DNA of 64,000 bases from Vicinamibacterales bacterium (GTDB lineage: Bacteria > Acidobacteriota > Vicinamibacteria > Vicinamibacterales > 2-12-FULL-66-21): positions 23,555 to 87,554 of the forward strand of contig DATJKH010000029.1 in assembly GCA_035491715.1 (NCBI GenBank), in the 5' to 3' direction. Of this stretch, positions 1-64,000 are shown one piece after another. Both the position numbers and the translations under genes were made by a program. Each line of letters begins with the position of its first letter. Positions within the stretch are counted from its first letter, which is position 1. The notes beneath the pieces are model-generated. The model searched no databases. It was not told the origin of the DNA and saw only the letters and a list, made by a program, of their open reading frames with translations.

Positions 1-1580
1 GCAACATGATGTGCGATCCCTGCTTCATGGACGCCAATCAGGTCGGCTTCGTGCACGAGCTGTCGTGGGAGGACATCAAGACGCTGCTCGACAATGCGAT
101 TTCGATCAAGCCGAAGCGCCAGATGTCGGTGCAGTTCTCGGGCGGCGAACCGACGATGTCGCCGTACTTCCTGGATGCGGTGCGCTACTCGAAGAAAGTT
201 GGCTACAGCAGTGTCCAGGCGGCGACCAACGGGATCGAGTTCGCAAAGAGCCCGGAGTTCGCCCGTGCGGCAGCAGAAGCAGGTCTGCGCTACGCGTACC
301 TCCAGTTCGATGGCATCGGCAACGCCGCCAACGCCCATCGCCTGGTCGGCAACCTCTTCGACGTCAAGCTGCGCGCGATCGAGAACCTTCACGCCGCCGG
401 CGTCGACATCGTCCCGGTCACGACCATCGTCAACGGCGTCAACAACGAGCAGGTCGGACGAATTATCCAGTTCGCCCTCGATAACCCGAGGAAGATCAAT
501 TTCCTCTCTTTCCAGCCGGTTTCGTTCACTGGACGCGACGAGGAAGTTACCGACGAGCGTCGAGCCGCGCAGCGCTACACGCTCTCGCACCTCGCTCACG
601 ACGTGAAGAGCCAGGTGGGCATTGGTGAACCGGTCCGCGATTGGTTCCCGATCTCGTTCATGGGAACGTTCACCGACTGGGCCGACCTCGTGCACGGTCC
701 CAGTGCGGAGTGGGGCAACCTCGCCTGCGGCTGCCACCCGAACTGCGGCATCGGCATGGCGGTCATGATCGACAAGGAAACGAAGGAAGCCGTGCCGGTG
801 ACGGCGTTCCTGAAGGCCGGACAGGTGGCAGAGGACCTGAAGAAGGTCAACGACGCGGGACGGGGCAAGTTCCTCTCATCGCTGGGAATGGCGCTGGTGC
901 TGATGAAGAACTACGATCCGTTCGCGGCGCCCACGCACTTCAAGCTGATGGATCTGCTGAAGAAGTTCGACAAGACGTTCGGCGCGACCGGCCGCGATTA
1001 CGGCAAGGTGGGAGCGGACCGCACGAAGGCGGATATCGATCGGCGCCGTGCGGATCGCTGGAACTTCCTGTTCATTGCCGGCATGTGGTTCCAGGATCTG
1101 TTCAACTACGACTTCCGCCGTACCGAGCGCTGCATCATTCCGTATGCGACGCAGGAAGGGGAGATCTCTTTCTGCGCCTACAACACCGGAATCGGCTGGC
1201 GCAACATCATCGAGAAGATGCATATGACGGCCACCCTCACCAAGTGGTATGAGGAGCACGGCCGTCACGAGATCTTCGCCGGCGGCAAGAGCGTCGCGCT
1301 GAACAGCAAGGAACACAGCCTTGTGCTCGACGCGGCAGCGGTCGCGGCCGGCAAGCAGCAGGACCTGGACGTTGCCGGCATTGCCAAGACGGCACGCGAG
1401 GAAAAGTTGCGCGCGAAGGCCGAGGCGAAGAAGAAGGCAGAAGAGAACGAGCGCATGGCTGCGTTGTATCGGCAGCACGTTCTCAAGGAATCGCCTGAAG
1501 AGCCGGTCATTCAAATCCAGGGGCTCGGCTCGAAGAAGAAGGAGCCGGTGCAGGAAGTCCTGCACAAGGATCAGCAGTAA
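1..1580 (+). CDS. radical SAM enzyme of the MJ0619 / GDGT-MAS (Tes) tetraether-lipid-synthase-like family; the 5' end lies outside the window
   Basis: The frame is open to the window edge. Nt 3-26 read N-M-M-C-D-P-C-F, and the preceding partial codon ..GC is compatible with Cys, so this is the tail of a CxxxCxxC radical-SAM motif. The blocks QFSGGEPT, ATNGIEF, YLQFDGIG, NFLSFQPVSFTGR and the C-terminal FQDLFNYDF..RCIIPYAT..ISFCAYNT match my recollection of M. jannaschii MJ0619-type proteins. The C-terminus is a Lys/Glu-rich tail. Confidence 0.75.
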   Translation, partial: NMMCDPCFMDANQVGFVHELSWEDIKTLLDNAISIKPKRQMSVQFSGGEPTMSPYFLDAVRYSKKVGYSSVQAATNGIEFAKSPEFARAAAEAGLRYAYLQFDGIGNAANAHRLVGNLFDVKLRAIENLHAAGVDIVPVTTIVNGVNNEQVGRIIQFALDNPRKINFLSFQPVSFTGRDEEVTDERRAAQRYTLSHLAHDVKSQVGIGEPVRDWFPISFMGTFTDWADLVHGPSAEWGNLACGCHPNCGIGMAVMIDKETKEAVPVTAFLKAGQVAEDLKKVNDAGRGKFLSSLGMALVLMKNYDPFAAPTHFKLMDLLKKFDKTFGATGRDYGKVGADRTKADIDRRRADRWNFLFIAGMWFQDLFNYDFRRTERCIIPYATQEGEISFCAYNTGIGWRNIIEKMHMTATLTKWYEEHGRHEIFAGGKSVALNSKEHSLVLDAAAVAAGKQQDLDVAGIAKTAREEKLRAKAEAKKKAEENERMAALYRQHVLKESPEEPVIQIQGLGSKKKEPVQEVLHKDQQ

Positions 1581-1620
1581 GACGCCTTCCGCCTTTAGGC
1601 GGAAGATCCGGTTAAATTTA

Positions 1621-1652
1621 GGGCGCGGTCTTCAGACCGCGCCCTTCTTTTT
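1621..1652 (+). terminator. intrinsic terminator hairpin that is also a copy of the REP-like palindrome
   Basis: Perfect 10-bp stem GGGCGCGGTC / GACCGCGCCC with a TTCA loop, followed by TTCTTTTT. A second hairpin, CTTCCGCC-TTTA-GGCGGAAG, lies at about 1587..1606. The next ATG (1653) abuts the T-run. Confidence 0.6.
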
Positions 1653-2390
1653 ATGCCTACTCTTCAGGTTTCCAGCCTCCGCAAGTCCTACGGCGACCGC
1701 CTCGCGGTCGACGACCTGACATTTTCAACGGCTCCGGGTGAGATCGTCGGATTGCTGGGTCCGAACGGCGCTGGGAAAACGACGACGATCAATATGATTC
1801 TCGGCGTGCTCGAACCGAGCGGCGGACGGATTCACATCGAAGGCCGCAGCCTTGCCACCGATCGTCGAGAAGCGCTTCAGCGGACGAATTTCGCGGCCGT
1901 TTACGCCCCACTGCCCGGCAACTTGACCGTCGAGCAGAACCTGAAATTCTTCGGCATGCTCTACGGGGTGGCTTCCCTGAAGAACCGAATCGATACGGTG
2001 CTGGAGCAGTTCGATCTCCTCGGGTTCCGTCGCACGAAATGTGGTGTGTTGTCTTCCGGAGAGCAAACGCGGGTGTGCCTGGCAAAGGCCATGCTGAACG
2101 CGCCGAGGCTTCTACTTCTGGACGAACCGACCGCCTCGCTTGATCCGGCGACGGCGAGAGAAGTTCGCGCGAAGATCCGCGGCCTTGCGACCGACCGGCA
2201 GGTCAGCGTGCTGTGGACGTCGCACAACATGTATGAAGTCGAGTCGGTATGCGATCGCGTGCTGTTCCTGTCGCGTGGACGAGTGCTGCTCGAGGGGAAC
2301 CCGAAGACCCTTCCCGATGAACATGGGAAAGGGACGCTCGAAGAACTCTTCATTGCGGTTGCGCGCGAGCCGCTTTCACTCGAGTCCTGA
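1653..2390 (+). CDS. ABC transporter ATP-binding protein (ABC-2 exporter type)
   Basis: Walker A GPNGAGKTT, signature LSSGEQ, Walker B LLLLDEPT. Confidence 0.9.
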   Translation: MPTLQVSSLRKSYGDRLAVDDLTFSTAPGEIVGLLGPNGAGKTTTINMILGVLEPSGGRIHIEGRSLATDRREALQRTNFAAVYAPLPGNLTVEQNLKFFGMLYGVASLKNRIDTVLEQFDLLGFRRTKCGVLSSGEQTRVCLAKAMLNAPRLLLLDEPTASLDPATAREVRAKIRGLATDRQVSVLWTSHNMYEVESVCDRVLFLSRGRVLLEGNPKTLPDEHGKGTLEELFIAVAREPLSLES

Positions 2391-2395
2391 CAACC

Positions 2396-3199
2396 GTGCG
2401 AATCACCCCAGTCCGGGCGATCGTCCTGCGGCAGTTGTACCTCCTCCGTGGCGGACCGACGCGAGTCTTGTCGCTCGTCATCTGGGTCGCCATCGACATC
2501 ATCCTGTGGGGCTTCATGACGAAGTACCTCAACACGGTGACGGCGGCGGGTTTTGATTTCGTGCCGGTGTTGCTCGGCGCCGTACTGATGTGGGACTTTT
2601 TCACTCGCGTGATGTTTGGCGTGACGATGGCGTTCTTTGAGGACGTCTGGTCGAGGAACTTCCTCAACATCTTTGGTTCACCTGTATCCATCAATGAGTA
2701 CCTGACGGGCCTCGTGTCGTCGAGCATCATCACGAGCACGTTGGGTCTCGTCGTGATGCTGATCCTGGCGGTGGCGTTGTTTGGCCTGTCGTTTATCTTG
2801 TACGGTGGGCTGCTTGTTCCGTTTCTGATGGTGCTGTTCCTCTTCGGCATTGCTCTCGGCATCGTCGGCTGTTCGTTCGTGTTGCGGTTTGGGCCGTCTG
2901 CCGAGTGGTTCGTCTGGCCGATTCCGGCAATCCTGTCACCGTTCGCCGGAGTGTTCTATCCAATCTCGACCATGCCGACATGGATTCAGTGGATCGCACA
3001 CCTTCTACCGCCCATGTATGTCTTCGAGGGAATGCGTGCGATTGTGACCGGCGGGGCGATGTCGATGAAATCGCTGACGATGGGCGGAGTGCTCGCCGTG
3101 TTGTACGTCCTTGCGGCCTCTTTGGTATTTACACGGGTGTACCGCAATGCAGTGCGAACGGGGTTGATCGCGAGGTACAGCGCGGAAACGATTACATAA
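2396..3199 (+). CDS. ABC-2 family transporter permease
   Basis: A polytopic hydrophobic protein that starts 6 nt after the ATPase stop. The layout and length are typical of an ABC-2 membrane domain. Confidence 0.8.
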   Translation: MRITPVRAIVLRQLYLLRGGPTRVLSLVIWVAIDIILWGFMTKYLNTVTAAGFDFVPVLLGAVLMWDFFTRVMFGVTMAFFEDVWSRNFLNIFGSPVSINEYLTGLVSSSIITSTLGLVVMLILAVALFGLSFILYGGLLVPFLMVLFLFGIALGIVGCSFVLRFGPSAEWFVWPIPAILSPFAGVFYPISTMPTWIQWIAHLLPPMYVFEGMRAIVTGGAMSMKSLTMGGVLAVLYVLAASLVFTRVYRNAVRTGLIARYSAETIT

Positions 3200-3345
3200 C
3201 GGCCATTCACCGTCGCGCTGAGACGAACCCGCGTTTAACGCGAAGGTACGAAGAATCGAGTGCTTCGACTCTTCGCGCCTTCGACGCAAGCCGTCGGCAC
3301 GTGTAGGACGCCTGTAGTAGCGTGTTTGGCGTAAGATACGCGGTC

Positions 3346-5559
3346 ATGCAGCAAGTCGTCTCACCTGCTCGACTCATCACGATTGCCGGGCTGCTCGTTC
3401 TGTGTGCCGCCGCTTCAGCCGTCGCGCAGGCGCCCCCGACCAAACTCAAAACGAAGTGGGCCGCCGACGTGTCGCCGACACGTGTGCTTCCCGAATATCC
3501 CCGTCCGGAAATGGTTCGGACAGCCTGGCAGAACCTCAACGGCGAGTGGGATTACGCCATTGCGGACGCCACTGCCCAGAAGCCGGCAGCCTTTGCCGGA
3601 AAGATCCTTGTTCCATTCCCCGTGCAATCGCAATTGAGTGGCGTCGCCGCCGCCGTGACAGACCAACAGCGGCTCTGGTATCGGCGCACGTTTCGCGCCG
3701 GCACCGTTCCGCGCGGGTCGAGAGTACTGCTGCATTTCGGCGCCGTCGACTGGGAGTCGCACGTGTTCGTCAACGGTAAGGAAGTCGGCCGTCATAGCGG
3801 CGGATACGATCCGTTTTCGTTCGACATTACGTCGGCACTCAAGGCATCTGGCGATCAGGAACTCATCGTCAGCGTCTGGGATCCGACCGACAAGGGACCG
3901 CAGCCGCGTGGTAAGCAGGTTCTCGAGCCGAAGAGCATTTGGTACACAGCGGTGACAGGCATCTGGCAGACCGTATGGTTCGAGACCGTGCCCGATGCGT
4001 ACATCACCGGTCTGGATATCGGTACGGATGCCAACGCCGGGACGATCAGCGTGACCGTGCGATCGAACAGCGGCGCGGCCGGGAACGCGCGGGTGACTGT
4101 GCGCGATGGATCGCGAACCGTCGGCGAGGCAACCGGGGGCGTGGGCCAGCCTATCGTCGTTCGCGTTGCGCAACCGAAATTGTGGTCGCCGGATCAGCCA
4201 TTCCTCTACGACCTGCGAGTGGCTCTCGGTGGCGATGCCGTTCAGAGCTATGCCGGTATCCGCACGATTTCCGTGCAACGTGACCAGGCGGGTGTGAATC
4301 GCCTGTTTCTCAATGGTAAGGCGCTGTTTCAATATGGGTTGCTCGATCAGGGATGGTGGCCTGACGGTCTCTACACTGCGCCAACAGACGAGGCGCTCGC
4401 GTCGGACATCGAAACGACCAAGCGTCTCGGTTTCAACATGATTCGCAAGCACGTGAAGGTCGAACCGGCGCGGTGGTACTACCACGCGGATCGATTAGGC
4501 GTGCTCGTGTGGCAGGACATGCCCAGCGGCGGCGACAAGACGCCCGAAAACAAAGACATGTTTGCCGGCGAACTCGAACATGTGATTGACGCCCTGGACA
4601 ATCATCCGTCAATCGTCATGTGGGTCCCCTTCAACGAAGGCTGGGGGCAGCACGAGACGGAACAGTACGTTCAGTGGATTAAGCAGCGCGACCCCAGTCG
4701 CCTGGTGAACAATTCGAGCGGCTGGACCGACAAAGGCGTCGGCGACGTCTCCGATGTCCATTCATATCCGGCGCCGATCCGCCCACCGCTCGAAGATAAA
4801 CGCGCGGCGGTGCTCGGCGAGTTCGGCGGGCTTGGTCTTCCGCTCGAGGGGCACACCTGGATCGAAAAAGGAAACTGGGGATATCGGACCTACAAAACGC
4901 AGGAAGAACTCGGGCAGGCGTATCGCGATCTCATGCATCAGTTGAGAATCCTTGTCGGCGAAGGTCTTTCCGCCGCTATTTATACGCAGACAACGGACGT
5001 GGAGATCGAAGTGAACGGGATGCTCACCTACGACCGCGCGGTTGTGAAGCTTCCGGCCGACGCAAAGGAATTGTCCAACCGGCTATCGACGCCGCCGTCG
5101 GTGCGTGAAGTCGTTGCGACATCGGAAAAGTCGCCACAGTCGTGGCGCTACACAACCAACACACCTGTTGAAAACTGGTTTTCGACGAGTTTCGACGACC
5201 GCGTGTGGACGCAGAGCAACGGCGGCTTCGGCCGGCCCAACCCAAACAATAAGGCAAGCGTCGGAACTCCCTGGCAAACATCCGATATATGGTTGCGAAG
5301 GTCGTTCGATCTTCCCGCCGGCGCGCTGACCAATCCGCATCTGCGTATCTATCACGACGACGACGCCGAGGTGTATTTGAACGGTCAGCGGATCGCGACC
5401 TTGCCGGGTGCGGTCAATGGCTATTCATACGTGCCGCTCGATGCCACGGCAAAGGCGCTGTTGAAAGCCGGGGCCTCAAACATGCTTGCCATTCACGTCA
5501 AACAGGTTCGTGGCGGGCAGTTTGCGGATGCAGGATTGGTTGACGTCGTTGAAAAGTGA
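3346..5559 (+). CDS. glycoside hydrolase family 2 (beta-galactosidase/beta-glucuronidase-like), secreted
   Basis: The GH2 sugar-binding block HFGAVDWESHVFVNGKEVGRHSGGYDPFSFDIT is present. The TIM-barrel blocks FNMIRKH and NHPSIVMWVPFNEGWG are also present. Starting at the in-frame ATG 3346 gives a signal peptide ending AVAQA. The ORF track start at 3322 is a GTG. Confidence 0.8.
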   Translation: MQQVVSPARLITIAGLLVLCAAASAVAQAPPTKLKTKWAADVSPTRVLPEYPRPEMVRTAWQNLNGEWDYAIADATAQKPAAFAGKILVPFPVQSQLSGVAAAVTDQQRLWYRRTFRAGTVPRGSRVLLHFGAVDWESHVFVNGKEVGRHSGGYDPFSFDITSALKASGDQELIVSVWDPTDKGPQPRGKQVLEPKSIWYTAVTGIWQTVWFETVPDAYITGLDIGTDANAGTISVTVRSNSGAAGNARVTVRDGSRTVGEATGGVGQPIVVRVAQPKLWSPDQPFLYDLRVALGGDAVQSYAGIRTISVQRDQAGVNRLFLNGKALFQYGLLDQGWWPDGLYTAPTDEALASDIETTKRLGFNMIRKHVKVEPARWYYHADRLGVLVWQDMPSGGDKTPENKDMFAGELEHVIDALDNHPSIVMWVPFNEGWGQHETEQYVQWIKQRDPSRLVNNSSGWTDKGVGDVSDVHSYPAPIRPPLEDKRAAVLGEFGGLGLPLEGHTWIEKGNWGYRTYKTQEELGQAYRDLMHQLRILVGEGLSAAIYTQTTDVEIEVNGMLTYDRAVVKLPADAKELSNRLSTPPSVREVVATSEKSPQSWRYTTNTPVENWFSTSFDDRVWTQSNGGFGRPNPNNKASVGTPWQTSDIWLRRSFDLPAGALTNPHLRIYHDDDAEVYLNGQRIATLPGAVNGYSYVPLDATAKALLKAGASNMLAIHVKQVRGGQFADAGLVDVVEK

Positions 5560-5574
5560 ATTCGAGTATTCACG

Positions 5575-6708
5575 ATGCGCTTTTCGATTGCGATCATGTT
5601 GCTGATGACGATGGGCGCGTACGACGCACAGTCCGGTGGCACTCCACAGCGCGGTGTCACCCGCACGCCGTTTGGTAAGACACGCGATGGCAAAACAGTT
5701 GAGATCTACACGCTGACAAACGCACATGGCGTCCAGATGCGGGTCATCACCTACGGCGGCATTATCACCAGTTTGAAGCTGCCCGATCGTTCCGGGCGTC
5801 TCGGCGACATCGTCCTCGGGTTCGACACCCTTGATGGATATCTCAAGGACCCTCCGTACTTCGGGGCAGTCATCGGGCGCTACGGCAATCGCATTGCGAA
5901 AGGGCAGTTCACGCTCGACGGGAAGACGTTCAAGCTGGCGACCAACAACGGACCGAATCACCTGCACGGCGGGGTCAAGGGGTTCGACAAAGTGGTGTGG
6001 AACGCTGTTCCGGGCACCGATGCGAACGGCGTCAGCGTGGCGCTGTCGCGCACCAGCCCCGACGGGGAAGAGGGCTACCCGGGCAATCTCCAGGCAACGG
6101 TGCGCTACACATTGACCGACAAGAACGAACTTGCCATCGACTACCGCGCGACCGCCGACAAGGCAACGCCAGTGAATCTCACGCAGCACAGCTACTTCAA
6201 TCTCGCTGACGATTCGAGCGACATTCTCGGTCACGAGTTGACGATCCGTGCAGGGCGCTACACCCCCGTGGACGCCACGCTCATTCCAACCGGCGAAATG
6301 GCCGCGGTCGAAGGAACGCCATTCGATTTCAGGAAAGCGACGACGATTGGCGCTCGTATTGCCACCGAGAACGCGCAGTTGAAGAACGGCGGTGGATACG
6401 ATCACAACTGGGTGCTCGATCGTAGCGGTGGAGGCCTGCAGCCAGCCGCGCGGCTCGTTGATCCGAAGAGCGGGCGGACACTCGAAGTGGCAACGACGGA
6501 GCCGGGTCTCCAGTTCTATTCCGGAAACTTCCTCGACGGATCGATTAGCGGCAAGGGCGGCCGTGTCTATCGCCATCGTACCGGCCTATCTCTGGAGACG
6601 CAGCACTATCCGGACTCGCCGAATCACTCGAACTTCCCGTCGACGATCCTGAAACCAGGACAGACCTATTCTTCGCAGACCGTATTTGCGTTCGGTGTGC
6701 AGAAGTAG
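5575..6708 (+). CDS. galM: aldose 1-epimerase (galactose mutarotase)
   Basis: Motifs GRYGNRIA, NNGPNHLHGG, HSYFNL and a GalM-like C-terminus. The N-terminus is hydrophobic. Confidence 0.9.
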   Translation: MRFSIAIMLLMTMGAYDAQSGGTPQRGVTRTPFGKTRDGKTVEIYTLTNAHGVQMRVITYGGIITSLKLPDRSGRLGDIVLGFDTLDGYLKDPPYFGAVIGRYGNRIAKGQFTLDGKTFKLATNNGPNHLHGGVKGFDKVVWNAVPGTDANGVSVALSRTSPDGEEGYPGNLQATVRYTLTDKNELAIDYRATADKATPVNLTQHSYFNLADDSSDILGHELTIRAGRYTPVDATLIPTGEMAAVEGTPFDFRKATTIGARIATENAQLKNGGGYDHNWVLDRSGGGLQPAARLVDPKSGRTLEVATTEPGLQFYSGNFLDGSISGKGGRVYRHRTGLSLETQHYPDSPNHSNFPSTILKPGQTYSSQTVFAFGVQK

Positions 6709-6716
6709 CGAGCACT

Positions 6717-8411
6717 ATGAAGCGTGATGTTGCGATCGCGACGATTCTTGTCTCCGTCGCGCTGGCCTCGTGGTCCGGCCTGGCGCAGAACGACACATCA
6801 AAGATCTCCATCCGCGTCGATGCAACGAAGCGGCTCGGGCCGATGACCACCATGTGGGCGTTCTTCGGTCACGATGAGCCCAATTACACCTACATGCCGG
6901 ACGGGCGGAAGCTCCTGTCAGAACTCGCGGCGCTGAGCCCGGTGCCGGTGAATGTTCGAGTCCACAATCTATTAACGACCGGGGATGGAACACCCGCTCT
7001 GAAATGGGGATCGACCAACGCGTACACCGAGGATGCGCAGGGGCGCCCGGTGTACGACTGGACGATTGTCGATCGCATCTTTGATACCTACGTCGAGCGC
7101 AAGATGAAGCCGCTTGTGCAGATTGGCTTCATGCCGAAAGCGCTTTCAACGAAGCCCGAGCCTTACCAGCACAACTGGATGCCCGGCGTTCAGTACAGCC
7201 AGATCTACACAGGGTGGGCCTATCCTCCAGCCGATTATTCGAAGTGGCGAGAATTGGTCTATCAGTGGGCGCGGCACACGGTAGAGCGATACGGCGTCAA
7301 TGAGGTCAAGACCTGGTATTGGGAAGTGTGGAACGAGCCCGACATCGGGTACTGGCAGGGCACGCCGCAGGAATTCCAGAAGCTGTATGACTTCGCAGCC
7401 GACGGCTTGAAGCGGGCACTGCCAGAGGCCAGGATTGGTGGTCCCGAAGTTACGGGGCCAAATGGCGCGCGAACACAGCAGATATTGAAGGATTTCATCG
7501 AGCACTGCCTGCGAGGCACGAACAATGCGACCGGCCAGCGCGGCGCGCCACTTGATTTCGTGACCTTTCACGCCAAAGGCGCTCCACGCGTTGTCGACGG
7601 TCACGTCCGAATGGGCATCAGCAATCAGTTGCGTGCGATCTCGAACGGGTTCCAGATCGTCGCGTCCTATCCTGAGCTTCGAACGACGCCGATTGTGATC
7701 GGCGAGTCGGACCCGGAAGGATGCGCCGCGTGCTCGGTTCGAACCAATCCGGAGAACGCGTATCGCAACGGCACCATGTATTCCAGTTATACCGCGGCGC
7801 AGATCGCGCGCACGTTCGAGTTGGCCGATCTTCATAAGGTCAACCTGCTTGGATCCTTGACGTGGGCATTCGAATTCGAAGGACAACCGATGTTTGCCGG
7901 ATTTCGCGATCTCGCCACGAACGGCATCGACAAGCCGGTGCTCAACGTCTTTCGCATGCTGGGAAAGATGCGCGGCGACAGGGTTGTGGTGACCAGCACC
8001 AGCGCTGCGAATACCGAGACGATCAGAGATTCCGGTGTCCGCGAAGCCGCCGACGTTTATGCGTTGGCCAGCCGAACGGATCGCTCGATGGAGATCCTCG
8101 TGTGGAACTATCACGACGACGATGTGCCGGCGCCGGCTGTCCGGATTGCCCTGACCGCGGAGGGGCTGTCAGGGCGTCAAGCAACGGTCACGGAATACAG
8201 GGTCGACGATCGTCACAGCAACTCGTACGAAGCGTGGAAACAGATGGGATCGCCGCAGACGCTCACGTCTGAGCAACGAAGTGCGCTCGAGAAGGCGGGT
8301 CAACTGCAGACGATGGGATCGCCGGCGCGCAGGAACATTGAGGGCGGTCGTCTCACACTCGACGTGTCGCTGCCGAGACAAGGTGTCGCCCTGTTTACCG
8401 TAACCTTTTAG
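6717..8411 (+). CDS. glycoside hydrolase family 39-like (beta-xylosidase / iduronidase-type), secreted
   Basis: Signal peptide ends ..SGLAQ. The acid/base block WYWEVWNEPD and a candidate nucleophile block VIGESD are present, and the length fits GH39. Confidence 0.7.
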   Translation: MKRDVAIATILVSVALASWSGLAQNDTSKISIRVDATKRLGPMTTMWAFFGHDEPNYTYMPDGRKLLSELAALSPVPVNVRVHNLLTTGDGTPALKWGSTNAYTEDAQGRPVYDWTIVDRIFDTYVERKMKPLVQIGFMPKALSTKPEPYQHNWMPGVQYSQIYTGWAYPPADYSKWRELVYQWARHTVERYGVNEVKTWYWEVWNEPDIGYWQGTPQEFQKLYDFAADGLKRALPEARIGGPEVTGPNGARTQQILKDFIEHCLRGTNNATGQRGAPLDFVTFHAKGAPRVVDGHVRMGISNQLRAISNGFQIVASYPELRTTPIVIGESDPEGCAACSVRTNPENAYRNGTMYSSYTAAQIARTFELADLHKVNLLGSLTWAFEFEGQPMFAGFRDLATNGIDKPVLNVFRMLGKMRGDRVVVTSTSAANTETIRDSGVREAADVYALASRTDRSMEILVWNYHDDDVPAPAVRIALTAEGLSGRQATVTEYRVDDRHSNSYEAWKQMGSPQTLTSEQRSALEKAGQLQTMGSPARRNIEGGRLTLDVSLPRQGVALFTVTF

Positions 8412-8431
8412 GCAGCCGCCAGCCGCCAGGT

Positions 8432-10861
8432 TTACTCGATCCGCAACGCAATAATCGGATCGATCCTCCCCGCGCGCAGCGCCGGCCACACGCACGCCTG
8501 AAGACCCGCGGCGAGAAGCACCACGGCCACGAGGGCGAACGCGATTGGGTCAAACGGCGACACGTTCCAAACCTGCCGCGCCAACAGACGCGCGCCAATC
8601 AGGCTCCCGGCCAGACCGATGGCCATGCCGATGAGCAGCAGGCGCGAACCGCGCGCAAGGATCATCGCAACGATTGATTTTGAACTCGCTCCGAGGGCCA
8701 TCCGTACGCCAATCTCCTGACGCTGCTGGGCGACCGCCGTCGCCATCACCCCGTAGACACCGATGACGGCGAGCACCAGTCCGATGAGCGCAAAAGCGGA
8801 AAGCAGGATCAGATTGAAACGCGGTGTCGAGAAGGCATCTTCCTTGAGCACAGTGTCCAGGGTCTTGACGTTCGTCACAGGTTGACTGCCATCGATTGCA
8901 TAGATCTGCGCCATGATTGGGCGCGTCAACGATGTTGGTTCAAGAGTCGTTCGCACGATGAGGACGTTCGAGGCACCGGTCAAAGAGTAAGGGAAGTAGA
9001 TTTCCGGCCTGGTTGGATTCGCGAGTCCGTCATTGGCGATGTCCTGGACGACGCCTACGACCTCGAAGGCATCGCTGGCGAGCTCAAATGGTCGCTCTTT
9101 GAGGCGTGGAAGATGGATGATCTGCCCGAGTGGGGGTCGTCCTTCGAAGCGCGCGCGGACGAACTGCTCGTTCACCACCGCAACCGCGCGCCGGCTCGTC
9201 ACGTCGGTTTGATCGATTGCCCGCCCGGACGCGAGGCGAATACCGAGAGCAGGCGTATAACCCGCATCGATCTGATGGACGACGACGGGGTCGGTGCTTG
9301 CCGCCGTGCCAGCGACGTCCGCCGTTGTCGACATGTTGCCGAGCGGGTGAAGCCACGTGTTCACTCCGGCCTCGGCGACACCGGGCACGATTCTCACTCT
9401 CGACAGCAGATCTTCAAAAAATGCAACCCGTCGAGTGGCGTCCGGGTATCGCTGCGGCGGCAGCGGAATGCGCATCGTCAAAAAGCGCTCCGGCTGATAT
9501 CCGAGATCAACGCGCGCCATTGCGACAAACGTGCGAATGAGCAGACTCGATCCCGCCAGCAGCATGAGCGAGAGCGCGACCTCGACGACGACGAGCGACT
9601 TTCGAAGCCGCGCTTGTCCCGAACTTCCTGACAGCGATCGACTGACTTCGCGCATCGAGGCCGCAAGATCCCGCCGTGAGCTGTGCAGCGCGGGCGCGAG
9701 GCCGCAGATGATGCTCGTCATCGCGCAAATGGCCAGCGTGAAGAAGAGCACCGATCGATTCAACGCAATCTCGGCCTCATCCGGGATCGTGTTTGGCGGC
9801 ACGATCGCGAGGATTGCTGGAAGTCCGGCATACGCGAGAGCGGATCCGATGGCGCCGGCAATCAGCGCAAGCAGCAGGCTTTCAGTGAGGAGCTGCCGCA
9901 CGAGGCGGCTGCGGCTTGCGCCGAGGGCAACGCGCACGCCCATTTCTTTCTGCCGCGCGGCCGCCTTCGACAAGAGCAGATTCGAGACGTTAGCGCAGGC
10001 GATGAGCAGGAGGAACGCGACAGCACCAAAGAGCACCCAGATGTCGCCGGTGATTCCGCTTGGGAATGTCTCAGTGAAGGGCAGCAGACTGACGCGAAAC
10101 TGTTGCGGAAACTCGTTCGGCTGCCGTTTTTTGAGATCCTCGATGATTGGTGCCAGGTCTGCCTCGGCCCGCGCGCCGGTAATTCCAGGTTTGAGCCGCC
10201 CGAGCAGGTGAACGTTGCGTACGCCTTCCACGATCTGTCCGCGCTGAAATCGTGTCGGGATGTAGACGTCCGCGCCGCGCCACATGAATCGCTTCGGCAT
10301 CACTCCAATGACGGTTCGAACGGTGTCGTTCAAACGCAGTTGCCGTCCAAGCACTCCTCGGTCGCCGCCGAACTGCCGCTGCCAGAAGCGATAGCCCAAC
10401 ACAACCACCGGGTCCGCACCCTCCTTCGCATCGTCCGCGCCTGGCGTTCGTCCGAGCAGCGGCGGCACACCCATGACGTCGAAGGTGTTGAATGTGCCGT
10501 GGTTCCCGCGCAGCCGTTGCGGGTCGCCCTCACCGGTCCACAGCACGTCACTGATGGTTGACGCGATTGTTCCTTCGAAAATCGTGTTGCGTTCTGCGAT
10601 CTCGAGGAACTGGTCGACCGAGTAGCCGAGTCGCCCGCCCCGTCCAGCGGGGTTGTAGACGCGCACGCTCATCAACTCGCCGACGTTCTTGTATGGGAAT
10701 GGATCGAGGACGACAGCATGGAGGACGCTGTAGATGGCCGTCGTCGCCATGATTCCAGTGGCCAGCGACAGGATGGCGAGCGCAGTAAAGCCGGGACTCT
10801 TCAGAAGGCTCCGTGTGCCGTACTGAATATCCCGTGCGAACGTTTCCACCCAGGTTCCCAT
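8432..10861 (-). CDS. ADOP-family duplicated MacB/FtsX-like permease (orphan, no adjacent ATPase)
   Basis: The N-terminus ..DIQYGTRSLLKSPGFTALAILSLATGI is typical. There are two MacB-periplasmic plus FtsX-like 4-TM halves, and the protein is 809 aa. Confidence 0.85.
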   Translation of the reverse strand: MGTWVETFARDIQYGTRSLLKSPGFTALAILSLATGIMATTAIYSVLHAVVLDPFPYKNVGELMSVRVYNPAGRGGRLGYSVDQFLEIAERNTIFEGTIASTISDVLWTGEGDPQRLRGNHGTFNTFDVMGVPPLLGRTPGADDAKEGADPVVVLGYRFWQRQFGGDRGVLGRQLRLNDTVRTVIGVMPKRFMWRGADVYIPTRFQRGQIVEGVRNVHLLGRLKPGITGARAEADLAPIIEDLKKRQPNEFPQQFRVSLLPFTETFPSGITGDIWVLFGAVAFLLLIACANVSNLLLSKAAARQKEMGVRVALGASRSRLVRQLLTESLLLALIAGAIGSALAYAGLPAILAIVPPNTIPDEAEIALNRSVLFFTLAICAMTSIICGLAPALHSSRRDLAASMREVSRSLSGSSGQARLRKSLVVVEVALSLMLLAGSSLLIRTFVAMARVDLGYQPERFLTMRIPLPPQRYPDATRRVAFFEDLLSRVRIVPGVAEAGVNTWLHPLGNMSTTADVAGTAASTDPVVVHQIDAGYTPALGIRLASGRAIDQTDVTSRRAVAVVNEQFVRARFEGRPPLGQIIHLPRLKERPFELASDAFEVVGVVQDIANDGLANPTRPEIYFPYSLTGASNVLIVRTTLEPTSLTRPIMAQIYAIDGSQPVTNVKTLDTVLKEDAFSTPRFNLILLSAFALIGLVLAVIGVYGVMATAVAQQRQEIGVRMALGASSKSIVAMILARGSRLLLIGMAIGLAGSLIGARLLARQVWNVSPFDPIAFALVAVVLLAAGLQACVWPALRAGRIDPIIALRIE

Positions 10862-10904
10862 GGAATGCTCCTCGTCACTGACAGCGCCGGTCGGGCTTGG
10901 TCGT

Positions 10905-10929
10905 GTAGGGCGCGGTCTTGGATCGCGTC
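10905..10929. repeat. REP-like palindromic element, degenerate copy
   Basis: GTAGGGCGCGGTCTTGGATCGCGTC compared with the family consensus TAGGGCGCGGTCTTcaGACCGCGcc. A partial TGTAGGACGGTCTCGC lies about 55 nt downstream. Confidence 0.5.
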
Positions 10930-11021
10930 TCCGTGCTTAGACGATCGCAGATGGGCCCGGGTTTGTAGGACGGTCTCGCTTCTCACATAAGATATCAGGT
11001 CGTGAAACGGTCCCCAGACGC

Positions 11022-11831
11022 ATGAAAACGGAACATGCCGTGGTCCTTGCGCGTGGGCTGGGCACGCGAATGCGCGCGCCGGACTCGTCAGCCGAATTGA
11101 CGCCAGAACAGCAACGAGCTGCCGACACCGGGATGAAGACGATGATGCCGGTGAACGGCCGCCCTTTTCTCGATTTCATCCTCGGTTCGTTGGCGGATGC
11201 GGATATCCGGTTCGTCGCCCTCGTGGTCGCGCCCGACCATGCGGCGCTGCGACGCTACTACGAAGCGGATGGGCGTCCGAGTCGTATCCGGTTGGACTTT
11301 GTCGTGCAGCCGGAGCCGCTCGGCACGGCTAATGCGGTGCTCGTTACCGAGCCGTGGGTCGACGGGAATCCATTTCTCGCAATGAATGCCGACAATCTGT
11401 ATCCGGCGTTGGCGCTCAGGCAGCTCACGTCACTGCAGGAACCTGGACTTCCTGCATTCGACGCCGCAGACCTTGTAGAGTCGAGCAACATTCCGCCTGA
11501 ACGAATTCGGTCGTTTGCGATTCTTCACGTCGACGAGCAGGGGTATCTGGTTGGGATTGTCGAAAAACCAGGAGACGTGCTGCCACCTGAAGGTGGAAGC
11601 CACATAAGCATGAATTGCTGGCGGTTCGATCGACGGATCTTCCAGGCCTGTCGCGACGTTCCGAGATCACAACGCGGAGAGTTCGAGTTGCCCGAAGCCG
11701 TAGGGCTGGCGGTACGGCAAGGCGTCAGATTCAAAACGTTCGTTGCCCGCGGGCCCGTCCTGGATCTCTCCACGCGCGCGGACGCCGCCGATGTTGCGCG
11801 GCGGCTCGCCTCGACAATCCCTCATCCATGA
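11022..11831 (+). CDS. sugar-1-phosphate nucleotidyltransferase (NTP-transferase fold)
   Basis: The N-terminal VVLARGLGTRMR corresponds to the G-x-G-T-R-(x)n signature. LGTANAV and the overall layout resemble small sugar nucleotidylyltransferases. Confidence 0.7.
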   Translation: MKTEHAVVLARGLGTRMRAPDSSAELTPEQQRAADTGMKTMMPVNGRPFLDFILGSLADADIRFVALVVAPDHAALRRYYEADGRPSRIRLDFVVQPEPLGTANAVLVTEPWVDGNPFLAMNADNLYPALALRQLTSLQEPGLPAFDAADLVESSNIPPERIRSFAILHVDEQGYLVGIVEKPGDVLPPEGGSHISMNCWRFDRRIFQACRDVPRSQRGEFELPEAVGLAVRQGVRFKTFVARGPVLDLSTRADAADVARRLASTIPHP

Positions 11832-13201
11832 CTGGCGCAGCGCTCGCCGCGTCGCTTGTTGCTCGTGGTCTTGGCGTCGACGAGCGACCGGCGAAACAAA
11901 CACTCTTCGATCTTGTTCTCACGCATCTCGATCATCTGGATCACAGCGTAAGTTCCAATTCGACCGGTTCAGATACATCAGCTTCCGTCCACGCATGGTG
12001 GATTCCCGGGCGGCTCGAGGTGTTTGGCACGCACACTGATTACGCGGGAGGCCACACCCTGGTGTGCGCCGTGCCGCGCGGCTTTGCGATCGTCGCCCGT
12101 CGCCGGATCGACAACGTTGTCCATGTCGTCGACGCTCTTCGCCAACAGGACGTGTCTCTCATCGCGGAGGACGTTCGCGACGGAGCCCATCAAGGATGGC
12201 GGCGCTACGTGGCGGCCGTCTGCCGTCGGCTGACGAAAAACTTTCCGGGTGCGCGGCTCGGTGCCGATATCGTACTCGCAAGCGATCTGCCGAGAGCATC
12301 GGGGATGAGCAGTTCGAGTGCACTGGTGATCGGCGTGGCGACGGCACTGGCGGCAGCCGGATCGCTCAGGAGCCGGGACGAGTGGCAGCGCAACATTCAT
12401 GGCGCGCAGGACGAAGCCGGCTATTACGCATGCATCGAGAATGGCCTGTCGTTTGGCTCTCTGCATGGTGACGCCGGAGTCGGCACGCACGGTGGCAGCG
12501 AGGATCACGCTGCGATTCTTACCGGAACCGCCGGACATCTTTCTGCCTTCACGTTCGTGCCGATGCGCCCGCGGGAGGTTGTTCCAATGCCCCCTTCCTG
12601 GCGCTTCGTCTTGACGCCGAGCGGCGTCGCCGCCCAGAAGGCCGGCGTTGCTCGCGACGCCTACAATCGTCTCGCCGACGGCACGCATTTCCTGCTCGAA
12701 CTCTGGAATCAAGAATCGGAGCAGCAGGCGATTTCGCTCCGAGCCGCGCTGAAGATGGACGGCGCGGACACGCTTGACTGGAATCGCGTCGAGCAGCTAC
12801 GACAGTTGATCGGCCGGTCGAAGGCGGCTAACCGGGAGGAAGAACTGATGGAGCGGCTTCTCCATTTCGTGCGCGAGGATTTTCGCACGATCGAGAGTAT
12901 CGATGCGTTCCGGCAGAGCGACCAGCCTCGGATAGGTCAACTCGCGGATGACTCGCAGTCTGATGCCGACGTCTTCCTGGGCAATCAGATCCCCGAAACC
13001 ATTGCGCTGGCTGCCAGCGCGCGCAAGCTCGGTGCATTTGCTGCGCGCAGCTTCGGCGCCGGATTTGGAGGCAGCGTGTGGGCGCTGGTCGAGGCAGACC
13101 GAGCGCAGGAGTTCGCGCGCAGGTGGAGTGCTCAGGCGTTTGTCGCGACGCCCGGACCACCGTTGATTGAACTCACTGATTATCCCGGTGCGAGTGAGTG
13201 A
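11828..13201 (+). CDS. GHMP-family sugar kinase (galactokinase-like)
   Basis: The galactokinase-type block PGRLEVFGTHTDYAGG and the GHMP ATP motif PRASGMSSSSAL are present. I chose the in-frame ATG that overlaps the upstream stop (ATGA) rather than the ORF-track start at 11615. Confidence 0.75.
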   Translation: MTGAALAASLVARGLGVDERPAKQTLFDLVLTHLDHLDHSVSSNSTGSDTSASVHAWWIPGRLEVFGTHTDYAGGHTLVCAVPRGFAIVARRRIDNVVHVVDALRQQDVSLIAEDVRDGAHQGWRRYVAAVCRRLTKNFPGARLGADIVLASDLPRASGMSSSSALVIGVATALAAAGSLRSRDEWQRNIHGAQDEAGYYACIENGLSFGSLHGDAGVGTHGGSEDHAAILTGTAGHLSAFTFVPMRPREVVPMPPSWRFVLTPSGVAAQKAGVARDAYNRLADGTHFLLELWNQESEQQAISLRAALKMDGADTLDWNRVEQLRQLIGRSKAANREEELMERLLHFVREDFRTIESIDAFRQSDQPRIGQLADDSQSDADVFLGNQIPETIALAASARKLGAFAARSFGAGFGGSVWALVEADRAQEFARRWSAQAFVATPGPPLIELTDYPGASE

Positions 13202-15723
13202 ATGTCGTTGAGGATTCCCGCCGCAGTCACCGCAGCGCCTGCGCCTGGCCCGCTAATGACGAGCGGCTCAGTACGATATCGCCTCGTCGTGAATGCCACG
13301 AGATTCCGGGTCCCCGTGAGCGCGCCGATCGGACTGCTCGAATCGACGGCGACCAACCGCGCTGAAACGGATTTGGGTGTTGCCGTGACGACGTAGCGCA
13401 GCACGCGGCCGCGACTTGCCTCTCGTTCGGTCCGCGCGGCCCATTCGCGGTCCAGATCAGGAAGTCGCTTCATGAATTGCGCAGGCGTGAGGCCTCTCAT
13501 CGATCGCGGAACGAGATCGTCTGGCTTGGGCGCAGGGCCACGGTAACCAAGCAGCCGCGCCAGGATCAAAGCTTTTCGCCCGGCGTCGGCGCCAGAAAGA
13601 TCGTCGCGCGGATCGGGTTCGGCGTATCCGCGCTCGACCGCCTCGCGTACCGCTTCGGAAAACGGGCGCCCGGCCGATACCGCTGACGCGACATGCATCA
13701 AGGTGCCGCTGACGCATCCTTCGACGCGCAGCACGCGGTCGCCACTCTCGACCAGCTTGTAGTAGGTGTCGATGATCGGCAAGCCGGCACCAACGGTCGC
13801 CTCGTACTTGAGTCTTGGGCCGCCCGGCGTGCATGCCGACATGAGACGTTCATAGTTCGCCCACGACTGGGTGAGAGGCTTCTTGTTCGCCAGCACCACG
13901 TCGAATCCCTGACCGAGTGCCGTTTGCAGGAGGTCTGCTGTTTCACCGCTCGTGACATCGACCAACACGGGGCGGGAGACCGCGTGGCTTGCGATGGTCG
14001 CCAGGGCTTCCTGCGCTGATGCGCGCCGGCCTCCGAGCGTGGCAATCAATGCACCTTCATACTTCTCCCGCGTCAGCGTGGTGAGCCGTCGGCGTGACAG
14101 ACCCCGCGGCTCGAAGATGTAACCCGAACGATCCATCAGCCCGACGACCTTTACGCCTGAATCCCCGCTTGCGGCGGCAATATGGTCGGCGAGCGCGCGG
14201 CCGACGTTACCGAATCCGAGCAGCACGACATCGGTCCGCGGTGCAGCCAGGGGACGACCACCTCCGATTTTCGAAAGCTGGAAGGCCGAGTGGACGGCGC
14301 GCACTGCCTCTGGCGCGTCGCCGGCGTTGACCGCAAATGAGATGTTCCGCTCGGAGGAGCCCTGCGCAATAGCAACGACGTTGATGCTCCTCGCGGCGAG
14401 TGCGGAGAACACCCGTGCGGCGATGCCGGGCGCACCTGCCATGCCGTCGCCGACCACCGCGACAACGGCGATACCCGGCCGGGCGCTGACGTTATCGATG
14501 ACGCCGCTGGCGAGTTCCTCCTTGAATGCCGCCCGGACCGCCTGAACCCCGCGCGCAGCTTCCCCCTCGGGGACGGTAAAACCGATGGAGCTTTCAGACG
14601 ACGCCTGGAAGATGGTCGAGACCGACAATCGCTCCGCATCGACTGCGGCGAATGTGCGCGCCGCGATGCCGTGCACGCCAACCATCCCTTTGCCGGCGAC
14701 GGTCACGATCGCCTGACCGTGAACGATGGCCAGCGCCTTGACCGGATATCCTTCGATGCCTCGTTGCGCCGAGACTTCGGTGCCCGGCGACGTCGGGTTC
14801 AGGAATGACCGGACGTGAAGACCAACACGCGTACCCGCGATCGGGATGAGCGCGCGTGGGTGAAGCACCTTCGCACCGTAGTGCGCGACCTCGGCGGCTT
14901 CCCGGTGATGTAAGCGCGAGAGCAGACGCGCGTCGGGCACCAGCCGAGGATCGGCGGTGAGTATCCCGGGCACGTCTTTCCACAGAACGACCTGACGGGC
15001 GCCGAGCGACCGGCCGAGTAAGGTCGCCGTGAGATCCGATCCGCCACGCCCCAGCGTGGCGACGCTGCCGTCTGGTGAGCGACCGATATAGCCCGGAACG
15101 ACCGGTATGATGCCGCGCTGAAGCAAGGGGCGCAGCATTCGTCGCGCGCCGCTCGTGGTCCGTGCAAGGTCCGGTGCGGCGCCGCCGTGCTGCCCATCGG
15201 TCACGATGAAATCGGTCGCGTCCACGTATGCCGCGCGCCGGCGATTGATCGAGAGTGTTTCGGCCACTACCGCCGCCGACATCCGCTCGCCGCGCGACAC
15301 GAGCAGATCCGTCGTCCGTGCGTCGAGATGACCAAGCACCGCAACCGCCGCGCAGAGGTCGCGGTATTGGCGTGCCGCGTCATCGATCGTCGCCAGCAGC
15401 GCCCGCCGCCTTCTGCCCGACGGCAGCAGCGCTTTGACCGCCTGACGATGACGTTGAAGAAAGGCGGATGCGCGCGCGGCCGCATCGTTCGCTGCTCCCG
15501 TCGATGCCTGCTGTGCGCCGCCAAGTAAGAGATCCGTGATCCCGGCGAGTGCCGACGCGACGATCACGAGCGGGCCGTCGTGGGAGGCGATGAGCGCTGC
15601 CGCGCGCTCGATGGCGGCCGCATCCGCGAGCGATGCGCCGCCGAACTTCCAGACTTCAAGTGGGGGGGGTGAGCTGTTGCGACTTCTTTTTGGCATCGAG
15701 GATGTGCGACTCTTCTTCGGCAT
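13180..15723 (-). CDS. thrA: bifunctional aspartokinase / homoserine dehydrogenase
   Basis: N-terminal VWKFGGASL aspartokinase start, central ACT-like repeats, and a C-terminal homoserine dehydrogenase region (VVLLGFGNVGRAL ... ). The protein is 847 aa. Confidence 0.85.
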   Translation of the reverse strand: MPKKSRTSSMPKRSRNSSPPPLEVWKFGGASLADAAAIERAAALIASHDGPLVIVASALAGITDLLLGGAQQASTGAANDAAARASAFLQRHRQAVKALLPSGRRRRALLATIDDAARQYRDLCAAVAVLGHLDARTTDLLVSRGERMSAAVVAETLSINRRRAAYVDATDFIVTDGQHGGAAPDLARTTSGARRMLRPLLQRGIIPVVPGYIGRSPDGSVATLGRGGSDLTATLLGRSLGARQVVLWKDVPGILTADPRLVPDARLLSRLHHREAAEVAHYGAKVLHPRALIPIAGTRVGLHVRSFLNPTSPGTEVSAQRGIEGYPVKALAIVHGQAIVTVAGKGMVGVHGIAARTFAAVDAERLSVSTIFQASSESSIGFTVPEGEAARGVQAVRAAFKEELASGVIDNVSARPGIAVVAVVGDGMAGAPGIAARVFSALAARSINVVAIAQGSSERNISFAVNAGDAPEAVRAVHSAFQLSKIGGGRPLAAPRTDVVLLGFGNVGRALADHIAAASGDSGVKVVGLMDRSGYIFEPRGLSRRRLTTLTREKYEGALIATLGGRRASAQEALATIASHAVSRPVLVDVTSGETADLLQTALGQGFDVVLANKKPLTQSWANYERLMSACTPGGPRLKYEATVGAGLPIIDTYYKLVESGDRVLRVEGCVSGTLMHVASAVSAGRPFSEAVREAVERGYAEPDPRDDLSGADAGRKALILARLLGYRGPAPKPDDLVPRSMRGLTPAQFMKRLPDLDREWAARTEREASRGRVLRYVVTATPKSVSARLVAVDSSSPIGALTGTRNLVAFTTRRYRTEPLVISGPGAGAAVTAAGILNDIHSLAPG

Positions 15724-15729
15724 CTAAAC

Positions 15730-15755
15730 GTAGGGCGCGATCTTTAGACCGCGAC
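15730..15755. repeat. REP-like palindromic element (imperfect stem)
   Basis: GTAGGGCGCGATCTTTAGACCGCGAC lies in the 35-nt gap between two minus-strand genes. Confidence 0.55.
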
Positions 15756-15758
15756 GAG

Positions 15759-16274
15759 TTATTCGAGCTGCAGCGGCTCTGGCTCCTCGATGTCGGACGC
15801 GGGTGTTGGCAGTTCCATCAACAGCCTCGCGCACGCGTTCCATCGCAGCAGGGAATCGTCGTTGTGCGCCGGCCGGACCGCTTCCGCCCGTTCGTAGAAC
15901 GTCATCGCTTCACGTAGCCATTCGACCGCGACGGTCGCGGCCCCGAACCGATCGCGCTGCAGGATCGCTTTGGCGCGCCGCTCACGAATGATCCCGGCAT
16001 AGTACGCGCGGTCGTACGGTGTGCCCAGCCTGGTCGCGAGCTCGTTGGCGCGCGCCGCCGTCTTCGACGACGAATCGTGGGGGAACTGGTCGGTCAGCGC
16101 GAGGAGCATCATCACGAGTGCGTCCTCGTTCTGTGGATCCACCTGCAGGATATCGAGACAGATGCTTTCCGCCTCGCCTGGCTCGTTGAGCAGCCGGTAT
16201 CGTTCCGCCTTGGCCAGTGCGCCCGGCACCGCCTCTCTCGACATTGGTTTCAGGTCGAACCTGTCCATAGTCAC
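15759..16274 (-). CDS. hypothetical all-helical (TPR-like) protein downstream of sdhB
   Basis: A 171-aa ORF whose start lies 1 nt after the sdhB stop (16274 versus 16276). I recognised no catalytic motif. The helical-repeat character is judged by eye. Confidence 0.5.
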   Translation of the reverse strand: MTMDRFDLKPMSREAVPGALAKAERYRLLNEPGEAESICLDILQVDPQNEDALVMMLLALTDQFPHDSSSKTAARANELATRLGTPYDRAYYAGIIRERRAKAILQRDRFGAATVAVEWLREAMTFYERAEAVRPAHNDDSLLRWNACARLLMELPTPASDIEEPEPLQLE

Positions 16275-16275
16275 C

Positions 16276-17019
16276 TCACGTGCGAAACACCCGCAGCAGC
16301 TTTGTGATCGGATCGTAGAAGCGATCGACGACCCGCTCTTTCAGCGGGATGATGGCATTCTCTGTGATCGTGATGTGCTCGGGGCAGACTTTTGTGCAGC
16401 AGCGCGTGATATTGCAATAGCCGATTCCGTGGCTGTTCCGCAGGGCCGGCACGCGATCGGCGGCGTCGATCGGGTTCATTTCGAGCGCAGCCGCATAGGT
16501 CAGGAATCGCGGCCCGATGAACTTGTCGTGCAGTTGGTGGTCGCGCAGGATATGGCAGACGTCCTGGCACAGGAAGCATTCGATGCATTTGCGGAATTCC
16601 TGGACGCGATCGATATCGGCCTGGCGCATCCGCCATGTGCCATCCGGCGCGTCGGCCGGACGCGGGGCGAACGGCGCAATGGCTTTCTTCACCTGAAAGT
16701 TCCACGAGACGTCGGTGACCAGATCTTTGATCGGCGGGAACGCGCGCATCGGCTCGACGGTCACCGGCTGGTCCATCGGCAGCGTGCTGAGACGAGTCAT
16801 ACACATCAGCTTTGGACTGCCGTTGATTTCCGCGGAGCACGATCCGCACTTGCCGGCCTTGCAGTTCCACCGCACGGCAAGATCCGGCGCCTGCGTCGCC
16901 TGAATCTGGTGAACCGCGTCGAGCACGACCATGCCGGGCACCGGCGTCACCGAATAGTCGCGAAACTCGCCGCCAGTGGCTCCGTCGCTTCGCCAGATCT
17001 TGAAGGTGGCGCTGCTCAT
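16276..17019 (-). CDS. sdhB: succinate dehydrogenase / fumarate reductase iron-sulfur subunit
   Basis: 2Fe-2S block CKAGKCGSCS and 4Fe-4S/3Fe-4S blocks CIECFLCQDVC and CTKVCP. Confidence 0.9.
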   Translation of the reverse strand: MSSATFKIWRSDGATGGEFRDYSVTPVPGMVVLDAVHQIQATQAPDLAVRWNCKAGKCGSCSAEINGSPKLMCMTRLSTLPMDQPVTVEPMRAFPPIKDLVTDVSWNFQVKKAIAPFAPRPADAPDGTWRMRQADIDRVQEFRKCIECFLCQDVCHILRDHQLHDKFIGPRFLTYAAALEMNPIDAADRVPALRNSHGIGYCNITRCCTKVCPEHITITENAIIPLKERVVDRFYDPITKLLRVFRT

Positions 17020-18830
17020 TTCTGTTGATCCTCGATTATCTGCTTCAGCTCAGCCGGCAGCGGTGGAATCGGGACCCGACGGACGGCCATCGTCCCGTCC
17101 GAAGACTTCACCGTCACGATGTTGATTGTGCCGAACTCCTGGACCTTGTCCGGAAAGTCCTCGCGGAAGTGACCGCCGCGACTTTCTTTCCGTTCGATGG
17201 CGGATCGAGTGATCGCCTCGGACACCGTCAACAGGTTCTGCAGGTCGATGGCCGTGTGCCATCCAGGGTTGTACTCGCGATGTCCGGACACCGAGGCGCG
17301 TGCAGCCCGTGATTTCAACGCGTCGAGCCCGCCGAGCGCCTGCTGCATGTCCGACTCTGTCCGGACGATGCCGACGAGATGTTGCATCATCTCCTGGAGG
17401 GCTGTCTGCACTGCGTATGGGTTCTCCGCTCCGCTCTGACGGTCGAAGGGGCTCACCGCACCATCTACGGCGCGTTGTACTTCGCCGCGATCGATCGCGA
17501 CGCCTGCATTCTGCCTGGCGAATTGCGCGGCGTACTCGCCCGCCCGTTTGCCGAATACGAGCAGGTCCGACAATGAATTGCCGCCGAGACGGTTGGCGCC
17601 ATTGATGCCGGCGGCACACTCACCAGCCGCAAACAGGCCGGGTACGGTCGACATCTGGGAGTCGCTGTCGACTCGCACGCCCCCCATGATGTAGTGGGTC
17701 GTCGGCCCAATCTCCATCGGTTCCCTGGTGATGTCGATGTCGGCCAGCTCCTTGAACTGGTGATACATGCTCGGCAGCTTGCGACGGATGTGTGCTTCGG
17801 CGTCGGGCAGCCGTTTCTTGATCCACGAGATGTCGAGAAACACCCCGCCTCGCGGGCTGCCGCGTCCTTCCCGTACTTCGCGCATGATGCAGCGTGCGAC
17901 ATGATCGCGCGTCAGCAATTCGGGTGGACGCCGCGCGTTTTTGTCACCCTGCGTGTATCGCCAGCCTTCGTCTTCGGTGTCGGCCGTCTGCTGCCGGTAG
18001 TTGTCCGGGATCGAATCAAACATGAACCGCCGGCCTTCGCTGTTGAGCAGAATGCCCCCCTCGCCGCGAACGCCTTCGGTGACGAGAATGCCCTGGACGC
18101 TGGGCGGCCAGATCATCCCGGTCGGATGGAACTGAATGAATTCCATGTCCATCAGTTCCGCGCCGGCATGATAGGCCAGCGCATGCCCGTCGCCGGTGCC
18201 TTCCCAACTGTTGCTGGTGATCTTGTAGGCTCGGCCGGTACCGCCGGTGGCGAGGACGACAGCGCGCGCCCCGAACACTTTGAATCGTCCGCGATCGCGC
18301 TCGTAACCGACCACGCCGGATGCGCGTCCGTCGGTCTTCAAGAGACGCACGACCGTGAACTCCATGTGAACGTCGATGCCGCGGTGGACACCGTGATCCT
18401 GGAGTGTGCGGATCAGTTCGAGACCGGTGCGATCGCCAACGTGCGCGAGGCGCGGATACCGATGACCGCCGAAATTGCGCTGAAGGATTCGGCCGTCGGC
18501 TGTGCGATCGAAGACCGCGCCCCATGCTTCCAGTTCACGGACGCGGTCGGGTGATTCCTTCGCATGCAGCTCCGCCATCCGCCAGTTGTTGACGTACTGG
18601 CCACCGCGCATCGTGTCGGCGAAATGCACTTTCCAGCTATCGCGATCGTCGACGTTCGCGAGCGCCGCTGCGACGCCTCCCTCGGCCATCACCGTGTGCG
18701 CTTTGCCGAGGAGCGACTTGCAAATCAAGCCGACCTTCACGCCCGCGGCCGATGCTTCGATCGCGGCGCGAAGTCCAGCGCCACCGGCGCCGATTACCAG
18801 AACGTCGTACTCGTGCGTTTCTAAGTCCAT
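17016..18830 (-). CDS. sdhA: succinate dehydrogenase / fumarate reductase flavoprotein subunit
   Basis: FAD-binding start DVLVIGAGGAGLRAA, then HTVMAEGG, HPTG and RLGGNSL blocks. It overlaps sdhB by 4 nt. Confidence 0.9.
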   Translation of the reverse strand: MDLETHEYDVLVIGAGGAGLRAAIEASAAGVKVGLICKSLLGKAHTVMAEGGVAAALANVDDRDSWKVHFADTMRGGQYVNNWRMAELHAKESPDRVRELEAWGAVFDRTADGRILQRNFGGHRYPRLAHVGDRTGLELIRTLQDHGVHRGIDVHMEFTVVRLLKTDGRASGVVGYERDRGRFKVFGARAVVLATGGTGRAYKITSNSWEGTGDGHALAYHAGAELMDMEFIQFHPTGMIWPPSVQGILVTEGVRGEGGILLNSEGRRFMFDSIPDNYRQQTADTEDEGWRYTQGDKNARRPPELLTRDHVARCIMREVREGRGSPRGGVFLDISWIKKRLPDAEAHIRRKLPSMYHQFKELADIDITREPMEIGPTTHYIMGGVRVDSDSQMSTVPGLFAAGECAAGINGANRLGGNSLSDLLVFGKRAGEYAAQFARQNAGVAIDRGEVQRAVDGAVSPFDRQSGAENPYAVQTALQEMMQHLVGIVRTESDMQQALGGLDALKSRAARASVSGHREYNPGWHTAIDLQNLLTVSEAITRSAIERKESRGGHFREDFPDKVQEFGTINIVTVKSSDGTMAVRRVPIPPLPAELKQIIEDQQK

Positions 18831-18860
18831 GCTGCTGATTCGGTGTGAGTTGATCTCGTA

Positions 18861-18887
18861 TGTCGGGCGCGGTCTTCTGACCGCGCC
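18861..18887. repeat. REP-like palindromic element inside the sdh operon
   Basis: TGTCGGGCGCGGTCTTCTGACCGCGCC has a 9-bp stem (GGCGCGGTC/GACCGCGCC) and lies in the 63-nt gap between the membrane-subunit gene and sdhA. Confidence 0.6.
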
Positions 18888-18893
18888 ACGGAA

Positions 18894-19694
18894 TCAGAGA
18901 ATCCGGAAATCGGTCCAGACCCCCATCGAGCAGAGCCGCACGTACACATCGGCGAATGCGACGGAGAACAGGCTGCACCAGGCAAAGAGCTGATGCCGCC
19001 GGTTGAGACCGGAGACGCACGAGTAGCAGGACCAGCGAAGACCTGACGTCGAAATCTCATCGCGGCCCCCGCCCACCAGATGACGCAGCGAGTGGCAACT
19101 GAATGTGTAGCCGGCGAGGAGCACGGTGTTGGCCGACAGCACGATGCTGCCGATGCCGATGCCGAAATGTCCGACGCCGGCAGTGTCAGTGAACCAGAAC
19201 GACTTGATGGCGTCGACGGTCAAAATGACGATGAACAAGATTCCGAGATACAGAAAGTAGCGATGGACGTTCTGCAGGATCAGCGGGAAGAATCGTTCGC
19301 CGAGATAGGTCTTGCGTGGCTCGCCGACGGTACAGGCCATGGGGTCGGCCCAGAACGCTTTATAGTAGGCACCGCGGTAGTAATAACAGGTGAACCGGAA
19401 ACCGCCAGGGGCCCAGAGAATCAGCAACGCCGCCGAAAACGGCAGCGCCCCGGGCCACCAGCCCGGCTTCGGACCGAACCAGGCGTTCCCGCTATCGCCA
19501 AAGAGCAGCGGCGAGTAGAACGGCGAGAGGTACGGGCCGTATTCGAAATGATTGCCTTGAAAGGCGGCCCATGTCGCGTAGACAAGAAACGCCGAGAGTC
19601 CGAGAAAAACCAGAAGAGGTTGAAGCCACCACGCGTCGCGACGAGTTGTTTCTCCGAACTTACGCTGGGTCAAGGGCCACACGGCCTGCGCCAT
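18894..19694 (-). CDS. putative succinate dehydrogenase membrane anchor (actinobacterial Sdh1 / Rv0249c-like polytopic protein)
   Basis: A 266-aa multi-TM protein directly upstream of sdhA-sdhB on the same strand. The assignment rests on position and topology only. Confidence 0.55.
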   Translation of the reverse strand: MAQAVWPLTQRKFGETTRRDAWWLQPLLVFLGLSAFLVYATWAAFQGNHFEYGPYLSPFYSPLLFGDSGNAWFGPKPGWWPGALPFSAALLILWAPGGFRFTCYYYRGAYYKAFWADPMACTVGEPRKTYLGERFFPLILQNVHRYFLYLGILFIVILTVDAIKSFWFTDTAGVGHFGIGIGSIVLSANTVLLAGYTFSCHSLRHLVGGGRDEISTSGLRWSCYSCVSGLNRRHQLFAWCSLFSVAFADVYVRLCSMGVWTDFRIL

Positions 19695-19780
19695 CGAGGA
19701 TCCTCCGAGGCTTCGTCAAGTGAGTGTCAAAACCATACTGGCGCTGGATTAGGATTGCAAGGGCCTGCGAGGTGATGCAC

Positions 19781-21385
19781 ATGAAACGAACGATCGTCGC
19801 CAGCGTACTTGCGTGTGCCGGTGTGTTGTGCGCCGTGGCCACGACTCGAGTGGCAGCCGTTCAGAAGAACGGCGGCAATCCGCTGCTGAAAGAGCCGCTG
19901 CGATTGAAGCAGGGACTAATCTCGGGTGTGCCCGGAACAAACGAGTCGATTGCCGTGTTCAAGGGGATTCCGTTTGCCGCGCCTCCCGTCGGCGCCGGCC
20001 GCTGGCGCGCGCCAGGCCCCGCTGCCGGATGGTCCGGAGTGCGAAAGGCGGAGGCATTTTCACCGAGTTGCATTCAGTCCATCGCCACCGAGCGAAAGCC
20101 GTGGACGTACGAGTTCATGACGCATGGCGAGATCAGCGAGGACTGTCTTTATCTGAACGTGTGGACGCCTGCCACCTCCGCCACCGCGCGCCGGCCGGTG
20201 TTCGTCTACATCTATGGCGGCGGCAACGTCGAGGGTTCAGGTGCCGTGCCCGTCTATGACGGCGAAGGCCTGGCGTCGAAGGGGCTCGTCGTCGTGACGT
20301 TCAATTACCGCGTCGGTGTGCTCGGCTTCTTCACGCATCCAGAGTTGTCCAAAGAATCGCCGGCGCAGGCATCGGGCAATTACGGGCTGCTCGATCAGAT
20401 CGCGGCCGTCAAGTGGGTGCACGACAACATTGCCGCATTTGGCGGTGATCCGGCGCGGATTACGATTGCGGGTCAGTCGGCCGGAGCGAGCGCCGTGCAC
20501 AACCTGACGGCATCTCCGCTCGCCAAGGGCCTCTTTCACCGGGGCATTGCCGACAGTGGATCGAGCATCGCTGCAGGGGGCGCGCGGCCACTCAAGGATC
20601 AGGAAGCCGACGGGGTGCGCTTTGCCGACGCGAAGGGAGTCCACTCGCTTGCCGAACTGCGTGCAATGAACTGGAAGGAGGTCATCGCGCCAATCACTCC
20701 CGCGCCGACACCGGCGGTGCGGTTCACGATCGTTACCGACGGCTACGCCCTGCCGGTCACGGAAAAGGATGCGTTTGCGCGAGGAACTCAGAATGATGTT
20801 CCGACGATTACCGGCCTGAACGCCGACGAGAACGGCGCCTCACCCCACCCGACGATTACGCGTGACGCGTATGAGAAGCAGGCGCGGCAGCGCTATGGCG
20901 ACATGGCCGATGAGTTTTTGAAACTGTATCCCGCAGCCAACGATGAGGATGCCCGCGCGGCGCAGAACGAGAGTTCACGCGATCAAGCGCGCGTCTCGAT
21001 GTACTTGTGGGCGCTCAATCGCCATCGTACCGCGAAGACTCCGGCGTTCACCTATTTCTGGACGCACGCATTGCCCGGTCCGGACGTCGACCAGTACGGA
21101 GCATTTCATACGTCAGAAGTGCCGTACGTGTTGAACACCCTCTCGCGTTCGGATCGCCCGTTTACCGACGTCGATCGCAAGATCGCGGACACGCTGTCGT
21201 CATACTGGGCCAACTTCGCGACCACCGGCGACCCGAACGGCAAAGGCCTGCAACGGTGGGCCCCCGTGTCGGTCGATTCGCCGATGACCATGGAAGTTGG
21301 CGACAATTTCCGCTCGATCCCGGTTGCGAGCAGCAAGGAACGGCTGGAGTTCTTCCGTCGCTTTCTCACCAAAAGCGGCACCTAA
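19781..21385 (+). CDS. type-B carboxylesterase/lipase family protein, secreted
   Basis: Contains the G-x-S-x-G nucleophile elbow in ITIAGQSAGASAV and the oxyanion block YIYGGG(N). Starting at the internal ATG 19781 gives the signal peptide MKRTIVASVLACAGVLCAVA. Confidence 0.85.
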   Translation: MKRTIVASVLACAGVLCAVATTRVAAVQKNGGNPLLKEPLRLKQGLISGVPGTNESIAVFKGIPFAAPPVGAGRWRAPGPAAGWSGVRKAEAFSPSCIQSIATERKPWTYEFMTHGEISEDCLYLNVWTPATSATARRPVFVYIYGGGNVEGSGAVPVYDGEGLASKGLVVVTFNYRVGVLGFFTHPELSKESPAQASGNYGLLDQIAAVKWVHDNIAAFGGDPARITIAGQSAGASAVHNLTASPLAKGLFHRGIADSGSSIAAGGARPLKDQEADGVRFADAKGVHSLAELRAMNWKEVIAPITPAPTPAVRFTIVTDGYALPVTEKDAFARGTQNDVPTITGLNADENGASPHPTITRDAYEKQARQRYGDMADEFLKLYPAANDEDARAAQNESSRDQARVSMYLWALNRHRTAKTPAFTYFWTHALPGPDVDQYGAFHTSEVPYVLNTLSRSDRPFTDVDRKIADTLSSYWANFATTGDPNGKGLQRWAPVSVDSPMTMEVGDNFRSIPVASSKERLEFFRRFLTKSGT

Positions 21386-21443
21386 CACGCGCCAGCCGGC
21401 CGACAGGAAAGCCTCTTGCAACTGGCGCTGCAGGAGGCAGTGC

Positions 21444-21941
21444 ATGTCCGACGATCGGAGCGCATCGACTCAACGCGAGCTCAGCAGCGAAGAGAAGCGC
21501 GCAAACGTCATCCGTCTCGCATTTGGCGGCAGCGAGCAGCGTTTCAACGAATTCGTCCAGGTCGTCCGGGACGCGATCCCGCCGGGCACCGGCGTGGTTC
21601 TCCGTGGCAGCGCGGTGACCGGCGAACGATGGAAGGACGGCGCCCCCTTTGACAGCGACGGTCCCGGGACCAGCGACCTCGACTTGACGCTCGTCGGCGG
21701 TGATGAGGTCATCGGTCTCTACAAAGTCACCGGCTTCTGGGTGCCCGGCATTCACTCCCGTCCGCTGAGCGACGAGGATCCCGACATTGCCCCCTCACTG
21801 GTCCCGCTGCGCAACCGTCTTGTGGAAATGGTGAACAGGCCGGTGAATATCCAGGGCTCACGCGACGTCGTGATCTACTTCCGCGGCGAGCTGATCGGCC
21901 AGCCTTATCTCGTGCTCATCGATAAAGAGCAGACGGAGTGA
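21444..21941 (+). CDS. hypothetical protein with a possible minimal pol-beta-type nucleotidyltransferase motif
   Basis: AGGAGG lies 6-11 nt upstream of ATG 21444. The sequence LRGSAVTG...(insert)...TSDLDLTLVG resembles the G-S ... D-x-D NTase signature. This is a weak call made by eye. Confidence 0.4.
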   Translation: MSDDRSASTQRELSSEEKRANVIRLAFGGSEQRFNEFVQVVRDAIPPGTGVVLRGSAVTGERWKDGAPFDSDGPGTSDLDLTLVGGDEVIGLYKVTGFWVPGIHSRPLSDEDPDIAPSLVPLRNRLVEMVNRPVNIQGSRDVVIYFRGELIGQPYLVLIDKEQTE

Positions 21942-21942
21942 C

Positions 21943-22689
21943 GTGCCGCTTCGCGTCTTGACCTACAACATCTGCCGCGGCGGCGCCGGCAAGGAGGATC
22001 AGATCGCCGCGGTGATCGCGTCCATTCAGCCAGATATCACGGTCTTTCAAGAAGCGACCATCCCGGCAGTGATCGAGAAAGTCGCCGCCCGCACCGGCAT
22101 GGCTCAGTGGGCCTCGTCGCGTGGGGAGTCGCTCGCATTCATGAGCGCAAAGGCCGTTCGCCACTTCGAGTGGCATCATCCGCGGCTGTCGCGTCACGCG
22201 TTTCTCGAGATCGAACCGGGCCATGGAGAGCTGCGCATCTTCGGTGTGCACTTGAGCGCGCTGTACTCTGCGTGGACCGAGCGGCATCGCGTGATCGAAC
22301 TTCGCGCGCTGCTCGCAAGTATCGCGCGCCATCAGCACGGTTTTCACCTGCTCGCCGGCGACTTCAACACACTGGCGCCCGGCGATCTGCTCGATTTCCG
22401 GAAGTTACCCCATCGCCTGCGCGCCCTCGTGTGGTTGAGCGGCGGGAACATTCGATGGCGGACCATTCAGCTGGTGCTCGATGGTGGATACATCGATGCG
22501 TATCGGCTGCTTCATGGCTCGGACGTCGGCTATACGTTTCCTACCTGGGCGCCGCATGTCCGCCTCGATTACGTCTTCACGCCCACGGCGTTTTCGAACC
22601 GGGTTCGCCGCTGCGAGATCGTGACGCACGCCGCCGCCGCGGCCGCCTCAGATCACCTGCCGCTCGCCGTGGAGGTGGACTTTGGCTGA
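21943..22689 (+). CDS. endonuclease/exonuclease/phosphatase (EEP) family protein
   Basis: [19 protein letters not shown] and SDHLPL blocks are present. The GTG start lies 2 nt after the upstream stop. Confidence 0.8.
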
Positions 22690-25058
22690 GGCTTCAGCGC
22701 GTCGGCGACAGCGACCCATGATGGTGCGTTTACGCCAAGCAAGTGGCGCACGAAATAGTCGTATCGCTTGTGATCGCCGTACGCCCCTCCCGAGCCGTGA
22801 TCCGCGCCGGGGATGACGAGGAGTTCGAAATCCTTGTTGTGTTTGATGAGCTGATTGACGACCTGCATTGTCGATGACGGGTCGACGTTGTGATCCATTT
22901 CGCCGACCACCAGCAACACTCTTCCCTGAAGCCGGTAGGCGTTATCCACGTTCGAGGATTCCGCGTACTCGGCGCCAATCGGCCAGCCCATCCACTGCTC
23001 GTTCCACCAGATCTTGTCCATTCGATTGTCGTGACAGCCGGCAAACGACACGCCGACCTTGTAAAACTCCGGATGGAACAGCAGGGCACCAAGCGAGTTC
23101 TGTCCGCCCGCTGACGTTCCATAAATTCCCACTCGCGAAATGTCGTAGTAGGAATATTTCGCGGCGACGGCCTTGTGCCAGAGAATCCTGTCCGGGAACC
23201 CCGCATCCTTGATGTTCTTCCACGCCACATCATGGAACGCCTTGGATCGATTGCTCGTCCCCATACCGTCAATCTGCACGACGACGAACCCGAGATCCGC
23301 CTGTGCCTGCATCTGGTTGAATGCGGCAAAGGATTTCGGCACGAACGAGCTGTGCGGCCCGGCGTAGATGTTTTCGATCACCGGATACTTTTTCGCCGGA
23401 TCGAAGCGAGTCGGTCGATAGATGACGCCCCAGATGTCGGTGGCACCGTCGCGTCCCTTGGCAGTGAAGACTTCTGGCGGCTTCCATCCTGCTCGCACCA
23501 GTCCAGTGATGTCTGCTTTCTCGAGTTCCAGGACCAGAGATTTGTCCGAGGTCCGGTGCAACTCAGCGACTGGTGCAGCGTCGACGCGTGAATACGTGTC
23601 GACAAAGTAGGTCATATCGGGCGACAGCGAGACGCTGTGATTTGCATCGGCACTGGTCAGCGGCGTCAGGTCTGTACCATCGAAGTTGATCCGGTAGAAA
23701 TGAACGAAATACGGATCCTTTCCTGGATACATGCCGCTTGCACTGAACCAGATTTGCCGCTTCTCCTCGTTGACGTCGACCACCGATCGCACAGGCCACT
23801 GCCCAGTAGTGATCGGGTTCTTCACATTGCCGGTGGCGCCATCGTACAGATACAAGTGGTTCCAACCATCGCGCTCCGACATCCAGATCACTTCGCGGCC
23901 GTCGCCGATGTCCCTTCGGAACCGCTTTCCGGAATAACAGAAGAACGTTTTTGCCTCTTCGCTGATCACGGCGCGCGCGCTGCCGGTGGCCGCGTCGATT
24001 TCGATCACGCGATAGACCTGGTGGCCACGCTGGTTGTACTCGAACGTGATCGCGCCGCTGTTTTTCCGCCAGACCAGCCGGCTGAGATCGTATGCGTTGG
24101 GGAATAACACGTTGCTGACGACATGCGCGGTCTTGTCGGCCACACTCACGATGACCGGCGTCTCGACGTCCAATAGATCACCTGGCTTGGCATACTGCAT
24201 CGTCGAGTTCGAGGGCTGCAGTTGGTCCTCAGGCGAGGACTCGACGTAGTGGATGTAGCGGCGGAACCCGGGAGCGACTTTGTAAACGGCGAGCTTCGTC
24301 GAGTCGGGCGACCACTCCAGCGATTCAGGATCGTAATAATTCCCTTCGGAGCCGTCGGATGTGAGCGACGTCAATGTGCGGCTGCCGATCTGACGAACCG
24401 CGACGTTGTAGTTGCGAACGAGCGCTTCGAATTTGCCGTCGGGTGATTTCTTCGGCTCAGCGCCATTGATATCGAATGCGGCGCGAACCGGTCCCGCCAG
24501 CCCTCCACCGCCGCGGCCACGTCCGGCCGCGCGCGACTCCTTGCAGGTATACGAGTCGAGCGTGCAGCGCCACGTCGGCCGAGGCGTCCCCGGAGGCCCG
24601 GCGGTCGCTCCGCCCGGTTGGAACTCGATCGCTCGGTCGTCGTCCACGAAGCTGAAGGTGGTGAAGGGCAGGGTGACCGGCGTGTACTTCGTCCCGATCG
24701 CCGCAGATAAGGCGTCTGCCAGCTTGGCATGATCGAAGGCCGGCTCCTTCGTCTTCGTGTCAGCATTCACCAGGACGAAGGCGTTTCCACCAGGGACGGT
24801 CTTTCGATACCAGAATCGGTTCGTGTTTCTGATCCACTGGACCGATTCAGGAACGTTGATCGCGAGGGCCTGATAGCGATCGCGCAGCGTCATCGCTTGC
24901 ACGTAGTCGGCCACGGTCCCCTGCGCGTATGCCGGCGTTGAACCAATCAGCAACGCTGCCGCGGTAGCGCCGGTCGCGAGCCGCCAACCGCCAGCCGCCA
25001 GGAGCCAGGAGCCAGAAGCCAACAGCCACGAGCAAGAATCACTTGATCGCATACTCAC
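22653..25058 (-). CDS. S9-family serine peptidase (dipeptidyl-peptidase IV-like beta-propeller plus alpha/beta hydrolase)
   Basis: Catalytic Ser block [10 protein letters not shown]-terminal D and H blocks (GEMDHNV, GADHG), and a long N-terminal propeller region. The exact start is uncertain because the N-terminus is low-complexity. Confidence 0.85.
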
Positions 25059-26466
25059 TCAATCCGGGTTGGGCCATCAGACGCTCGATGGCATCGATCT
25101 CGATCGGCACAAACGCCGACAGATTGTCGTAGCCAGACTCAGTCACCAGAATCATGTCCTCGAGACGAATTCCAAGATGTTCGTCGTCGATCTGCATCGC
25201 GGGCTCGATTGTGAAAATGAACCCGGGTTCCAGCGTATCGGCGGTCATGCGGACGTCGTGCACTTCCATCCCAACTGAATGGCCAAGGCTGTTCGACGGG
25301 TTATTGCGATACCTCGTCACGAATGCCGTGGCTGCCGCCTTGATCTTCGGGTCGGTAAACTGGAACGAGGCCATGATCCCATCCATCTTCATGACCGCGT
25401 CACCCATGACGTCGCGCGGCGTTCTATGGACCTTGATCGACGTCATCAGCGCCTGATACAGCTTCAAGTAAATCGAATAGAACTCACGCTGCCGTGGTGT
25501 GAACTTGCCATTGGCGGGAAACACGCGGGTGACATCCGACTGGTAGTACTTGTAGTCGGGGGCATAGTCGAACTGAACGAGATCGCCATCCTCGATGCGG
25601 GCCGTGTTCTTGTGATAGTGCGAGTAGTAGGTGTTGCGGCCTGTCGCAATCAACGCAAAGTAGGAAGGTCCATAGGCGCCGTGCTTCTTGAACACGTACT
25701 CGGCGACCGCTTGGAGCTCGTACTCGTACATTCCCGGTTTCGCGTCGCGCATGGCCTCCATGATCCCGAGACCTGTGATTCGCGTCGCTTCGCGAATGAG
25801 CGCAATCTCGCGCGCGCTCTTGATGTCGCGGAGTCGATCAAGAATCGGATCGAGATCTTTGATTTCCGCCGTTGCCGTTGCCATCTTCAGCTTCTGGATG
25901 AATTGCTCTTCCCGCGAGATGCGGCCGTCCCAGGGATCATTCTTCGTGGCGTTGGCGAGGGCCCTTGGGTCGCTCGATGAGGCTTCGCCGAGCACCTCTG
26001 GCCTGAACGGCGTATAGATCGTGCGGCCCCCACTCAGAAGATCCGGCAGCAGCTTTCCAAACTCCTCGCGGGCCACAACCGCGTCAACGCCGAGTGCCCG
26101 TGCCACGTCGTCGCCTGGATGCAGCGCCGGCCCGTACATGCGCTGCTCGCGCCGCTCGCTGAACGGCTGCAGGAATATCGTGGTCTTTTTTGCGCGGCCA
26201 TCGACGACCGCGATCGCTCGAGGTTCGACGACTCCCGTCAGGTAGAAGAACTGATTGTTCTGTCGCAGCGCCTGCTCTCCGGGGCGCTCGGTCGTTCCCT
26301 GAAGGATGGCCACGCCTTCGCCAATGGCGGCGATCACCTTGGCGCGCCGCGCCGCGAATTCTTCCGGAGGGAAGATCTCGGTGCCAGTGAACACCGGCTG
26401 CGCCAGCCCGGTGATCACCCATGTAGAAATGCCCAACAGAATGCCGAAAATCTTTACAGCTTCCAT
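25039..26466 (-). CDS. M24-family Xaa-Pro aminopeptidase (aminopeptidase P-like), secreted
   Basis: Pita-bread metal ligand blocks [15 protein letters not shown] and TIEP are present, along with an N-terminal signal or anchor. Confidence 0.85.
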
Positions 26467-28061
26467 CCCTCCCGATACTCCCGAGTGAGAAACTGGTTCG
26501 CGTCGGCGTTATTGGTGACTTTCATGTTGGCCGGGTCGTAATACAGCTTCGAATTCGCGCGCAGCGAGGCGATGCCGAGCAGCATCGTTTCGGTGAGTGT
26601 TGCGGCGTAGTCAAAGGGACAGGAGATCTGATCCTTCCCTTTGATCGTGTTAACCCAGTTCATCTCGTGCGCTTCGTGCGCGACGCGAGTCAATCGTTCC
26701 TTCGGGGGACCGTAGGCGTTGTGGCGCGCGACCGGAAGCAATCGCGGAGGGTTGGCGCTCTCCTGGAGCAGCTTGCCCTTCTTGCCGACGTAGAGAATGC
26801 CGCCGCCAGGATTCAGTTTCGCGCCTTCGAGCTCCGGCGGATCCGACGGCATCAGTCCGCCGTCGTACCACGTCAGCGTCACGGCGGGCAGGTTCCCACG
26901 CTTCGGGAACTCATAGTGGGTGGTCGTCGCGTCCGGATAGGTGGCGCCATTGAATGGTGTCGACTCGGTCTCGATAACCGTGGGCAAGCCAAGATTCAGT
27001 GCCCACATCGGAAAGTCGATTAGATGGGCACCCATGTCGCCGAGCGCGCCCTGACCCCAGTCAACCCATCCACGCCAGTTGAACGGGTGATAGATCGGGT
27101 GGTAGTCCACCTTTGGTGCGACACCGAGGAACAGATCCCAGTCGAGACCGGTGGGGATTGAGTAGTCCCCTTTCATCGCCGCGGCCAGTCGCTCGGCGAC
27201 GGCACGATTGTCCCATCCGAGTTGCGCGGTGTTGACCTGACCGGTAGCCGGCCGTGGAATGCCCTGCGGCCAGTAGCCCCACGGCCGGTTGGTCCAGACA
27301 TGCACTTCACGGACTTCGCCGATGGCGCCGTCGAGGATGTACTCGACTCCGCGCCGCTGCTCGTCCTGCGAGTGGCGCTGGTTGCCCATCTGCGTGACGA
27401 TCTTCGACATCGCCGCCGCTTTCCTGGAAAGGTGGCGTGCCTCGTGCACGGACCAGCACAGCGGCTTCTGCACGTACACGTGTTTGCCGGCGTCCATCGA
27501 CGCCGAGGCAATGATGGCGTGCATGTGATCGGGCGTAGCAACGATGACGCCGTCGAGGTCCTTTTGCCTGTCGAGCATCTCGCGATAGTCCTGGTATTTC
27601 TTCAATCGCGGGATCTGTTCCTTCACGAACTTCTGCAGGCGGTCGTAGGGATCGTCAACGGGCCATCGTTCATCGGCGGCAAGCTGCGCCTTCGAGCGCG
27701 GCCATACCTTGAACGTTTCCGTGCCGGGCGGCGGCCCTTGAGGACGTGGCGTTGGACGCTGCGCCTTCGACCACTGTGCGAGCTTGCGATCGAGCAGGCC
27801 GAGGTCGCAGTCGCAAATCGCGACGATGTTCTGGCTCATGACGGCCTGAGCGTTTTCGGCTCCCATGCCATTGATGCCGGCGACGGCAAGGTTCGCCGTG
27901 TCGCTTGGCGCCTGAAACCCGCGGCCAAGCACACGCCGCGGTACGATCAGGAACGCAGCGCCCGCGCCCGCCACTGTGTTGACGAACTCGCGTCGCGTCA
28001 CGGCGGCAGTTGCCGTAGCCGTCGTGTCTTCGCTATCTTCCGGTGTCTTGTAATCGTTCAT
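26454..28061 (-). CDS. Gfo/Idh/MocA-family oxidoreductase with twin-arginine signal
   Basis: Tat motif TRREFVNTVAGAGAAFLIV, followed by the Rossmann block AVAGINGMG. Confidence 0.85.
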   Translation of the reverse strand: MNDYKTPEDSEDTTATATAAVTRREFVNTVAGAGAAFLIVPRRVLGRGFQAPSDTANLAVAGINGMGAENAQAVMSQNIVAICDCDLGLLDRKLAQWSKAQRPTPRPQGPPPGTETFKVWPRSKAQLAADERWPVDDPYDRLQKFVKEQIPRLKKYQDYREMLDRQKDLDGVIVATPDHMHAIIASASMDAGKHVYVQKPLCWSVHEARHLSRKAAAMSKIVTQMGNQRHSQDEQRRGVEYILDGAIGEVREVHVWTNRPWGYWPQGIPRPATGQVNTAQLGWDNRAVAERLAAAMKGDYSIPTGLDWDLFLGVAPKVDYHPIYHPFNWRGWVDWGQGALGDMGAHLIDFPMWALNLGLPTVIETESTPFNGATYPDATTTHYEFPKRGNLPAVTLTWYDGGLMPSDPPELEGAKLNPGGGILYVGKKGKLLQESANPPRLLPVARHNAYGPPKERLTRVAHEAHEMNWVNTIKGKDQISCPFDYAATLTETMLLGIASLRANSKLYYDPANMKVTNNADANQFLTREYREGWKL

Positions 28062-28112
28062 CGGACGGCTATCCTAAAATGCAGCCCATCTCGGAGTGAA
28101 GCAGGAGGACAG

Positions 28113-28904
28113 ATGAAGCCATCGACCGTTTTCCTTGGCGAAATGACGAATCCAGAAGTCGAGGCCTTTCTGAAAACGCATCATACGGTGATCGTTCCAA
28201 CCGGCGCAACGGAGCAGCATGGACCGCACGCGCCGCTTCTGACCGACGTGATCATCCCGAACGAGATCGCGCGCCGGATTGCCCCGAAGATCGGTGCGGT
28301 CGTCGCTCCGGCCATCAACTACGCCCTTTCGTATCCCCATGTCGGGTTCACCGGGCTGGTGCACATCCGCATTCCGACGTTCATGGCGCTTGTCGAAGAC
28401 CTGTGCGTCGCGTTTGCCAACTCAGGGTTCAAGCGGATCGTTTTTCTCAATGGCCATTACGACAATACCTATGCCATCGCCTACGCGTGCGCGAATGCTG
28501 CCGACAAGATTGGCAAGGACGTGAAGGCATTTCCCGTCAACTATTGGGACGCGTTGACGACGGAAGAGATCGACGAGTTCTCCGGGCTGAAGAACGGTCT
28601 GCACGCCAATCTGGCGGAGACGTCGGCGGTGATGGCTATCAATCCAAAGTTGGTGGACCTCGAAAAGGCGAATGCCGAGTTTCCGCCATTTCCGAAGTAC
28701 ACGATTCCAACGGGGCCCGTTCACACCGCATTCTTCTTCACCGCTCCCGGCTCGGTGTACTGGGCGACGAAATCCGGCACGTGGGGCGACCCGCGGAAGT
28801 CCACGGCCGAGACAGGTGAGCGCTATCTCGAGGCCGGCGTGCGCTCGACGTTGGCGGTGCTCGAGAACATCGAGAACACGTTCAAGGCGATGCCGCCGCG
28901 GTAA
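28113..28904 (+). CDS. creatininase-family amidohydrolase
   Basis: The block VPTGATEQHGPHAPLLTD is the family hallmark. GGAGG lies upstream of the in-frame ATG 28113. The ORF-track start at 27222 is an antisense-derived extension. Confidence 0.8.
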   Translation: MKPSTVFLGEMTNPEVEAFLKTHHTVIVPTGATEQHGPHAPLLTDVIIPNEIARRIAPKIGAVVAPAINYALSYPHVGFTGLVHIRIPTFMALVEDLCVAFANSGFKRIVFLNGHYDNTYAIAYACANAADKIGKDVKAFPVNYWDALTTEEIDEFSGLKNGLHANLAETSAVMAINPKLVDLEKANAEFPPFPKYTIPTGPVHTAFFFTAPGSVYWATKSGTWGDPRKSTAETGERYLEAGVRSTLAVLENIENTFKAMPPR

Positions 28905-28907
28905 CCT

Positions 28908-29948
28908 ATGCACGATCTCACCTCCGTCCCTCAGACCAACCCGGTGAATCTCTACCGCGTGCGCGATGCGATGTATGCGCCCGACATGCTGATCGCCGCG
29001 CTCGTCCATCTCGATTTCTTCACCTGGCTCGCCGACCATCCGGCCAGCAAAGAGGAGATCTGCCGCAGTCTCGAAATCACCGATCGCCCGGCAGACGTCA
29101 TGCTGACGCTGTTTGCCGCGATGGGGCTCGTCGAAGAGCGGCAGCGTGTGTTTCATCTGACTGCGACGGCCCGAGAGCACCTTGTCCAAGGGTCACCGTG
29201 GTACCTCGAGCCGTACTTCGCCTCGGTTAAGAACCGACCCGTCACACTTGATTTGCTCAAGGTCTTGCGGACGGGAAAGCCGGCGAACTGGGGTAGCCAG
29301 GAGACCGATAAGGACTGGCACAAGTCGATGGAGACCGAGGGGTTTGCGACGCAGTTCACCTCCGCGATGGATTGCCGCGGCGTCTATCTCGCCCAGGCGG
29401 TCGCCAAGTCCATCGACCTTTCAGGGTATCGCCATCTCCTCGACATCGCCGGCGGATCGGGCATCTATGCCTGTTCGCTGGTGACGCACTGTCGGCAGCT
29501 GACGGCCACCGTTTTAGAGAAGCCCCCTGTCGACAAAATCGCCGCCACTGCGATCGCGAACAGAGGCTGTTCGGAGAAAGTGCGAGTCGTGGCGCGCGAC
29601 ATGCTCACGACGCCACTGCCGAAGGACGCAGACATCCACCTGTTTTCCAACGTTCTCCACGATTGGGACGAGCCGGTGGTCGGCGAGCTGTTACAGAAGT
29701 CATGTGAGGCGCTGCTCCCGGGAGGTCTCGTGGTGGTTCACGATGCATTCCTTAACGCGGAGAAAAACGGACCGCTTCACGTCGCGGAGTACTCGGTGCT
29801 GCTGATGCACTCCTCTGAAGGCCGATGTTATTCGGTGGCCGAGATGGAGCGGTATCTGCAGGAGGCAGGATTTTGTGACGTCACCTACGTCGCGGGAGCG
29901 GCCGCGCGCGGAATCATGACCGCGAAAAAGCGACTCAGTAATTGCTGA
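28908..29948 (+). CDS. class I SAM-dependent O-methyltransferase with N-terminal dimerisation/winged-helix domain
   Basis: SAM motif LLDIAGGSGIY and a COMT/CrtF-like length and architecture. It starts 3 nt after the creatininase-family stop. Confidence 0.8.
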   Translation: MHDLTSVPQTNPVNLYRVRDAMYAPDMLIAALVHLDFFTWLADHPASKEEICRSLEITDRPADVMLTLFAAMGLVEERQRVFHLTATAREHLVQGSPWYLEPYFASVKNRPVTLDLLKVLRTGKPANWGSQETDKDWHKSMETEGFATQFTSAMDCRGVYLAQAVAKSIDLSGYRHLLDIAGGSGIYACSLVTHCRQLTATVLEKPPVDKIAATAIANRGCSEKVRVVARDMLTTPLPKDADIHLFSNVLHDWDEPVVGELLQKSCEALLPGGLVVVHDAFLNAEKNGPLHVAEYSVLLMHSSEGRCYSVAEMERYLQEAGFCDVTYVAGAAARGIMTAKKRLSNC

Positions 29949-29980
29949 TTCCTGAATGTTGAGTGACTGTTGAAAGGCTC

Positions 29981-30904
29981 ATGAACCGTCGCGAATTTAT
30001 TGCTGTCGCGGGTGTGCCGTTCGCCACCCGCGTTCTCTCTCGAGCGACCGCGCAGCGGCCGCGCACGAGGCTCATTCTCCTGGGCACGGGCGGTGGTCCG
30101 ACACCCAAGAAATCGGTCTCCGCTTCGGCGCAGGTGATCATCGTCGCCGACGCGGCATATGTGGTCGATTGTGGTGACGGAGTCGCGCGTCAACTGGTTG
30201 CGGCGGATGTGCCGCTGCGCAACCTGAAGCACATCTTCATCACGCACCATCATTCCGATCACAACGCCGACTACGGCAACTTGTTGCTGCTGTCCTGGGC
30301 GACCGGCTTAGCCACCGGCGTCGGTACGTGGGGTCCACCGCCGTTGACGAAGATGACCGAGCTGTTTCTGGCGATGAATGCGTACGACATCGATATCCGC
30401 ATTCGCGACGAAGGCCGGGTTCCGCTCGCTCCGCTGGTTGTGCCGCATGAGGTGTCGCAGGCCGGCGTCGTGATGCAGGACGACAACGTCAAAGTCACTT
30501 CGACCCTGGTCGACCATCCGCTGGTCGCGCCGGCGTTGGCGTACCGATTCGACGGACCCGACCGATCGATCGTCATTTCCGGCGACACGGCTCGGTCTGA
30601 CAATCTCGTGAAGCTCGCTCGAGGTGCCGACATCCTGGTTCATGAAGCCCTGTGGTTGCCGGCGGTTGAGCGAATCATCGCGCGCGATCTGAATGCTTCT
30701 CGGCTCAGGGAGCATCTGCTTGCCAGCCACACCACTGTCGAGGACTGCGGTCGTGTGGCCGAAGCCGCGGGCGTGAAGACACTGGTCCTCTCGCACCTCG
30801 TGCCAGGCGGCGACCCGACGATCACCGACGAGATGTGGACGAACGCGGCGCGCCAGCACTTCAAAGGGCGCATCATCGTCGGCAAGGACTTGATGGAGAT
30901 CTGA
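29981..30904 (+). CDS. MBL-fold metallo-hydrolase with twin-arginine signal
   Basis: Tat motif MNRREFIAVAG and metal motif THHHSDH. Confidence 0.8.
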   Translation: MNRREFIAVAGVPFATRVLSRATAQRPRTRLILLGTGGGPTPKKSVSASAQVIIVADAAYVVDCGDGVARQLVAADVPLRNLKHIFITHHHSDHNADYGNLLLLSWATGLATGVGTWGPPPLTKMTELFLAMNAYDIDIRIRDEGRVPLAPLVVPHEVSQAGVVMQDDNVKVTSTLVDHPLVAPALAYRFDGPDRSIVISGDTARSDNLVKLARGADILVHEALWLPAVERIIARDLNASRLREHLLASHTTVEDCGRVAEAAGVKTLVLSHLVPGGDPTITDEMWTNAARQHFKGRIIVGKDLMEI

Positions 30905-30908
30905 ACCT

Positions 30909-31268
30909 ATGACGTCAAAGGGTTTTCGACGGATCGCCATCGGAATGAAGGACGCGATCGAGAGTGCACATATGGGACATCCGGACTTCCGCGTGCACAA
31001 CCGCATCTTCGCGACGCTTCACGCCGATCTCAAATACGGCATGGTGAAACTGACCCCTGAGCAACAGGCGCGCTTCATCGCGGATGCACCGGATGCCTTT
31101 AAACCTGAAAACGGTGCGTGGGGCTTGCAGGGTTGCACGGCGGTGCGGCTGGATCGCGTCAACGAAGAAATGCTTGGCGAAGCGATGACGCTGGCCTGGC
31201 GACACACCAGCGAGAAGGCCCTGGCGCGTGGCACGCCCAAACGAACGCCGCGATCTCGCGCAAAATGA
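30909..31268 (+). CDS. MmcQ/YjbR-family protein
   Basis: Its size (119 aa) and the block HPDFRVHNRIFATL resemble YjbR-like proteins. Confidence 0.6.
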   Translation: MTSKGFRRIAIGMKDAIESAHMGHPDFRVHNRIFATLHADLKYGMVKLTPEQQARFIADAPDAFKPENGAWGLQGCTAVRLDRVNEEMLGEAMTLAWRHTSEKALARGTPKRTPRSRAK

Positions 31269-31296
31269 TCGAAGCACGACAACGGAGACGTGGCGT

Positions 31297-31881
31297 GTGA
31301 ATGCACCGGTGCAAATGCGACTTGTCTGGCCTGCCCGGGAATACCTGCCCGGCTACGTCGAGGCGCTTCAGCGCGGCTGGTCGCCTGACAACATGCGCCA
31401 GGAGGCCGGCGCTGAAGCGCTCGCGCGCATTGCGTCGAACGCCGAGGCATTCCTCGCAAGTCTCGTGGACCGGGAGGGGAGAGGGGCTCCGGTCACGTTG
31501 CCCGATGGTTCGGTGGTGCGGCGATTACCTGGCTACAACCGGTGGATGTGGGACGGAGGGTTTTGCGGCCACATCAATCTTCGCTGGCAGCCGGGGACGG
31601 AAGCGCTCCCACCGTATTGTCTTGGGCACATCGGCTACACCGTCGTTCCATGGAAGCAAAGACGCGGCTACGCGACGCAGGCACTTCGTGAGGTTCTCGA
31701 GGAAGCGGGAGGCGAGGGGCTGCGCTACGTGGAAATCACGACCGACCCCGACAATGTGGCCTCCCAACGCGTGATCGAACGCAACGGTGGCGTTCTCGTC
31801 GAACAGTTCGTTGCCCCTGCGGCGCTGGGAGGGACACGAAAGCTTCGGTATCGAGTGCAGGTTCCGTCGCAATCTTCATGA
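31297..31881 (+). CDS. GNAT-family N-acetyltransferase
   Basis: Acetyl-CoA block KQRRGYATQAL and the C-terminal NVASQRVIERNGG are present. The start is either GTG 31297 or ATG 31315. Confidence 0.6.
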   Translation: MNAPVQMRLVWPAREYLPGYVEALQRGWSPDNMRQEAGAEALARIASNAEAFLASLVDREGRGAPVTLPDGSVVRRLPGYNRWMWDGGFCGHINLRWQPGTEALPPYCLGHIGYTVVPWKQRRGYATQALREVLEEAGGEGLRYVEITTDPDNVASQRVIERNGGVLVEQFVAPAALGGTRKLRYRVQVPSQSS

Positions 31882-31948
31882 CCGGCACTGTGGACCTGAA
31901 AATTGTGGGCCGATACAATCGACTCCCACTGCGAAACAAGGATGGTTG

Positions 31949-32185
31949 ATGATTGATCTGTATAACGCCGAGACGAATCAGTTGCTCGGCAGCATTACTG
32001 AAGCTGACCTGCAGGTCCTGATCGACGCACTCGAGGAAGAGTCTTCCGAGGACCAGGACTATTACATCGACAAAGCCACGATCGAATTCATGGCCGACGG
32101 CCGTCCATCCGATCACTTGCTGGGCCTGCTCCGGACCGCGCTCGGCTCGAGAGACGGTGTCGAGATCCGTTGGCGGCGACGGTAG
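31949..32185 (+). CDS. small acidic conserved hypothetical protein (78 aa)
   Basis: MIDLYNAETNQLLGSITEADLQVLIDALEEES... I recall similar small ORFs annotated only as hypothetical in other phyla. No function is known to me. Confidence 0.45.
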   Translation: MIDLYNAETNQLLGSITEADLQVLIDALEEESSEDQDYYIDKATIEFMADGRPSDHLLGLLRTALGSRDGVEIRWRRR

Positions 32186-32206
32186 GGCGGACCAACCGTT
32201 GCGGTG

Positions 32207-33010
32207 ATGAACACGGATGCCATCGCTACCGAATTGCTCGAAGCACTGGACCGTCGATCGATCGTCGAGCCATTCACGCGGCGTGACTCTGGATTCGACA
32301 ATCGGGCCGCCTATGAGGTCAGTGCCGAGATTCTGCGACGCCGCCGCGCGCGCGGCGAGAAACCGATTGGCCGCAAGATCGGCTTCACCAACCGGCTGAT
32401 CTGGGACGAGTACGGCGTGTCGGCGCCGATGTGGGGACATGTCTACGACAGCACGGTGACGTTTTTGACCGAATCGTCGGGACGGCTCGCGATTTCCCAC
32501 CTGGCGCAGCCCCGTATCGAGCCGGAAATCATGCTGCATTTTCGCGAGTCACCTGCGTCGGCGCGCGACGATGGTGAACTGCTTTCAACCATTGACTGGA
32601 TCGCGCACGGCTTCGAGATCGTGCAGACCCATTTTCTCGACTGGAAGTTCGGTCTCGCTGATACGGTTGCCGACTTTGGCCTGCATGGCGCGCTGATCGT
32701 CGGACCGCCGCAGCAGGTCGAGCGGTTCGACGACCTCGCGAGGGCCCTTCGAGCGTTCACAATCGCACTCGCGAAGAACGGAGCACTGGCGGCTCGTGGC
32801 GCCGGTGCGAACGTCCTCGATGGACCCCTCCCGGCGGCGCTGTTCCTGTTGCGTGTGCTGCAAGATCAAGCTCTGTTCGAGCCGATTCGAGCGGGGGAGA
32901 TTGTCACGACCGGCACGCTGACCGCCGCTCTTCCCATTCAGGCGGGTGAGACCTGGACGACGAGCCTGACCGGAATCGATCTGCCAGGCGTCATGGCCCA
33001 CTTCGACTGA
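32207..33010 (+). CDS. 2-keto-4-pentenoate hydratase / FAH-superfamily hydratase-decarboxylase-like protein
   Basis: The GRKIGFTN block and overall length resemble the MhpD/HpcG family. The start is either GTG 32204 or ATG 32207. Confidence 0.6.
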   Translation: MNTDAIATELLEALDRRSIVEPFTRRDSGFDNRAAYEVSAEILRRRRARGEKPIGRKIGFTNRLIWDEYGVSAPMWGHVYDSTVTFLTESSGRLAISHLAQPRIEPEIMLHFRESPASARDDGELLSTIDWIAHGFEIVQTHFLDWKFGLADTVADFGLHGALIVGPPQQVERFDDLARALRAFTIALAKNGALAARGAGANVLDGPLPAALFLLRVLQDQALFEPIRAGEIVTTGTLTAALPIQAGETWTTSLTGIDLPGVMAHFD

Positions 33011-33028
33011 GTACAATTACCGTCCCGC

Positions 33029-33661
33029 ATGCTGACCGCTTTGGAAGCCCTCGCTCGCCTTCAAGAAGGCAACCGGCGATTCGTCGCCAATCAGACAAGT
33101 CCCGACGCCGTCGACCACGCGCGTCGTGCGGCCCTGGCGGCAGGGCAGGAGCCGTTCGCGATCATCCTGGGATGTTCGGACTCGCGCGTTCCCGCCGAGC
33201 TGGTCTTCGATCAGGGCTTCGGCGATCTCTTTGTCATTCGCGTCGCCGGCAATATCGTGGCGCCGTCGCAAGTGGGGAGCGTGGAATTTGCGGCGTCACG
33301 CTTTGGCACGCGGCTCGTTGTCGTCCTGGGACATTCCGGATGCGGTGCCATCACGGCGACGCTCGAGGAGATCACTGGCCGGGCGACCAGTCAATCGCGC
33401 AATCTTCGCTCGATCGTCAATCGAGTGCGGCCATCGGTCGAGACGTTGTTGACGTCGCGATATCACGAAAACGAGGACGCGCTGATTCGTGATGCGGTGC
33501 GGGCGAACGTGCGCGCGTCGGTCAATCATTTGCAGCACGGCTCAGAGCTCCTCGAGCAACTGAGTCTGAACGATGGACTCATGGTCGTGGGTGCGGAGTA
33601 TTCGTTGGAGACCGGTGTGGTGACATTTCTCGACGCTGTGCAGGAACGCGGTGACCGGTGA
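33029..33661 (+). CDS. beta-class carbonic anhydrase
   Basis: Zinc-ligand blocks GCSDSRV and GHSGCGA are present. Confidence 0.9.
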   Translation: MLTALEALARLQEGNRRFVANQTSPDAVDHARRAALAAGQEPFAIILGCSDSRVPAELVFDQGFGDLFVIRVAGNIVAPSQVGSVEFAASRFGTRLVVVLGHSGCGAITATLEEITGRATSQSRNLRSIVNRVRPSVETLLTSRYHENEDALIRDAVRANVRASVNHLQHGSELLEQLSLNDGLMVVGAEYSLETGVVTFLDAVQERGDR

Positions 33662-34275
33662 TCAAGGTTGCGCCAGTCACGCTCGAAGGTAACGGCATGC
33701 GGCTGGAACCGCTGTCGCCCGATCATACCCAGGCGCTTCAGACGGCTGTGGAGGACGGCCGTCTCTGGGAATTGTGGTACACGAGAGTTCCCGAACCGAA
33801 AGGAGTCGCGGAGTACATCGCCGCGGCGCTTGCCGGTCAGGAGGCAGGACACATGCTTGCCTGGGCCGTGCGCGAACTTGCCACCGGGACCATCATCGGA
33901 AGTACGCGCTACCACGACATCCTGGCCGACATCGATCGGGTCGAGATCGGGTATACGTTCTACGCGAAGCGATGGCAGCGCACGCACGTGAACACGGTGT
34001 GTAAGCTGCTGCTCTTCGAACACGCATTCGATCGTCTGGGCTGTCGGGTCGTAGGGCTGCGGACTGACAACTTCAACTTCACATCACAACGGGCGATTGA
34101 GCGGCTCGGTGCAAGAAAGGACGGAGTCATCAGGCACTACGGTGCGCGTCGTGACGGCAGCGTCCGCGATACCGTGATTTACAGTGTGCTGGCCCATGAG
34201 TGGCCGGACGTGAGGCGGCATCTCGAATTGAAGCTGAAGCGGGCAGTTGTACCGGTGGAGGGCATCGGGCGATGA
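33658..34275 (+). CDS. GNAT-family N-acetyltransferase (RimJ/RimL-like)
   Basis: LEPLSPDH start, the block RWQRTHVNT and the C-terminal NFTSQRAIERLGA are present. The GTG start overlaps the carbonic anhydrase stop (GTGA). Confidence 0.75.
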   Translation: MIKVAPVTLEGNGMRLEPLSPDHTQALQTAVEDGRLWELWYTRVPEPKGVAEYIAAALAGQEAGHMLAWAVRELATGTIIGSTRYHDILADIDRVEIGYTFYAKRWQRTHVNTVCKLLLFEHAFDRLGCRVVGLRTDNFNFTSQRAIERLGARKDGVIRHYGARRDGSVRDTVIYSVLAHEWPDVRRHLELKLKRAVVPVEGIGR

Positions 34276-35336
34276 CCGATCGCGCACGAACTTACCGCGT
34301 CGCGCTCTATCCCGGCGATGGCATCGGTCCGGAAGTTACCGATGCGGCCGTCACTGTTCTCGCGGCGGCAAAAGATAAACACCAACCCTTCGATCTCGAG
34401 TTCGCACGTTTCGATTGGGGCATTCCGCATTTCGAGAAGCATGGACGTGTGGCTCCCGAAGACTTTCTCTCCACCCTGCGCGGCTTCGATGCGATTTTTC
34501 TCGGCGCCGTCGGCTGGCCGGCCCGGCTGCCCGATCACATCACCCTCACGCCGTTGATTCGTTTGCGTCAAGCGTTCGATCTCTATGCCTGCGTGCGCCC
34601 GGCGCGAACGTTCGACGGTGTCCGCGGCCCGCTCCGTCGCGAGGAGCCGATCGATCTGGTTGTCGTTCGCGAGAACTCTGAAGGCGAGTACGTCGACAAC
34701 GGTGGCGCCCTCGCGGTCAACACGCCACATGAAGTGGCGTTGCAGACGGCTGTTCACACTCGGCGCGGCGTTGAACGGATCCTGCGTTTTTCGTTCGAGC
34801 TTGCGCGCACACGGCGACGGCGGCTCGCGATGATCACCAAGTCGAACGCACAGCGCTACGCGTATGTGCTGTGGGATCGACTGCTTGTCGAGATCGCGGC
34901 GCAGTTCGAAGACGTCGCGGTCGAGAAGTTGCACATCGACGCGGCGACGCTCGAATTGGTCCGTCGGCCGCACACCTTCGACGTCGTCGTCGGATCGAAT
35001 CTCTTTGGCGACATTCTCAGCGACCTGACCGGCGGTATCACCGGAAGCCTGGGGTTGAATCCGTCGGCGAATCTGAATCCTGAACGCCGATTCCCCTCGC
35101 TGTTCGAGCCGGTGCATGGATCGGCGCCAGATATTGCGGGAAAGGGGATCGCGAATCCAACCGCCGCGGTCTTGAGTGCCGCGATGATGCTTGACTGGTT
35201 GGGGGAGGCGGCCGCAGCAACAGATGTGCGTGCCGCAGTCGAGCGCGCGCTCGCCGCGGGCAACCTGACACCGGATGTCGGCGGCGCCTTAACCACGACG
35301 CAAATGACAGAGGCAATTGTGCGGCAGCTCGAATGA
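34272..35336 (+). CDS. tartrate dehydrogenase/decarboxylase-like member of the isocitrate/isopropylmalate dehydrogenase family
   Basis: The blocks YPGDGIGPEV, FDWG, VRENSEGEY, TKSNAQR and PERRFPSLFEPVHGSAPDIAGKGIANP closely follow my recollection of TtuC-type enzymes. The ATG overlaps the upstream stop (ATGA). Confidence 0.75.
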   Translation: MTDRARTYRVALYPGDGIGPEVTDAAVTVLAAAKDKHQPFDLEFARFDWGIPHFEKHGRVAPEDFLSTLRGFDAIFLGAVGWPARLPDHITLTPLIRLRQAFDLYACVRPARTFDGVRGPLRREEPIDLVVVRENSEGEYVDNGGALAVNTPHEVALQTAVHTRRGVERILRFSFELARTRRRRLAMITKSNAQRYAYVLWDRLLVEIAAQFEDVAVEKLHIDAATLELVRRPHTFDVVVGSNLFGDILSDLTGGITGSLGLNPSANLNPERRFPSLFEPVHGSAPDIAGKGIANPTAAVLSAAMMLDWLGEAAAATDVRAAVERALAAGNLTPDVGGALTTTQMTEAIVRQLE

Positions 35337-36817
35337 TTGCCGGTGTGCCAGATCAGCGTGACGTCACCGCTCGTCGACCGGCGCGGATCTGGCGCATCGG
35401 AATCCCCGTCATCGTCGGAGCCGTCTGGGCCTTGCTCCCGGCGCCCGCCGGGCTCGAGCCATTCGCCTGGGGCTATCTCGCACTGTTTGTCGCGACGATA
35501 CTGGCGCTGATTACCGAACCCTTCCCTCCGGCCTCGATCGGCCTCGTTGCCGTCACGATCGGCGGAGCATTCGGACTTGTCTTCTCTCCATCGCAACTGG
35601 CTGATCCGTCTTTCAAGTTTCCGGCCGAGGCGCTGAAGTGGGCCCTGTCAGGATTCATCAACAGCACGGTCTGGCTGATTTTCAGCGCCTTCGTGTTCGC
35701 CATGGGATATGAGAAGACCGGGCTCGGCAGGCGCATCGCCTTAGTGCTCGTGAGATTGCTCGGCGGAAACACACTCGGACTCGGCTACGCGATCGCTGTG
35801 TCGGATCTTGTTCTTGCTCCATTCACGCCGTCGAACACGGCGCGAAGCGCCGGGACAATTTTCCCGATCATCAACAGGATTCCGGAGCTTTACGGATCGA
35901 GCCCCGGCGAATCGTCACGCCGAATCGGCGCTTACTTGATGTGGGTTGCCTTCTCGACCACGTGCCTGACGAGTTCGATGTTCCTGACGGCGCTGGCGCC
36001 AAATCTCTTTGCCGTCGAACTCGCTCGCAAGGCTGCCGGTATCGATCTCACATGGACCGACTGGCTCATAGGATTTCTTCCCATCGGCGCACCGCTCTTT
36101 CTCGCGCTGCCATGGCTCGTCTACAAAATCTATCCGCCGGAGATTCGAAGCAGTGTCGAAGTGCCGCGATGGGCGGCGCAGGAGCTCGCCAACCTTGGTG
36201 GAATCACGTTCAACGAGATCATTATGGCGACCCTTGCCGTTGCCGCGCTGGCGCTCTGGATCGGCGGTGGCCGCGTGATCGATCCGGCGATGGTGGCGCT
36301 GGCAGGAATCTCACTGATGGTTGTGCTGTCGCTCGTGTCATGGGACGACATCGTCGGCAACCGGACCGGCTGGAACGTCCTGGTTTCGTTTGCCACGATG
36401 CTGACGATGGCCGAGGGGCTGGCGAAGACCGGCGTCATCGATTGGCTGGGCGGCACGGTTTCGACGGTTCTTTCGGGCCTTGCGCCGCTCGTCGTGATGA
36501 CGCTGCTTGTCGTGCTCTTCTTTCTGGTGCACTACATGTTCGCGAGCCTCACGGCGCACGCGACCGCATTGCTCCCCGTGATGCTCGCGACCGGTACCGC
36601 CGTCGAGGGTGTTCCCGCTCGCACGTTCGTCATGCTGATGGTGTTTTCGTTAGGTGTGATGGGTGTGTTGACGCCGTACGCGACCGGCCCGGCGCCGGTG
36701 TATTTCGGCAGCGGCTACATTCCGCGTCGCGACTTCTGGCGGCTCGGCTTGATCTTCGGATTGATTTTCCTTGCGTCGTTGCTCGTCATCGGCGGCGTGA
36801 CGCTTCCGCGGATCTGA
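35333..36817 (+). CDS. DASS-family (divalent anion:Na+ symporter / TtdT-like) di/tricarboxylate transporter
   Basis: The hairpin-tip motif PSNTARSAGTIFPI is present. The protein is polytopic and 494 aa long. The ATG overlaps the upstream stop. Confidence 0.8.
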   Translation: MIAGVPDQRDVTARRPARIWRIGIPVIVGAVWALLPAPAGLEPFAWGYLALFVATILALITEPFPPASIGLVAVTIGGAFGLVFSPSQLADPSFKFPAEALKWALSGFINSTVWLIFSAFVFAMGYEKTGLGRRIALVLVRLLGGNTLGLGYAIAVSDLVLAPFTPSNTARSAGTIFPIINRIPELYGSSPGESSRRIGAYLMWVAFSTTCLTSSMFLTALAPNLFAVELARKAAGIDLTWTDWLIGFLPIGAPLFLALPWLVYKIYPPEIRSSVEVPRWAAQELANLGGITFNEIIMATLAVAALALWIGGGRVIDPAMVALAGISLMVVLSLVSWDDIVGNRTGWNVLVSFATMLTMAEGLAKTGVIDWLGGTVSTVLSGLAPLVVMTLLVVLFFLVHYMFASLTAHATALLPVMLATGTAVEGVPARTFVMLMVFSLGVMGVLTPYATGPAPVYFGSGYIPRRDFWRLGLIFGLIFLASLLVIGGVTLPRI

Positions 36818-36847
36818 TCGATTCGGGGCAGCGTCTAATCGGACAGG

Positions 36848-37819
36848 ATGCCTCTGTCAGTTCCAATCTCTAACGAAAAGCTGCTTGACGAGTATTCCCG
36901 CAGTGTGACCCGCGCGGTCGATCTCGTCGCCCCTTCCGTCGTCAGCATCGAGGTCTCGAAGAACGGCGAGCGACGACGAGGGCGATCGGAGCAGGCGACC
37001 GCTGGTGGTTCGGGGTTCGTGTTTGCGTCCGACGGACTCATCCTCACTAACAGCCACGTCGTCGAGGGAAGCACAAAGGTACAGGTGGCGCTTCCTGACG
37101 GCCGCGACTACATCGCCGACGTGCTCGGTCAGGATCCGGATACGGACATTGCGGTCCTCAAGATCACCGCACCCGATCTCGTTCATGTGACGTTCGGTGA
37201 CTCACGTGCGTTGCGGGCGGGTCAGCTCGTGATTGCGATCGGGAATCCCTACGGCTTCCATCACACGGTCACGGCAGGTGTGGTCAGCGCGCTGGGGCGA
37301 TCGCTTCGATCGCGTTCGGGGCGGTTGATCGATCAGGTCATCCAGACCGATGCCGCACTCAATCCGGGCAATTCAGGCGGACCGTTGGTGACGAGCGACG
37401 GCGCGGTCGTCGGTGTGAATACCGCGATCATCGCGGGCGGCCAGGGTCTCAGTTTTGCGGTTCCGATCAGCGCCGTCGTAGCGATTCTTCCTGCGCTTCT
37501 GCGCGACGGACGAGTCCGTCGAGGTTATCTCGGCATCGCTGGTCAGAACGTGCCGCTCTTACGTCGGGTGACGAGGTTTCATCGGCTCGACCAGGCATCT
37601 GCCGTTCTCGTCATCTCGATCGAGCCCGACGGTCCCGCGATCGCTGCCGGCCTTCGCGATGGCGACCTCATCGTGTCGTTTGATGGCGTGCCGGTCGAAA
37701 ACCTCGACGATCTGCACCGGTTCCTGAGCGAGGCGAGGATCGGCACCCGGGCGCGACTCGGCGTCCTCCGCGGCACCAGCCGTCTCGATGTCGAGGTGCC
37801 CGTGCGCGAACGCAGCTGA
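36848..37819 (+). CDS. HtrA/DegP-like S1C serine protease with one PDZ domain
   Basis: The catalytic triad blocks TNSHVV, DIAVLK and GNSGGPL are present, and the C-terminal region is PDZ-like. Confidence 0.85.
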   Translation: MPLSVPISNEKLLDEYSRSVTRAVDLVAPSVVSIEVSKNGERRRGRSEQATAGGSGFVFASDGLILTNSHVVEGSTKVQVALPDGRDYIADVLGQDPDTDIAVLKITAPDLVHVTFGDSRALRAGQLVIAIGNPYGFHHTVTAGVVSALGRSLRSRSGRLIDQVIQTDAALNPGNSGGPLVTSDGAVVGVNTAIIAGGQGLSFAVPISAVVAILPALLRDGRVRRGYLGIAGQNVPLLRRVTRFHRLDQASAVLVISIEPDGPAIAAGLRDGDLIVSFDGVPVENLDDLHRFLSEARIGTRARLGVLRGTSRLDVEVPVRERS

Positions 37820-37830
37820 TTACGGAAACC

Positions 37831-37879
37831 GAAAAAGGTGGCTGGCACCTTTCAGGGAAAGGTGCCAGCCACCTTTTTC
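37831..37879. terminator. perfect 23-bp-stem palindrome, bidirectional intrinsic terminator
   Basis: GAAAAAGGTGGCTGGCACCTTTC-AGG-GAAAGGTGCCAGCCACCTTTTTC. The A-run on one side and T-run on the other give a U-tail on either strand. Confidence 0.8.
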
Positions 37880-37927
37880 GTAAAATGTCGAGGCAACCGA
37901 CCCGGGCTTCGGACCGTCCAAGCCTCC

Positions 37928-40426
37928 ATGACATCCTGGTCCGATCTCCGTTTGGCCCTCCGCGGGCTCCGCCGAAGTCCTCTGTTTACCACGGTCGCCA
38001 TCCTGTCACTCGCCCTCGGGATTGGCGCAAATACGGCAATTTTCACGCTCATCGATCAAATCCTGCTGCGCAAGCTGCCGGTCAAGTCTCCTGATCAGCT
38101 CGTCATGCTGTTCCAGCGCGGCAGCCATAACGGCAGCAACATGGGTGGGCGGATGCACTCGTACCCGATCTATCAGGATTACCAGCAAAAGGCCGAGCCG
38201 CTCGCCGAGGTGCTGTGCCGTCGCCTCGTCGCGGCGTCGGTCAGCGTCGACAATCAGACCGAACGCATCGTCGCCGAGATGGTATCGGGCAATTACTTCT
38301 CGCTGCTCGGCGTGTCACCCGCACTCGGGCGTGTCTTCAACTCCAGGGAGGACGACCAGGTGTTCATGGGGCACCCGGTCGTCGTGCTCGGCTACGACTA
38401 CTGGGTGACGCGATTCGCGCGCGATCCATCCATCATCGGTAAGAAAATTCTCGTCAACAACTATCCGATGCAAATCGTCGGAGTCTCGGCACAGGGCTTC
38501 GCGGGTCTGGATCCCGCGGAATCGCCGCAGATCCGCGTACCGATCCTGATGAAGGACGCGATGGTTCCCGACTGGGGATGGGTTCATCTCGACGATCGCC
38601 GGACACGGTGGGTTCAGGTGTTCGCACGATTGAAGCCGGGCTACACGGTGGAATCGGCCAAGGCGCCGATGCAGGGCTTGTTCATGCAGGTTCGCGGCTA
38701 CGAGTCGACACTCCCCGCGGCGAAAGACTGGTCGCAGTATGCGCGCGATCAGTTCATGAAGGGGCAGCTCGTGGTCGAGAGCGCGGCGATGGGCTATTCG
38801 AACCTGCGCAACGATTTCTCGACGCCGTTGATCGTGCTGATGTGCATGGTCGGTCTCGTCCTGCTGATTGCCTGCGCGAACGTCGCGAACCTGCTGATTG
38901 CGCGGGCGTTCATGCGTCAGAAAGAAATTGCCGTGCGATTGTCGCTCGGTGCTTCGCGCGCACGGCTGGTGCGGCAACTTCTCGTCGAAAGCCTGACGTT
39001 ATCGTTTGCCGGAGGGGTCGTCGGCTTGATGCTCGCGTTTGTGCTCACGCGCGGACTCCTGGCGTTCATTCCCAACGGCACGCAGCCGCTGCTCGTATCG
39101 CCTCGGCCCGACGGGCGGATCCTCGCCTTCACCATAGCGCTGACATTCATCACCGGCATTGTGTTTGGGCTGCTGCCGGCCCTGCGTGCCAGCCGTCCAG
39201 ATCCATGGACGACGCTGAAAGACACGATGGGATCGATCGCCGGCACCGGCGGTTCGCTCTTTCTCCGCAAAGGGCTGGTGACGGCGCAGGTTGCGCTGAG
39301 TTTTCTCTTGCTGTTCGGTGCCGGACTGTTCGTCAAGAGCCTGCAGAATCTGAAGACGACGGACACTGGGGTTGCTCTCGATAACCTGATCGCATTCCAG
39401 GTGGCACCGGCACTCAGTGGATACGACAACGAAAAGGCTGTGCAATTCAATCGCGATCTGCTCGAACACCTGAGGACAGCAGCCGGCGTGAAATCAGCGG
39501 CGATGGCCGTCGTGCCGATCCTTTCCGGCGACGAATGGGACAGTTCGACCGCCGTCGAGGGACATACCTTCGCCGACGGCGAGGATCAACAGGCGTTCAT
39601 GAACGCGTTCTCGCCGGGTTATTTCGAAACGATGCGGATTCCTCTCCTGGAAGGTCGAGACTTCCGCCTGAGTGACATCGTTGAAAGCCCGACGGTCGCG
39701 ATCGTAAACCGTAAGTTTGCCGAGCACTTCTTTCCCGGTAAGAGCGCGGTTGGCAAGCGGCTGGGACGCGGCGGCGGCAACAAGGCGAAGCTAACCATCG
39801 AGATCATCGGTGTCGTCGGCGACTCCCTCTACGAAGGGCCGCGCGAAGGCGTTCACCGCCAGGTATTCGTTCCGGCATGGGGAAAGAGCAGCGTCATCTA
39901 CTACGTGCGCACCAACATCGCGTCATCGAGTGTCTTCAACGTCGTCCGCAATGAGGTCAAGCAACTCGACGCGACGATGCCGATCTATGGCATGAAGACG
40001 GTGGAGGGGCAGCTCGACGAAACACTGCTTACCGATCGACTGGTCGCGCTGCTGTCGGCCGGATTCGGACTCCTGGCAACCATCCTCGCGTCGATTGGGC
40101 TCTACGGCGTGATGGCCTTCGTCGTGGCACGCCGTCGCAAGGAGCTCGGCATTCGCTTGGCGCTCGGTGCGCAACCCGGTGTCGTGATCTGGATGGTCAT
40201 GCGCGAGGTGTTGTTACTTCTCGCAATTGGCCTCGCGGTTGGCATTCCGTCGGCACTGCTGCTCGGCCGGTCTGTTTCCAGTGTGCTCTATGGCGTCAAG
40301 GCCAGCGATCCATTAATGGCGACGTCGACGATCGTACTGCTGACGCTGGTATCGGCTGCTGCGGGTCTCATTCCCGCACGCAGGGCGAGCCGCATCGATC
40401 CAATACTCGCGCTCAGATACGAGTAG
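37928..40426 (+). CDS. ADOP-family duplicated MacB/FtsX-like permease (second copy)
   Basis: The internal ATG 37928 gives the canonical N-terminus ..LRLALRGLRRSPLFTTVAILSLALGIGANTAIFTL. The ORF-track start at 37838 lies inside the terminator palindrome. Confidence 0.85.
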   Translation: MTSWSDLRLALRGLRRSPLFTTVAILSLALGIGANTAIFTLIDQILLRKLPVKSPDQLVMLFQRGSHNGSNMGGRMHSYPIYQDYQQKAEPLAEVLCRRLVAASVSVDNQTERIVAEMVSGNYFSLLGVSPALGRVFNSREDDQVFMGHPVVVLGYDYWVTRFARDPSIIGKKILVNNYPMQIVGVSAQGFAGLDPAESPQIRVPILMKDAMVPDWGWVHLDDRRTRWVQVFARLKPGYTVESAKAPMQGLFMQVRGYESTLPAAKDWSQYARDQFMKGQLVVESAAMGYSNLRNDFSTPLIVLMCMVGLVLLIACANVANLLIARAFMRQKEIAVRLSLGASRARLVRQLLVESLTLSFAGGVVGLMLAFVLTRGLLAFIPNGTQPLLVSPRPDGRILAFTIALTFITGIVFGLLPALRASRPDPWTTLKDTMGSIAGTGGSLFLRKGLVTAQVALSFLLLFGAGLFVKSLQNLKTTDTGVALDNLIAFQVAPALSGYDNEKAVQFNRDLLEHLRTAAGVKSAAMAVVPILSGDEWDSSTAVEGHTFADGEDQQAFMNAFSPGYFETMRIPLLEGRDFRLSDIVESPTVAIVNRKFAEHFFPGKSAVGKRLGRGGGNKAKLTIEIIGVVGDSLYEGPREGVHRQVFVPAWGKSSVIYYVRTNIASSSVFNVVRNEVKQLDATMPIYGMKTVEGQLDETLLTDRLVALLSAGFGLLATILASIGLYGVMAFVVARRRKELGIRLALGAQPGVVIWMVMREVLLLLAIGLAVGIPSALLLGRSVSSVLYGVKASDPLMATSTIVLLTLVSAAAGLIPARRASRIDPILALRYE

Positions 40427-40435
40427 AAAGGGACG

Positions 40436-41158
40436 TCAGATCCTCCCAAACTGCTTCACCGCTTCCTTGATCGAGCGGTACTTCTCGATGAAGGGGAGCA
40501 TCCGATGCTCGGTGTCGTCGAGTTCCTGCGATTTTTTGAGCACTTCTGGTGCCCGGCCAATCGGGACGACAGCGACGCCGTCCTCGTCGGCGGTGATGAT
40601 GTCGCCGGGATTGACGCGCACGCCGGCGCACGTGACGGCGACGTTCACACCGGTGACACGGTAGTGGTTGATCGTCGTTGACGGCGCGACGCCGCGACTG
40701 AAGACCGGGAACTGCAGCTTCCGGATCTGCGGCGTGTCGCGCACGGAGGCGTCGATCACGGCACCGGCAAAGCCGCGGTATTTCATTGCGGTCGCCATCA
40801 GCCCGCCGATGCCGGCATAGTCGGCACCATCCTCGAGCACCATGACGTAGACCGATCCGGCTGGCGAGTTATCGATCGCGTCGAGCATGCCCTGAGAGGC
40901 GGCCGATCCCTCTTTGTGTTCTTCTTTCTTCAACTGCACCGTTACAGCCGGTCCGGCAAATTTCGTCGCCGACAGCGGCCGCATGTCGTGCGCCATGTAG
41001 GCGCGTTGCCCATACAACTGCTCCATCGCGTCTGCAACGGACGCGACTTCGACGGTGCGGAAGCCGTCCACGAGCGAGACTTCGGCAGGCGGTTGCGCCA
41101 TCACCCATGCGGCGCTGACCAGCGCGCCGATACCTACAAAAAAAACTACCCTTTTCAT
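40436..41158 (-). CDS. RraA / HMG-aldolase-family protein with Sec-type signal peptide
   Basis: Signal peptide MKRVVFFVGIGALVSAAWVMAQ. The RraA-like core includes GGLMA and VxPGDxIxADxDGV (VNPGDIITADEDGVAVV). Confidence 0.7.
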   Translation of the reverse strand: MKRVVFFVGIGALVSAAWVMAQPPAEVSLVDGFRTVEVASVADAMEQLYGQRAYMAHDMRPLSATKFAGPAVTVQLKKEEHKEGSAASQGMLDAIDNSPAGSVYVMVLEDGADYAGIGGLMATAMKYRGFAGAVIDASVRDTPQIRKLQFPVFSRGVAPSTTINHYRVTGVNVAVTCAGVRVNPGDIITADEDGVAVVPIGRAPEVLKKSQELDDTEHRMLPFIEKYRSIKEAVKQFGRI

Positions 41159-41200
41159 TCTGTGCCTCGTATCCGTGTGTGTCCGTGTTCATCCGTGGCT

Positions 41201-42109
41201 TTATTTGTAGTTCTTCCGGACTTCTTCCAGTCGTTTCTTCAAGTACTCCTCGTATTCCTTCTTGAGCGCCGGGTCCTTCGGTGTGCTGTAGATATCACTC
41301 GACTTGTACTTTCCTTCGTCGAATTTCTTGCGCGTCCACTCGTCGTGGATGTGGACGATGTCGGCGTTGTCGACCACTTGCTGCACGAGGACGGGAGGGA
41401 TGAAATAGACACCTTCCGAGTCGCCAAACACCAGATCTCCCGGCATCACGGTGGCGCTGCCGATGCGGACGGGAATGTTGATGCCGCTGATGACGACGTT
41501 GGTCAGAAAACTCGGATGGGTTTTGCGGAAATAGGCCGGCATGTCCATCGCGGAGATGCCATCCAGATCCCGGATCGCGCCATCCACGACCAGCCCGCCG
41601 CCCTTGGTCGCCTTCATGATGTAGTAGAAGAGGTTGTCACCGACGATCGTTCCGCCGTCTCCCTGACCGAACAGATCGACGACGAGCACGTCTCCAGGCT
41701 GCAGCATGTCGATCGCGGTTTGATTGTTCATCCGATCCAGTCCCGCGGCCTTGGCGCGCGCCGTGATGACGCCGTCAAGATCCGGCCGCAGCGGCATGAA
41801 CTGCACGGTGAAGGCTCGTCCGACGAGCCTCTTCTCCGGATGCAGTATCTGAAATCCATCGGCCCACTGATTGCGAAAGTTCTTGGCCGGCAGGATTGCG
41901 AACACTTCTTCCGCCGAGAGTCCGCGCGCGCGTTCGATTAAGCCGTCGGGAACTTTGGGGCGCCCGTCAGGGAAGCGATCGAACGGGTTCTGCGCCGTCA
42001 GCTCGATCATTTGATCTCTGCTCAGCGTGAACAGCTGCGCCTGCGAGAGCGCGGGTGCCAGCAGTGCACTGAGCGCTGCCACGATCGCAAAGCGAATTCG
42101 ACATGTCAT
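41201..42109 (-). CDS. RraA / HMG-aldolase-family protein with Sec-type signal peptide (second copy)
   Basis: The internal ATG 42109 gives the signal peptide MTCRIRFAIVAALSALLAPALSQAQ. The core includes VMPGDLVFGDSEGVYFIP. Confidence 0.65.
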   Translation of the reverse strand: MTCRIRFAIVAALSALLAPALSQAQLFTLSRDQMIELTAQNPFDRFPDGRPKVPDGLIERARGLSAEEVFAILPAKNFRNQWADGFQILHPEKRLVGRAFTVQFMPLRPDLDGVITARAKAAGLDRMNNQTAIDMLQPGDVLVVDLFGQGDGGTIVGDNLFYYIMKATKGGGLVVDGAIRDLDGISAMDMPAYFRKTHPSFLTNVVISGINIPVRIGSATVMPGDLVFGDSEGVYFIPPVLVQQVVDNADIVHIHDEWTRKKFDEGKYKSSDIYSTPKDPALKKEYEEYLKKRLEEVRKNYK

Positions 42110-42126
42110 AAGCGACCCCTCACCAG

Positions 42127-43500
42127 CTAGGACCACTGCCGATCCGACGTCCGGTCGGTGTTCCATTCCGGCGTCGGCAGGAAGTAACCCGGTTCGAGAA
42201 GATGCTGTTTCACCGCGGCTTCATTCAGCGTGATTCCGAGGCCTGGCTTGTCGGGAACCGTGATGAACCCCTTGTTGACGATCGGCTTTTCAATTCCGTC
42301 CACGAGGTCTCCCCACCAGGGCACGTCGACCGAGTGATTCTCGAGCGCGAGGAAGTTCTCCGTCGCCGCGGCGCAGTGAACATTGGCCATGCACGACACT
42401 GGTGTGCCTGCGAAGTGCATCGCCATGGCCACACCATACTCCTGGGCCGTGTCGCCAATTTTCTTCGTCTCCAGGATGCCGCCGGATGTGGCGAGATCAG
42501 GGTGAATGATGTCGACCGCGTGTGTGCGACACAGTTCGATGAACGGCTCTTTCAGGTAGATGTCTTCGCCGGTGAGGACCGGAATGTCGACCGCATCGGT
42601 GATCTTCTTCAGGAGATCCGTGTATGGCCACGGGACCATGTCCTCGAGCCACGCCAGGTTGTATTTCTCGAGCCCCTTGCCAAGACGGATACAGCTGTTG
42701 ACGCCGATGTGGCCGAAATGATCGGCGCACAGGGGAATATCCATCCCGACAATCTCGCGGATCGCGGCGACGTAGTCGCACATCAACGCGACACCTTTGT
42801 CGGTGATCTCGGTTCCCGTCAACATCCCGACGGTCGGATCGCCATACGCCAGGCTCGTCCCCGCCGGCATCGTCAATGCGCCGGGAACGTCGGCGACGAG
42901 ATCGATACCCAGGTCCATCTTGAGCCACGTGAACCCCTGATCCCGGCGGGCTTTCAGGCGCTGACCATACACTTTTGGATCGTGCGACTCGGTCGTGTCG
43001 GCGTAGCAGCGAACCTTGTCGCGAAATTTTCCCCCGAGCATTTGATACACGGGCACGTTATAGGCCTTGCCGGCGAGATCCCACAGCGCCATTTCCACCC
43101 CGCACACGCCGCCGCCTTGACGCGAATGCGATCCGAACTGCTTGATACGCCGGAACAGCTTGTCGACATTGCAGGGATTCTGGCCGAGCAGGCGGCTCTT
43201 CAACATCAACGCATAGTTCTTACTTGCGCCGTCGCGCACCTCGCCGAGTCCGTAGATGCCCTGATTCGTGTCGATTCGAATGATCGGGCACGTCATCGGC
43301 GCGCCGCCAATCACCGCGACACGAAGATCAGTGATCTTCAGATCGGATGGCTTCGAGTTGGTGTTGATGTTCTGTGCGAGCGCGTCGATCGGATCTGGCG
43401 GTGCCGCTCGAGCGGACCGTGTCAGCGATCCCACACCAAGTGCCGCGACGGTGCTCTTGAGGAACGACCGCCTTGCGTCAATTGTGCGATCTGGTGCCAT
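42127..43500 (-). CDS. enolase-superfamily (mandelate racemase / acid-sugar dehydratase-like) enzyme with twin-arginine signal
   Basis: Tat motif ARRSFLKSTVAALGVG. Enolase-superfamily blocks include GLGEV, EMALWDLAGK and PVYQMLGG, with metal-ligand regions (WLKMD, LAWLED, GED). AGGAGG lies upstream of the ATG. Confidence 0.8.
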   Translation of the reverse strand: MAPDRTIDARRSFLKSTVAALGVGSLTRSARAAPPDPIDALAQNINTNSKPSDLKITDLRVAVIGGAPMTCPIIRIDTNQGIYGLGEVRDGASKNYALMLKSRLLGQNPCNVDKLFRRIKQFGSHSRQGGGVCGVEMALWDLAGKAYNVPVYQMLGGKFRDKVRCYADTTESHDPKVYGQRLKARRDQGFTWLKMDLGIDLVADVPGALTMPAGTSLAYGDPTVGMLTGTEITDKGVALMCDYVAAIREIVGMDIPLCADHFGHIGVNSCIRLGKGLEKYNLAWLEDMVPWPYTDLLKKITDAVDIPVLTGEDIYLKEPFIELCRTHAVDIIHPDLATSGGILETKKIGDTAQEYGVAMAMHFAGTPVSCMANVHCAAATENFLALENHSVDVPWWGDLVDGIEKPIVNKGFITVPDKPGLGITLNEAAVKQHLLEPGYFLPTPEWNTDRTSDRQWS

Positions 43501-43602
43501 GGGGAGCCTCCTGTTCGCGTTTCTGACTGCGCGTGGGGTCCTACCCCCCCACGCGCTCTCGCTCGGCGACTTCGCGCCTCGCTCGGGCCGCGGCGGTTGC
43601 CC

Positions 43603-44739
43603 TTAAGAAGCGAGCGCCGCCTGCATCATGGCGCGCGTGTAGCCGACGTTGAACGCATAGCCGGCGTATCCGCCGCCGCCCGGATACTGCGGTTTGAAAT
43701 TCGGGCGTTCGCGGTCGTAGTCGATCCCGCGCGGGTGCTCCGGATACACCAGGCGGGTGTATTTCTGCCGCACCAATTCCTTCATCACCGAAAACATGTC
43801 ATTTTCGCCTTCGTCGATGAAGACCTCGGTATAGCGTTCGTAAACCTTCTGCACTTTGACGTTCCGGAAATGGACGTGATTGATCCGGTCCCTCGACCCG
43901 AACCACCGGCACACTTCCACGGGATCGCCGCCCATCTCCCGCGTGACGCCACAGTCGAACGTGATCCCATTGGATGGCGAGTTCACGATGCCGACGAGCT
44001 TCTTCCATCCGTCGATAGTTGCCATGATTTGTTGTGAACCACGGCTGATCGGAGCTGGCGGATCGTTCGGATGTAGCGCGAGACGTACTCCGGCCTTCTC
44101 AGCTTCGGGCACGATTGCTTTCAGGAAGTACGTGATGTTGCTCCACATCGCGTCAAGCGAGTGCGCCCCCTCCTGGTCGAGCGGCGGAAGCCCCTTCATT
44201 CGCTCGTAGTCGAATCCGGTCCAGCCCGTACCCGCGCGGCCGGTCTCTTCGAAATAGCCTTCCATCGCGCGATGCGCATACCAGTTGTATTCCACGACGG
44301 GTAATCCAACACGGCCGGCGGCCTTGATCGACTGGATCACTTTCTCGATATCCGCATCGCGCTCGGGCCGGTTGTAGATCGCGTTGGGAAATCCGGAGAT
44401 CATCAGGTTGGCAAGCGTGAGCCCGTTCGCTTTCAGCCGATCCATCATTTCCTTGAGCCGGGCTTCCTCCCACGGAATGCGTGGTCCGCCAGCGATCACA
44501 TGGTCGACACCGAGTTGGCGGATGCGCCGACCGGCGGCTTCCGCGGCTTCATCAGGCGACGCACCTGCCGGGGCTCCCAGTCCGGCCTCGAGGCAGATCT
44601 TCGGTGTGTCCTTGCCTTCGAAGTGCGGGCGCGTCTGCGCGGCCGCGACGATCGGAGAGGCGCCATACGCGGCCCGCACTCCCAGCGCTGCAGCACCGGC
44701 GGTTTTGAGCAGGGTTCGGCGAGAGGGTTTCGTCGTCAT
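43603..44739 (-). CDS. mannonate-dehydratase-like (UxuA-type) xylose-isomerase-fold TIM-barrel protein with twin-arginine signal
   Basis: Tat motif SRRTLLKTAGAAALGV. The blocks LALHPNDPP and INHVHFRNV resemble UxuA. The subfamily call is tentative. Confidence 0.6.
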   Translation of the reverse strand: MTTKPSRRTLLKTAGAAALGVRAAYGASPIVAAAQTRPHFEGKDTPKICLEAGLGAPAGASPDEAAEAAGRRIRQLGVDHVIAGGPRIPWEEARLKEMMDRLKANGLTLANLMISGFPNAIYNRPERDADIEKVIQSIKAAGRVGLPVVEYNWYAHRAMEGYFEETGRAGTGWTGFDYERMKGLPPLDQEGAHSLDAMWSNITYFLKAIVPEAEKAGVRLALHPNDPPAPISRGSQQIMATIDGWKKLVGIVNSPSNGITFDCGVTREMGGDPVEVCRWFGSRDRINHVHFRNVKVQKVYERYTEVFIDEGENDMFSVMKELVRQKYTRLVYPEHPRGIDYDRERPNFKPQYPGGGGYAGYAFNVGYTRAMMQAALAS

Positions 44740-44791
44740 ATAAGCGGCTTAATACAGTAGCTATCGGCGGCTGTGTCAAGGGGAAATGGTT

Positions 44792-44849
44792 GGGTGCCGA
44801 GAGTGCCAGGAGTGCAAGGAGTGCCAGGAGTGCAGCCGTGCAGCCGTGC
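44792..44849. repeat. short tandem repeat array: about 5 x 9 bp (GAGTGCMAG) followed by 2 x 8 bp (CGTGCAGC)
   Basis: Read directly as GGGTGCCGA GAGTGCCAG GAGTGCAAG GAGTGCCAG GAGTGCAGC CGTGCAGC CGTGC. It lies in the 124-nt divergent intergenic region between 44739 (-) and 44864 (+). Confidence 0.85.
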
Positions 44850-44863
44850 TACATTCCCGGCTC

Positions 44864-46231
<1,368 letters not shown>

Positions 46232-48277
46232 ATGCGCCACACCCTCCTGGCCTTTGTTGCTCTGTCGGTCATGCTCGGGCCGGCCCGGCCGTCGTTCGAT
46301 CAGAGCACGTCACTCGCGCATGTCGAAGTGTCGCGCATGTCGATGGCCTGCCTGTACACCATCGACGCTTACGCGAGGACAAACGAACCGACGCTTCGTG
46401 CCACTCTGGAATCAGCGCTCGACGAAGTCGATCGGATCGATCGGCTGATGAGCCACTACAAACCGGAGAGTCCGCTGTCACGAATCAATCGCGAGGCGGC
46501 ACGTCATCCGGTCGTGGTCGACCCTGAGTTGTTTGGCTTCATCAAACAATCGCTGAAGTACAGCAGTGAGACCGGCGGTGCGTTCGACATCACCGTCGGG
46601 CCGCTGATGAAAGCGTGGGGATTCTTTCGCGGCGAAGGTCACATGACATCCGAAGCGGATCTCGCGAAGGTCATAAAACGCGTGGGGTCTCGTCACGTTG
46701 TGCTCAACGAAGACAAGCAGACGATTCGGTTCGATGTCGAAGGCGTCGAGCTCGATCTCGGCGGGATCGCCAAAGGCTATGCGGTCGATCGCGCCGTCGC
46801 CATTCTACGGGCAAACCACGTCGACGCCGCGCTCGTTAGCGCCGGCGGCAGCACCATCTATGCGCTCGGCGCGCCGCCAGAACGGATCGGCTGGAACGTA
46901 TCCATTCAGGATCCGACTGACGCCAGCAAAGTCGCGCGCGAGGTGACGCTCGTCAATCGTGCGCTGTCGGTGGCGGGTAGTTCCGAGAAATCATTCGAAG
47001 CCAACGGCACGCGCTACTCGCACATCATGGATCCGAGCACGGGAAGGCCGGTGCAAGGCGTGCTCAGCGTCGCCGTGGTGACCAACACCGGAACAAATGG
47101 GGATGCGCTCGACGACGCGCTGTTTGTGCTGGGGCCAACGAAGAGCGCTGAGTATTTAGAACGGCATCCAGGTGCGGAGGCTCTATTTTTTGTTCCTGAC
47201 AGTTCACGTGGGTGGACGCTGGTCGATTTGCAGCGGCAGACTGGCGATTTGGAAGCGTTGCCGTTCGCGCCCAGGCACTACATCGCCTTTCACGCCTCCT
47301 CACCGATTACGATCGACGGCAGACTGGACGATCCGTCGTGGAAGGACGCACCCTGGACGGAGACCTTTGTCGACATCGAAGGCGATCGACGGCCTCAACC
47401 TCGCTTCCGCACACGCGCGAAAATGTTGTGGGACGACAAATGGTTCTACATCGTGGCCGAGATGGAGGAGCCCGACGTGTGGGGTACGCTGACCAGGCGC
47501 GATTCGATCATCTTCCGCGACAACGACTTCGAAGTATTCATCGATCCCGACGGCGATACGCATGCGTATTACGAGCTCGAAGTGAACGCATTAGCGACTC
47601 CGTGGGATCTGATGTTGATCAAGCCATACCGCGACGGTGGCCCGGCGATCCACGCGTGGGACATCGCCGGGCTGCAGGCCCGCGTGGATGTGAAGGGCAG
47701 TCTCAATCGGCCTGGCGATCGCGACGAGGGCTGGACGATCGAGCTGGCGCTGCCCTGGGAGATTCTGAAAGAGGCACAACCAAACACGCGAGTACCACCA
47801 CGGCCGGGCGAGCAATGGCGGATCAATTTTTCCCGCGTCGAATGGCAGACAGAGGTACGCGACGGCGCCTACGTCAAGCGAACGAAACCTGACAGCACTG
47901 ATGCACTCGCGGAGGACAATTGGGTCTGGAGCCCACAGGGCGCCGTCAACATGCACATGCCGGAGCGCTGGGGATACGTCCAATTCACCGAGGCTCCAGT
48001 CAGCCCGTCTGCGTCGTTCGTCGACGATCTGAATGAACGCGTGAAGTGGGCGCTGCGGCGCCTCTACTACCGGCAGCGCGCCTATCGCACTGCGAACGGG
48101 ACTTACGCATCTACGCTTGATGCGCTGAATGCGGCCGACATTCGCGTCGAGGGCATCGCGTTCGCGCCGACGATGCAAACAACCGCCTCCGGCTACGAGA
48201 TCACGGCTCCCGGCTTCGATCGCACGATCGTCCACATCATCAGCGACGGGCGCGTCTGGGTGACGCGGAATCCCTGA
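46232..48277 (+). CDS. ApbE-family FAD:protein FMN transferase fused to a CBM9/DOMON-like domain, secreted
   Basis: The N-terminal half has the ApbE blocks SRINREA, FDITVGPL, DLGGIAKGYAVD and HIMDPSTGRP. The C-terminal half (ITIDGRLDDPSWKDAPW...KMLWDDKWFYI...FEVFIDPDGD..YYELEVN) resembles carbohydrate-binding family 9-like modules. The ATG immediately follows the permease stop (TAGATG). Confidence 0.7.
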   Translation: MRHTLLAFVALSVMLGPARPSFDQSTSLAHVEVSRMSMACLYTIDAYARTNEPTLRATLESALDEVDRIDRLMSHYKPESPLSRINREAARHPVVVDPELFGFIKQSLKYSSETGGAFDITVGPLMKAWGFFRGEGHMTSEADLAKVIKRVGSRHVVLNEDKQTIRFDVEGVELDLGGIAKGYAVDRAVAILRANHVDAALVSAGGSTIYALGAPPERIGWNVSIQDPTDASKVAREVTLVNRALSVAGSSEKSFEANGTRYSHIMDPSTGRPVQGVLSVAVVTNTGTNGDALDDALFVLGPTKSAEYLERHPGAEALFFVPDSSRGWTLVDLQRQTGDLEALPFAPRHYIAFHASSPITIDGRLDDPSWKDAPWTETFVDIEGDRRPQPRFRTRAKMLWDDKWFYIVAEMEEPDVWGTLTRRDSIIFRDNDFEVFIDPDGDTHAYYELEVNALATPWDLMLIKPYRDGGPAIHAWDIAGLQARVDVKGSLNRPGDRDEGWTIELALPWEILKEAQPNTRVPPRPGEQWRINFSRVEWQTEVRDGAYVKRTKPDSTDALAEDNWVWSPQGAVNMHMPERWGYVQFTEAPVSPSASFVDDLNERVKWALRRLYYRQRAYRTANGTYASTLDALNAADIRVEGIAFAPTMQTTASGYEITAPGFDRTIVHIISDGRVWVTRNP

Positions 48278-48316
48278 TCCCTCATCGCTCCACCCAGTGA
48301 TGGGGGATTCGCACGC

Positions 48317-48357
48317 TTGACATCCGGCGGCGCGACTGTCATACTGTCCTATGACAG
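48317..48357 (+). promoter_or_regulatory. candidate sigma-70-type promoter with an overlapping inverted-repeat operator for the downstream GntR gene
   Basis: TTGACA (48317-22), a 17-nt spacer, then CATACT (48340-45). A perfect inverted repeat CTGTCATA (48336-43) / TATGACAG (48350-57) overlaps the -10 element. The GTG start is at 48371. Confidence 0.5.
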
Positions 48358-48370
48358 ATAGGTCACAGAC

Positions 48371-48775
48371 GTGCGCTTTCAACTCAATTTCAAATCGGGA
48401 AAGCCGGTATATCTGCAGCTGGTCGACCAGGTGAAGTCGGCGGCCGCGTCCGGCGTCGTTCAGGCTGGCGATCCGTTGCCGTCGATTCGGCCTTTGGCCG
48501 AAGAGCTTCGCGTGAACCGCAACACGGTGGCGAAGGCCTATGCCGAGCTGGAGAACCAGCGCGTCATCGAAACCGTCGCCGGCAAGGGCTGTTTCGTTCG
48601 TGCGAGCAGTTCCCCTTTTAGAAAAGACGTTCGTCTGAAACTCGTTGCGGAAACGATCGACGATGCGGTGGTGCAGGCCCATCACCTGCAGGTCGGGAAA
48701 GCAGAGTTCCTCCGGCTGGCGGAGGAGCGGTTCGATGCATTCGAAGACAAAAGAGCCCGTGCGGTACACGAGTGA
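48371..48775 (+). CDS. GntR-family transcriptional regulator, YtrA-like short subfamily
   Basis: The winged-helix block LPSIRPLAEELRVNRNTVAKAYAELE is present, followed by a short C-terminal region. The protein is 134 aa. Confidence 0.85.
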   Translation: MRFQLNFKSGKPVYLQLVDQVKSAAASGVVQAGDPLPSIRPLAEELRVNRNTVAKAYAELENQRVIETVAGKGCFVRASSSPFRKDVRLKLVAETIDDAVVQAHHLQVGKAEFLRLAEERFDAFEDKRARAVHE

Positions 48776-48779
48776 CGCT

Positions 48780-49688
48780 ATGAATAATCACAGCGACGTC
48801 ATCGAGATCAATCAGCTCGTTCGTCGATACGGCAGGACCGACGCGGTGAACGGACTCAACCTGCGCGTGGAGCCTGGCCGTTGTTACGGCTTTTTTGGCC
48901 GCAACGGCGCCGGGAAGACCACGACGATCAAGTGCTTGCTGAATCTGCTCCGGCCGACCGGCGGAGAAGTCAAAGTCTTCGGAATGAATCCGGCCAGCAA
49001 CGAAGTGGCGGTCAAGTCGCGGCTTGCCTACGTCCCCGATTACGTGGCGTTCTATCCGTGGATGACGGTGCGCGACACGCTGGACTACTTCGCGTCGTTT
49101 CGTGCGTCGTGGAATCGCGACACCGAGCGCGCGCTGATCGACCAGTTCCGGCTGGACCCGGCGCAGAAGACAAGTCACCTCTCCAAGGGGCAGCGCACCC
49201 AGGTGGCCCTTGTTGCCGCAGTGTGCCCGGAACCCGACCTCCTCGTCCTCGACGAGCCGACGGCCGGTCTCGATCCGATCGTTCGCCGCGAGTTCATCCA
49301 GACTGTGATTGGCGCGTATCAGGATGCCGATCCCGGTCGCCGCACGGTGTTCGTCTCGACGCACTTGATTTCCGAGTTCGAAGGGTTGATCGACGAGTTC
49401 ACAATCATCGAGCACGGCCGGAACGTGCTGACGATGTCGGCCGATGCCGCCCGCGAGCGCTATCAGAAGATCCACGCGCGATTTGCCATTGAACCGGACG
49501 GGATCGAACTTGGCGGTGCGCGGGTGATACGGCAGCGCGGCCGGGAAATCGAACTGGTGATCAATGGCAACGCCGACGACGTGATGAATCGGCTGCGCGC
49601 CAGGGCGCTGGAGTCGATCACCACCGAAGCGTTGAGTCTCGAAGAGATCTTCGTCGCGACGCTGCAGCCCGGAGGGGCGGTCGCATGA
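48780..49688 (+). CDS. ABC transporter ATP-binding protein
   Basis: Walker A GRNGAGKTT, signature LSKGQ, Walker B LLVLDEPT. I chose the internal ATG 48780, 5 nt after the GntR stop. Confidence 0.9.
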   Translation: MNNHSDVIEINQLVRRYGRTDAVNGLNLRVEPGRCYGFFGRNGAGKTTTIKCLLNLLRPTGGEVKVFGMNPASNEVAVKSRLAYVPDYVAFYPWMTVRDTLDYFASFRASWNRDTERALIDQFRLDPAQKTSHLSKGQRTQVALVAAVCPEPDLLVLDEPTAGLDPIVRREFIQTVIGAYQDADPGRRTVFVSTHLISEFEGLIDEFTIIEHGRNVLTMSADAARERYQKIHARFAIEPDGIELGGARVIRQRGREIELVINGNADDVMNRLRARALESITTEALSLEEIFVATLQPGGAVA

Positions 49689-51139
49689 GCCCCAGCCGAC
49701 TGATTCCGGCGGATCTCTCCAAAGAGATTCGTGCGCTCCTGCCTTTGTGGCTCGGATGCGTTGTAATGGCGTGGCTCGGGGGGAGCGACCGCTTCCTGTT
49801 TCGCGTTGGGTTCGTTGCGTACTTGGTCGGATCCGCCGCACTTGGCGCTCTGTCGATCGGGCAGGAATATACCAATCGCACCCTGGCGCTCTTGCTGACG
49901 GTGCCGATTAGCCGTCGCCGCATATTTCTGGCGAAGGCGACGGTGCTGCTTCCGATGTTGATCGTCCTCGCACTTATTGCGCTGATCAGATTGCCGGCCG
50001 CGCCGATGGGCCGCGAGATGAGCGACACGGTGCTGGTTGGGCTGCTGGCGTTGCTAAGCAGTGCCTTTCTCGCGCCGTGGCTGACGATGGTATGCAGGAA
50101 CGTGATCGCGGGAGCGGTGTTCTCGCTCTCGATCCCGGCCGCCGTACTGATCGGCAGCGAGTTGCTGGCGCTGGTAATCACTGGAGAGGTCGATTCGCCG
50201 GCGTCGCAGTCGTTCAGGATGCGAGTGTTGTGGGCCGTCACGTTGCTATTGTCCGTGGTTGGTGCAATTTCGAGCTGGCGCACGTTCATGACGCTCGAAG
50301 CGGATGAGGGACCGCGAGCGGAATTCCGATTACCACGCTTTTTCAGTCGTTCGGGATCACGGGCACCAGCGTCGGACGGACTGCAGCGGATCCATCCCGT
50401 CTGGAGTCTTCTTCGAAAGGAATTCCACCTCCAGCAGTTGACCTTTGTGACGTCGGCACTCTACCTCTGCGGCTGGATTGCGACACTGGTTGGCCGGCGC
50501 ATGACAGGGCTCCGGGATGTCGAGGATGCCCTGTTGATTCTGACCATCGTCCACGGCGCGATTGTCGCTCTGCTCAGTGGATCGCTGGCCAGTGCGGAGG
50601 AGCGACACCTGGGTGTGCTGGGCTCGCAACTGTTGATCCCGGTGTCGACACGACGACAGTGGGCGATCAAGGTCGCGACCGTGTTCGTACTGTGTGTGCT
50701 TCTCGCGTTGGTATTGCCGGCAGGACTGATATTGCTCTTCGGGCTCGCACGTTCGGTGAGCCTCAATGTGCCGTTCGCGGCCGCCGTGATCATGCTGGCC
50801 GCCGTCTCACTGTATGTGTCATCGCTGAGCAGCAGCGGCCTGAAGGCGCTATTGGTGTCCGGGCCGGCCGCGCTCTCCCTCTTGGTGTTGATTCCGCTGC
50901 TTGGAGATTTCGTGCTCTGGGTTGGAAAACTGGTGAAGACCACGCCGAGGGGGGATGCGTTCGGGCCTGGCCCAACGGCATTGATTGCCGCGATCGTGTT
51001 TACTCTGTTGATCGCATTCGGCCTGACGAATCATCGATCGAGCGATCGGTCTTCGCTCGTCGTCTGGCGGCAGATTCTGTGGCTCTCGGGTTCGGTCTTG
51101 TGCGTCTTGCTCATCGCGCTGCTGACGTCTCGCGTTTAG
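49685..51139 (+). CDS. polytopic membrane protein; the N-terminal half is ABC-2-permease-like
   Basis: The block GQEYTNRTLALLLTVPISRRRIFLAK resembles ABC-2 permeases. The C-terminal half contains about 6 further TM helices. The ATG overlaps the ATPase stop. Confidence 0.6.
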   Translation: MSPSRLIPADLSKEIRALLPLWLGCVVMAWLGGSDRFLFRVGFVAYLVGSAALGALSIGQEYTNRTLALLLTVPISRRRIFLAKATVLLPMLIVLALIALIRLPAAPMGREMSDTVLVGLLALLSSAFLAPWLTMVCRNVIAGAVFSLSIPAAVLIGSELLALVITGEVDSPASQSFRMRVLWAVTLLLSVVGAISSWRTFMTLEADEGPRAEFRLPRFFSRSGSRAPASDGLQRIHPVWSLLRKEFHLQQLTFVTSALYLCGWIATLVGRRMTGLRDVEDALLILTIVHGAIVALLSGSLASAEERHLGVLGSQLLIPVSTRRQWAIKVATVFVLCVLLALVLPAGLILLFGLARSVSLNVPFAAAVIMLAAVSLYVSSLSSSGLKALLVSGPAALSLLVLIPLLGDFVLWVGKLVKTTPRGDAFGPGPTALIAAIVFTLLIAFGLTNHRSSDRSSLVVWRQILWLSGSVLCVLLIALLTSRV

Positions 51140-53859
51140 TTCAACGCCTCAGTCGTCCACAGCTTCCCACCAAGCGAGGTGTAGAGTCCCCAACCCGCAA
51201 GGGTGAGCGCAATACCGGCAAGCAGCAGCGTGTTGCCAAAGTACCACGCCGACGTGTCGAGGGTGGCATTCAGGCTCAGCACAATTGACGTGATGAAGTG
51301 GGCGACGGCGTACGAGAGCAGTCCCCATCTGAGAACGACGATCGCGCCAGTGCCAAAATACGTGAATCCCATCAGCGCTCCGAGCCAGGGGCGCTCATTG
51401 CTCAACGCATTCAGCAACGTGAACATGCCCACGAACGCGAGTGCGGCGGCCCACTGATTGCGGAGGAGCACCCGCAGGACAAACAGCAGGAAGAAGTAGA
51501 GCAGCATGTTTCGTATCGCGTACGGAATCTGCTGCAGGACGGCTCCGACAGTGCTCCGCAGACCCGAGAGGAGTTCAACACTTCCAGGAAAATCCCCCAG
51601 CGACGCGCCGCCACTCGCGGCATCGAGTCCGCGAATCATGAGGACCCATGCCACCCCCAGCGCCACGCCGAACAGCACATCTCGCCCCACCACGGGATCA
51701 CGCAGCCGACCGGTCAACACGTTGCTCCACGAGACGAGCACTTGCGGCCAGTGTCTGCGGACGAAAGGTTCCAGCGCCAGATATAGCGTCCAGAAAAGGA
51801 CACCGTTGAACACCGACGTGCACACGGCAATCAGCAACATGCCAAGCAGGCCGAGCGACGCCACCAAATGCACCTGACACACCCAGAGCGCCAGCAGCAC
51901 GCTCGACATGCAAATCCCCAGGCGTGCCGCGCCGTGCCGGTCGCCACGCCCCGATCGCATGTGTCTGAATGCCAGCAGCCCGGCGCCAGAAAGAATCGAG
52001 ATCGCCAGCGCGAACAGCACGATGATGGTGGCGTTGACGCGCGCGGTCGATGGCGGCGGCATCCGCGACGGCTTCTGCCACGGACCCACGAGCATGAACG
52101 CCACCGGTCGCCCGCCGAGGGCGGCAGCCTCGACGCGAAGCGGCCGGCCGCTCTCCGGCCACTGGCCTGTCCATGCCAGGCGAGTATCTGAAGCGGCGAG
52201 CCAATTCCACAACGGGTCGACCGTTTGAAACTTGGAAAGATCGAGCCCGGCCAGCGCAAATACTGGTTTCCAGTCAACCGGCGCCGGACGGGTGGGCGCA
52301 TCGTCGCGTTGCGGCGGGATGGTCTCGAAAAACGTCAGCCGTCCGCGGTGATCGAGTTCAAGCTGCGTCATGCCGGACAGCAGCGGCGGCGGATCTTCGC
52401 GATCGACGATGCCGGGTATCAGGAGATCGGAATGGAACGCGAAGCCGGTCAAAGGGAAGGGACTCTGTCGATACCAGAAAGTCAGCGGCGACGGCGATTG
52501 CGACAGAATCTCGTCCCACTTTGGCGACGGCTTGTCGTTGTCGTGAATGTACTTCGTCAGATCCTCGTTCCACGCAAACTCGTAGGCCCGATCGTGTCCC
52601 CGCGACGACAAGCCGAGCTGGGCGACAATATCTCTCGCCTTCTGCGCGAGAACCTCGCTGCTGTACTCCGGCCGCATGCGATCGAGTGGGCTCGTCCGCA
52701 AGGCCACTCCGAACGCTGCCAGGATGCCGACGAGGACGGCGCCGAACACCGGCCACGCGACGCGCGGCCGCAATCCGATTCCTTCGCCGGCGGCGGCGAC
52801 CATTTCCGGTGACGGCGTTTCCCCTGCAGCAAGAGCGGCCGCTAAGGGATCTCCGCCCGGCAGCGCCGCCGAGACCGCCAGTGCCGACGACGGTCGGCGC
52901 TCAGGATCCGGTTCGAGGCAGCGAAGAATCGCGCGTTCGATGCTCAGATCCATTGCGCTCACGAGCGTCGATGGCGGCTCGGTCGATCGGCTCTGATGCT
53001 GCATCTGCAGATCGGCGATCGTCGTTGCGGTGAACGCGCGGCGTCCGGTGAACAGTTCGTACAGCACCAGGCCAAGCGCGAAGATGTCACTTCGCGCCGT
53101 CACCGCCTTTCCAAGGAGCTGTTCCGGCGCCATGTACGCCGGCGTTCCCGCGCGCACATCATCGGCGCCGCCGACGACAGCAAGACCAAAGTCCATGACA
53201 CGGACGCGTCCCTCACCGTCGAGCATCACATTGGCCGGTTTGAGGTCGCGGTGAATCACGCCGCGCTGGTGTGCAGCCGCGAGTCCGGCACAGAGCTGAC
53301 GTGCGATGTCGGTTGCCTTGTCTTCAGGGAAGCGGCCGATCCGCCGGAGAGACGTCGCCAGATCCTCGCCGCCGACGTACTCCATCGAGAGGTAGAGGAG
53401 GCCCGAGACTTCCCCGATGTCGTAGACACGACAGACATTCGGATGCGAGACCTGTCTCGCGATTCGAACCTCGTTGTGGAACTGTGCGAGCCTGGCAGGA
53501 TCGTGCTGCAGTTCGGTCGGGAGGAATTTCAGCGCGACCGCTTGACCGAGTCGCAGATCATCGGCTCGATAAACTTCACCCATTCCGCCGCGGCCAAGGA
53601 GACCGATGATTCGGTACCGGTCGCTGAGAATCGCGCCCGGCGCGAAGCGGCCGTGACTGATTGAGTCGGATGAAGACAGCCATCCGCTCGATGACGGGCG
53701 TTGAACATCGCTGGGAGGACGGATGGCGGTACCGCCTGGCGCAAGAACGGTGACCTGTTCGGGGCCCGATATGGTGACGTCCGCGTGAGCCGGACGCCCA
53801 CACGACGGGCAGAAGCGGGCAGTGTCTGGCGTCTCGGTGCCGCAGCCAGGGCAACGCAC
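51136..53859 (-). CDS. Ser/Thr protein kinase with an N-terminal zinc ribbon and a large C-terminal polytopic membrane domain
   Basis: CPGCG..(x)..CPSCG ribbon. Hanks kinase blocks VALKF, HRDLKPANVML, DFGLA and GTPAYMAPE. Beyond the kinase domain come one TM helix, an extracytoplasmic region and multiple TM helices. Confidence 0.85.
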   Translation of the reverse strand: MRCPGCGTETPDTARFCPSCGRPAHADVTISGPEQVTVLAPGGTAIRPPSDVQRPSSSGWLSSSDSISHGRFAPGAILSDRYRIIGLLGRGGMGEVYRADDLRLGQAVALKFLPTELQHDPARLAQFHNEVRIARQVSHPNVCRVYDIGEVSGLLYLSMEYVGGEDLATSLRRIGRFPEDKATDIARQLCAGLAAAHQRGVIHRDLKPANVMLDGEGRVRVMDFGLAVVGGADDVRAGTPAYMAPEQLLGKAVTARSDIFALGLVLYELFTGRRAFTATTIADLQMQHQSRSTEPPSTLVSAMDLSIERAILRCLEPDPERRPSSALAVSAALPGGDPLAAALAAGETPSPEMVAAAGEGIGLRPRVAWPVFGAVLVGILAAFGVALRTSPLDRMRPEYSSEVLAQKARDIVAQLGLSSRGHDRAYEFAWNEDLTKYIHDNDKPSPKWDEILSQSPSPLTFWYRQSPFPLTGFAFHSDLLIPGIVDREDPPPLLSGMTQLELDHRGRLTFFETIPPQRDDAPTRPAPVDWKPVFALAGLDLSKFQTVDPLWNWLAASDTRLAWTGQWPESGRPLRVEAAALGGRPVAFMLVGPWQKPSRMPPPSTARVNATIIVLFALAISILSGAGLLAFRHMRSGRGDRHGAARLGICMSSVLLALWVCQVHLVASLGLLGMLLIAVCTSVFNGVLFWTLYLALEPFVRRHWPQVLVSWSNVLTGRLRDPVVGRDVLFGVALGVAWVLMIRGLDAASGGASLGDFPGSVELLSGLRSTVGAVLQQIPYAIRNMLLYFFLLFVLRVLLRNQWAAALAFVGMFTLLNALSNERPWLGALMGFTYFGTGAIVVLRWGLLSYAVAHFITSIVLSLNATLDTSAWYFGNTLLLAGIALTLAGWGLYTSLGGKLWTTEALN

Positions 53860-53964
53860 GTCAAGATTCTACTTGCGTTTATCGGGCATATTGCCTCGCC
53901 CGCAGTTCCATAACACATCAGCCTCTCGACGGCGACGCGCCAGCCCAGTTATAAATAAGAAGAT

Positions 53965-54288
53965 ATGTCGATGCCAGTGGAAGTGCGCCTGCGGGTGCCC
54001 AACATGAAAGTTCGCGCGTTGGATGAGAACGGATATCCCATCGATCACGCCTCCATGCGCTTTCGAAAGGTCATTGAAGTTCCAAAGATCCCGAAGCCGG
54101 ACGAGATGCTCGATCTTTCAACAAGCTCGGGGAAGACATTGCAGGCACGTGTTGTTCGCGCTGACTGGAATGAAGGGCTCGGGTTGTTCGTGCTGTCGTG
54201 CCAATATGCGAACCGATCGATCACGGCGGAGGAGTACGGAGCGCTGGCGACTGATCCTGCGTGGCAGTTGAAACACTTGTTGGAGTAG
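53965..54288 (+). CDS. hypothetical protein (107 aa)
   Basis: The ORF has an AT-rich upstream region (TTATAAATAAGAAGATATG). I recognised no motif. By eye, its codon usage is more A/T-rich than that of its neighbours. Confidence 0.4.
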   Translation: MSMPVEVRLRVPNMKVRALDENGYPIDHASMRFRKVIEVPKIPKPDEMLDLSTSSGKTLQARVVRADWNEGLGLFVLSCQYANRSITAEEYGALATDPAWQLKHLLE

Positions 54289-54290
54289 CT

Positions 54291-55517
54291 CTACGGCACT
54301 CTTGGGGCGCTGTGGTCGATGAAGGCGTCGTGCAGCAGCCGCACGGCGTCGTCCAGGACTCCGCGTTCCACCAGCCACGTCGCTCGAAACGACGAGGTCG
54401 ACACACCGTGTGATGCGATCCCCCGCGAACCCAGGCATTCCGACCCCCGACGCACATTGGCGTAGGTGGCGTTGATGCCGGCGCCGATGGCGCTCAAGGC
54501 GCCCAGGCCGTCCACCAGATTGACGTTGTTGCCAAACGCGGCATCGAGCTGCTTGCGGAATCGATCCTCGTTGTGAAGATTCTCGCGAGATATCACGACG
54601 GTGACGCCATCACCGGGCTGTCGCAACGCTGAGACGTGCAGTTGTTTGCCGCTGACGCCGCAGTCGTCCATCACCTGGACGAGACGCATCGCGTCCTCCG
54701 TTGACTGCAGGAGGAGGATGTCGCGCTCGCTGGCAACGCCGGCCACTGTACCCGGCATGCGTGGCGCATGGCGGCGAACGACGGTGCCATCCGACGAAGG
54801 ATCCGGTCCAGGGAGGGGAGAGGACGTCGCGCGCGCGTAGATGGCGATGCCTTTTTCCTTCGCAAACTCCACGGCCTGTGCGTTGAGTACCTTTGCTCCT
54901 GCTTCCGCAAGCTCCTGCGTTTCTTCGTACGTGAGCGCGGCGATTCGACGTGCGCCCGGCACAACGCGCGGGTCGGCGGTGTAGACGCCGTCGACGTCCG
55001 AGCAGATCTCGCACCACTCTGCGCCCAGCGCCGCCGCCATCGCGACAGCCGTTGTGTCGCTGCCACCACGTCCCAGCGTCGTCACTTCGCGGCGGTAAGA
55101 GACTCCCTGATACCCGGCAATGACGACAACGCGTCCGCGCGCGAGTTCGTCCTGGACGCGAAATGGCCTGACCTCGATGATCCGCGCATCGACGTGACGA
55201 TCGTTGGTGATGATTCCTGACTGGCTGCCTGTAAAGCTGATGGCGTCGCCGCCCAGTTCCCGGATTGCCATGGAGAGCAAGGCCATCGAGATTCGCTCGC
55301 CAGCCGACAGCAACATGTCGAGCTCCCGACGATCGGGATTGGGCGACACTTGACGGGCAAGACCCAGCAGCTCATCAGTGGTATCACCCATCGCCGACAC
55401 GACGACCGCGACGTCGTGGCCTTCGGCCTTCGTCCGCATGATGCGCTCGGCGACCTTGCGGATACGCGTGACATCGGCAACACTGCTGCCGCCATACTTT
55501 TGAACCACGATCGACAT
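54291..55517 (-). CDS. lysC: monofunctional aspartate kinase
   Basis: The internal ATG 55517 gives [13 protein letters not shown]. The blocks [20 protein letters not shown] and C-terminal ACT-like repeats are present. Confidence 0.85.
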
Positions 55518-55553
55518 GGTCTGCATCATACCAATTGGCGAATAGGAGAAATC

Positions 55554-56753
55554 ATGGCCACAGCGACTGTTCACGCAGACGTCCGGCCGGTTCGCGAGTC
55601 ACGTTCCGCAGGCGTTGTCGCACCGCTGCAACGAATCGGCTCACTCGATCTGGTTCGCGGCGCGATCATGGTCCTGATGGCGATCGATCACGTGCGCGTC
55701 TATTCGGGTGTGCCGGCCGGCGGACCGTCCCCTGGCATCTTCTTCACGCGATGGATCACGCATTTCTGTGCCCCGGGGTTCGTGTTCTTTGCCGGGACCG
55801 CCGCGTATTTGCAGGGACGCAAGATTGCCCGTCCCGACCTCGCGAGATATCTGATCACGCGCGGCCTCATGCTCATCGTTCTCGAGTTGACCGTCATCAA
55901 GGCGTCGTGGACGTTCAACGTTAACTACTCGCAGTTTCTTCTCGCCGGCGTCATTTGGATGCTCGGCTGGTGCATGGTGCTGCTCGCTGCCTTCATTTAT
56001 CTGCCATTACGAGCGGTCGGCGCGCTCGGACTGCTCATCATCCTTGGCCAGAGTGCATTCGGCGCGATCGGCGGCGCGCTGCCGCAGTCGGTCCATCCGT
56101 TGTGGGAGTTCATCTATCCGGTCGGTGCGGAATTGCGGCTTGGACAGAATGGTCCGAACGTGACCGTGCTCTACACGATCGTGCCGTGGATCGGCGTCAT
56201 GTGTGCCGGGTATGCATTCGGCTCGATCATGACGCTGCCCGACAACGAACGACGGCGCTGGTGCATTCGAATCGGTTTGACGGCGACGGTCTTGTTCCTG
56301 TTGATAGCCGGGGCCCAGGTCGCCAGGGGCACAGCGGCGGATGGTCCTCCGGCATACGTGCGGCTTCTGAATCAGCAAAAGTATCCGGCATCGGTGCTTT
56401 TTCTGATGATGACCCTTGGTCCCCTCATCGGGCTCCTTCCGTTCGCGGAGCGTGCTCGGGGTTGGATCGCTGAGACGCTGACGTTGTTTGGCCGCGTACC
56501 GTTCTTCTATTACCTGTTGCACATTCCGCTCATTCACGCGCTCGCGCTGGTCGTCAATTTCCTTCGCGTGGGCCAGGCACATGGCGAGCGCTACGCGACG
56601 GCACCGTACGTGTCGATACCGCCGGATCAGCGATGGTCGTTGGCGCTGTTGTATCTGGTGTGGCTGATCGCGGTTGCGATTCTCTATGTGCTGTGCCGAC
56701 GGTACGCCGGCAGGAAGGCTCACAACCCGAGTGCGTGGATGCGGTATGTCTAA
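55554..56753 (+). CDS. DUF1624 / heparan-alpha-glucosaminide N-acetyltransferase-like polytopic membrane protein
   Basis: The block [19 protein letters not shown] is the hallmark start of the family. AGGAGA lies upstream of ATG 55554. Confidence 0.7.
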
Positions 56754-56858
56754 CCTACAAATTCGGCATCAGAAAAACAGAATTGCAGCCTGCCCGCCGT
56801 AACTTTGGCGAAGGAGGGACTTTCCTCCGCGGGCGTGTGAATTGCTTCGCACCGGCGC

Positions 56859-57689
56859 GTGACTCGTGCGCTTGTCCAGGTGCTGCTACAGATTATCGGC
56901 TTCGCAGCCATCACCACCTGGCTGTTTACCCGATCCCAGCGCTCCAGCTACAGCTCGATGATCGCCTTCGTGCTGGGCGTCGCCGGTTTTTTCGTGTTCA
57001 TCGACGGATTCAGGCTTGCTGTTCTCGAGGAGTATCGGACGCGCTACGGTCACGTCGTCACAGGTGTCGTGGAAGATCTGCGTAGTTCAGACAGCTCGAT
57101 CTGGAGCACGTCGCGGATGAAATCGAGCGAGCTTGATACGTACGAACAAGTGTGCCGATTTCTTTTGACGCGTTCACCAGAGGAATGGGTCGTCCACTAC
57201 AGCTATCCATGTGCCGGTGCGACCGGGTCGTGCCGCGTGCGAGAGCAGGTGACACGCGATCTCTGGAGGCGTCTGACCATCGGACAGCCAATTACCGTCC
57301 GTCAATCGATCGACGAAACGAGAACCGCACGGCTGGATGAGAATCCGCAACGCGGATTGGCATTGGTGAAGGTCGCCCTTGCGTGCGTGCTGCTCGCCCT
57401 TTCCGGTTTTGTCAGTGGACGCTTTACGCTCTTCCCCGGCCAGAAATACGTCGAAGTTGACGGCGTTGTCACCTCGGTCGAACCCGTCCAGTACGGTAAT
57501 GAGGCGCGCTGGAAGGTTCGGTTCGCCTACTTCGACGCGCACGGGAACGCGCAGGACAGTGTTGATGAGGTCAACGATCCGTCATGGAAGAGTGGTGACG
57601 GCTGCCGCGCGGTGTATCGTCCAAAGACTCCCGATCTCGCGACGCTGCGTCCCCGTCCGGGGTCTGACCCCCGTCTGACCCCGGTCTGA
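56859..57689 (+). CDS. membrane protein with two DUF3592-like beta-rich modules
   Basis: The architecture is TM helices followed by a VVTGVVEDL... module, then another TM helix followed by a VDGVVTSVEP... module. The start is GTG. The stop codon is supplied by the 11-bp tandem array. Confidence 0.45.
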   Translation: MTRALVQVLLQIIGFAAITTWLFTRSQRSSYSSMIAFVLGVAGFFVFIDGFRLAVLEEYRTRYGHVVTGVVEDLRSSDSSIWSTSRMKSSELDTYEQVCRFLLTRSPEEWVVHYSYPCAGATGSCRVREQVTRDLWRRLTIGQPITVRQSIDETRTARLDENPQRGLALVKVALACVLLALSGFVSGRFTLFPGQKYVEVDGVVTSVEPVQYGNEARWKVRFAYFDAHGNAQDSVDEVNDPSWKSGDGCRAVYRPKTPDLATLRPRPGSDPRLTPV

Positions 57690-57726
57690 CCCCGGTCTGA
57701 CCCCGGTTTGACCCCGGTCTGACCCC
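57661..57726. repeat. 6 x 11-bp tandem repeat (GGTCTGACCCC)
   Basis: Read directly as GGTCTGACCCC CGTCTGACCCC GGTCTGACCCC GGTCTGACCCC GGTTTGACCCC GGTCTGACCCC. The minus strand therefore reads (GGGG N7) x 6. Confidence 0.9.
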
Positions 57727-57741
57727 TGATAGATTTGCGGG

Positions 57742-58605
57742 ATGTGCGCGTCGTTTCCTGACTGGATTGAGCCGATGGCCGCAACCCTGACGCAGGAGCG
57801 GTTCACCGGTCCGGAATGGATCTTCGAGCGCAAGTTTGATGGCATCCGCCTGATTTCGTTCAAACAGGGGGCCGACGTCCGGCTGTTCTCCCGCAATCGC
57901 CTGCCGCAGAACATTCCATCAATCGCCCGCGCCATTGCGGCCTTGCCGGTCGACAACCTGATCCTCGACGGCGAGATCACCTGGGATCGAGCCGGCGCGT
58001 ATCACGTCTTCGACATCGCCTGGATCGATGACCGCGATGTCAGATCGTTGCCGCTGGAGGAGCGTCGCGAAATCCTCAACCGGTTGCCCCTCCGTCCGCC
58101 TCTGCAGCGCGTCACTGCCGTCGACGATCCGAATCCGTGGCAGCGCGCCGAGCGCGAGGGATGGGAAGGGGTGATCGCCAAGCGGCGCGACTCGCGCTAC
58201 GAGCACCGCCGCTCGCCGCATTGGCTCAAGATGAAGTGCGAAGCATCGCAGGAGTTCGTTGTCGGCGGCTTTACCGACCCCCAGGGGGCGCGCGTCGGAC
58301 TGGGTGCCCTGCTGGTCGGCTACTTCGAGAATGCAGACCTGGTGTTCGCGGGAAAGATCGGAACCGGTTTCGACACGAAACTTCTGCTCGAGCTGCGTTC
58401 GCGACTCGACGCTCTCGAAATTGCGACCACACCATTCACCAAAGCGACAGGCCTCCCGCGTCTGCGCGCGCACTGGGTGCGTCCAGAGATTGTCGTCCAG
58501 GTCGCGTTCATCGAATGGACGGTGCACGGCAAGCTACGTCATCCCCGGCTCCTTGGCGTCAGATACGACAAGAATCCGCGCGACGTTGTACGAGAGACGA
58601 CGTGA
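57742..58605 (+). CDS. ATP-dependent DNA ligase (LigD ligase-domain protein, NHEJ type)
   Basis: The adenylation motif I is ERKFDGIR (KxDG). The blocks EGVIAKRRDSRYE and WLKMK are also present. Confidence 0.85.
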   Translation: MCASFPDWIEPMAATLTQERFTGPEWIFERKFDGIRLISFKQGADVRLFSRNRLPQNIPSIARAIAALPVDNLILDGEITWDRAGAYHVFDIAWIDDRDVRSLPLEERREILNRLPLRPPLQRVTAVDDPNPWQRAEREGWEGVIAKRRDSRYEHRRSPHWLKMKCEASQEFVVGGFTDPQGARVGLGALLVGYFENADLVFAGKIGTGFDTKLLLELRSRLDALEIATTPFTKATGLPRLRAHWVRPEIVVQVAFIEWTVHGKLRHPRLLGVRYDKNPRDVVRETT

Positions 58606-59492
58606 TTACGATCACGCATCCGGACAAGATCCTGTTTCCCGACAGCGCGATAACCAAGGGAGAACTGGCCGCGTACTACGAGATGGTGGCGCCGTACATG
58701 GTGCCGCACATGCGGGCGAGACCGGTCACCATGGAACGATACCATCGGGGCATTGGCGCAGCCGGGTTTTTCCAGAAGGACGTGTCGAGAGGTTTCCCCG
58801 ACTGGCTTCAACGGGTCGAGGTGCCGAAAAAGGGAGGCACGGTTCATCATCCGATCGTGACCGATGCCCGGTCGCTCCTGTGGCTGGCGAACCAGAACTG
58901 CATCACGCCGCATGTGTGGACGTCACGCGCGCCAAACTTGTATTACCCGGACATCTGCGTTTTCGACCTCGATCCATCCGAGGAGAATCCGGCGCAGCTA
59001 AAGGCCGCGACGTTTGAGCTGCGCGGCTTTCTCGCTGATCTCGGTCTTCCGAGCTGGCTGAAGACGTCGGGCTCGAAGGGGTTTCACATCGTCGTTCCAC
59101 TCGATGGCAAGACCAACATGAGTGACGTCGCCGAGTTCGCGCACACCGTTGGAACCCTGCTGGTCAAGCGCGATCCCGCCAACCTGACCCAGGAGTTTCA
59201 CAAGATCGATCGTGGCCGGCGGATTCTTGTCGACACCGGGAGGAACGGCTACAGCGCGACGTTCGCAGCCGCGTACGCGGTGCGCGCGAAGCCGGGTGCA
59301 CCGATCTCCGCGCCGTGCACCTGGGACGAACTGCAGCACGGCGACATCGGGCCACAGAGCTTCACGCTGCGATCCATGGCCGCGCGGATCGAATCGGTGG
59401 GTGACGTGTGGGCAGAGATGAAGAAACGAGGACGTTCACTCAAGCGCGCACTCGAGCAGGTACGAAAGATGAAAAACGATGAGACGCATTAA
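58602..59492 (+). CDS. LigD polymerase/primase-domain protein (AEP family)
   Basis: The block ITHPDKILFPDSAITKGELAAYYE..RPVTMERYHRGI..FFQKD is typical of LigD-Pol. The GTG start overlaps the ligase stop (GTGA). The ORF-track start at 58137 is an out-of-context extension. Confidence 0.85.
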   Translation: MITITHPDKILFPDSAITKGELAAYYEMVAPYMVPHMRARPVTMERYHRGIGAAGFFQKDVSRGFPDWLQRVEVPKKGGTVHHPIVTDARSLLWLANQNCITPHVWTSRAPNLYYPDICVFDLDPSEENPAQLKAATFELRGFLADLGLPSWLKTSGSKGFHIVVPLDGKTNMSDVAEFAHTVGTLLVKRDPANLTQEFHKIDRGRRILVDTGRNGYSATFAAAYAVRAKPGAPISAPCTWDELQHGDIGPQSFTLRSMAARIESVGDVWAEMKKRGRSLKRALEQVRKMKNDETH

Positions 59493-59529
59493 TCTCCGCA
59501 TGTCTCGCGTGCTATAGTCGCCGCGGCGA

Positions 59530-60255
59530 ATGTTCGGCTTATTCCCTTACGGCATCCTCCTGCAGATCCTCGCGATCATTCATTTCATCCGTCGACGTCC
59601 CGACACGTACTGGCTCTGGATCATTCTCATGTTCCCGGGGTTTGGCGCCCTCGCCTACATCCTCATCGAGGTCATCCCGGATTTCGGTCTGCTGCGATCG
59701 TCTTTCCAGGTCTTTCCGCGGCGAAAGCGCATCCGCGCTCTCGAAAGCATGATTGTCGACAATCCTTCGATTGGAAACTACGAAGAGCTCGGCGATCTGT
59801 ATCTGGACGACGGGCAATTCGTCAAAGCGCGCAAGTGCTTCGACGACGTGCTGGCGCGCGAGGAGTCGATCGATCCGTTATACCGCCGTGGGCTGACGGC
59901 GCTGGCGCTGAACGATTACCGCGCGGCGGTTGCCGACCTGGAAAAAGTGATCGCGCTCGACGCGAAGTACGACTATCAGCGGGCGGCCGGGCTTCTCGCT
60001 CACGCGCTAGGCAAGATCGGTGAGCGCGATCGCGCCAGCACGTTATTCGCAGACGTGACCCAGATGTCGACACTCACCGAAACCCAGTACAACTACGCGT
60101 CATTTCTCGCCGAAACCGGCCGCGTTGGCGAGGCGCGCGAATGGGCCGAGCGCATCCTGCGCAAAAAGGCGACGATGCCGGATTACATTCGGCGCCGCGA
60201 GCGTCCGTGGTTTCGCAAGACACGCGCGCTCCTCAAGGGACTCCCGAAGACCTAG
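59530..60255 (+). CDS. membrane-anchored TPR-repeat protein with a PLD-nuclease-N-terminal-like 2-TM module
   Basis: The N-terminus LQILAIIHFIRRRPDTYWLWIILMFPGFGALAYILIE matches the 2-TM module. It is followed by TPR-like helical repeats (GDLYLDDGQFVKARKCFDDVL...). Confidence 0.55.
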   Translation: MFGLFPYGILLQILAIIHFIRRRPDTYWLWIILMFPGFGALAYILIEVIPDFGLLRSSFQVFPRRKRIRALESMIVDNPSIGNYEELGDLYLDDGQFVKARKCFDDVLAREESIDPLYRRGLTALALNDYRAAVADLEKVIALDAKYDYQRAAGLLAHALGKIGERDRASTLFADVTQMSTLTETQYNYASFLAETGRVGEAREWAERILRKKATMPDYIRRRERPWFRKTRALLKGLPKT

Positions 60256-60263
60256 CGAAGCGA

Positions 60264-60776
60264 TTATTTCTTCCTGAGGACGGCCGCCGAAATCAGCGTC
60301 ACCAGAAGTCCGATCGGAAACGGCTCGCTGAACGTCATCGCCACGTTCAGCAAGGGGTTCTGGTACATGCGTTTGAAATCTTCCATCTGACGCGCGTGGG
60401 CATCGACTGCCTCTTGGCTTGCACCTGATGCCTTCACGTGCTCGATCGAATACGCCGCGTACTTATCGGCAAAATCCGGCATCATTTTGAAATAGATGAA
60501 TTCCCACGTGATGACGTAGCCCGCGCACGAAATCAGCGTGATAAGGAGACCGACGAGGACGCCGCGTCCAAAAGACAGGCGACCACCGTTGGACTCCCGG
60601 TAGGATCGGACACCAAAAAAGACCAGGAGAAACGACAGCACAATCGCCGTGTATCCGAAAATTGCGCCCTTCTCGAAGCCGAGACGGTGGATAAAAGGCA
60701 CCGTTGCCAGCATCATGGCCGACGAGAGGGCCGCGGAAAGTAAGCCGAATTTGAGAACCGTCTTCTTCATCGACAT
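60264..60776 (-). CDS. DUF4199-like small membrane protein
   Basis: The start MSMKKTVLKFGLLSAALSSAMMLATVPF and a 4-TM layout resemble DUF4199. Confidence 0.55.
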   Translation of the reverse strand: MSMKKTVLKFGLLSAALSSAMMLATVPFIHRLGFEKGAIFGYTAIVLSFLLVFFGVRSYRESNGGRLSFGRGVLVGLLITLISCAGYVITWEFIYFKMMPDFADKYAAYSIEHVKASGASQEAVDAHARQMEDFKRMYQNPLLNVAMTFSEPFPIGLLVTLISAAVLRKK

Positions 60777-60922
60777 GTCAGCTCCTGAGCGTGAATAGGT
60801 GTTGCGATCGATTCATCCGACCCGGAGCGTAGCCCTCGGAGGTGTCGCGAGTCGTCATACGTTTGGGTGATTTTCTCTTCTGAGGCCTAAAATCATCAAA
60901 ACGGATGACACCAGACGTGCGA

Positions 60923-61384
60923 CTAGGGGATTAGCCTCATGCTTTTGGCGACTTGAACCGCCTTGGTGCGGCGATTGACTTCTAATTTTCCGAACAGACG
61001 GCTGGCGTGAGTCTTCACTGTGTTTTCGCTCACGAAGAGTGTCGACGCGATTTCGCGGGTGCTCATGCCGTCGGCGATCAGCTTCAAGATTTCCAGTTCT
61101 CGCGGCGTGATGCCCAGGCTCTGAATCTTTTCCGAATTGACGGTGAAGGGACGGGCGGCCGGCGACTGCATGTCGACCATTCGGGCGCGTTTCCCGCTGG
61201 TAAGTGTCACGCCGAGCCAGATACCGAGCCCGGCAAACAGTGCCGCAACCAGAGCGCCGTAGATCTGCAGCGAATGCTCCAGGACGAGGAAACGAAATTC
61301 GATCAGTCGAAGTGCCACGATCAGCACGCCGCCGGCAAGACCGTAGACAAGGACCGCCTTTTTCACTACCAAAGGATAAAACAT
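60923..61384 (-). CDS. membrane-anchored LuxR-family HTH regulator
   Basis: The C-terminal block ITPRELEILKLIADGMSTREIASTLFVSENTVKTHASRLFGKL is present. Two N-terminal TM helices follow the internal ATG 61384. Confidence 0.7.
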   Translation of the reverse strand: MFYPLVVKKAVLVYGLAGGVLIVALRLIEFRFLVLEHSLQIYGALVAALFAGLGIWLGVTLTSGKRARMVDMQSPAARPFTVNSEKIQSLGITPRELEILKLIADGMSTREIASTLFVSENTVKTHASRLFGKLEVNRRTKAVQVAKSMRLIP

Positions 61385-61436
61385 TGTGGCCGTTGGACTG
61401 ACGGCCGGCTGGCGGCTCTGAGGTACGCTAATCGAC

Positions 61437-62732
61437 GTGCAGCGACTTCTGGTACGAGTGGCATGTGCCTGGCTCATCGGCTCAGGCGCTACCGTGGTTC
61501 TTGCCGAAGACTGGCCGCAGTTTCGCGGTCCGGATGGTCAGGGGCATTCGGGCGAGCGCGGCGTGCCGATCCACTGGAGTGAGACGCAGAACATCGCCTG
61601 GAAGGTTGCTGTTCCTGGACGCGGCTGGTCGTCTCCCGTGGTGGTTGACGGGCGCGTGTGGCTCACGACTGCAATACCCTCAGGACGCGAGCGTTCGCTT
61701 CGACTGATGTCGTTCGACGCTTCGTCCGGACAGACGAGGCTGGATGTTGAAGTCTTTCGCCAATCTAACTCCGAGCTCCTGAACGCGAAGAACAGTCACG
61801 CGTCACCAACGCCGATCGTCGAGGGGGACCGCGTCTACGTCCATTTCGGGGCGGAAGGCACGGCTGCCGTGTCCACGACCGGCGAGGTGATCTGGAAAGT
61901 CCGCTTGCGGTACGACTCGCAGCACGGCAACGGCGGTTCGCCGGTGTTATCTGGCGATTTGTTGATTGTGAATTGCGACGGTTTCGACGAAGCGTTCGTC
62001 GCCGCGCTCGACAAGCGAACCGGCAAGACGCGGTGGCGTACGTTTCGTCCTGAACCCTGGTCGCAGGCGTATTCGACACCGCTCGTCATTCGCGCCGGCG
62101 ATCGTGACCTCGTGGTCAGCGTCGGCGCGTTTCACACGATGGCCTACGATCCGCAAAACGGGAAGGAGGCCTGGCGCGTCGATTACCCTGAAGGATTCTC
62201 GAACGTGCCCCGTCCGGTATATGGATCCGGTCTCGTGTTCATCGCAACCGGTTTCCAGCAACCGTCGCTGCTTGCGGTTCGGCCGGACGGGAAGGGGAAC
62301 GTCACGCGGAGTCACGTCGCCTGGACCTTGAGTCGCGGGGCGCCGCTCACCCCATCACCGCTCCTCGTCGGCGACGATCTGTATCTCGTGACCGACGCTG
62401 GTATCGCATCGAAGGTTGATGCGCGAACGGGTGCCGTCCGCTGGCAGCATCGACTCGGTGCTCCAGTGTCGGCCTCACCAGTATCGGTCGATGGACGTAT
62501 CTATTTTCTCGACGAAGAGGGAAGGACGACGGTCGTCATGCCGGGGCCGACGTTCGAGGCGGTGGCGGTGAATGCGCTGGATGGCGCAACGCTCGCGTCA
62601 ATGGCGGTCGCGTCGCAGTCGTTCTTCATCCGGACGGCGACGCATCTGTATAGGATTTCCGAGGCGGGGCCTAAAGACCCGCCCGTCGCGCCTAGACATA
62701 ACTCAGCCACCACTCCCGTCGTCTGGCCTTGA
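61437..62732 (+). CDS. PQQ-like (BamB-type) beta-propeller repeat protein, secreted
   Basis: The signal peptide is followed by DWPQFRGPDGQG and repeated W-containing blade motifs. Confidence 0.75.
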   Translation: MQRLLVRVACAWLIGSGATVVLAEDWPQFRGPDGQGHSGERGVPIHWSETQNIAWKVAVPGRGWSSPVVVDGRVWLTTAIPSGRERSLRLMSFDASSGQTRLDVEVFRQSNSELLNAKNSHASPTPIVEGDRVYVHFGAEGTAAVSTTGEVIWKVRLRYDSQHGNGGSPVLSGDLLIVNCDGFDEAFVAALDKRTGKTRWRTFRPEPWSQAYSTPLVIRAGDRDLVVSVGAFHTMAYDPQNGKEAWRVDYPEGFSNVPRPVYGSGLVFIATGFQQPSLLAVRPDGKGNVTRSHVAWTLSRGAPLTPSPLLVGDDLYLVTDAGIASKVDARTGAVRWQHRLGAPVSASPVSVDGRIYFLDEEGRTTVVMPGPTFEAVAVNALDGATLASMAVASQSFFIRTATHLYRISEAGPKDPPVAPRHNSATTPVVWP

Positions 62733-63972
62733 CACCCGCGAACCAGGCGCAGAGGGGATACAGCAGGATCACACCAAGAATCCACACCGCGTAGACGACA
62801 GGCAGGCCAAATCCCACGTCGGTGGGAGGCGGCCCTGCGAATCCGACGTTGCTGAAGAGATACCCAACGGGCCTCCCGGCCATCCATGTCACGGCGATTG
62901 CGAGGACATGCGACGTGACCCACTGCAGCAGATAGAAGAACAGCGGCACACGGCCAAACGTGACGAACATACGAGCGAGCGGACCCGAGCTGCGACGTTC
63001 AGCGAACAAAAGGAAGAGAATGCCCGGCCCGATTGTCATCATCAGATAGAGCAACGACGGTGGGTACTTGCTGAGTGCGAGGAACGACAGGGCAGCTTTG
63101 GCGGCGCCGAATCGCATCGTCCACGGAGCCGGATCACCATAGATATTGATTAAGCGCAGGACGACAAATCCCACCACTATTGCGCTGCCGAGCAGAAGCA
63201 ACGCGCGGCGTCTTTGTCTTTCGTTCCTGCGGTACAACGATCCGAATGCATAACCAGCCAGCATGACTGCTGGCCACGGAATCAACGGATAGACTACGAA
63301 GACGACTGGACCGGGAAATCCAAGCGGGAAAATCGGTCCCTGCCGGTGGAGCACGTACCATACCGATTCCCACAATCCTGGTACCGGCGTGCCCGGACCG
63401 TTGAACGTCGTGACCCGCACTGCGTCGAGCAGGTTGTGCAGCGCGATGACGGAAAGGCTCAGCACCACGGCCGCGCGCCACGGGAGATGGATGGCCGCTG
63501 CCAGCACGATCATGCTCCAGCCGGTCACCCAGATTACTTGCATGAAGAACAGCAGCTCGCCGTAGTTGAAGTTGAAGAAGAGCAACGGCCGCAAAACAAC
63601 CAGTTCGATGGCGATCAGCCACAGTCCGCGTGTGACCAGAAATCTCGAGAGCTGCGCTTTCGAGCGGCCGCGCATCTCCTGAAAGGAAACCGCGGTTCCC
63701 GCGAGAAACACGAAGAGGGGCGCACAGAAATGCGTGATCCAGCGGGTGAAAAAGAGCAGCGGAAACGTCCGCGACACGTCCGTGGGGTCGAACGAAAACG
63801 CATCGCGATGGACGAAGTCCCGCGTATGGTCCAGCATCATGATGACCATGATGAGGCCGCGAAGCAGATCGACCGAGTCGATCCGGACTTTGACCCCTGC
63901 GCCTGCGCGTTGTTTAACCGATCCGTCCAGTACGCTGGGCGACAGTGTTGTCGAGTGGAATGCTTGGGTCAT
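62692..63972 (-). CDS. DUF1624 / heparan-alpha-glucosaminide N-acetyltransferase-like polytopic membrane protein (paralogue)
   Basis: The block RIDSVDLLRGLIMVIMMLDHTRDF is present and the protein is polytopic. Its 3' end overlaps the convergent propeller gene by about 41 nt. Confidence 0.7.
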   Translation of the reverse strand: MTQAFHSTTLSPSVLDGSVKQRAGAGVKVRIDSVDLLRGLIMVIMMLDHTRDFVHRDAFSFDPTDVSRTFPLLFFTRWITHFCAPLFVFLAGTAVSFQEMRGRSKAQLSRFLVTRGLWLIAIELVVLRPLLFFNFNYGELLFFMQVIWVTGWSMIVLAAAIHLPWRAAVVLSLSVIALHNLLDAVRVTTFNGPGTPVPGLWESVWYVLHRQGPIFPLGFPGPVVFVVYPLIPWPAVMLAGYAFGSLYRRNERQRRRALLLLGSAIVVGFVVLRLINIYGDPAPWTMRFGAAKAALSFLALSKYPPSLLYLMMTIGPGILFLLFAERRSSGPLARMFVTFGRVPLFFYLLQWVTSHVLAIAVTWMAGRPVGYLFSNVGFAGPPPTDVGFGLPVVYAVWILGVILLYPLCAWFAGVKARRREWWLSYV

Positions 63973-64000
63973 TGCGGTCAGGCGATTCTACGCGATTCGC

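What the first reader, a model, noticed from the sequence alone, without database searches (positions are those of the whole stretch)
1..3199. Bacterial copy of the archaeal tetraether-lipid-synthase (MJ0619 / GDGT-MAS / Tes) radical SAM family, cut by the window edge and followed by an ABC-2 exporter
Seen in sequence:
- The ORF is open to nt 1, and its first residues (C)NMMCDPCF are the end of a CxxxCxxC cluster motif. The ATG at 6 is therefore not the true start.
- The conserved blocks QFSGGEPT, ATNGIEF, YLQFDGIG and INFLSFQPVSFTGR are present.
- So is the C-terminal block FQDLFNYDF..RCIIPYAT..ISFCAYNT.
- These follow the order I remember for M. jannaschii MJ0619.

Established knowledge: that family was shown in 2022 to perform the tail-to-tail C-C coupling that makes membrane-spanning GDGT and macrocyclic archaeol lipids in archaea.

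Inference:
- In an Acidobacteria-like genome, such a homologue is a prime candidate for synthesis of branched GDGTs or other membrane-spanning lipids. To my knowledge this has not been demonstrated biochemically.
- This copy also has a roughly 110-aa Lys/Glu-rich tail.
- After two hairpins it is followed by an ABC-2 ATPase/permease pair, which could be functionally linked (lipid or precursor export) or simply adjacent.
Basis: partly seen in the sequence, partly recalled or inferred. Interest (0 to 1): 0.65.

Follow-up and report, generated by a model that had tools for sequence, protein, structure and literature searches.

The report
Acidobacterial Tes-like radical SAM lipid enzyme
The window starts inside a gene for a soil-bacterium relative of the archaeal enzyme that joins two lipid tails into membrane-spanning lipids; it is a real but already-published candidate for making the bacterial lipids used as climate proxies, and the neighbouring transporter genes look unrelated.

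Summary
Window nt 1-1580 encodes the last 525 of 697 residues of a radical SAM protein. Six 99.9%-identical metagenome contigs and a 100%-identical protein from a Vicinamibacterales genome assembled from a metagenome supplied the missing 172 residues.

The only close solved relative is the archaeal tetraether synthase GDGT-MAS/Tes (MJ0619):
- Sequence match E = 9e-62.
- Predicted-structure match TM 0.87.
- The radical SAM cluster motif, ten of eleven SAM/5'-dA pocket residues checked, the three C-terminal cluster cysteines, Met439 and Tyr459 are conserved.

It is not a strict Tes orthologue:
- It scores 309 bits against NCBI's Tes model, whose cut-off is 450.
- It lacks the cysteines of the N-terminal auxiliary [4Fe-4S] cluster.
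- It falls in a separate sister clade with extra N- and C-terminal extensions.

This clade is 75-89% identical across the acidobacterial classes known to make iso-diabolic acid.

The ABC-2 pair is not a conserved neighbour (1 of 80 related loci, not adjacent there). A strong terminator hairpin separates it from the gene.

The idea that bacterial Tes homologues make brGDGT-type lipids has been in print since 2022 and is still untested biochemically. This is therefore a known candidate and of modest novelty.

The parts
1..1580 (+). 3' part (last two bases of codon 172 through codon 697, plus the TAA stop) of a 697-aa Tes-like radical SAM gene. The true start lies 514 nt upstream of the window.
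   Evidence: PDB 7tol E = 8.8e-62 for the full-length protein. Foldseek 7tom E = 6e-37, TM 0.87.
1..23 (+). Remainder of the radical SAM CX3CX2C motif: C172 (nt 1-2, partial codon), C176 (nt 12-14), C179 (nt 21-23). F180, the equivalent of MJ Phe106, follows.
   Evidence: These Cys are 100% conserved in 79 acidobacterial orthologues.
141..155 (+). GGEPT SAM-binding motif (G219-T223). G220 is the equivalent of MJ0619 Gly145.
   Evidence: Residue map. Role of Gly145 from Lloyd 2022.
510..536 (+). FQPVSFTGR loop (F342-R350). Q343, S346, T348 and R350 are the equivalents of MJ0619 Gln268, Ser271, Thr273 and Arg275, which bind 5'-dA and close the active site.
726..746 (+). CGCHPNC (C414, C416, C420). 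C420 is the equivalent of MJ0619 Cys338, a candidate ligand of the C-terminal [4Fe-4S] cluster. C414 is a clade-B extra. C416 aligns with Ser in MJ0619 but is Cys in most clade-A members too.
1083..1175 (+). C-terminal cluster and active-site block: M533 (= Met439, nt 1083-1085), C549 (= Cys455, nt 1131-1133), Y553 (= Tyr459, nt 1143-1145), C563 (= Cys470, nt 1173-1175).
   Evidence: Met439 and Tyr459 are strictly conserved in 1000 archaeal homologues (Lloyd 2022). This block is 95-97% conserved in 79 orthologues.
1254..1577 (+). C-terminal extension absent from MJ0619 (residues 590-697). Residues 590-600 are a conserved HGRHEIFAGG linker. The rest is a Lys/Glu/Ala-rich tail with a predicted helix at 636-665 and a low-confidence end at 668-697.
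1586..1605 (+). Hairpin 1: CTTCCGCC-TTTA-GGCGGAAG, in the 3' untranslated region.
1620..1652 (+). Hairpin 2: intrinsic-terminator-like element (11-bp stem, 9 GC pairs, loop TTCA, then TCTTTTT). It most likely ends the Tes-like transcript.
   Evidence: Found only in same-species contigs.
1653..2390 (+). ABC transporter ATPase (DrrA-like, generic). Adjacent to the Tes-like gene, with no sign of a functional link.
2396..3199 (+). ABC-2 type permease. Adjacent to the Tes-like gene, with no sign of a functional link.

Best explanation
**What it is.** Nt 1-1580 is the 3' three-quarters of a stand-alone gene from a Vicinamibacterales bacterium (Acidobacteriota). It encodes a 697-aa radical SAM enzyme of the Tes/GDGT-MAS fold. 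The protein belongs to a sister clade, here called clade B, that has lost the N-terminal auxiliary [4Fe-4S] cluster. Clade B has gained an N-terminal amphipathic helix of about 60 aa and a charged C-terminal tail of about 100 aa.

**Shown.**
- Homology and fold.
- Conservation of the radical SAM cluster, the SAM/5'-dA pocket, the rubredoxin-like Cys3His site, the three Cys plus Met of the C-terminal cluster, and the catalytic-pocket Tyr.

**Inferred mechanism.**
- Like GDGT-MAS, the enzyme reductively cleaves SAM.
- The 5'-dA radical abstracts H from the terminal methyl of a lipid tail.
- That radical is parked as a C-S adduct on the C-terminal [4Fe-4S] cluster.
- A second SAM activates a second tail, which attacks the adduct to form a tail-to-tail C-C bond.

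**Inferred substrate and product.**
- The likely substrate in Acidobacteria is a phospholipid with iso-C15 acyl or alkyl chains.
- The product would then be an iso-diabolic-acid-based membrane-spanning lipid, which is the brGDGT carbon skeleton.
- The protein has no transmembrane segment, so it would act peripherally on the cytoplasmic face of the membrane. The N-terminal amphipathic helix may anchor it there.

**Neighbouring genes.** The ABC-2 transporter downstream is a separate, unrelated transcription unit.
For: **Homology and fold**
- Full-length match to 7tol, E = 8.8e-62, over residues 93-588 against chain residues 35-512.
- AF2 model: pLDDT 83.8, pTM 0.84.
- Foldseek: 7tom/7tol at E = 6e-37 and TM 0.87. 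The next hit is MoaA at 6e-9.

**Residue-by-residue conservation against MJ0619 (roles from Lloyd 2022)**
- Radical SAM cluster: C98/C102/C105.
- SAM/5'-dA pocket: F106, G145, Y195, D199, V236, T238, Q268, S271, T273 and R275 are identical. R210 aligns with Leu286 in the pairwise map; Arg285 lies one residue away and takes that column in alignment A1.
- C-terminal cluster and pocket: C338, M439, C455, Y459 and C470 are identical.
- Rubredoxin-like site: C65xxC68...C111xxH114 is present.

**Conservation among orthologues**
- All 11 Cys are 100% conserved in 79 orthologues. The core is 83-97% conserved.
- At least 598 species genomes encode a relative. The best 80 are 75-89% identical.
- Those 80 come from Vicinamibacterales (subdivision SD6), Blastocatellia (SD4), Bryobacterales/Solibacter (SD3) and Terriglobales (SD1), including the cultured Acidipila rosea.

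**Match to lipid phenotype**
- SD1, SD3, SD4 and SD6 are exactly the subdivisions reported to make iso-diabolic acid.
- iso-DA is 27-49% of fatty acids in some Terriglobales. A Terracidiphilus MAG carries a clade-B protein.
- Acidobacteria lack the alternative bacterial coupling enzyme Mss.
- E. aggregans makes iso-DA and brGDGT. Its single Tes homologue was reported at 32% identity and 4e-61. That similarity level matches clade B (inference).

**Localisation**
- No transmembrane segment, and an amphipathic N-terminus.
Against: - There is no biochemical or genetic test of any bacterial Tes homologue.
- The score is below the curated Tes equivalog cut-off: 308.7 against 450 bits.
- One of the four metallocofactor sites is missing.
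- No lipid-biosynthesis genes lie in the neighbourhood or elsewhere in the 64-kb window.
- Sahonero-Canavesi et al. found Tes homologues, under stringent criteria, in only 3 of 14 iso-DA-producing acidobacterial genomes. They argued for an alternative pathway.
- I could not test presence or absence of clade B in the lipid-typed strains or in the non-producing subdivisions.
- Radical SAM sister clades often differ in substrate.
Confidence: 0.58

Rival explanations
1. This is a Tes-fold radical SAM enzyme that performs a different radical reaction on a hydrophobic substrate. Examples would be another C-C or C-S cross-link, or a modification of hopanoids, quinones or other lipids, rather than tail-to-tail coupling of iso-C15 chains.
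For: - It lies in a sister clade to characterised Tes.
- It scores below the equivalog cut-off.
- It has lost the [4Fe-4S]N cluster, gained a clade-specific extra Cys (C414) and gained terminal extensions.
- Tes homologues were reported in only 3 of 14 iso-DA producers under stringent criteria.
- Lloyd et al. note bacterial homologues in organisms not known to make biphytanyl chains.
Against: - Every residue implicated in Tes chemistry is retained. This includes Met439, Tyr459 and the C-terminal cluster Cys that hold the radical intermediate.
- The phyletic spread matches iso-DA producers.
- No other candidate coupling enzyme is known in aerobic Acidobacteria.
Confidence: 0.3
2. The Tes-like gene and the downstream ABC-2 ATPase and permease form one functional module. 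The enzyme makes a membrane-spanning lipid or precursor and the transporter flips or exports it.
For: - Same strand, with a gap of only 72 nt.
- The ATG of the ATPase sits directly after the hairpins, leaving no room for a promoter of its own.
- The arrangement is identical in six same-species contigs.
Against: - A permease orthologue occurs in only 1 of 80 related loci (L007). There it lies 3.5 kb downstream, with an aldose epimerase gene in between.
- No conserved neighbour of any kind is seen across Acidobacteriota.
- A strong terminator-like hairpin lies between the genes.
- The transporter is a generic DrrAB-like ABC-2 pair scoring below all specific cut-offs.
- A second GntR plus ABC plus ABC-2 set lies at about 48.4-51.1 kb in the same window.
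Confidence: 0.04
3. The protein is what older annotations call it: a 7,8-dihydro-6-hydroxymethylpterin dimethyltransferase (the original MJ0619 assignment). Or it is a TrsS-type radical SAM (seleno)protein.
For: - Many JGI records carry the pterin methyltransferase name.
- The second-best NCBIfam hit is TrsS, at 207 bits.
Against: - Lloyd et al. could not corroborate the pterin activity. They showed a long hydrophobic lipid pocket in MJ0619.
- The TrsS score is far below its cut-off of 490 and covers only the radical SAM core (profile positions 13-295 of 441).
- The full-length fold match is to GDGT-MAS.
Confidence: 0.02

Closest known systems
Archaeal tetraether synthase Tes / GDGT-MAS (M. 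jannaschii MJ0619, PDB 7TOL/7TOM; M. acetivorans MA_1486; NCBIfam NF045702)
   Same: - Same overall fold, TM 0.87.
- Same domain order: rubredoxin-like Zn-ribbon, radical SAM core, then C-terminal cluster domain.
- About 31-34% identity over about 470 columns.
- Identical radical SAM motif and 10 of 11 SAM/5'-dA contacts checked, the 3 Cys + Met439 of the C-terminal cluster, and Tyr459.
   Different: - No CX3CX2C + His for the N-terminal auxiliary [4Fe-4S] cluster; H, S and K stand in its place.
- The rubredoxin-like spacer is 42 residues instead of 20.
- Extra N-terminal helix of about 60 aa and extra C-terminal tail of about 100 aa.
- Extra conserved Cys414; Cys416 replaces a Ser of MJ0619 but is Cys in most clade-A members.
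- Scores 309 bits against a cut-off of 450.
- Falls in a sister clade.
- The host is an aerobic-type soil bacterium with ester-linked fatty-acid lipids rather than isoprenoid ethers.
Bacterial 'Tes homologues' of Acidobacteria reported by Zeng et al. 2022, Halamka et al. 2022 and Chen et al. 2025 (E. aggregans, S. usitatus, K. versatilis)
   Same: - Same phylum and the same proposed role in brGDGT or iso-diabolic tetraester synthesis.
- The E. aggregans homologue (32% identity, 4e-61 to MA_1486) is at the same similarity level as this protein.
- MAGs labelled Solibacter and Korobacteraceae carry clade-B copies.
   Different: - The top S. usitatus and K. versatilis homologues (40-42% identity, e-139 to e-149) are at the similarity level of the archaeal-type clade A, not this clade.
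- The published work does not, as far as I could find, separate the two clades or note the missing cluster.
Mss, the bacterial membrane-spanning lipid synthase (Thermotoga maritima / Thermoanaerobacter ethanolicus; Sahonero-Canavesi et al. 2022)
   Same: A radical SAM enzyme shown, by anaerobic expression in E. coli, to couple fatty-acid tails into diabolic acids. It carries out the reaction proposed here.
   Different: - Only remotely related to Tes.
- Found in anaerobes, and reported absent from the acidobacterial genomes examined.
- Not tested against this protein, because no Mss sequence or model was available in the tools.

Membership tests
Tes / GDGT-MAS, strict (NCBIfam NF045702 equivalog) | Whole-protein score at or above the curated cut-off of 450 bits | tested here: not met
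   The full-length P0001 scores 308.7 bits and the window fragment 251.1 bits. Clade-A representatives score 447-593 bits and clade-B representatives 220-414 bits.
Tes / GDGT-MAS, strict | Radical SAM CX3CX2C cluster and SAM/5'-dA binding residues | tested here: met
   C172/C176/C179 are present. F180, G220, Y271, D275, V311, T313, Q343, S346, T348 and R350 are identical to the MJ0619 residues. Pfam Radical_SAM E = 7e-16.
Tes / GDGT-MAS, strict | N-terminal rubredoxin-like mononuclear Fe site (Cys3His: CX2C...CX2H) | tested here: met
   C65xxC68 and C111xxH114 are present, with all three Cys 100% conserved in 79 orthologues and C65, C68 and H114 invariant (C111 in at least 90%) across both clades in alignment A1. 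The spacer is 42 residues rather than 20. Pfam PF23545 is recorded on the full-length protein. This part lies outside the window.
Tes / GDGT-MAS, strict | N-terminal auxiliary [4Fe-4S] cluster ligated by C73, C77, C80 and a His | tested here: not met
   The aligned segment is ...EKLHNHGSSTIKYG..., with no Cys. C77 aligns with H151, C80 with S154, and C73 with a gap. The model has low pLDDT at 141-160. Every clade-B member has only one CX3CX2C motif.
Tes / GDGT-MAS, strict | C-terminal auxiliary [4Fe-4S] cluster (3 Cys + labile Met439) and conserved Tyr459 next to the lipid terminus | tested here: met
   C420, C549, C563, M533 and Y553 align with C338, C455, C470, M439 and Y459. The Cys are 100% conserved in 79 orthologues. 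Which three MJ0619 Cys are the actual ligands was not stated in the accessible text, so the ligand assignment is inferred.
Tes / GDGT-MAS, strict | Overall four-domain fold with hydrophobic lipid pockets | tested here: met
   Foldseek gives 7tom at E = 6e-37, TM (target) 0.87, over 558 columns. Pocket hydrophobicity was not measured.
Tes / GDGT-MAS, strict | Catalyses tail-to-tail Csp3-Csp3 coupling of lipid chains | not testable with these tools
   This needs an enzyme assay, heterologous expression or a knockout. No such data for bacterial homologues appear in the literature searched.
Bacterial Tes homologues as defined by Zeng et al. 2022 (BLASTP against MA_1486: e < 1e-50, identity > 20%, length > 400 aa) | Similarity threshold to an archaeal Tes | tested here: inconclusive
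   Against MJ0619 the full-length protein gives E = 8.8e-62, 34% identity and 697 aa, which would pass. MA_1486 itself was not available to test.
TrsS radical SAM (seleno)protein (NF045646) | Score at or above 490 bits over the full model | tested here: not met
   207.1 bits, covering only profile positions 13-295 of 441.
   The permease is found in 1 of 80 loci and is not adjacent there. A terminator lies between the genes.

The most novel reading that the evidence does not exclude
Clade B is the Tes-like sister clade that lacks the surface-exposed N-terminal [4Fe-4S] cluster and carries an amphipathic N-terminal helix. On this reading it is the long-sought iso-diabolic acid (brGDGT skeleton) synthase of aerobic soil Acidobacteria in subdivisions 1, 3, 4 and 6. 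Loss of the exposed cluster would be an adaptation to oxygen or to a different electron donor. The archaeal-type clade A found in a few taxa such as Solibacter and Koribacter would then be a separate acquisition. If this is true, clade-B genes rather than 'Tes homologues' in general would be the correct marker for the main soil sources of brGDGT proxies.
Probability: 0.4. Interest if true: 0.75.

Novelty: new member of a known kind. Interest (0 to 1): 0.42.

Why it matters
Branched GDGTs are among the most widely used continental palaeotemperature and pH proxies. The enzyme that builds their membrane-spanning C30 skeleton in aerobic Acidobacteria is still unproven.
- Mss is missing from these bacteria.
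- Tes homologues were reported in only a minority of producers when stringent thresholds were used.

Showing that this highly conserved, phylum-wide Tes-like clade is the coupling enzyme would give a gene marker for proxy source organisms. It would also show how an oxygen-sensitive archaeal radical enzyme was remodelled for aerobes.

The window itself adds little beyond a truncated copy of a protein already in public databases. The hypothesis is already published. What this analysis adds is the clade distinction and the negative result on the ABC-2 link.

Tried and rejected
1. **ABC-2 link.** tblastn of all neighbours against 80 related loci, plus de novo clustering of flanking ORFs, found no conserved neighbour. 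Rejected.
2. **Neighbour-based functional clues in other Acidobacteria.** The commonest flanking genes are MutY-like, DUF4440, QueG, TPR, GatC, a sigma-70 factor and MoaA, which are housekeeping genes. Three more distant clade-B loci show LpxD or LpxC nearby. One shows a B12-radical-SAM/GT2/ACP/AMP-ligase cluster. This is suggestive but based on only three loci, so I did not rely on it.
3. **Sigma-54 promoter upstream of the gene.** No TGGCAC-N5-TTGC-like site was seen in L001, L089 or L090.
4. **Intergenic hairpins as a small RNA.** There is a sub-threshold Rfam hit to ncS025, 37.1 bits against a gathering score of 46. The element is confined to same-species contigs. I treat it as a terminator.
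5. **Naming cultured hosts.** Cluster-member look-up returned almost no organism names. The supplements of Sahonero-Canavesi 2022 are not held, and those of Zeng 2022 had no usable table. The phyletic test against lipid-typed strains therefore could not be done.
6. **Second copy or lipid cluster in the window.** None was found.
7. **Pterin methyltransferase and TrsS annotations.** Rejected.

Full report
**Observation.**
- Frame 3 of the + strand is open from nt 3 to the TAA at 1578-1580.
- The exact sequence of the downstream ABC ATPase was used to find contigs that encode it. This recovered six metagenome contigs that are 99.9% identical to the window over 12 kb, with window nt 1 = L001 nt 8349.
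- In those contigs the gene starts 514 nt upstream of the window and encodes 697 aa.
- A database protein, P0001, is 100% identical over the 525 residues. NCBI names it 'MAG TPA: radical SAM protein [Vicinamibacterales bacterium]'. It reads ...LTNRCNMMCDPCF, so the window cuts the gene inside the CX3CX2C motif and the ATG at nt 6 is internal.
- The two hairpins (1586-1605 and 1620-1645 plus a T-run), the ABC ATPase (1653-2390) and the ABC-2 permease (2396-3199) are all as described.

**What it is.**
- The only solved structure with significant sequence similarity to the fragment is GDGT-MAS/Tes from M. jannaschii: E = 5e-48 for the fragment and 8.8e-62 for the full-length protein, covering chain residues 35-512 of 526.
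- An AlphaFold2 model of the full-length protein (pLDDT 83.8, pTM 0.84) matches 7TOM/7TOL at E = 6e-37 with target-normalised TM 0.87. The next best fold, MoaA, is at 6e-9.
- I mapped the residues that Lloyd et al. 2022 describe onto this protein.
  - The radical SAM Cys triad is conserved.
  - Ten of the eleven 5'-dA/methionine-pocket residues checked are identical: Phe106, Gly145, Tyr195, Asp199, Val236, Thr238, Gln268, Ser271, Thr273 and Arg275. Arg210 aligns with Leu286 in the pairwise map; Arg285 is one residue away and occupies that column in the multiple alignment.
  - The rubredoxin-like Cys3His site is conserved.
  - Cys338, Cys455 and Cys470 are conserved, as are the labile cluster ligand Met439 and the strictly conserved Tyr459.
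- The machinery for SAM cleavage and for holding a lipid radical on the C-terminal cluster is therefore intact.

**What it is not.**
- The full-length protein scores 308.7 bits on NCBI's Tes equivalog model, whose cut-off is 450.
- The CX3CX2C + His motif that ligates the surface-exposed N-terminal auxiliary [4Fe-4S] cluster of GDGT-MAS is replaced by ...EKLHNHGSSTIKYG..., which has no cysteine. The model is poorly defined there.
- An exhaustive search of 1.84 billion cluster representatives found 621 relatives at E <= 1e-30. Full-length representatives fall into two groups:

| Feature | Clade A | Clade B |
|---|---|---|
| Contains | MJ0619 | the window protein |
| CX3CX2C motifs | two (one exception, P0263, has one) | one |
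| Score on the Tes model | 447-593 bits | 220-414 bits |
| N-terminal extension | absent | present in most members |

- The acidobacterial 697-aa subclade also has an extra conserved Cys414 (CGCHPNC; Cys416 is Cys in most clade-A members as well, though Ser in MJ0619) and a charged tail of about 100 aa. The tail has a predicted helix at 636-665.
- No transmembrane segment is predicted. Residues 1-25 are strongly amphipathic.

**Distribution.**
- At least 598 species-level genomes encode a relative.
- The best 80 are full-length and 75-89% identical, which is unusually high across classes.
- They come from Vicinamibacterales, Blastocatellia, Bryobacterales (including a Solibacter-labelled MAG) and Terriglobales, including the cultured Acidipila rosea DSM 103428.
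- All 11 cysteines are invariant in 79 orthologues.
- These classes correspond to subdivisions 6, 4, 3 and 1. Those are exactly the subdivisions reported to contain iso-diabolic acid.
- iso-DA can make up 27-49% of fatty acids in Terriglobales such as Occallatibacter and Terracidiphilus. A Terracidiphilus MAG carries a clade-B protein.
- I could not test the reverse prediction, absence from non-producing subdivisions.

**Genomic context.**
- The ABC-2 pair is not a conserved partner. Among 80 related loci only the nearest species (L007) has an orthologous permease. There it lies 3.5 kb downstream, beyond an aldose epimerase gene.
- Clustering of all flanking ORFs found no neighbour shared by more than 11 of about 80 loci. 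The commonest neighbours are housekeeping genes.
- Within Vicinamibacterales, an MsrP/MsrQ-like pair immediately upstream, outside the window, is the more persistent neighbour. It occurs in about 11 loci.
- An 11-bp, GC-rich terminator-like hairpin followed by a T-run sits between the two genes.
- The rest of the window holds glycoside hydrolases, peptidases, amino-acid metabolism genes, a second GntR/ABC/ABC-2 set and similar genes. There is no lipid cluster.
- The gene behaves as a stand-alone core gene.

**Mechanism (inferred).** By analogy with GDGT-MAS:
1. The enzyme should bind two glycerolipids.
2. It cleaves SAM at the radical SAM cluster.
3. It abstracts H from a terminal methyl.
4. 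It stores the radical as a C-S bond on the C-terminal [4Fe-4S] cluster.
5. It uses a second SAM to activate the second tail, which attacks to form the C-C bond.

GDGT-MAS binds ester-linked bacterial phosphatidic acid in its pocket. The ends of iso-branched fatty acids and phytanyl chains are structurally identical. Iso-C15 phospholipids are therefore plausible substrates, and iso-diabolic tetraesters the plausible products. The missing surface cluster suggests a different electron-entry route. The N-terminal amphipathic helix suggests peripheral membrane binding. Both points are inference.

**Comparison with the literature.**
- Zeng et al. 2022 reported 456 bacterial Tes homologues and proposed a brGDGT role. 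They named:
  - E. aggregans, with one homologue at 32% identity and 4e-61;
  - K. versatilis, at 42% and e-149;
  - S. usitatus, at 40% and e-139.
- Halamka et al. 2022 built a pathway around the S. usitatus homologues.
- Chen et al. 2025, as cited, correlated Tes alone with tetraesters and Tes plus Ger with brGDGTs.
- Sahonero-Canavesi et al. 2022 demonstrated Mss in anaerobes. They found no mss in Acidobacteria, and Tes homologues in only 3 of 14 iso-DA producers at e <= 1e-50 and >= 30% identity. Clade-B proteins sit right at that identity threshold: 28-34% to MJ0619, depending on the alignment. This may explain the low count (inference).
- A review dated August 2026 still describes bacterial Tes homologues as only bioinformatically detected.

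**Verdict.**
- The feature is real and correctly recognised.
- It is a new member of a known, uncharacterised group of acidobacterial Tes-like enzymes.
- It works like Tes in all testable respects.
- It fails strict Tes membership on two tested criteria: the curated score and the N-terminal cluster.
- The ABC-2 association is coincidental.
- Interest is moderate. The open question, the source and biosynthesis of brGDGTs, is important. This locus adds no new handle beyond the clade A/B distinction worked out here.

Noticed in passing
window 1574-1651: The two-hairpin intergenic element gives a sub-threshold, full-length Rfam match to Burkholderia sRNA ncS025 (37.1 bits, gathering score 46, E = 4e-4). 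It also gives a weak match to mmgR/suhB. It folds at -42.5 kcal/mol (z = -6.15). It is found only in same-species contigs, so it is probably just a 3'-UTR hairpin plus a terminator.
   Followed up: partly
window 1645-1655: The ATG of the ABC ATPase (1653) lies directly in the terminator's T-tract (TCTTTTTATG). There is no visible Shine-Dalgarno sequence and no room for a promoter. Expression would need read-through, leaderless translation or a promoter inside the upstream gene.
   Followed up: no
L001:6041-7641 (just upstream of the window); also L007, L009-L016, L018, L027: An MsrP-like (Oxidored_molyb) and MsrQ-like (Ferric_reduct) gene pair sits immediately upstream of the Tes-like gene (about 190 nt in L001). 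It occurs on the same strand in about 11 Vicinamibacterales-type loci. It is a more persistent neighbour than the ABC-2 pair, and its significance is unknown.
   Followed up: partly
L088:10021-11097; L089:1008-1949 and 10756-14738; L090:2413-3339: In more distant clade-B loci the gene lies next to lipid A genes: LpxD directly downstream, or LpxC about 5-6 kb upstream. Two of the three loci (L089, L090) have a PAS-domain sensor histidine kinase and a sigma-54 response regulator directly upstream. One locus has a B12-binding radical SAM + GT2 + ACP + AMP-ligase cluster downstream. This is a possible envelope-lipid context, based on only three loci.
   Followed up: partly
L007-L086: The protein is 75-89% identical between acidobacterial classes (Vicinamibacteria, Blastocatellia, Terriglobia). 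That is unusually high for a 700-aa enzyme. It implies very strong constraint or recent spread within the phylum.
   Followed up: no
L023, L051, L083: MAGs labelled Betaproteobacteria, Bifidobacteriaceae and 'proteobacterium' carry copies 77-81% identical to the acidobacterial protein. Mis-binned acidobacterial contigs are the most likely explanation.
   Followed up: no
P0146; P0002: P0146 is a clade-B member whose radical SAM CX3CX2C motif is replaced by a Cys-free segment, so it may be a pseudo-enzyme. P0002 (711 aa) contains a duplicated C-terminal segment, which is probably an assembly artefact.
   Followed up: no
window 3322-8411: A GH2 - aldose 1-epimerase - GH39 gene run follows the ABC-2 pair on the same strand. 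It looks like a carbohydrate-utilisation cluster. The ABC-2 pair is at least as likely to belong with these genes as with the radical SAM gene.
   Followed up: no
window about 48371-51139: A second set of GntR regulator + ABC ATPase + ABC-2-type permease lies in the same window (from L087 annotation). ABC-2 systems are therefore common in this genome.
   Followed up: no

Follow-up and report, generated by a model that had tools for sequence, protein, structure and literature searches.

Apparent export of normally intracellular sugar-acid enzymes in a soil acidobacterium and other two-membrane soil bacteria points to an undescribed periplasmic breakdown route

Sugar-acid catabolism is known from textbooks as a cytoplasmic process. 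In a soil acidobacterium of the Vicinamibacterales, and in many other two-membrane soil bacteria, enzymes of this normally intracellular kind appear to be exported, as judged from conserved N-terminal signals, and the exported set points to an undescribed periplasmic breakdown route. The window analysed here, a stretch of DNA of 64,000 nucleotides, carries on its minus strand four co-directional genes in the order g1-g2-g3-g4, as given by open reading frame analysis, and their four products are very probably all exported to the periplasm. The operon is, on balance, probably a module of dehydratases and pyruvate aldolases that act on imported sugar acids in the periplasm. Searches of an open-access full-text library gave no description of such an exported module, nor of exported enolase-superfamily or RraA-like enzymes, in agreement with an earlier sequence-only reading of this DNA that knew of no characterised example.

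The coordinates (Table 1), the intergenic gaps of 102, 17 and 42 nt (g1-g2, g2-g3 and g3-g4, respectively), the hairpin and the AGGAGG ribosome-binding site of g2 were recomputed on the window and agree with that reading, and the same four products were picked by gene callers on identical metagenome contigs. The hairpin of the g1-g2 gap, with arms of 10 nt each that are 100% complementary and a loop of 8 nt, is present in one copy in the window, where chance would give 0.01; the 102-nt gap has a folding z-score of -0.6, no T-run accompanies the hairpin, it has no counterpart in the orthologous g1-g2 gaps of two other loci (L007 and L009), and it has no match in Rfam. It is thus a real but unremarkable feature. 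The divergent intergenic region upstream of g1 contains tandem repeats (a 9-mer repeated 3.7 times and an 8-mer repeated 2.5 times) and, by reading of the sequence, a promoter-like TTGACA-N17-TGTATT immediately 5' of the g1 ATG; a strict promoter scan gave no match in this region. An 8-nt copy-number indel in these repeats separates strains and marks the region 44740..44863 as non-coding, which places the start of the permease at 44864.

Table 1. Features of the operon and its surroundings (positions in the window).
Feature	Position	Strand	Description
g1	43603..44739	-	UxuA-like xylose-isomerase-type TIM-barrel protein, 378 aa, Tat signal
g2	42127..43500	-	Enolase-superfamily (MR/MLE) protein, 457 aa, Tat signal, D-H-[FYLW]-G-H subgroup
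g3	41201..42109	-	RraA/HMG-aldolase-like protein of the long form, 302 aa counted from the MTCRIRF start, Sec signal
g4	40436..41158	-	Short RraA/HMG-CHA-aldolase-like protein, 240 aa, Sec signal
g1 Tat signal peptide	44662..44739	-	About aa 1-26, MTTKPSRRTLLKTAGAAALGVRAAYG; SRRTLLK; putative cleavage site
g2 Tat signal peptide	43405..43500	-	About aa 1-32, ...ARRSFLKSTVAALGVGSLTRSARA; ARRSFLK; putative cleavage site
g3 Sec signal peptide	42038..42109	-	aa 1-24, MTCRIRFAIVAALSALLAPALSQA/Q; n-, h- and c-region layout
g4 Sec signal peptide	41096..41158	-	aa 1-21, MKRVVFFVGIGALVSAAWVMA/Q; hydrophobic N-terminus
Hairpin in g1-g2 gap	43529..43556	-	10-bp stem, arms 43529-43538 and 43547-43556
Ribosome-binding site of g2	43507..43512	-	AGGAGG, 6 nt 5' of the ATG, from sequence
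Divergent intergenic region, g1/APC permease	44740..44863	.	Tandem repeats and promoter-like hexamers

Tat signals were judged by conservation, by the motif S/T-R-R-x-F-L-K and by a core of weak hydrophobicity. Sec signals were judged, on a heuristic scale, by conservation and by the succession of a basic n-region, a hydrophobic core 10 or more residues long and small residues at -3/-1. The four signals claimed by the sequence-only reading (SRRTLLK in g1, ARRSFLK in g2 and Sec signals in g3 and g4) were found and are conserved across phyla, and the comparison of start codons with homologues, which that reading had left as a check, upholds them. RRSFLK is kept in 115 of 120 g2 homologues, and the enolase RR motif is present in 51/51 Acidobacteriota, 35/36 Bacteroidota and 3/3 Planctomycetota sequences, against 0/3 and 0/1 in loci labelled Chloroflexi and Acidimicrobiia. 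For g1 the Pfam TAT_signal match is sub-threshold (17.2 vs 22.7 bits); every orthologue from diderm loci retains the Tat motif, as do 87 of 120 homologues from the database, and the other 33 of these, which begin at or just past the residues after RR, mostly at Met, look as if gene calling had truncated them. Of 120 g4 homologues, 116 have a hydrophobic N-terminus that ends in ...W(L/V)MAQ, and so do the locus orthologues. Nearly all g3-like neighbour genes encode Sec-type or lipoprotein signals, and a signal is present in 33 of 48 full-length representatives of the long RraA family, the proteins lacking it starting exactly at the predicted mature N-terminus of the exported ones. The proposed division of labour, in which the two metal-dependent barrel enzymes would use Tat and the RraA-like proteins Sec, recurs in the relatives, and the hydrophobicity of the signal cores is lower for Tat than for Sec (median 1.75 vs 2.68, p = 7e-21), as expected of genuine signals of both classes.

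Conserved over hundreds of homologues from several phyla, these predicted signals are not start-codon artefacts. It is highly improbable that the N-terminal stretches are wrong starts or vestigial signals in front of an ordinary cytoplasmic pathway, a view for which the absence of a Shine-Dalgarno sequence from g1 would speak; against it, the motifs stay while the adjoining residues vary, a start at the next Met of g2 (M69) would remove conserved capping-domain residues, the only copies without signals are those labelled Chloroflexi and Acidimicrobiia, the signal-less long RraA proteins begin at the predicted cleavage point, and the Tat and Sec hydrophobicity classes fall cleanly apart. The comparative data have already refuted this explanation to a large extent.

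The assignment of the products to the UxuA-like, enolase-superfamily and (twice) RraA-like families is borne out by profile and structure matches; for the more specific labels UxuA, ManD and GalD, g1 and g2 score well under the curated cut-offs. Protein g1 matches PF03786 UxuA (2.8e-42, 145.2 bits vs a cut-off of 23.7; best stretch residues 192-348 only) as well as PF01261 AP_endonuc_2, and scores 88.7 bits with the UxuA equivalog TIGR00695, below the cut-off of 199.55. Over its C-terminal half it can be aligned to two UxuA structures, 3BAN and 1TZ9, and shares with them the motifs HPxDPP, HxRNV and P[DE]HxR (HPNDPP, HFRNV and PEHPR aligned with HPDDPP, HTRNV and PDHGR of 3BAN), and its N-terminal half aligns to both only marginally. 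Protein g2 has the two domains of its superfamily, a capping domain (PF02746 MR_MLE_N, 8.7e-11) and a barrel (PF13378 MR_MLE_C, 9.5e-48). Its top family matches are all acid-sugar dehydratases, namely galactonate dehydratase (GalD; the best NCBIfam match, 194.9 bits vs a cut-off of 311), gluconate/galactonate dehydratase and ManD (147.7 bits, cut-off 550), and its nearest PDB entries, 2QQ6 and 2OX4, are generically named. The positions of the metal-ligand triad and His-Asp dyad were assigned through alignment to these two structures, and the residues concerned (D260, E286, E312, D335 and H362) show no variation among 18 homologues and are kept in an alignment of 98 sequences. In place of the D-x-H general-acid histidine of GalD and ManD, g2 has Phe at +2, in a D-H-F-G-H motif, so its mechanism may differ from theirs; by this motif, g2 is placed in a distinct D-H-[FYLW]-G-H enolase subgroup. 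Paralogues of g2 within the same loci are of the ManD and GalD types.

The two RraA-like proteins match PF03737 (g3, 5.9e-27; g4, 3e-39) without reaching the LigK equivalog cut-offs. Among 59 relatives of g3, residues G157, R180 and D181 do not vary, and conservation of D158 is 80% or higher. When g4 is aligned to the HMG/CHA aldolase 3NOJ, R139-D140 matches the RD pair and is kept in orthologues, and g4 has G-G where 3NOJ has G-D, as do 112 of its 120 homologues. The RD pair of 3NOJ is Arg123-Asp124, and the Asp of its G-D motif is Asp102, which holds a metal-bound water. Catalytic residues, whose conservation the sequence-only reading had left to be checked, were found to be kept in part: the triad and dyad of g2 and the R180-D181 and G157-D158 pairs of g3 are in place, and the D-x-H histidine of g2 and the Asp102 equivalent of g4 are absent. 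The loss of this metal-site Asp in g4, the tight 1:1 pairing of RraA and enolase genes, and the closest structure to g3, 5X15 (the Streptomyces RNase inhibitor RraAS2, deposited as a 'putative transferase'), would all suit RraA-like proteins that are not enzymes but bind or regulate the exported barrel enzymes, much as RraA does with RNase E. Such a role seems very unlikely, given that the 59 divergent g3 relatives show little or no variation in the catalytic Arg-Asp pair and the G-D motif and that fusions to carbohydrate-related domains suggest an enzymatic function; moreover, the enolase and RraA partners take different export routes and so cannot travel as a complex.

In the relatives, the conserved unit is, from gene order, the pair formed by the Tat-signal enolase and the Sec-signal long RraA protein (g2 and g3) and not the four-gene set, g1 and g4 being additions found chiefly in Acidobacteriota. 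The pair is found in Acidobacteriota, Bacteroidota, Planctomycetota and Verrucomicrobiota; the long RraA gene lies at most 500 nt from the enolase gene in 41 of 64 loci, and the two are duplicated as a unit in three (L045, L047 and L071). The survey of relatives for a signal-bearing set of four, suggested by the sequence-only reading, did yield such a locus (L089), which has the same genes in another order (enolase, RraA301, RraA240, UxuA433), preceded by a TonB-dependent receptor, and whose proteins are 49-75% identical to those of the window and all carry signals. The pair often lies behind genes for TonB-dependent or SusC/SusD outer-membrane importers (in Bacteroidota, SusC in eight loci and SusD in seven; in L089 and in 14 Acidobacteriota loci, a TonB-dependent receptor) and often beside an inner-membrane carrier, either SBF, which resembles PanS and the bile-acid:sodium symporters (BASS), or an MFS carrier of the D-galactonate-transporter type. 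In Bacteroidota the layout SusC-SusD-[RraA-enolase]x1-2-SBF recurs (L063, L069 and, from Chryseolinea serpens, L071), and these operons contain no glycoside hydrolase. One locus (L043) additionally encodes a Tat-signal Gfo/Idh/MocA oxidoreductase and a Tat-signal hydrolase. The same enzyme set without signals occurs in loci labelled Chloroflexi and Acidimicrobiia; in a Chloroflexi locus (L078), signal-less UxuA-like, RraA and enolase genes have as neighbours a short-chain dehydrogenase (SDR), a probable aldo-keto reductase and a GFO-family oxidoreductase, and this cluster looks like one for oxidative sugar catabolism. In the window, no TonB-dependent receptor, SusC/SusD or BASS carrier adjoins the operon, only an APC-type permease; of the two neighbours pointed out earlier, the divergent permease does adjoin g1, and neither it nor the ApbE fusion is a conserved partner. 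A tartrate-dehydrogenase-like gene and a DASS carrier lie in the window 4-6 kb from the operon, on the opposite strand and past two unrelated genes. Elsewhere, a GH78 rhamnosidase occurs in three loci, a fucosidase adjoins P0115, a gluconokinase-like kinase lies within one operon, and fusions join DUF1080 with RraA and RraA with a glucuronoyl-esterase-like domain; these hint, heterogeneously, at carbohydrate substrates.

The chemistry, substrate and order of steps that we infer would be as follows. Proteins g1 and g2 would fold and load metal in the cytoplasm and then cross the membrane by Tat, and g3 and g4 would cross unfolded by Sec. Small acid sugars would be imported through the outer membrane, or sugars would be imported and oxidised in the periplasm by Tat-exported Gfo/Idh/MocA enzymes; the dehydratases would turn the acid sugars into 2-keto-3-deoxy acids, and the RraA-type proteins, as class II metal-dependent lyases, would split these into pyruvate and an aldehyde or, alternatively, decarboxylate a 2-oxo-diacid; the small 2-oxo-acid product would finally be carried into the cytoplasm. 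We give the dehydratase-aldolase route itself about an even chance. It has against it the two missing residues in g2 and g4, the scores of g1 and g2, far below every curated equivalog cut-off, the heterogeneity of the hints at a substrate, and the lack of an adjoining TonB-dependent receptor or BASS carrier in the window; furthermore, periplasmic release of a reactive aldehyde and of diffusible pyruvate looks wasteful.

The enzymes may instead be exported for another chemistry, such as a tartrate-type dehydration to oxaloacetate followed by RraA-type decarboxylation to pyruvate, epimerisation or cycloisomerisation, or the processing of acid residues that are still part of oligosaccharides. HMG/CHA aldolases double as oxaloacetate decarboxylases, and the NCBIfam name of their family includes this activity; the non-canonical D-H-F-G-H of g2 with its scores under all equivalog cut-offs, the presence of two different 'dehydratase' folds in one operon, the tartrate-dehydrogenase-like gene and DASS carrier nearby and the fact that oligomers are the usual cargo of SusC/SusD also favour such alternatives. 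We nevertheless consider them unlikely, taken together, since g2 matches acid-sugar dehydratase families best, ManD-type and GalD-type paralogues occur in the same loci, the signal-less Chloroflexi cluster resembles oxidative sugar catabolism, and the tartrate genes are separated from the operon by strand and by unrelated genes. Returning to the dehydratase-aldolase route, it is possible, as a tentative generalisation, that the cofactor-free lower half of the non-phosphorylative sugar-acid pathway has been moved wholesale to the periplasm in Acidobacteriota, Bacteroidota, Planctomycetota and Verrucomicrobiota, using the unrecognised D-H-[FYLW]-G-H subgroup; many sugar acids would then enter via TonB-dependent gates, and the cytoplasm would take only pyruvate or a small 2-oxo acid via one BASS-type carrier.

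If true, the periplasmic route would change models of carbon flow for Acidobacteriota and Bacteroidota, which are dominant in many soils, and would explain thousands of genes labelled 'mannonate dehydratase', 'MR/MLE family' or 'RraA family'. A new enolase-superfamily subgroup and a first physiological role for the long RraA family would follow from it, and the range of Tat substrates would extend to Mg- or Mn-dependent non-redox enzymes. The route is directly testable because cultured carriers exist, among them Chryseolinea serpens DSM 24574, Adhaeribacter aquaticus DSM 16391 and species of Spirosoma, Larkinella and Telluribacter.

Several known systems share parts of this arrangement. The cytoplasmic non-phosphorylative routes (De Ley-Doudoroff and LRA-type, with GalD, ManD, RhamD, FucD or UxuA) use the same folds and the same logic, from dehydration to a 2-keto-3-deoxy acid and on to pyruvate and an aldehyde, and g2 keeps the metal-ligand triad and His-Asp dyad of their enolase dehydratases; their known aldolases are of the DHDPS/NAL or HpcH type. 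The module described here differs from them in the export signals on all four enzymes, its link to outer-membrane importers, its RraA-type aldolase, the absence of D-x-H from g2 and scores under the equivalog cut-offs. The HMG/CHA aldolase of protocatechuate 4,5-cleavage (LigK/ProA, 3NOJ) shares the RraA fold and the Arg-Asp pair with g3 and g4 but is cytoplasmic and belongs to an aromatic-degradation context; g3 differs further in its N- and C-terminal extensions and g4 in lacking the Asp102 equivalent. As in polysaccharide utilisation loci, the Bacteroidota module is co-oriented directly after SusC-SusD, whereas these mini-loci have no internal glycoside hydrolase or lyase and the operon in the window has no SusC/SusD. 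Tat-exported sugar enzymes include the glucose-fructose oxidoreductase of Zymomonas and the Bacteroidota 3-keto-glycoside systems, which combine Gfo/Idh/MocA, xylose-isomerase-like TIM-barrel and DUF1080 proteins. Such systems oxidise or eliminate at glycosides, and we know of none with enolase-superfamily or RraA-type enzymes or with pyruvate as output; in common with them, the proposed periplasmic module would send folded, cofactor- or metal-loaded enzymes through Tat, and Tat-signal GFO and DUF1080 genes are found near it.

The four genes, g1 to g4, lie one after another on the minus strand and encode a UxuA-like protein, an enolase-superfamily protein, a long RraA-like protein and a short RraA-like protein. 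Open reading frame coordinates and Pfam families agree in this with the sequence-only reading, whose gaps of 102, 17 and 42 nt (g1-g2, g2-g3 and g3-g4) were reproduced from the coordinates and whose N-termini read as quoted. Gene callers made identical choices for the four products on six metagenome contigs that encode an identical g2 protein. Database names for proteins of these types are generic, a protein identical to g4 being named 'RraA family protein'.

Positions of the operon genes and of other features in the window and in fetched loci (L numbers) around g2 relatives in other genomes
Feature	Position	Strand	Description
g1	43603-44739	minus	378 aa; Pfam UxuA and xylose-isomerase-like TIM barrel
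g2	42127-43500	minus	457 aa; Pfam MR_MLE_N and MR_MLE_C
g3	41201-42109	minus	302 aa from MTCRIRF start; Pfam RraA-like
g4	40436-41158	minus	240 aa; Pfam RraA-like
AGGAGG	43507-43512		read from the sequence
Hairpin GCGCGTGGGG/CCCCACGCGC	43529-43556		g1-g2 gap; 10 perfect pairs, 8-nt loop
Divergent region g1/permease	44740-44863		124 nt; tandem 9-mer and 8-mer repeats
Repeats	44801-44849		9-mer GAGTGCCAG x3.7, 8-mer GTGCAGCC x2.5
GH2, aldose 1-epimerase, GH39	3322-8411	plus	three genes in a row
Metallo-beta-lactamase-fold protein	29963-30904	plus	twin-arginine motif MNRREFIAVAG...
Iso_dh gene, then DASS sodium:anion symporter	34200-36817	plus	tartrate-dehydrogenase-like Iso_dh; 4-6 kb from operon
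ApbE flavin-transferase/CBM9-like fusion	46232-48277	plus	signal peptide; adjoins operon
L007 ApbE homologue	5769-6683		65% identical over ApbE part; adjoins the four genes
L072 enolase paralogues	6118-15602		six in tandem
L078 signal-less genes	5323-14091		UxuA-like (x2), long RraA, enolase (x3)
L089 PF06516 protein	8882-9916		signal peptide

The 10-bp-stem hairpin claimed upstream of the AGGAGG is present as described. As a regulatory element it was rejected: it lacks a T-run, matches no Rfam family, is not conserved in relatives and has an ordinary folding energy. It is treated as a minor, strain-specific feature. The copy number of the 8-mer in the divergent region varies between otherwise identical metagenome contigs, and the repeats might serve as an operator or as a spacer subject to phase variation. 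A sigma-54-type promoter within the repeats upstream of g1 was discarded on account of the wrong spacing of TGGCAC-N3-TTGC, and a long upstream ORF of the permease is excluded by an 8-nt indel between strains. A TTGACA-N17-TGTATT element located 11 nt before the g1 ATG would yield a nearly leaderless transcript, which would fit the missing Shine-Dalgarno sequence of this gene.

The main risk to the claim that every product carries an export signal is a wrong start codon, and the comparative data argue against it. RRSFLK of g2 is kept in 115 of its 120 best database homologues (78-94% identical), in which the n- and h-regions on either side show free variation. For g1, S-R-R-x-L-L-K is kept in 87/120 homologues and in all orthologues from the fetched diderm loci; the remaining 33 have their N-terminus, mostly a Met, at or just past the residues after RR and, judged from these sequences, look like truncated gene calls. 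Of the g4 homologues, 116/120 have a hydrophobic N-terminus that closes with W(L/V)MAQ, and nearly all g3-like genes adjoining g2 orthologues encode a classical Sec signal, with a lipoprotein signal in one. When the long RraA family was sampled as 50%-identity representatives, 33 of the 48 full-length proteins had a signal, and the signal-less ones start exactly at the motif following the predicted cleavage site. Counted by phylum over the enolase-superfamily genes of 80 species-representative loci, the RR motif occurs in all 51 from Acidobacteriota, 35 of the 36 from Bacteroidota and all 3 from Planctomycetota, and in none of the 3 from a Chloroflexi locus nor in the 1 from an Acidimicrobiia-labelled locus. 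Tat signal cores are less hydrophobic than Sec cores, an established difference that is reproduced here (medians 1.75 vs 2.68; Mann-Whitney p = 7e-21). True starts downstream of the signals had been named as the observation that would speak against export; orthologue comparison finds the signals conserved, and the motif or hydrophobic N-terminus recurs across homologues for all four products. A rival explanation holds that the signals are non-functional; in view of the comparative signal data, export of the g1-g4 products to the periplasm is considered highly probable.

Bacteroidota g2 orthologues (L063, L068, L069, L071 and L072, with enolase gene starts at about 7900-8050) present a conserved stretch of 25-40 residues before the twin arginines, reading M.PSQKFLE.LGLKDP... 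or, in Adhaeribacter, MKSIL.QII.ANK..., which may belong to the Tat signal as a region for chaperone binding or regulation. Elsewhere in the window, the metallo-beta-lactamase-fold protein is a candidate Tat substrate, and the GH2, aldose 1-epimerase and GH39 products all have, on inspection, hydrophobic signal-like N-termini; on this sequence evidence the epimerase, a sugar enzyme that is normally cytoplasmic, would likewise be exported in this genome.

A scan with one genome per species returned more than 570 g2 relatives, the best 80 of which were examined. Of the 64 loci with sufficient flanking sequence, 41 have a g3-type gene no more than 500 nt from the enolase gene (Acidobacteriota 21/37, Bacteroidota 15/20, Planctomycetota 3/3, Verrucomicrobiota 1/1, Chloroflexi 1/1). 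In several Bacteroidota (L045, L047, L071) the two genes are duplicated together. Genes of the g1 and g4 type are added to the pair mainly in Acidobacteria (L007, L009, L028); in L089 the order is TonB-dependent receptor, PF06516 protein, enolase, RraA301, RraA240 and UxuA433, with signals on all four enzymes. The signal-bearing four-gene set, for which a survey of related genomes had been suggested, does recur and is thus real but lineage-restricted, whereas the conserved core is the enolase and long-RraA pair. In the Chloroflexi MAG locus L078 the signal-less genes are accompanied by an SDR, a probable aldo-keto reductase (from its N-terminus, by inspection) and a GFO-family oxidoreductase, a layout that looks like ordinary oxidative sugar catabolism; this locus is likely a cytoplasmic counterpart of the exported module. 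The six L072 paralogues of Adhaeribacter aquaticus DSM 16391 bear Tat signals, lie directly behind SusC-SusD and are 52-58% identical to g2, and no RraA gene occurs within the fetched part of that locus. Fusions were also seen among the long-RraA representatives (P0293 and P0281): in one type RraA is joined to DUF1080 (3-keto-disaccharide hydrolase), in the other to a glucuronoyl-esterase/AXE-like domain. Those in P0308, P0317, P0322 and P0342, which share one common N-terminus with different C-termini, may be assembly chimeras and were given little weight.

Bacteroidota operons typically read SusC-SusD-[RraA-enolase]-SBF and contain no glycoside hydrolase. SBF is a BASS-type inner-membrane carrier and, among named families, is closest to PanS, which carries ketopantoate/pantoate; members of BASS transport pyruvate and glycolate as well as further 2-oxo or hydroxy acids. 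The RraA-enolase-SBF layout recurs in the planctomycetal L050, a TonB-dependent receptor lies near the module in 14 acidobacterial loci, and 6 loci, 1 of them from Bacteroidota, have a nearby MFS carrier that belongs to the D-galactonate-transporter subfamily. In L043 the enolase gene is followed by a Gfo/Idh/MocA oxidoreductase and an alpha/beta-hydrolase, both with Tat signals. In the window neither an outer-membrane receptor nor a BASS carrier adjoins the operon, and the neighbours are instead an APC-type permease and the ApbE-CBM9 fusion; both had been pointed out by the sequence-only reading and are indeed present, but outside contigs that are nearly identical they recur in just one close relative, and neither is a conserved partner. 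PF06516 (NUP, 'purine nucleoside permease') was likewise set aside as a partner, being found in L089 alone among the fetched loci. The Iso_dh gene scores 454.5 bits against TIGR02089 (cut-off 470.4), and together with the symporter it suggests hydroxy-dicarboxylate metabolism near the operon, to which its link is putative. A rival explanation is that the exported enzymes perform a different chemistry, for instance tartrate to oxaloacetate to pyruvate. The substrate hints from the loci are a gluconokinase-like FGGY kinase within one operon, GH78 rhamnosidases in three loci and a fucosidase adjoining one acidobacterial copy.

The catalytic residues expected from the families are conserved in part. 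The three metal carboxylates of g2 (D260, E286, E312) and its D335/H362 dyad are kept, but its clade has D-H-[FYLW]-G-H where D/E-x-H stands in the nearest PDB relatives; paralogues that share these loci and bear Tat signals carry HDVHER or DMHGR, which we take to be ManD-like and GalD-like. Every curated equivalog cut-off lies above the score of g2. Judged from its sequence, g2 is best regarded as forming a new subgroup within the acid-sugar-dehydratase-like enzymes. Resemblance of g1 to UxuA lies mainly in the C-terminal half, with HPxDPP, HxRNV and P[DE]HxR kept. Modelling of g1 and g2 with AlphaFold2 from close-homologue alignments gave structures too poor to use (mean pLDDT 48.6 and 46.7). 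In the g3 family Arg-Asp is invariant and G-D largely conserved, both aligning with the HMG/CHA aldolase catalytic and metal site; g4 keeps the Arg-Asp pair and has G-G instead of G-D. A further, improbable rival explanation is that the RraA-like proteins are non-catalytic partners.

In the proposed acid-sugar pathway, acid sugars, or periplasmically oxidised sugars, would enter through TonB-dependent outer-membrane gates; Tat-exported, metal-loaded dehydratases would convert them to 2-keto-3-deoxy acids, which Sec-exported RraA-type lyases would cleave to pyruvate and an aldehyde, and the small product would be taken up by a BASS, MFS or APC carrier. Dehydratase and lyase steps proceed without a soluble cofactor, so a periplasmic location would be feasible. 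In the Tat route, folding and metal loading take place in the cytoplasm before export, which would allow Mg- or Mn-dependent oligomers to be completed there. Searches of the open-access full-text literature yielded no description of enolase-superfamily, UxuA-like or RraA-like enzymes that are exported. Taken together, the folds and the reaction types are already known; what is new is the predicted cellular location, the partnership with an RraA-type lyase, the association with importers of the outer membrane and the signature of g2.

Follow-up and report, generated by a model that had tools for sequence, protein, structure and literature searches.

A tandem 11-bp repeat in front of the ligD genes of a Vicinamibacterales bacterium: a dispersed repeat family and a candidate leaderless promoter

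Short repeats and leaderless promoters in bacteria

Repeats and mobile elements are known to contribute promoters in bacteria, as exemplified by the outward -35 hexamers of insertion sequences and by the promoter-bearing Correia elements of Neisseria. In the phase-variable contingency promoters of Neisseria and Haemophilus, simple sequence repeats are located between the -35 and -10 elements. Dispersed short repeats are exemplified by the STRR sequences of cyanobacteria and by REP units. STRR sequences consist of short head-to-tail units at many, mostly intergenic, loci; they are capable of forming hairpins, occur in promoter and intercistronic positions, and have no known function (PMC2670836). 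REP units are stem-loops with stems of 5-13 bp, loops of 2-20 nt, and a terminal GTAG or CGTC tag, with the CGTC REPs having no dedicated transposase (PMC3733652). With respect to promoters, leaderless TANNNT promoters not accompanied by a Shine-Dalgarno sequence have been predicted for Acidobacteria, Actinobacteria, and Deinococcus, and leaderless genes, their TANNNT lying some 12 bp ahead of the start, were predicted in three of three Acidobacteria genomes (PMC3160421).

Vicinamibacterales (Acidobacteriota) are abundant in soil and barely cultured, and their regulatory DNA is hardly known. The 64-kb stretch of Vicinamibacterales DNA analyzed here, referred to below as the window, contains a tandem array of 11-bp units in front of ligD. 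This array belongs to a lineage-wide repeat family and was probably, though by no means certainly, gained at ligD, where its last two units were recruited as promoter DNA while the rest continue to slip.

The array and its copy-number variation

The array occupies positions 57661..57726 on the plus strand and consists of six 11-bp units with the consensus GGTCTGACCCC, as recognized by sequence inspection, TRF, and family membership. TRF returned a period of 11, 6.0 copies, and 92% matches, with a score of 118, the highest in the window. Single-base variants are found in two units (unit 2, CGTCTGACCCC; unit 5, GGTTTGACCCC), and each unit comprises a palindromic 4+1+4 core (GGTC-T-GACC), one TGA, and CCCC, which reads GGGG on the minus strand. 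With up to one mismatch allowed, the unit has seven matches in the 64-kb window, all of them inside this one array, against 0.97 expected, and none of 100 shuffles of the window reached seven. A preliminary description of this DNA had reported six head-to-tail units with two single-base variants, a C-rich stretch just 5' of them that was read as a degenerate unit, and a three-frame stop, all of which are present: the C-rich stretch (CGTCCCCGTCCGG, 57648..57660, plus strand) is coding (..RPRP..), is divergent in the sister species, and might be a decayed unit, and the TGAs at 57665, 57676, and 57687 occupy three different frames, with further TGAs at 57698, 57709, 57720, and 57727.

The upstream open reading frame (56859..57689, plus strand) encodes a membrane-protein-like product of 276 aa with no Pfam family above threshold. 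Its earlier label, DUF3592-like, was not borne out, with Pfam giving no DUF3592 match even at E<=10 and only a sub-threshold match to DUF4131. The frame does terminate, as had been described, at the third TGA (57687-57689), and its last 10 codons (GSDPRLTPV*) come from the array. Units 1-4 (57661..57704) form the variable 5' part, which holds most of the copy-number change in the window's population and at the same time encodes the last residues and stop of this frame. It had been expected that the C-terminus would change whenever a unit was gained or lost; instead, the 4-, 5-, and 6-unit alleles share the tail ...PRPGSDPRLTPV*, and the 8-unit allele differs by a single R>G replacement. The length is 276 aa in all alleles, the 8-unit allele included, because the periodic array, at any copy number, brings a TGA into frame no later than its third unit. 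The upstream gene is mostly deleted in two related lineages.

The LigD ligase-domain gene (57742..58605, plus strand, 287 aa) begins at the ATG at 57742, beyond the 3' end of the array at 57726, in agreement with the placement described earlier. This ATG is likely to be the true start: codons 1-11 are conserved, with changes mainly at third positions, although many gene calls begin at Met12. The GTG start of the LigD primase-polymerase (Prim-Pol) domain gene (58602..59492, plus strand) overlaps the ligase stop codon (GTGA), and the two genes therefore belong to the same operon. Since ligD always lies downstream of same-strand genes, read-through transcription from upstream is possible.

Ten metagenome contigs with an identical ligase protein, together with the window, carry arrays of 4, 5, 6, or 8 units between identical flanks, and arrays in sister species contain 3-5 units. 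The allele arrays are 44-88 bp long, shorter than the assembler k of 141. In the 4-unit allele (L004), unit 5 has also been lost. At the orthologous site of an array-less relative, eight contigs showed no length variation. The array is a natural VNTR, its copy number differing within one population while the flanks stay constant; the suggestion that it is prone to slipped-strand mispairing is thus upheld, and the comparison with related contigs that had been proposed as a check shows it not to be invariant.

A dispersed repeat family

A two-unit pattern search retrieved at least 116 stretches, nearly all in MAGs of Acidobacteriota/Vicinamibacterales; about 9 matches are expected by chance in 596 Gb, in agreement with the roughly 10 non-acidobacterial matches of 2-3 units. 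Among the matches listed, there are up to 8 loci per MAG, and 171 arrays of 2-11 units make up 130 clusters (98 direct and 32 inverted), with the inverted clusters having the G-arm before the C-arm in 31 cases and the opposite order in one. None of the genome-contig loci retrieved is the window's own ligase locus, and the window's genome is represented by this 64 kb with its one array. GTTCTGACCCC variants occur in some family arrays, and one 57-nt element (L118) lies in frame inside an ABC ATPase gene. A literature search for the 11-mer in either orientation returned only unrelated primer or eukaryotic/viral matches, and none on Vicinamibacter tandem repeats; the family is apparently new to the literature. 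The genomes studied also hold many heptamer arrays.

Like STRR sequences, the GGTCTGACCCC family consists of short head-to-tail units at many unlinked, mostly intergenic loci of one bacterial lineage, is capable of forming hairpins, and occurs in promoter and intercistronic positions. It differs in its unit length (11 bp rather than 7), its hosts (Acidobacteriota of the order Vicinamibacterales rather than heterocystous cyanobacteria), the palindromic core of the unit, and the presence of stops in all three frames of one strand only; its arrays, moreover, also form inverted pairs with a strong orientation bias, and one lies in frame within a gene. The family is, therefore, an analogue of STRR sequences and not a member of STRR1-3. 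With REP and REPIN sequences, it shares a high copy number, short palindromes, and a mostly extragenic location, often downstream of genes, and, with REPINs in particular, inverted dimers of one predominant orientation (31:1) and a rare in-frame intragenic copy (L118). Unlike a REP, however, the unit has 4-bp arms around a 1-nt center, is unable to fold alone, and has been amplified in tandem; CGTC occurs only as a variant of its first tetranucleotide, and a stem-loop with a terminal tag is not found. In a scan of 148 array-flanking genes, a RAYT, Y1, or other transposase did not appear among the top Pfam families; CGTC REPs, too, have no dedicated transposase. A MITE in which inverted arms flank a conserved core was also considered and rejected, given that what lies between the arms is mostly unrelated among 29 arm pairs, with only short genome-specific 'head' motifs and homology stopping after about 25 nt.

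The direct arrays show no orientation bias toward neighboring genes (19/17/15/10 across four contexts, these counts being approximate, as contexts were taken from a crude GC3-based caller that misses real genes, Prim-Pol included). The stop codon of the upstream gene is the first, second, or third TGA of the array in 13 cases. Most of the 22 'inside gene' calls were discarded as 5' over-extensions through the stop-free strand. Because the unit stops all frames on one strand and is open on the other, it is a hazard to annotation, generating spurious extensions of reading frames and pseudo-peptides of the GVRPGSDRGQT type.

The Pfam scan of the 148 flanking genes, with 57 further flanking genes left out, yielded 155 families, none in more than four genes and with no enrichment of NHEJ functions. 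When the ligase, Prim-Pol, TPR, and upstream proteins of the window were compared by tblastn with all family loci, an adjoining LigD was found only in L060, and Prim-Pol homologues were found kilobases away from the arrays in L036 and L073. A link of the family to NHEJ or mobile-element genes was accordingly rejected. The proposal in the preliminary description that the array controls or marks NHEJ genes is not supported, arrays of the same 11-mer occurring at 116 or more other sites beside unrelated genes.

More broadly, GGTCTGACCCC arrays might be a hitherto unrecognized class of transposase-independent, actively spreading, hypervariable tandem-array DNA that seeds stops, protein tails, and promoter parts, with the ligD alleles tuning NHEJ expression; we regard this wider reading as rather unlikely. 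If it were true, the ligD alleles (3-8 units, with or without TTGACC, and with or without four G-tracts) would amount to a contingency-like tuning of double-strand-break repair at the population level in an abundant uncultured soil bacterium. Being lineage-specific, easily recognized, and polymorphic, the family could also be useful for typing strains or as a population-genetic marker in soil metagenomes.

The conserved core and the candidate ligD promoter

The array is present at orthologous loci whose ligase is 93, 91, 90, and 88% identical to that of the window (L127, L129, L131, and L133, respectively) and in L146; the locus at 86% (L134) probably carries a derivative, and the array is absent at 84% and 83% (L135-L142 and L130). 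A metagenome scan with the 17-nt 3' junction returned 44 matches, 41 of them chance matches in unrelated DNA and only three orthologous (L145, L146, and L164). The array would thus have been gained in the ancestor of lineages with a ligase about 86-88% or more identical to that of the window, in the space separating the final upstream-gene codons from the -10 box of the ligD operon (ligase and Prim-Pol), its first three units supplying the upstream frame with a new tail and stop regardless of copy number.

Units 5 and 6, together with the 15 nt that precede the start codon, constitute a conserved core of 37 nt (57705..57741, plus strand). Across five lineages, 3 of its 37 positions are variable, as compared with 201 of 287 (70%) ligase third-codon positions (P about 4e-15), and its variability is also below that of the ligase first and second codon positions (12%). 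None of the three variable positions falls inside either of the promoter elements described below; two substitutions lie within the repeat units, both in L131, which lacks the upstream frame, and the core is kept in L131/L132 despite the missing frame. This part of the array is, by these comparisons, under strong purifying selection. In the 3-unit species the units also encode the tail of the upstream frame, and slippage or conversion can homogenize units, so that the conservation is possibly inflated.

A consensus scan detected within the core a -35-like hexamer, TTGACC (57708..57713, plus strand), arising from the C>T variant of unit 5, and an extended -10 box, TG-A-TAGATT (57727..57735, plus strand), located 16 nt past TTGACC and 6 nt before the ATG, the layout being TTGACC, 16 nt, TGnTAGATT, 6 nt, ATG. 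The TAGATT hexamer spans 57730-57735, its first T preceding the ATG at 57742 by 12 nt, and the TGA and TAG inside the extended box are extra stop codons. Within 56500-60500, TTGACC-16-TAGATT with its upstream TG was the sole sigma-70-like site. TTGACC is invariant in the window, L127, L129, L131, L133, and L146, with CTGACC in the 4-unit allele L004 and TTAGAC in L128. All orthologues, with or without an array, have a TA(G/C)A(T/C)T box 6-8 nt before an (A/G)TG, and where relatives have no array, the upstream frame stops at the TAG of their equivalent TAGACT box.

The distance of the first T of TAGATT from the start codon and the absence of a Shine-Dalgarno sequence are those of the high-GC leaderless sigma-70-type promoters (TANNNT, first T ~12 nt upstream; PMC3160421). 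This arrangement is about 6-fold overrepresented in the lineage: of 704 lineage ORFs, 3.0% have TAnnnT precisely 6 nt ahead of their first in-frame start codon, against a background of about 0.5% at neighboring offsets and 0.1% at internal control codons. The ligD site differs from the typical leaderless-type promoters of the lineage, 22 of 40 of which match TTGACA at merely two of six positions and two of 40 of which have a TG extension, in having both a near-complete -35 (5/6) and the TG extension. The core therefore appears to be a sigma-70-like promoter of a leaderless ligD mRNA, with 57742 the likely 5' end of the ligase transcript, although both its activity and this start are predicted from sequence; the earlier suggestion that the array lies where the ligase promoter must be fits well with the penultimate unit providing a strongly conserved -35, TTGACC, 16 nt from the extended -10 box.

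In the proposed history, the two 3'-most units would have been co-opted as promoter DNA, with the C>T change in the penultimate unit creating TTGACC 16 nt before TGnTAGATT. RNA polymerase would then begin transcription on the start codon or immediately beside it, because the TGnTAGATT box sits 6 nt before the ATG, giving a leaderless ligD mRNA, while the units farther upstream would be free to slip in replication, producing a VNTR of 4-8 units in the window's population. The locus would accordingly be an example of a dispersed repeat captured as promoter DNA, held there by selection with its upstream units still slipping, and a candidate leaderless promoter architecture (TAGAYT-type -10) for an NHEJ operon. 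As in the promoters provided by insertion sequences and Correia elements, a dispersed element beside a resident -10 box would supply the -35 and the hybrid promoter would be kept by selection; unlike in those cases, the donor is a bare tandem array, the -35 arises via a point change in a unit, and the product is leaderless. Arrays as generic portable promoters were rejected, since TAnnnT shows no enrichment at promoter-compatible offsets downstream of 157 family arrays, and the promoter role is for this reason a claim about one locus.

The same observation is compatible with the view that the array is a VNTR, neutral or selfish, that has no function at ligD, which would be transcribed from farther upstream or from the -10 box alone, with the conservation of the units reflecting concerted evolution and coding constraint on the tail of the upstream frame. 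That the family occurs in every context without orientation bias and beside unrelated genes, that leaderless-type promoters of the lineage usually lack a -35, that the units encode the frame's tail in 3-unit species, and that array-less relatives do without the array are all in its favor. Homogenization should, however, wipe out a position-specific variant, yet the T of TTGACC stays in the penultimate unit in six lineages; moreover, the core survives deletion of the upstream frame (L131/L132), and its variability lies below that of any codon position of the ligase. We therefore consider a purely neutral array unlikely.

Because most leaderless-type promoters of the lineage have no recognizable -35 and rarely a TG, conservation of the two repeat units may also be due to something else, for instance a regulator that binds there, rather than to a -35. 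The 11-mer (GGTC-n-GACC, with a period of about one helical turn) would then be the site of a sequence-specific protein, either a family-wide nucleoid or recombination protein or a ligD regulator such as a direct-repeat LexA-type repressor, with units 5-6 conserved as an operator overlapping the promoter. Maintenance of the unit sequence over more than 100 loci in many species and the coverage of the -35 and spacer by the conserved units, a typical operator position, are consistent with such a protein. The period and direct-repeat form also resemble the LexA box of Alphaproteobacteria, defined as two GTTC 11 bp apart (GTTC-N7-GTTC; PMC3323433), and the GTTCTGACCCC variants of some family arrays can be counted on the same side. 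The units in the window, however, read GGTC, CGTC, or GGTT and never GTTC, and GTTC-N7-GTTC is at chance level there (4 matches versus 3.0 expected), for which reasons a LexA direct-repeat operator was rejected; it is also implausible that a repressor would have its site scattered over more than 100 unrelated loci, even within genes. Overall, a protein-binding array is improbable.

The minus strand reads (GGGG-N7)x6, confirming an earlier statement that it satisfies the G3+N1-7 rule, and this is the sole classical (G3+N1-7)x4 motif on either strand of the 64-kb window. A G-quadruplex on this (template) strand, or an i-motif on the plus strand, might regulate the NHEJ operon, with copy number tuning its stability. 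The best 25-nt G4Hunter window scores 1.72, the alleles of the window's population all have at least four units, the minimum for four G-tracts, and promoter G4 motifs have been proposed as regulators of DNA-repair genes in Deinococcus. Against these points, the mean G4Hunter score is a borderline 1.12 (25-nt windows, 0.76-1.72), below the usual cut-offs of 1.2-1.5, the loops are 7 nt long, and runs of four C are rather short to form an i-motif at neutral pH. Each strand shows strong self-complementarity (minus-strand DNA folding, z -3.7), so that a hairpin or duplex competes, and family arrays are found in both orientations and as inverted pairs, the latter likewise favoring hairpins. The four-tract rule also fails in the 3-unit species L129, L131, and L133, which keep the core, and at the orthologous loci L134, L130, and L135; the motif is thus not conserved across orthologous promoters. 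The G4/i-motif element of the preliminary description is, on this evidence, highly unlikely.

Hairpin formation could instead act in RNA. The segment 57640-57760 is predicted to fold at -59.7 kcal/mol (z -6) with the ligase AUG inside the stem, and the array, as the 3' end of the upstream mRNA, might form a long hairpin that terminates or stabilizes the upstream transcript or hides the ligD start codon in read-through mRNA. The location of 17 of 61 direct arrays between convergent genes, with many abutting stop codons, and the hairpin roles credited to STRRs and REPs (PMC2670836, PMC3733652) point in this direction. No U-tract is present, however, and a scan found no terminator at the array; the pairing of the flanks is not conserved, with the upstream flank replaced in L131 and the 10-nt repeat at 57533/57744 lost in L133; and the hairpins of 3-unit arrays are much weaker while the core is still kept. 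A known structured RNA was rejected, as Rfam searched with permissive filters gave no match at E<=1 within 57000-58300. An RNA element is, consequently, very improbable.

With the core read as promoter DNA, the ligD array resembles contingency repeats in being slippage-prone, located in a promoter region, and polymorphic in copy number in natural populations. If ligD expression responds to copy number or to the TTGACC unit, the alleles would represent natural regulatory variation in DNA-repair capacity, and the natural allele without the TTGACC unit is predicted to have a weaker promoter. Unlike in contingency promoters, the array is not between the -35 and -10, no on/off switch of frame or spacing is apparent, and the promoter changes only via loss of the TTGACC unit (allele L004). 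With the -35 itself part of the periodic repeat, the spacing does not depend on how many units lie upstream: in the 5-, 6-, and 8-unit alleles, TTGACC is constantly 16 nt from TAGATT, and the ligase reading frame is untouched.

The array and the dispersed 11-mer family

The array at window 57661–57726 consists of six head-to-tail GGTCTGACCCC units, as given in the preliminary description, with C as the first base of unit 2 and T at position 4 of unit 5, and is the window's best tandem repeat (period 11, 6.0 copies, 92% matches, score 118; Tandem Repeats Finder). All seven matches to the unit with at most one mismatch in the 64 kb fall within the array, versus 0.97 expected. Each unit was confirmed to carry one TGA, rotating through the three frames, and the reverse strand of the array has no stop in any of its three frames. 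The upstream ORF (56859–57689) does end at the third TGA, with the ligase ATG at 57742; its labelling as DUF3592-like finds no DUF3592 match in Pfam. The array lies between the arms of a perfect 10-nt inverted repeat, CGACGCGCAC / GTGCGCGTCG (57533–57542 and 57744–57753), the downstream one of which spans ligase codons 1–4; the repeat is probably fortuitous, because that arm is not kept at the ligD locus of the relative L133.

A search of 185,579 species-representative genomes (596 Gb) with a pattern of two adjacent units returned at least 116 stretches, nearly all from Acidobacteriota/Vicinamibacterales MAGs, with 5–8 loci each from several genomes among the matches listed; the ~9 chance matches expected in 596 Gb account for about 10 two-to-three-unit matches in unrelated phyla. 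The matches listed contain 171 arrays of 2–11 units in 130 clusters, of which 98 are one-directional. The remaining clusters are inverted pairs: in 31 of these (for example, L016:2526–2593, L041:4056–4101, and L090:3391–3425), (GGGGTCAGACC)n precedes (GGTCTGACCCC)m, versus the reversed order in one, a bias that recalls the head-to-head bias of REP dimers. Also among the matches listed, direct arrays show no orientation bias relative to neighbouring genes (19, 17, 15, and 10 over four contexts), many arrays adjoin gene ends, and 13 upstream genes terminate at array TGA 1, 2, or 3, as at the ligD site of the window. The 148 genes flanking the listed arrays represent 155 Pfam families, with at most four genes per family and with no enrichment of transposase, reverse-transcriptase, or NHEJ functions. 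Given this, and the occurrence of at least 116 stretches elsewhere, the suggested NHEJ-specific role of the array is not upheld.

No parent element, and no core shared between arms or outside the arrays, was found in the family, only short genome-specific head motifs: CCTTGAGTCGnCCCnTCACCAG is joined to arrays in DASYQV01 and JBOGIW01 (L050:2364–2388; L066, at both ends; L074:about 4264–4290), and TTGGAGTTTTTCCAA-type motifs, joined to arrays in DATNEY01, form an inverted pair around a ~125-bp segment (L045:2178–2305; L069:7588–7608; L123:1338–1466). Such array-joined head motifs may mark sub-families or composite elements. One family member is intragenic: at L118:2685–2741, the gene for a two-domain ABC transporter carries a 57-nt element, (GGGGTCAGACC)3-AT-(GGTCTGACCCC)2, in frame in the part encoding its second ATPase domain. 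The ~20–22 extra residues (EGSDRGQTGVRPWSDPGLTP) fall after the LDEPT motif (Walker B/D-loop region) and before the H-loop, in a segment whose length is otherwise constant (35 residues) and here reaches 57. This indicates that family members arrive as insertions.

A full-text literature search found neither the 11-mer motif nor Vicinamibacter tandem repeats described, and the family is apparently undescribed so far. Among the kinds nearest to it are the cyanobacterial STRRs—dispersed tandem heptamers that form hairpins and whose function is unknown (PMC2670836). The family resembles REP/REPIN elements in its extragenic habit, biased inverted dimers, and occasional intragenic copies, and CGTC REPs likewise have no dedicated transposase; however, the 11-mer unit falls outside the REP stem-loop definition (PMC3733652). 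Four arrays (L023, L113, L124, L125) occur in the MAG DASRPK01, labelled Gemmatimonadaceae, which also appears to carry an 83%-identical ligase orthologue (P0098); the taxonomic label or purity of this bin is therefore doubtful.

Copy number and history of the ligD site

The exact ligase protein of the window is found on many metagenome contigs, ten of which were retrieved for allele comparison. Within identical flanks, six of these carry 6 units, one carries 8, two carry 5, and one carries 4, so that the slippage-prone character proposed earlier is reflected in actual alleles. Misassembly is unlikely, since the assembler's k-mer (141) exceeds the length of every array (44–88 bp). Among eight contigs of an array-less relative species, site length is constant. 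It is very nearly certain that the array is a polymorphic member of a lineage-specific dispersed tandem-repeat family. The anticipated effect of unit gain or loss on the upstream protein was not seen: its length is unaffected across the 4-, 5-, 6-, and 8-unit alleles, with the tail reading ...PRPGSDPRLTPV* in the first three and differing by a single residue in the last.

Ligase orthologues of 80–93% identity were compared and their contigs examined. Five units are present in L127, L128, and L145 (ligase 93% for L127/L128) and in L146 and L164, and three units in L129 (91%), L131 and L132 (90%), and L133 (88%). L134 (86%) has, between GGTCTGAGCC... and ...CGCCCC-TGATACATT, a heptamer array of (TTGAGCC) that probably derives from the 11-mer array. 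The array is absent from L135–L142 (84%) and L130 (83%). In L135, the TAG stop of the upstream ORF lies within TATAGACT, 7 nt ahead of the GTG start, which indicates that the array was gained in the interval separating the upstream gene's final codons from an already existing −10-like box. The 276-aa upstream ORF is mostly deleted in two related lineages (L131/L132:1376–1500; L134:1435–1500), with a remnant of its 3′ end still visible in L131, and is thus dispensable; the array or its derivative is kept in these lineages, together with the −10 box. L127:1405–1586 (as also L145) is a composite of a G-rich arm of 3–4 reversed units, ~70 bp of unrelated sequence, and a five-unit forward array, with the upstream ORF reading through the reversed arm.

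A candidate leaderless ligD promoter

In the window (57742–59492), LigD is split between two genes that overlap at GTGA, one for the ligase domain and one for Prim-Pol, with no phosphoesterase domain detected. They are followed by genes for TPR/PLDc_N and DUF4199 proteins. Many gene callers place the ligase start at Met12 rather than at 57742; the latter is likely the true start, because codons 1–11 are conserved and change mainly at third positions.

A consensus scan of 56500–60500 gave a single sigma-70-like site: TTGACC (57708–57713), a product of the C>T change in unit 5, is separated by 16 nt from TAGATT (57730–57735), itself preceded by TG. In a comparison of the window, L127, L129, L131, and L133, third-codon positions of the ligase differ pairwise by 30–46% (201 of 287 variable over the five lineages), and the 37 nt before the start (57705–57741) contain three variable positions, none within TTGACC or TGATAGATT (binomial P about 4e-15), a smaller share than even at codon positions 1 and 2 (12%). 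The T-variant unit is penultimate in all array-bearing lineages except the 4-unit allele L004 (CTGACC) and L128 (TTAGAC). A TA(G/C)A(T/C)T box stands 6–8 nt before (A/G)TG in all orthologues, array present or absent.

Start geometry was surveyed for 704 ORFs from ~0.9 Mb of the lineage (the window and L011–L126). In 3.0% of these, the first in-frame start follows TAnnnT at a distance of exactly 6 nt (~6-fold enriched), whereas adjacent offsets give ~0.5% and internal codons taken as controls 0.1%, suggesting from sequence a sizeable class of leaderless mRNAs; Shine-Dalgarno-like tetramers form a separate peak. Leaderless genes have been predicted in three of three Acidobacteria genomes (mean 13.3%), with TANNNT ~12 bp ahead of the start, a geometry with which the spacing of T57730 to A57742 agrees (PMC3160421). 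The −10 boxes of this type are often TAGAAT, TAGACT, or TAGATT; one example is TAGAAT-cttgac-GTG at window ~10141, minus strand.

On the pattern of conservation, it is rather probable that the 3′ end of the array serves as −35 element and spacer of the predicted leaderless ligD promoter. It would have been taken over for this purpose, with the 5′ units slipping freely and supplying the stop to the upstream ORF. Alternatively, the two conserved units could be kept for a bound factor instead of sigma contacts, as most leaderless-type promoters of the lineage have no recognisable −35, and the TG extension occurs in 2 of 40; by the same measure, the predicted ligD promoter is atypically complete. 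Hybrid promoters built from mobile-element ends are a known kind, which promoter capture at ligD would resemble. The array is unlike classical phase-variable promoter repeats, since copy number leaves the −35 to −10 spacing unchanged. A generic promoter function of family arrays is not supported.

Quadruplex, hairpin, and heptamer arrays

The minus strand of the array is, as first described, the sole classical (G3+N1-7)×4 motif within the window; a quadruplex as the role of the array is not supported (G4Hunter mean 1.12, 25-nt windows 0.76–1.72). The four-tract rule is satisfied only with at least four units (the window's alleles, L127, L146) and fails in L134, L130, and L135 and also in L129, L131, and L133, in which the core is conserved, so that quadruplex potential is not the conserved property; a quadruplex is possible as a lineage-specific overlay on the array. 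The unit is self-complementary, and the predicted fold of the array region has an RNA free energy of −59.7 kcal/mol (z −6), with z −3.7 for the minus strand as DNA; flank pairing of the predicted hairpin is not conserved, an RNA-family search of the region matched no known family, and a terminator scan reported none at the array. The units do not match the LexA-type direct-repeat operator GTTC-N7-GTTC (PMC3323433), a pattern at chance level in the window.

About 85 heptamer-based arrays with diverse units were found in 0.9 Mb of 11-mer-bearing genomes (TRF). C-rich ones lie directly 5′ of −10 boxes of leaderless-type genes, including two other LigD genes: (TTGAGCC)n at the orthologous LigD (L134:1435–1500) and (CAAGCCC/CGAGCCC)n at a distant fused LigD (L060:about 4810–4960, minus strand), which also has a two-unit 11-mer upstream. 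A further array of this kind, (TGAGCCC)n, likewise directly precedes such a box at L044:about 3965–4000.
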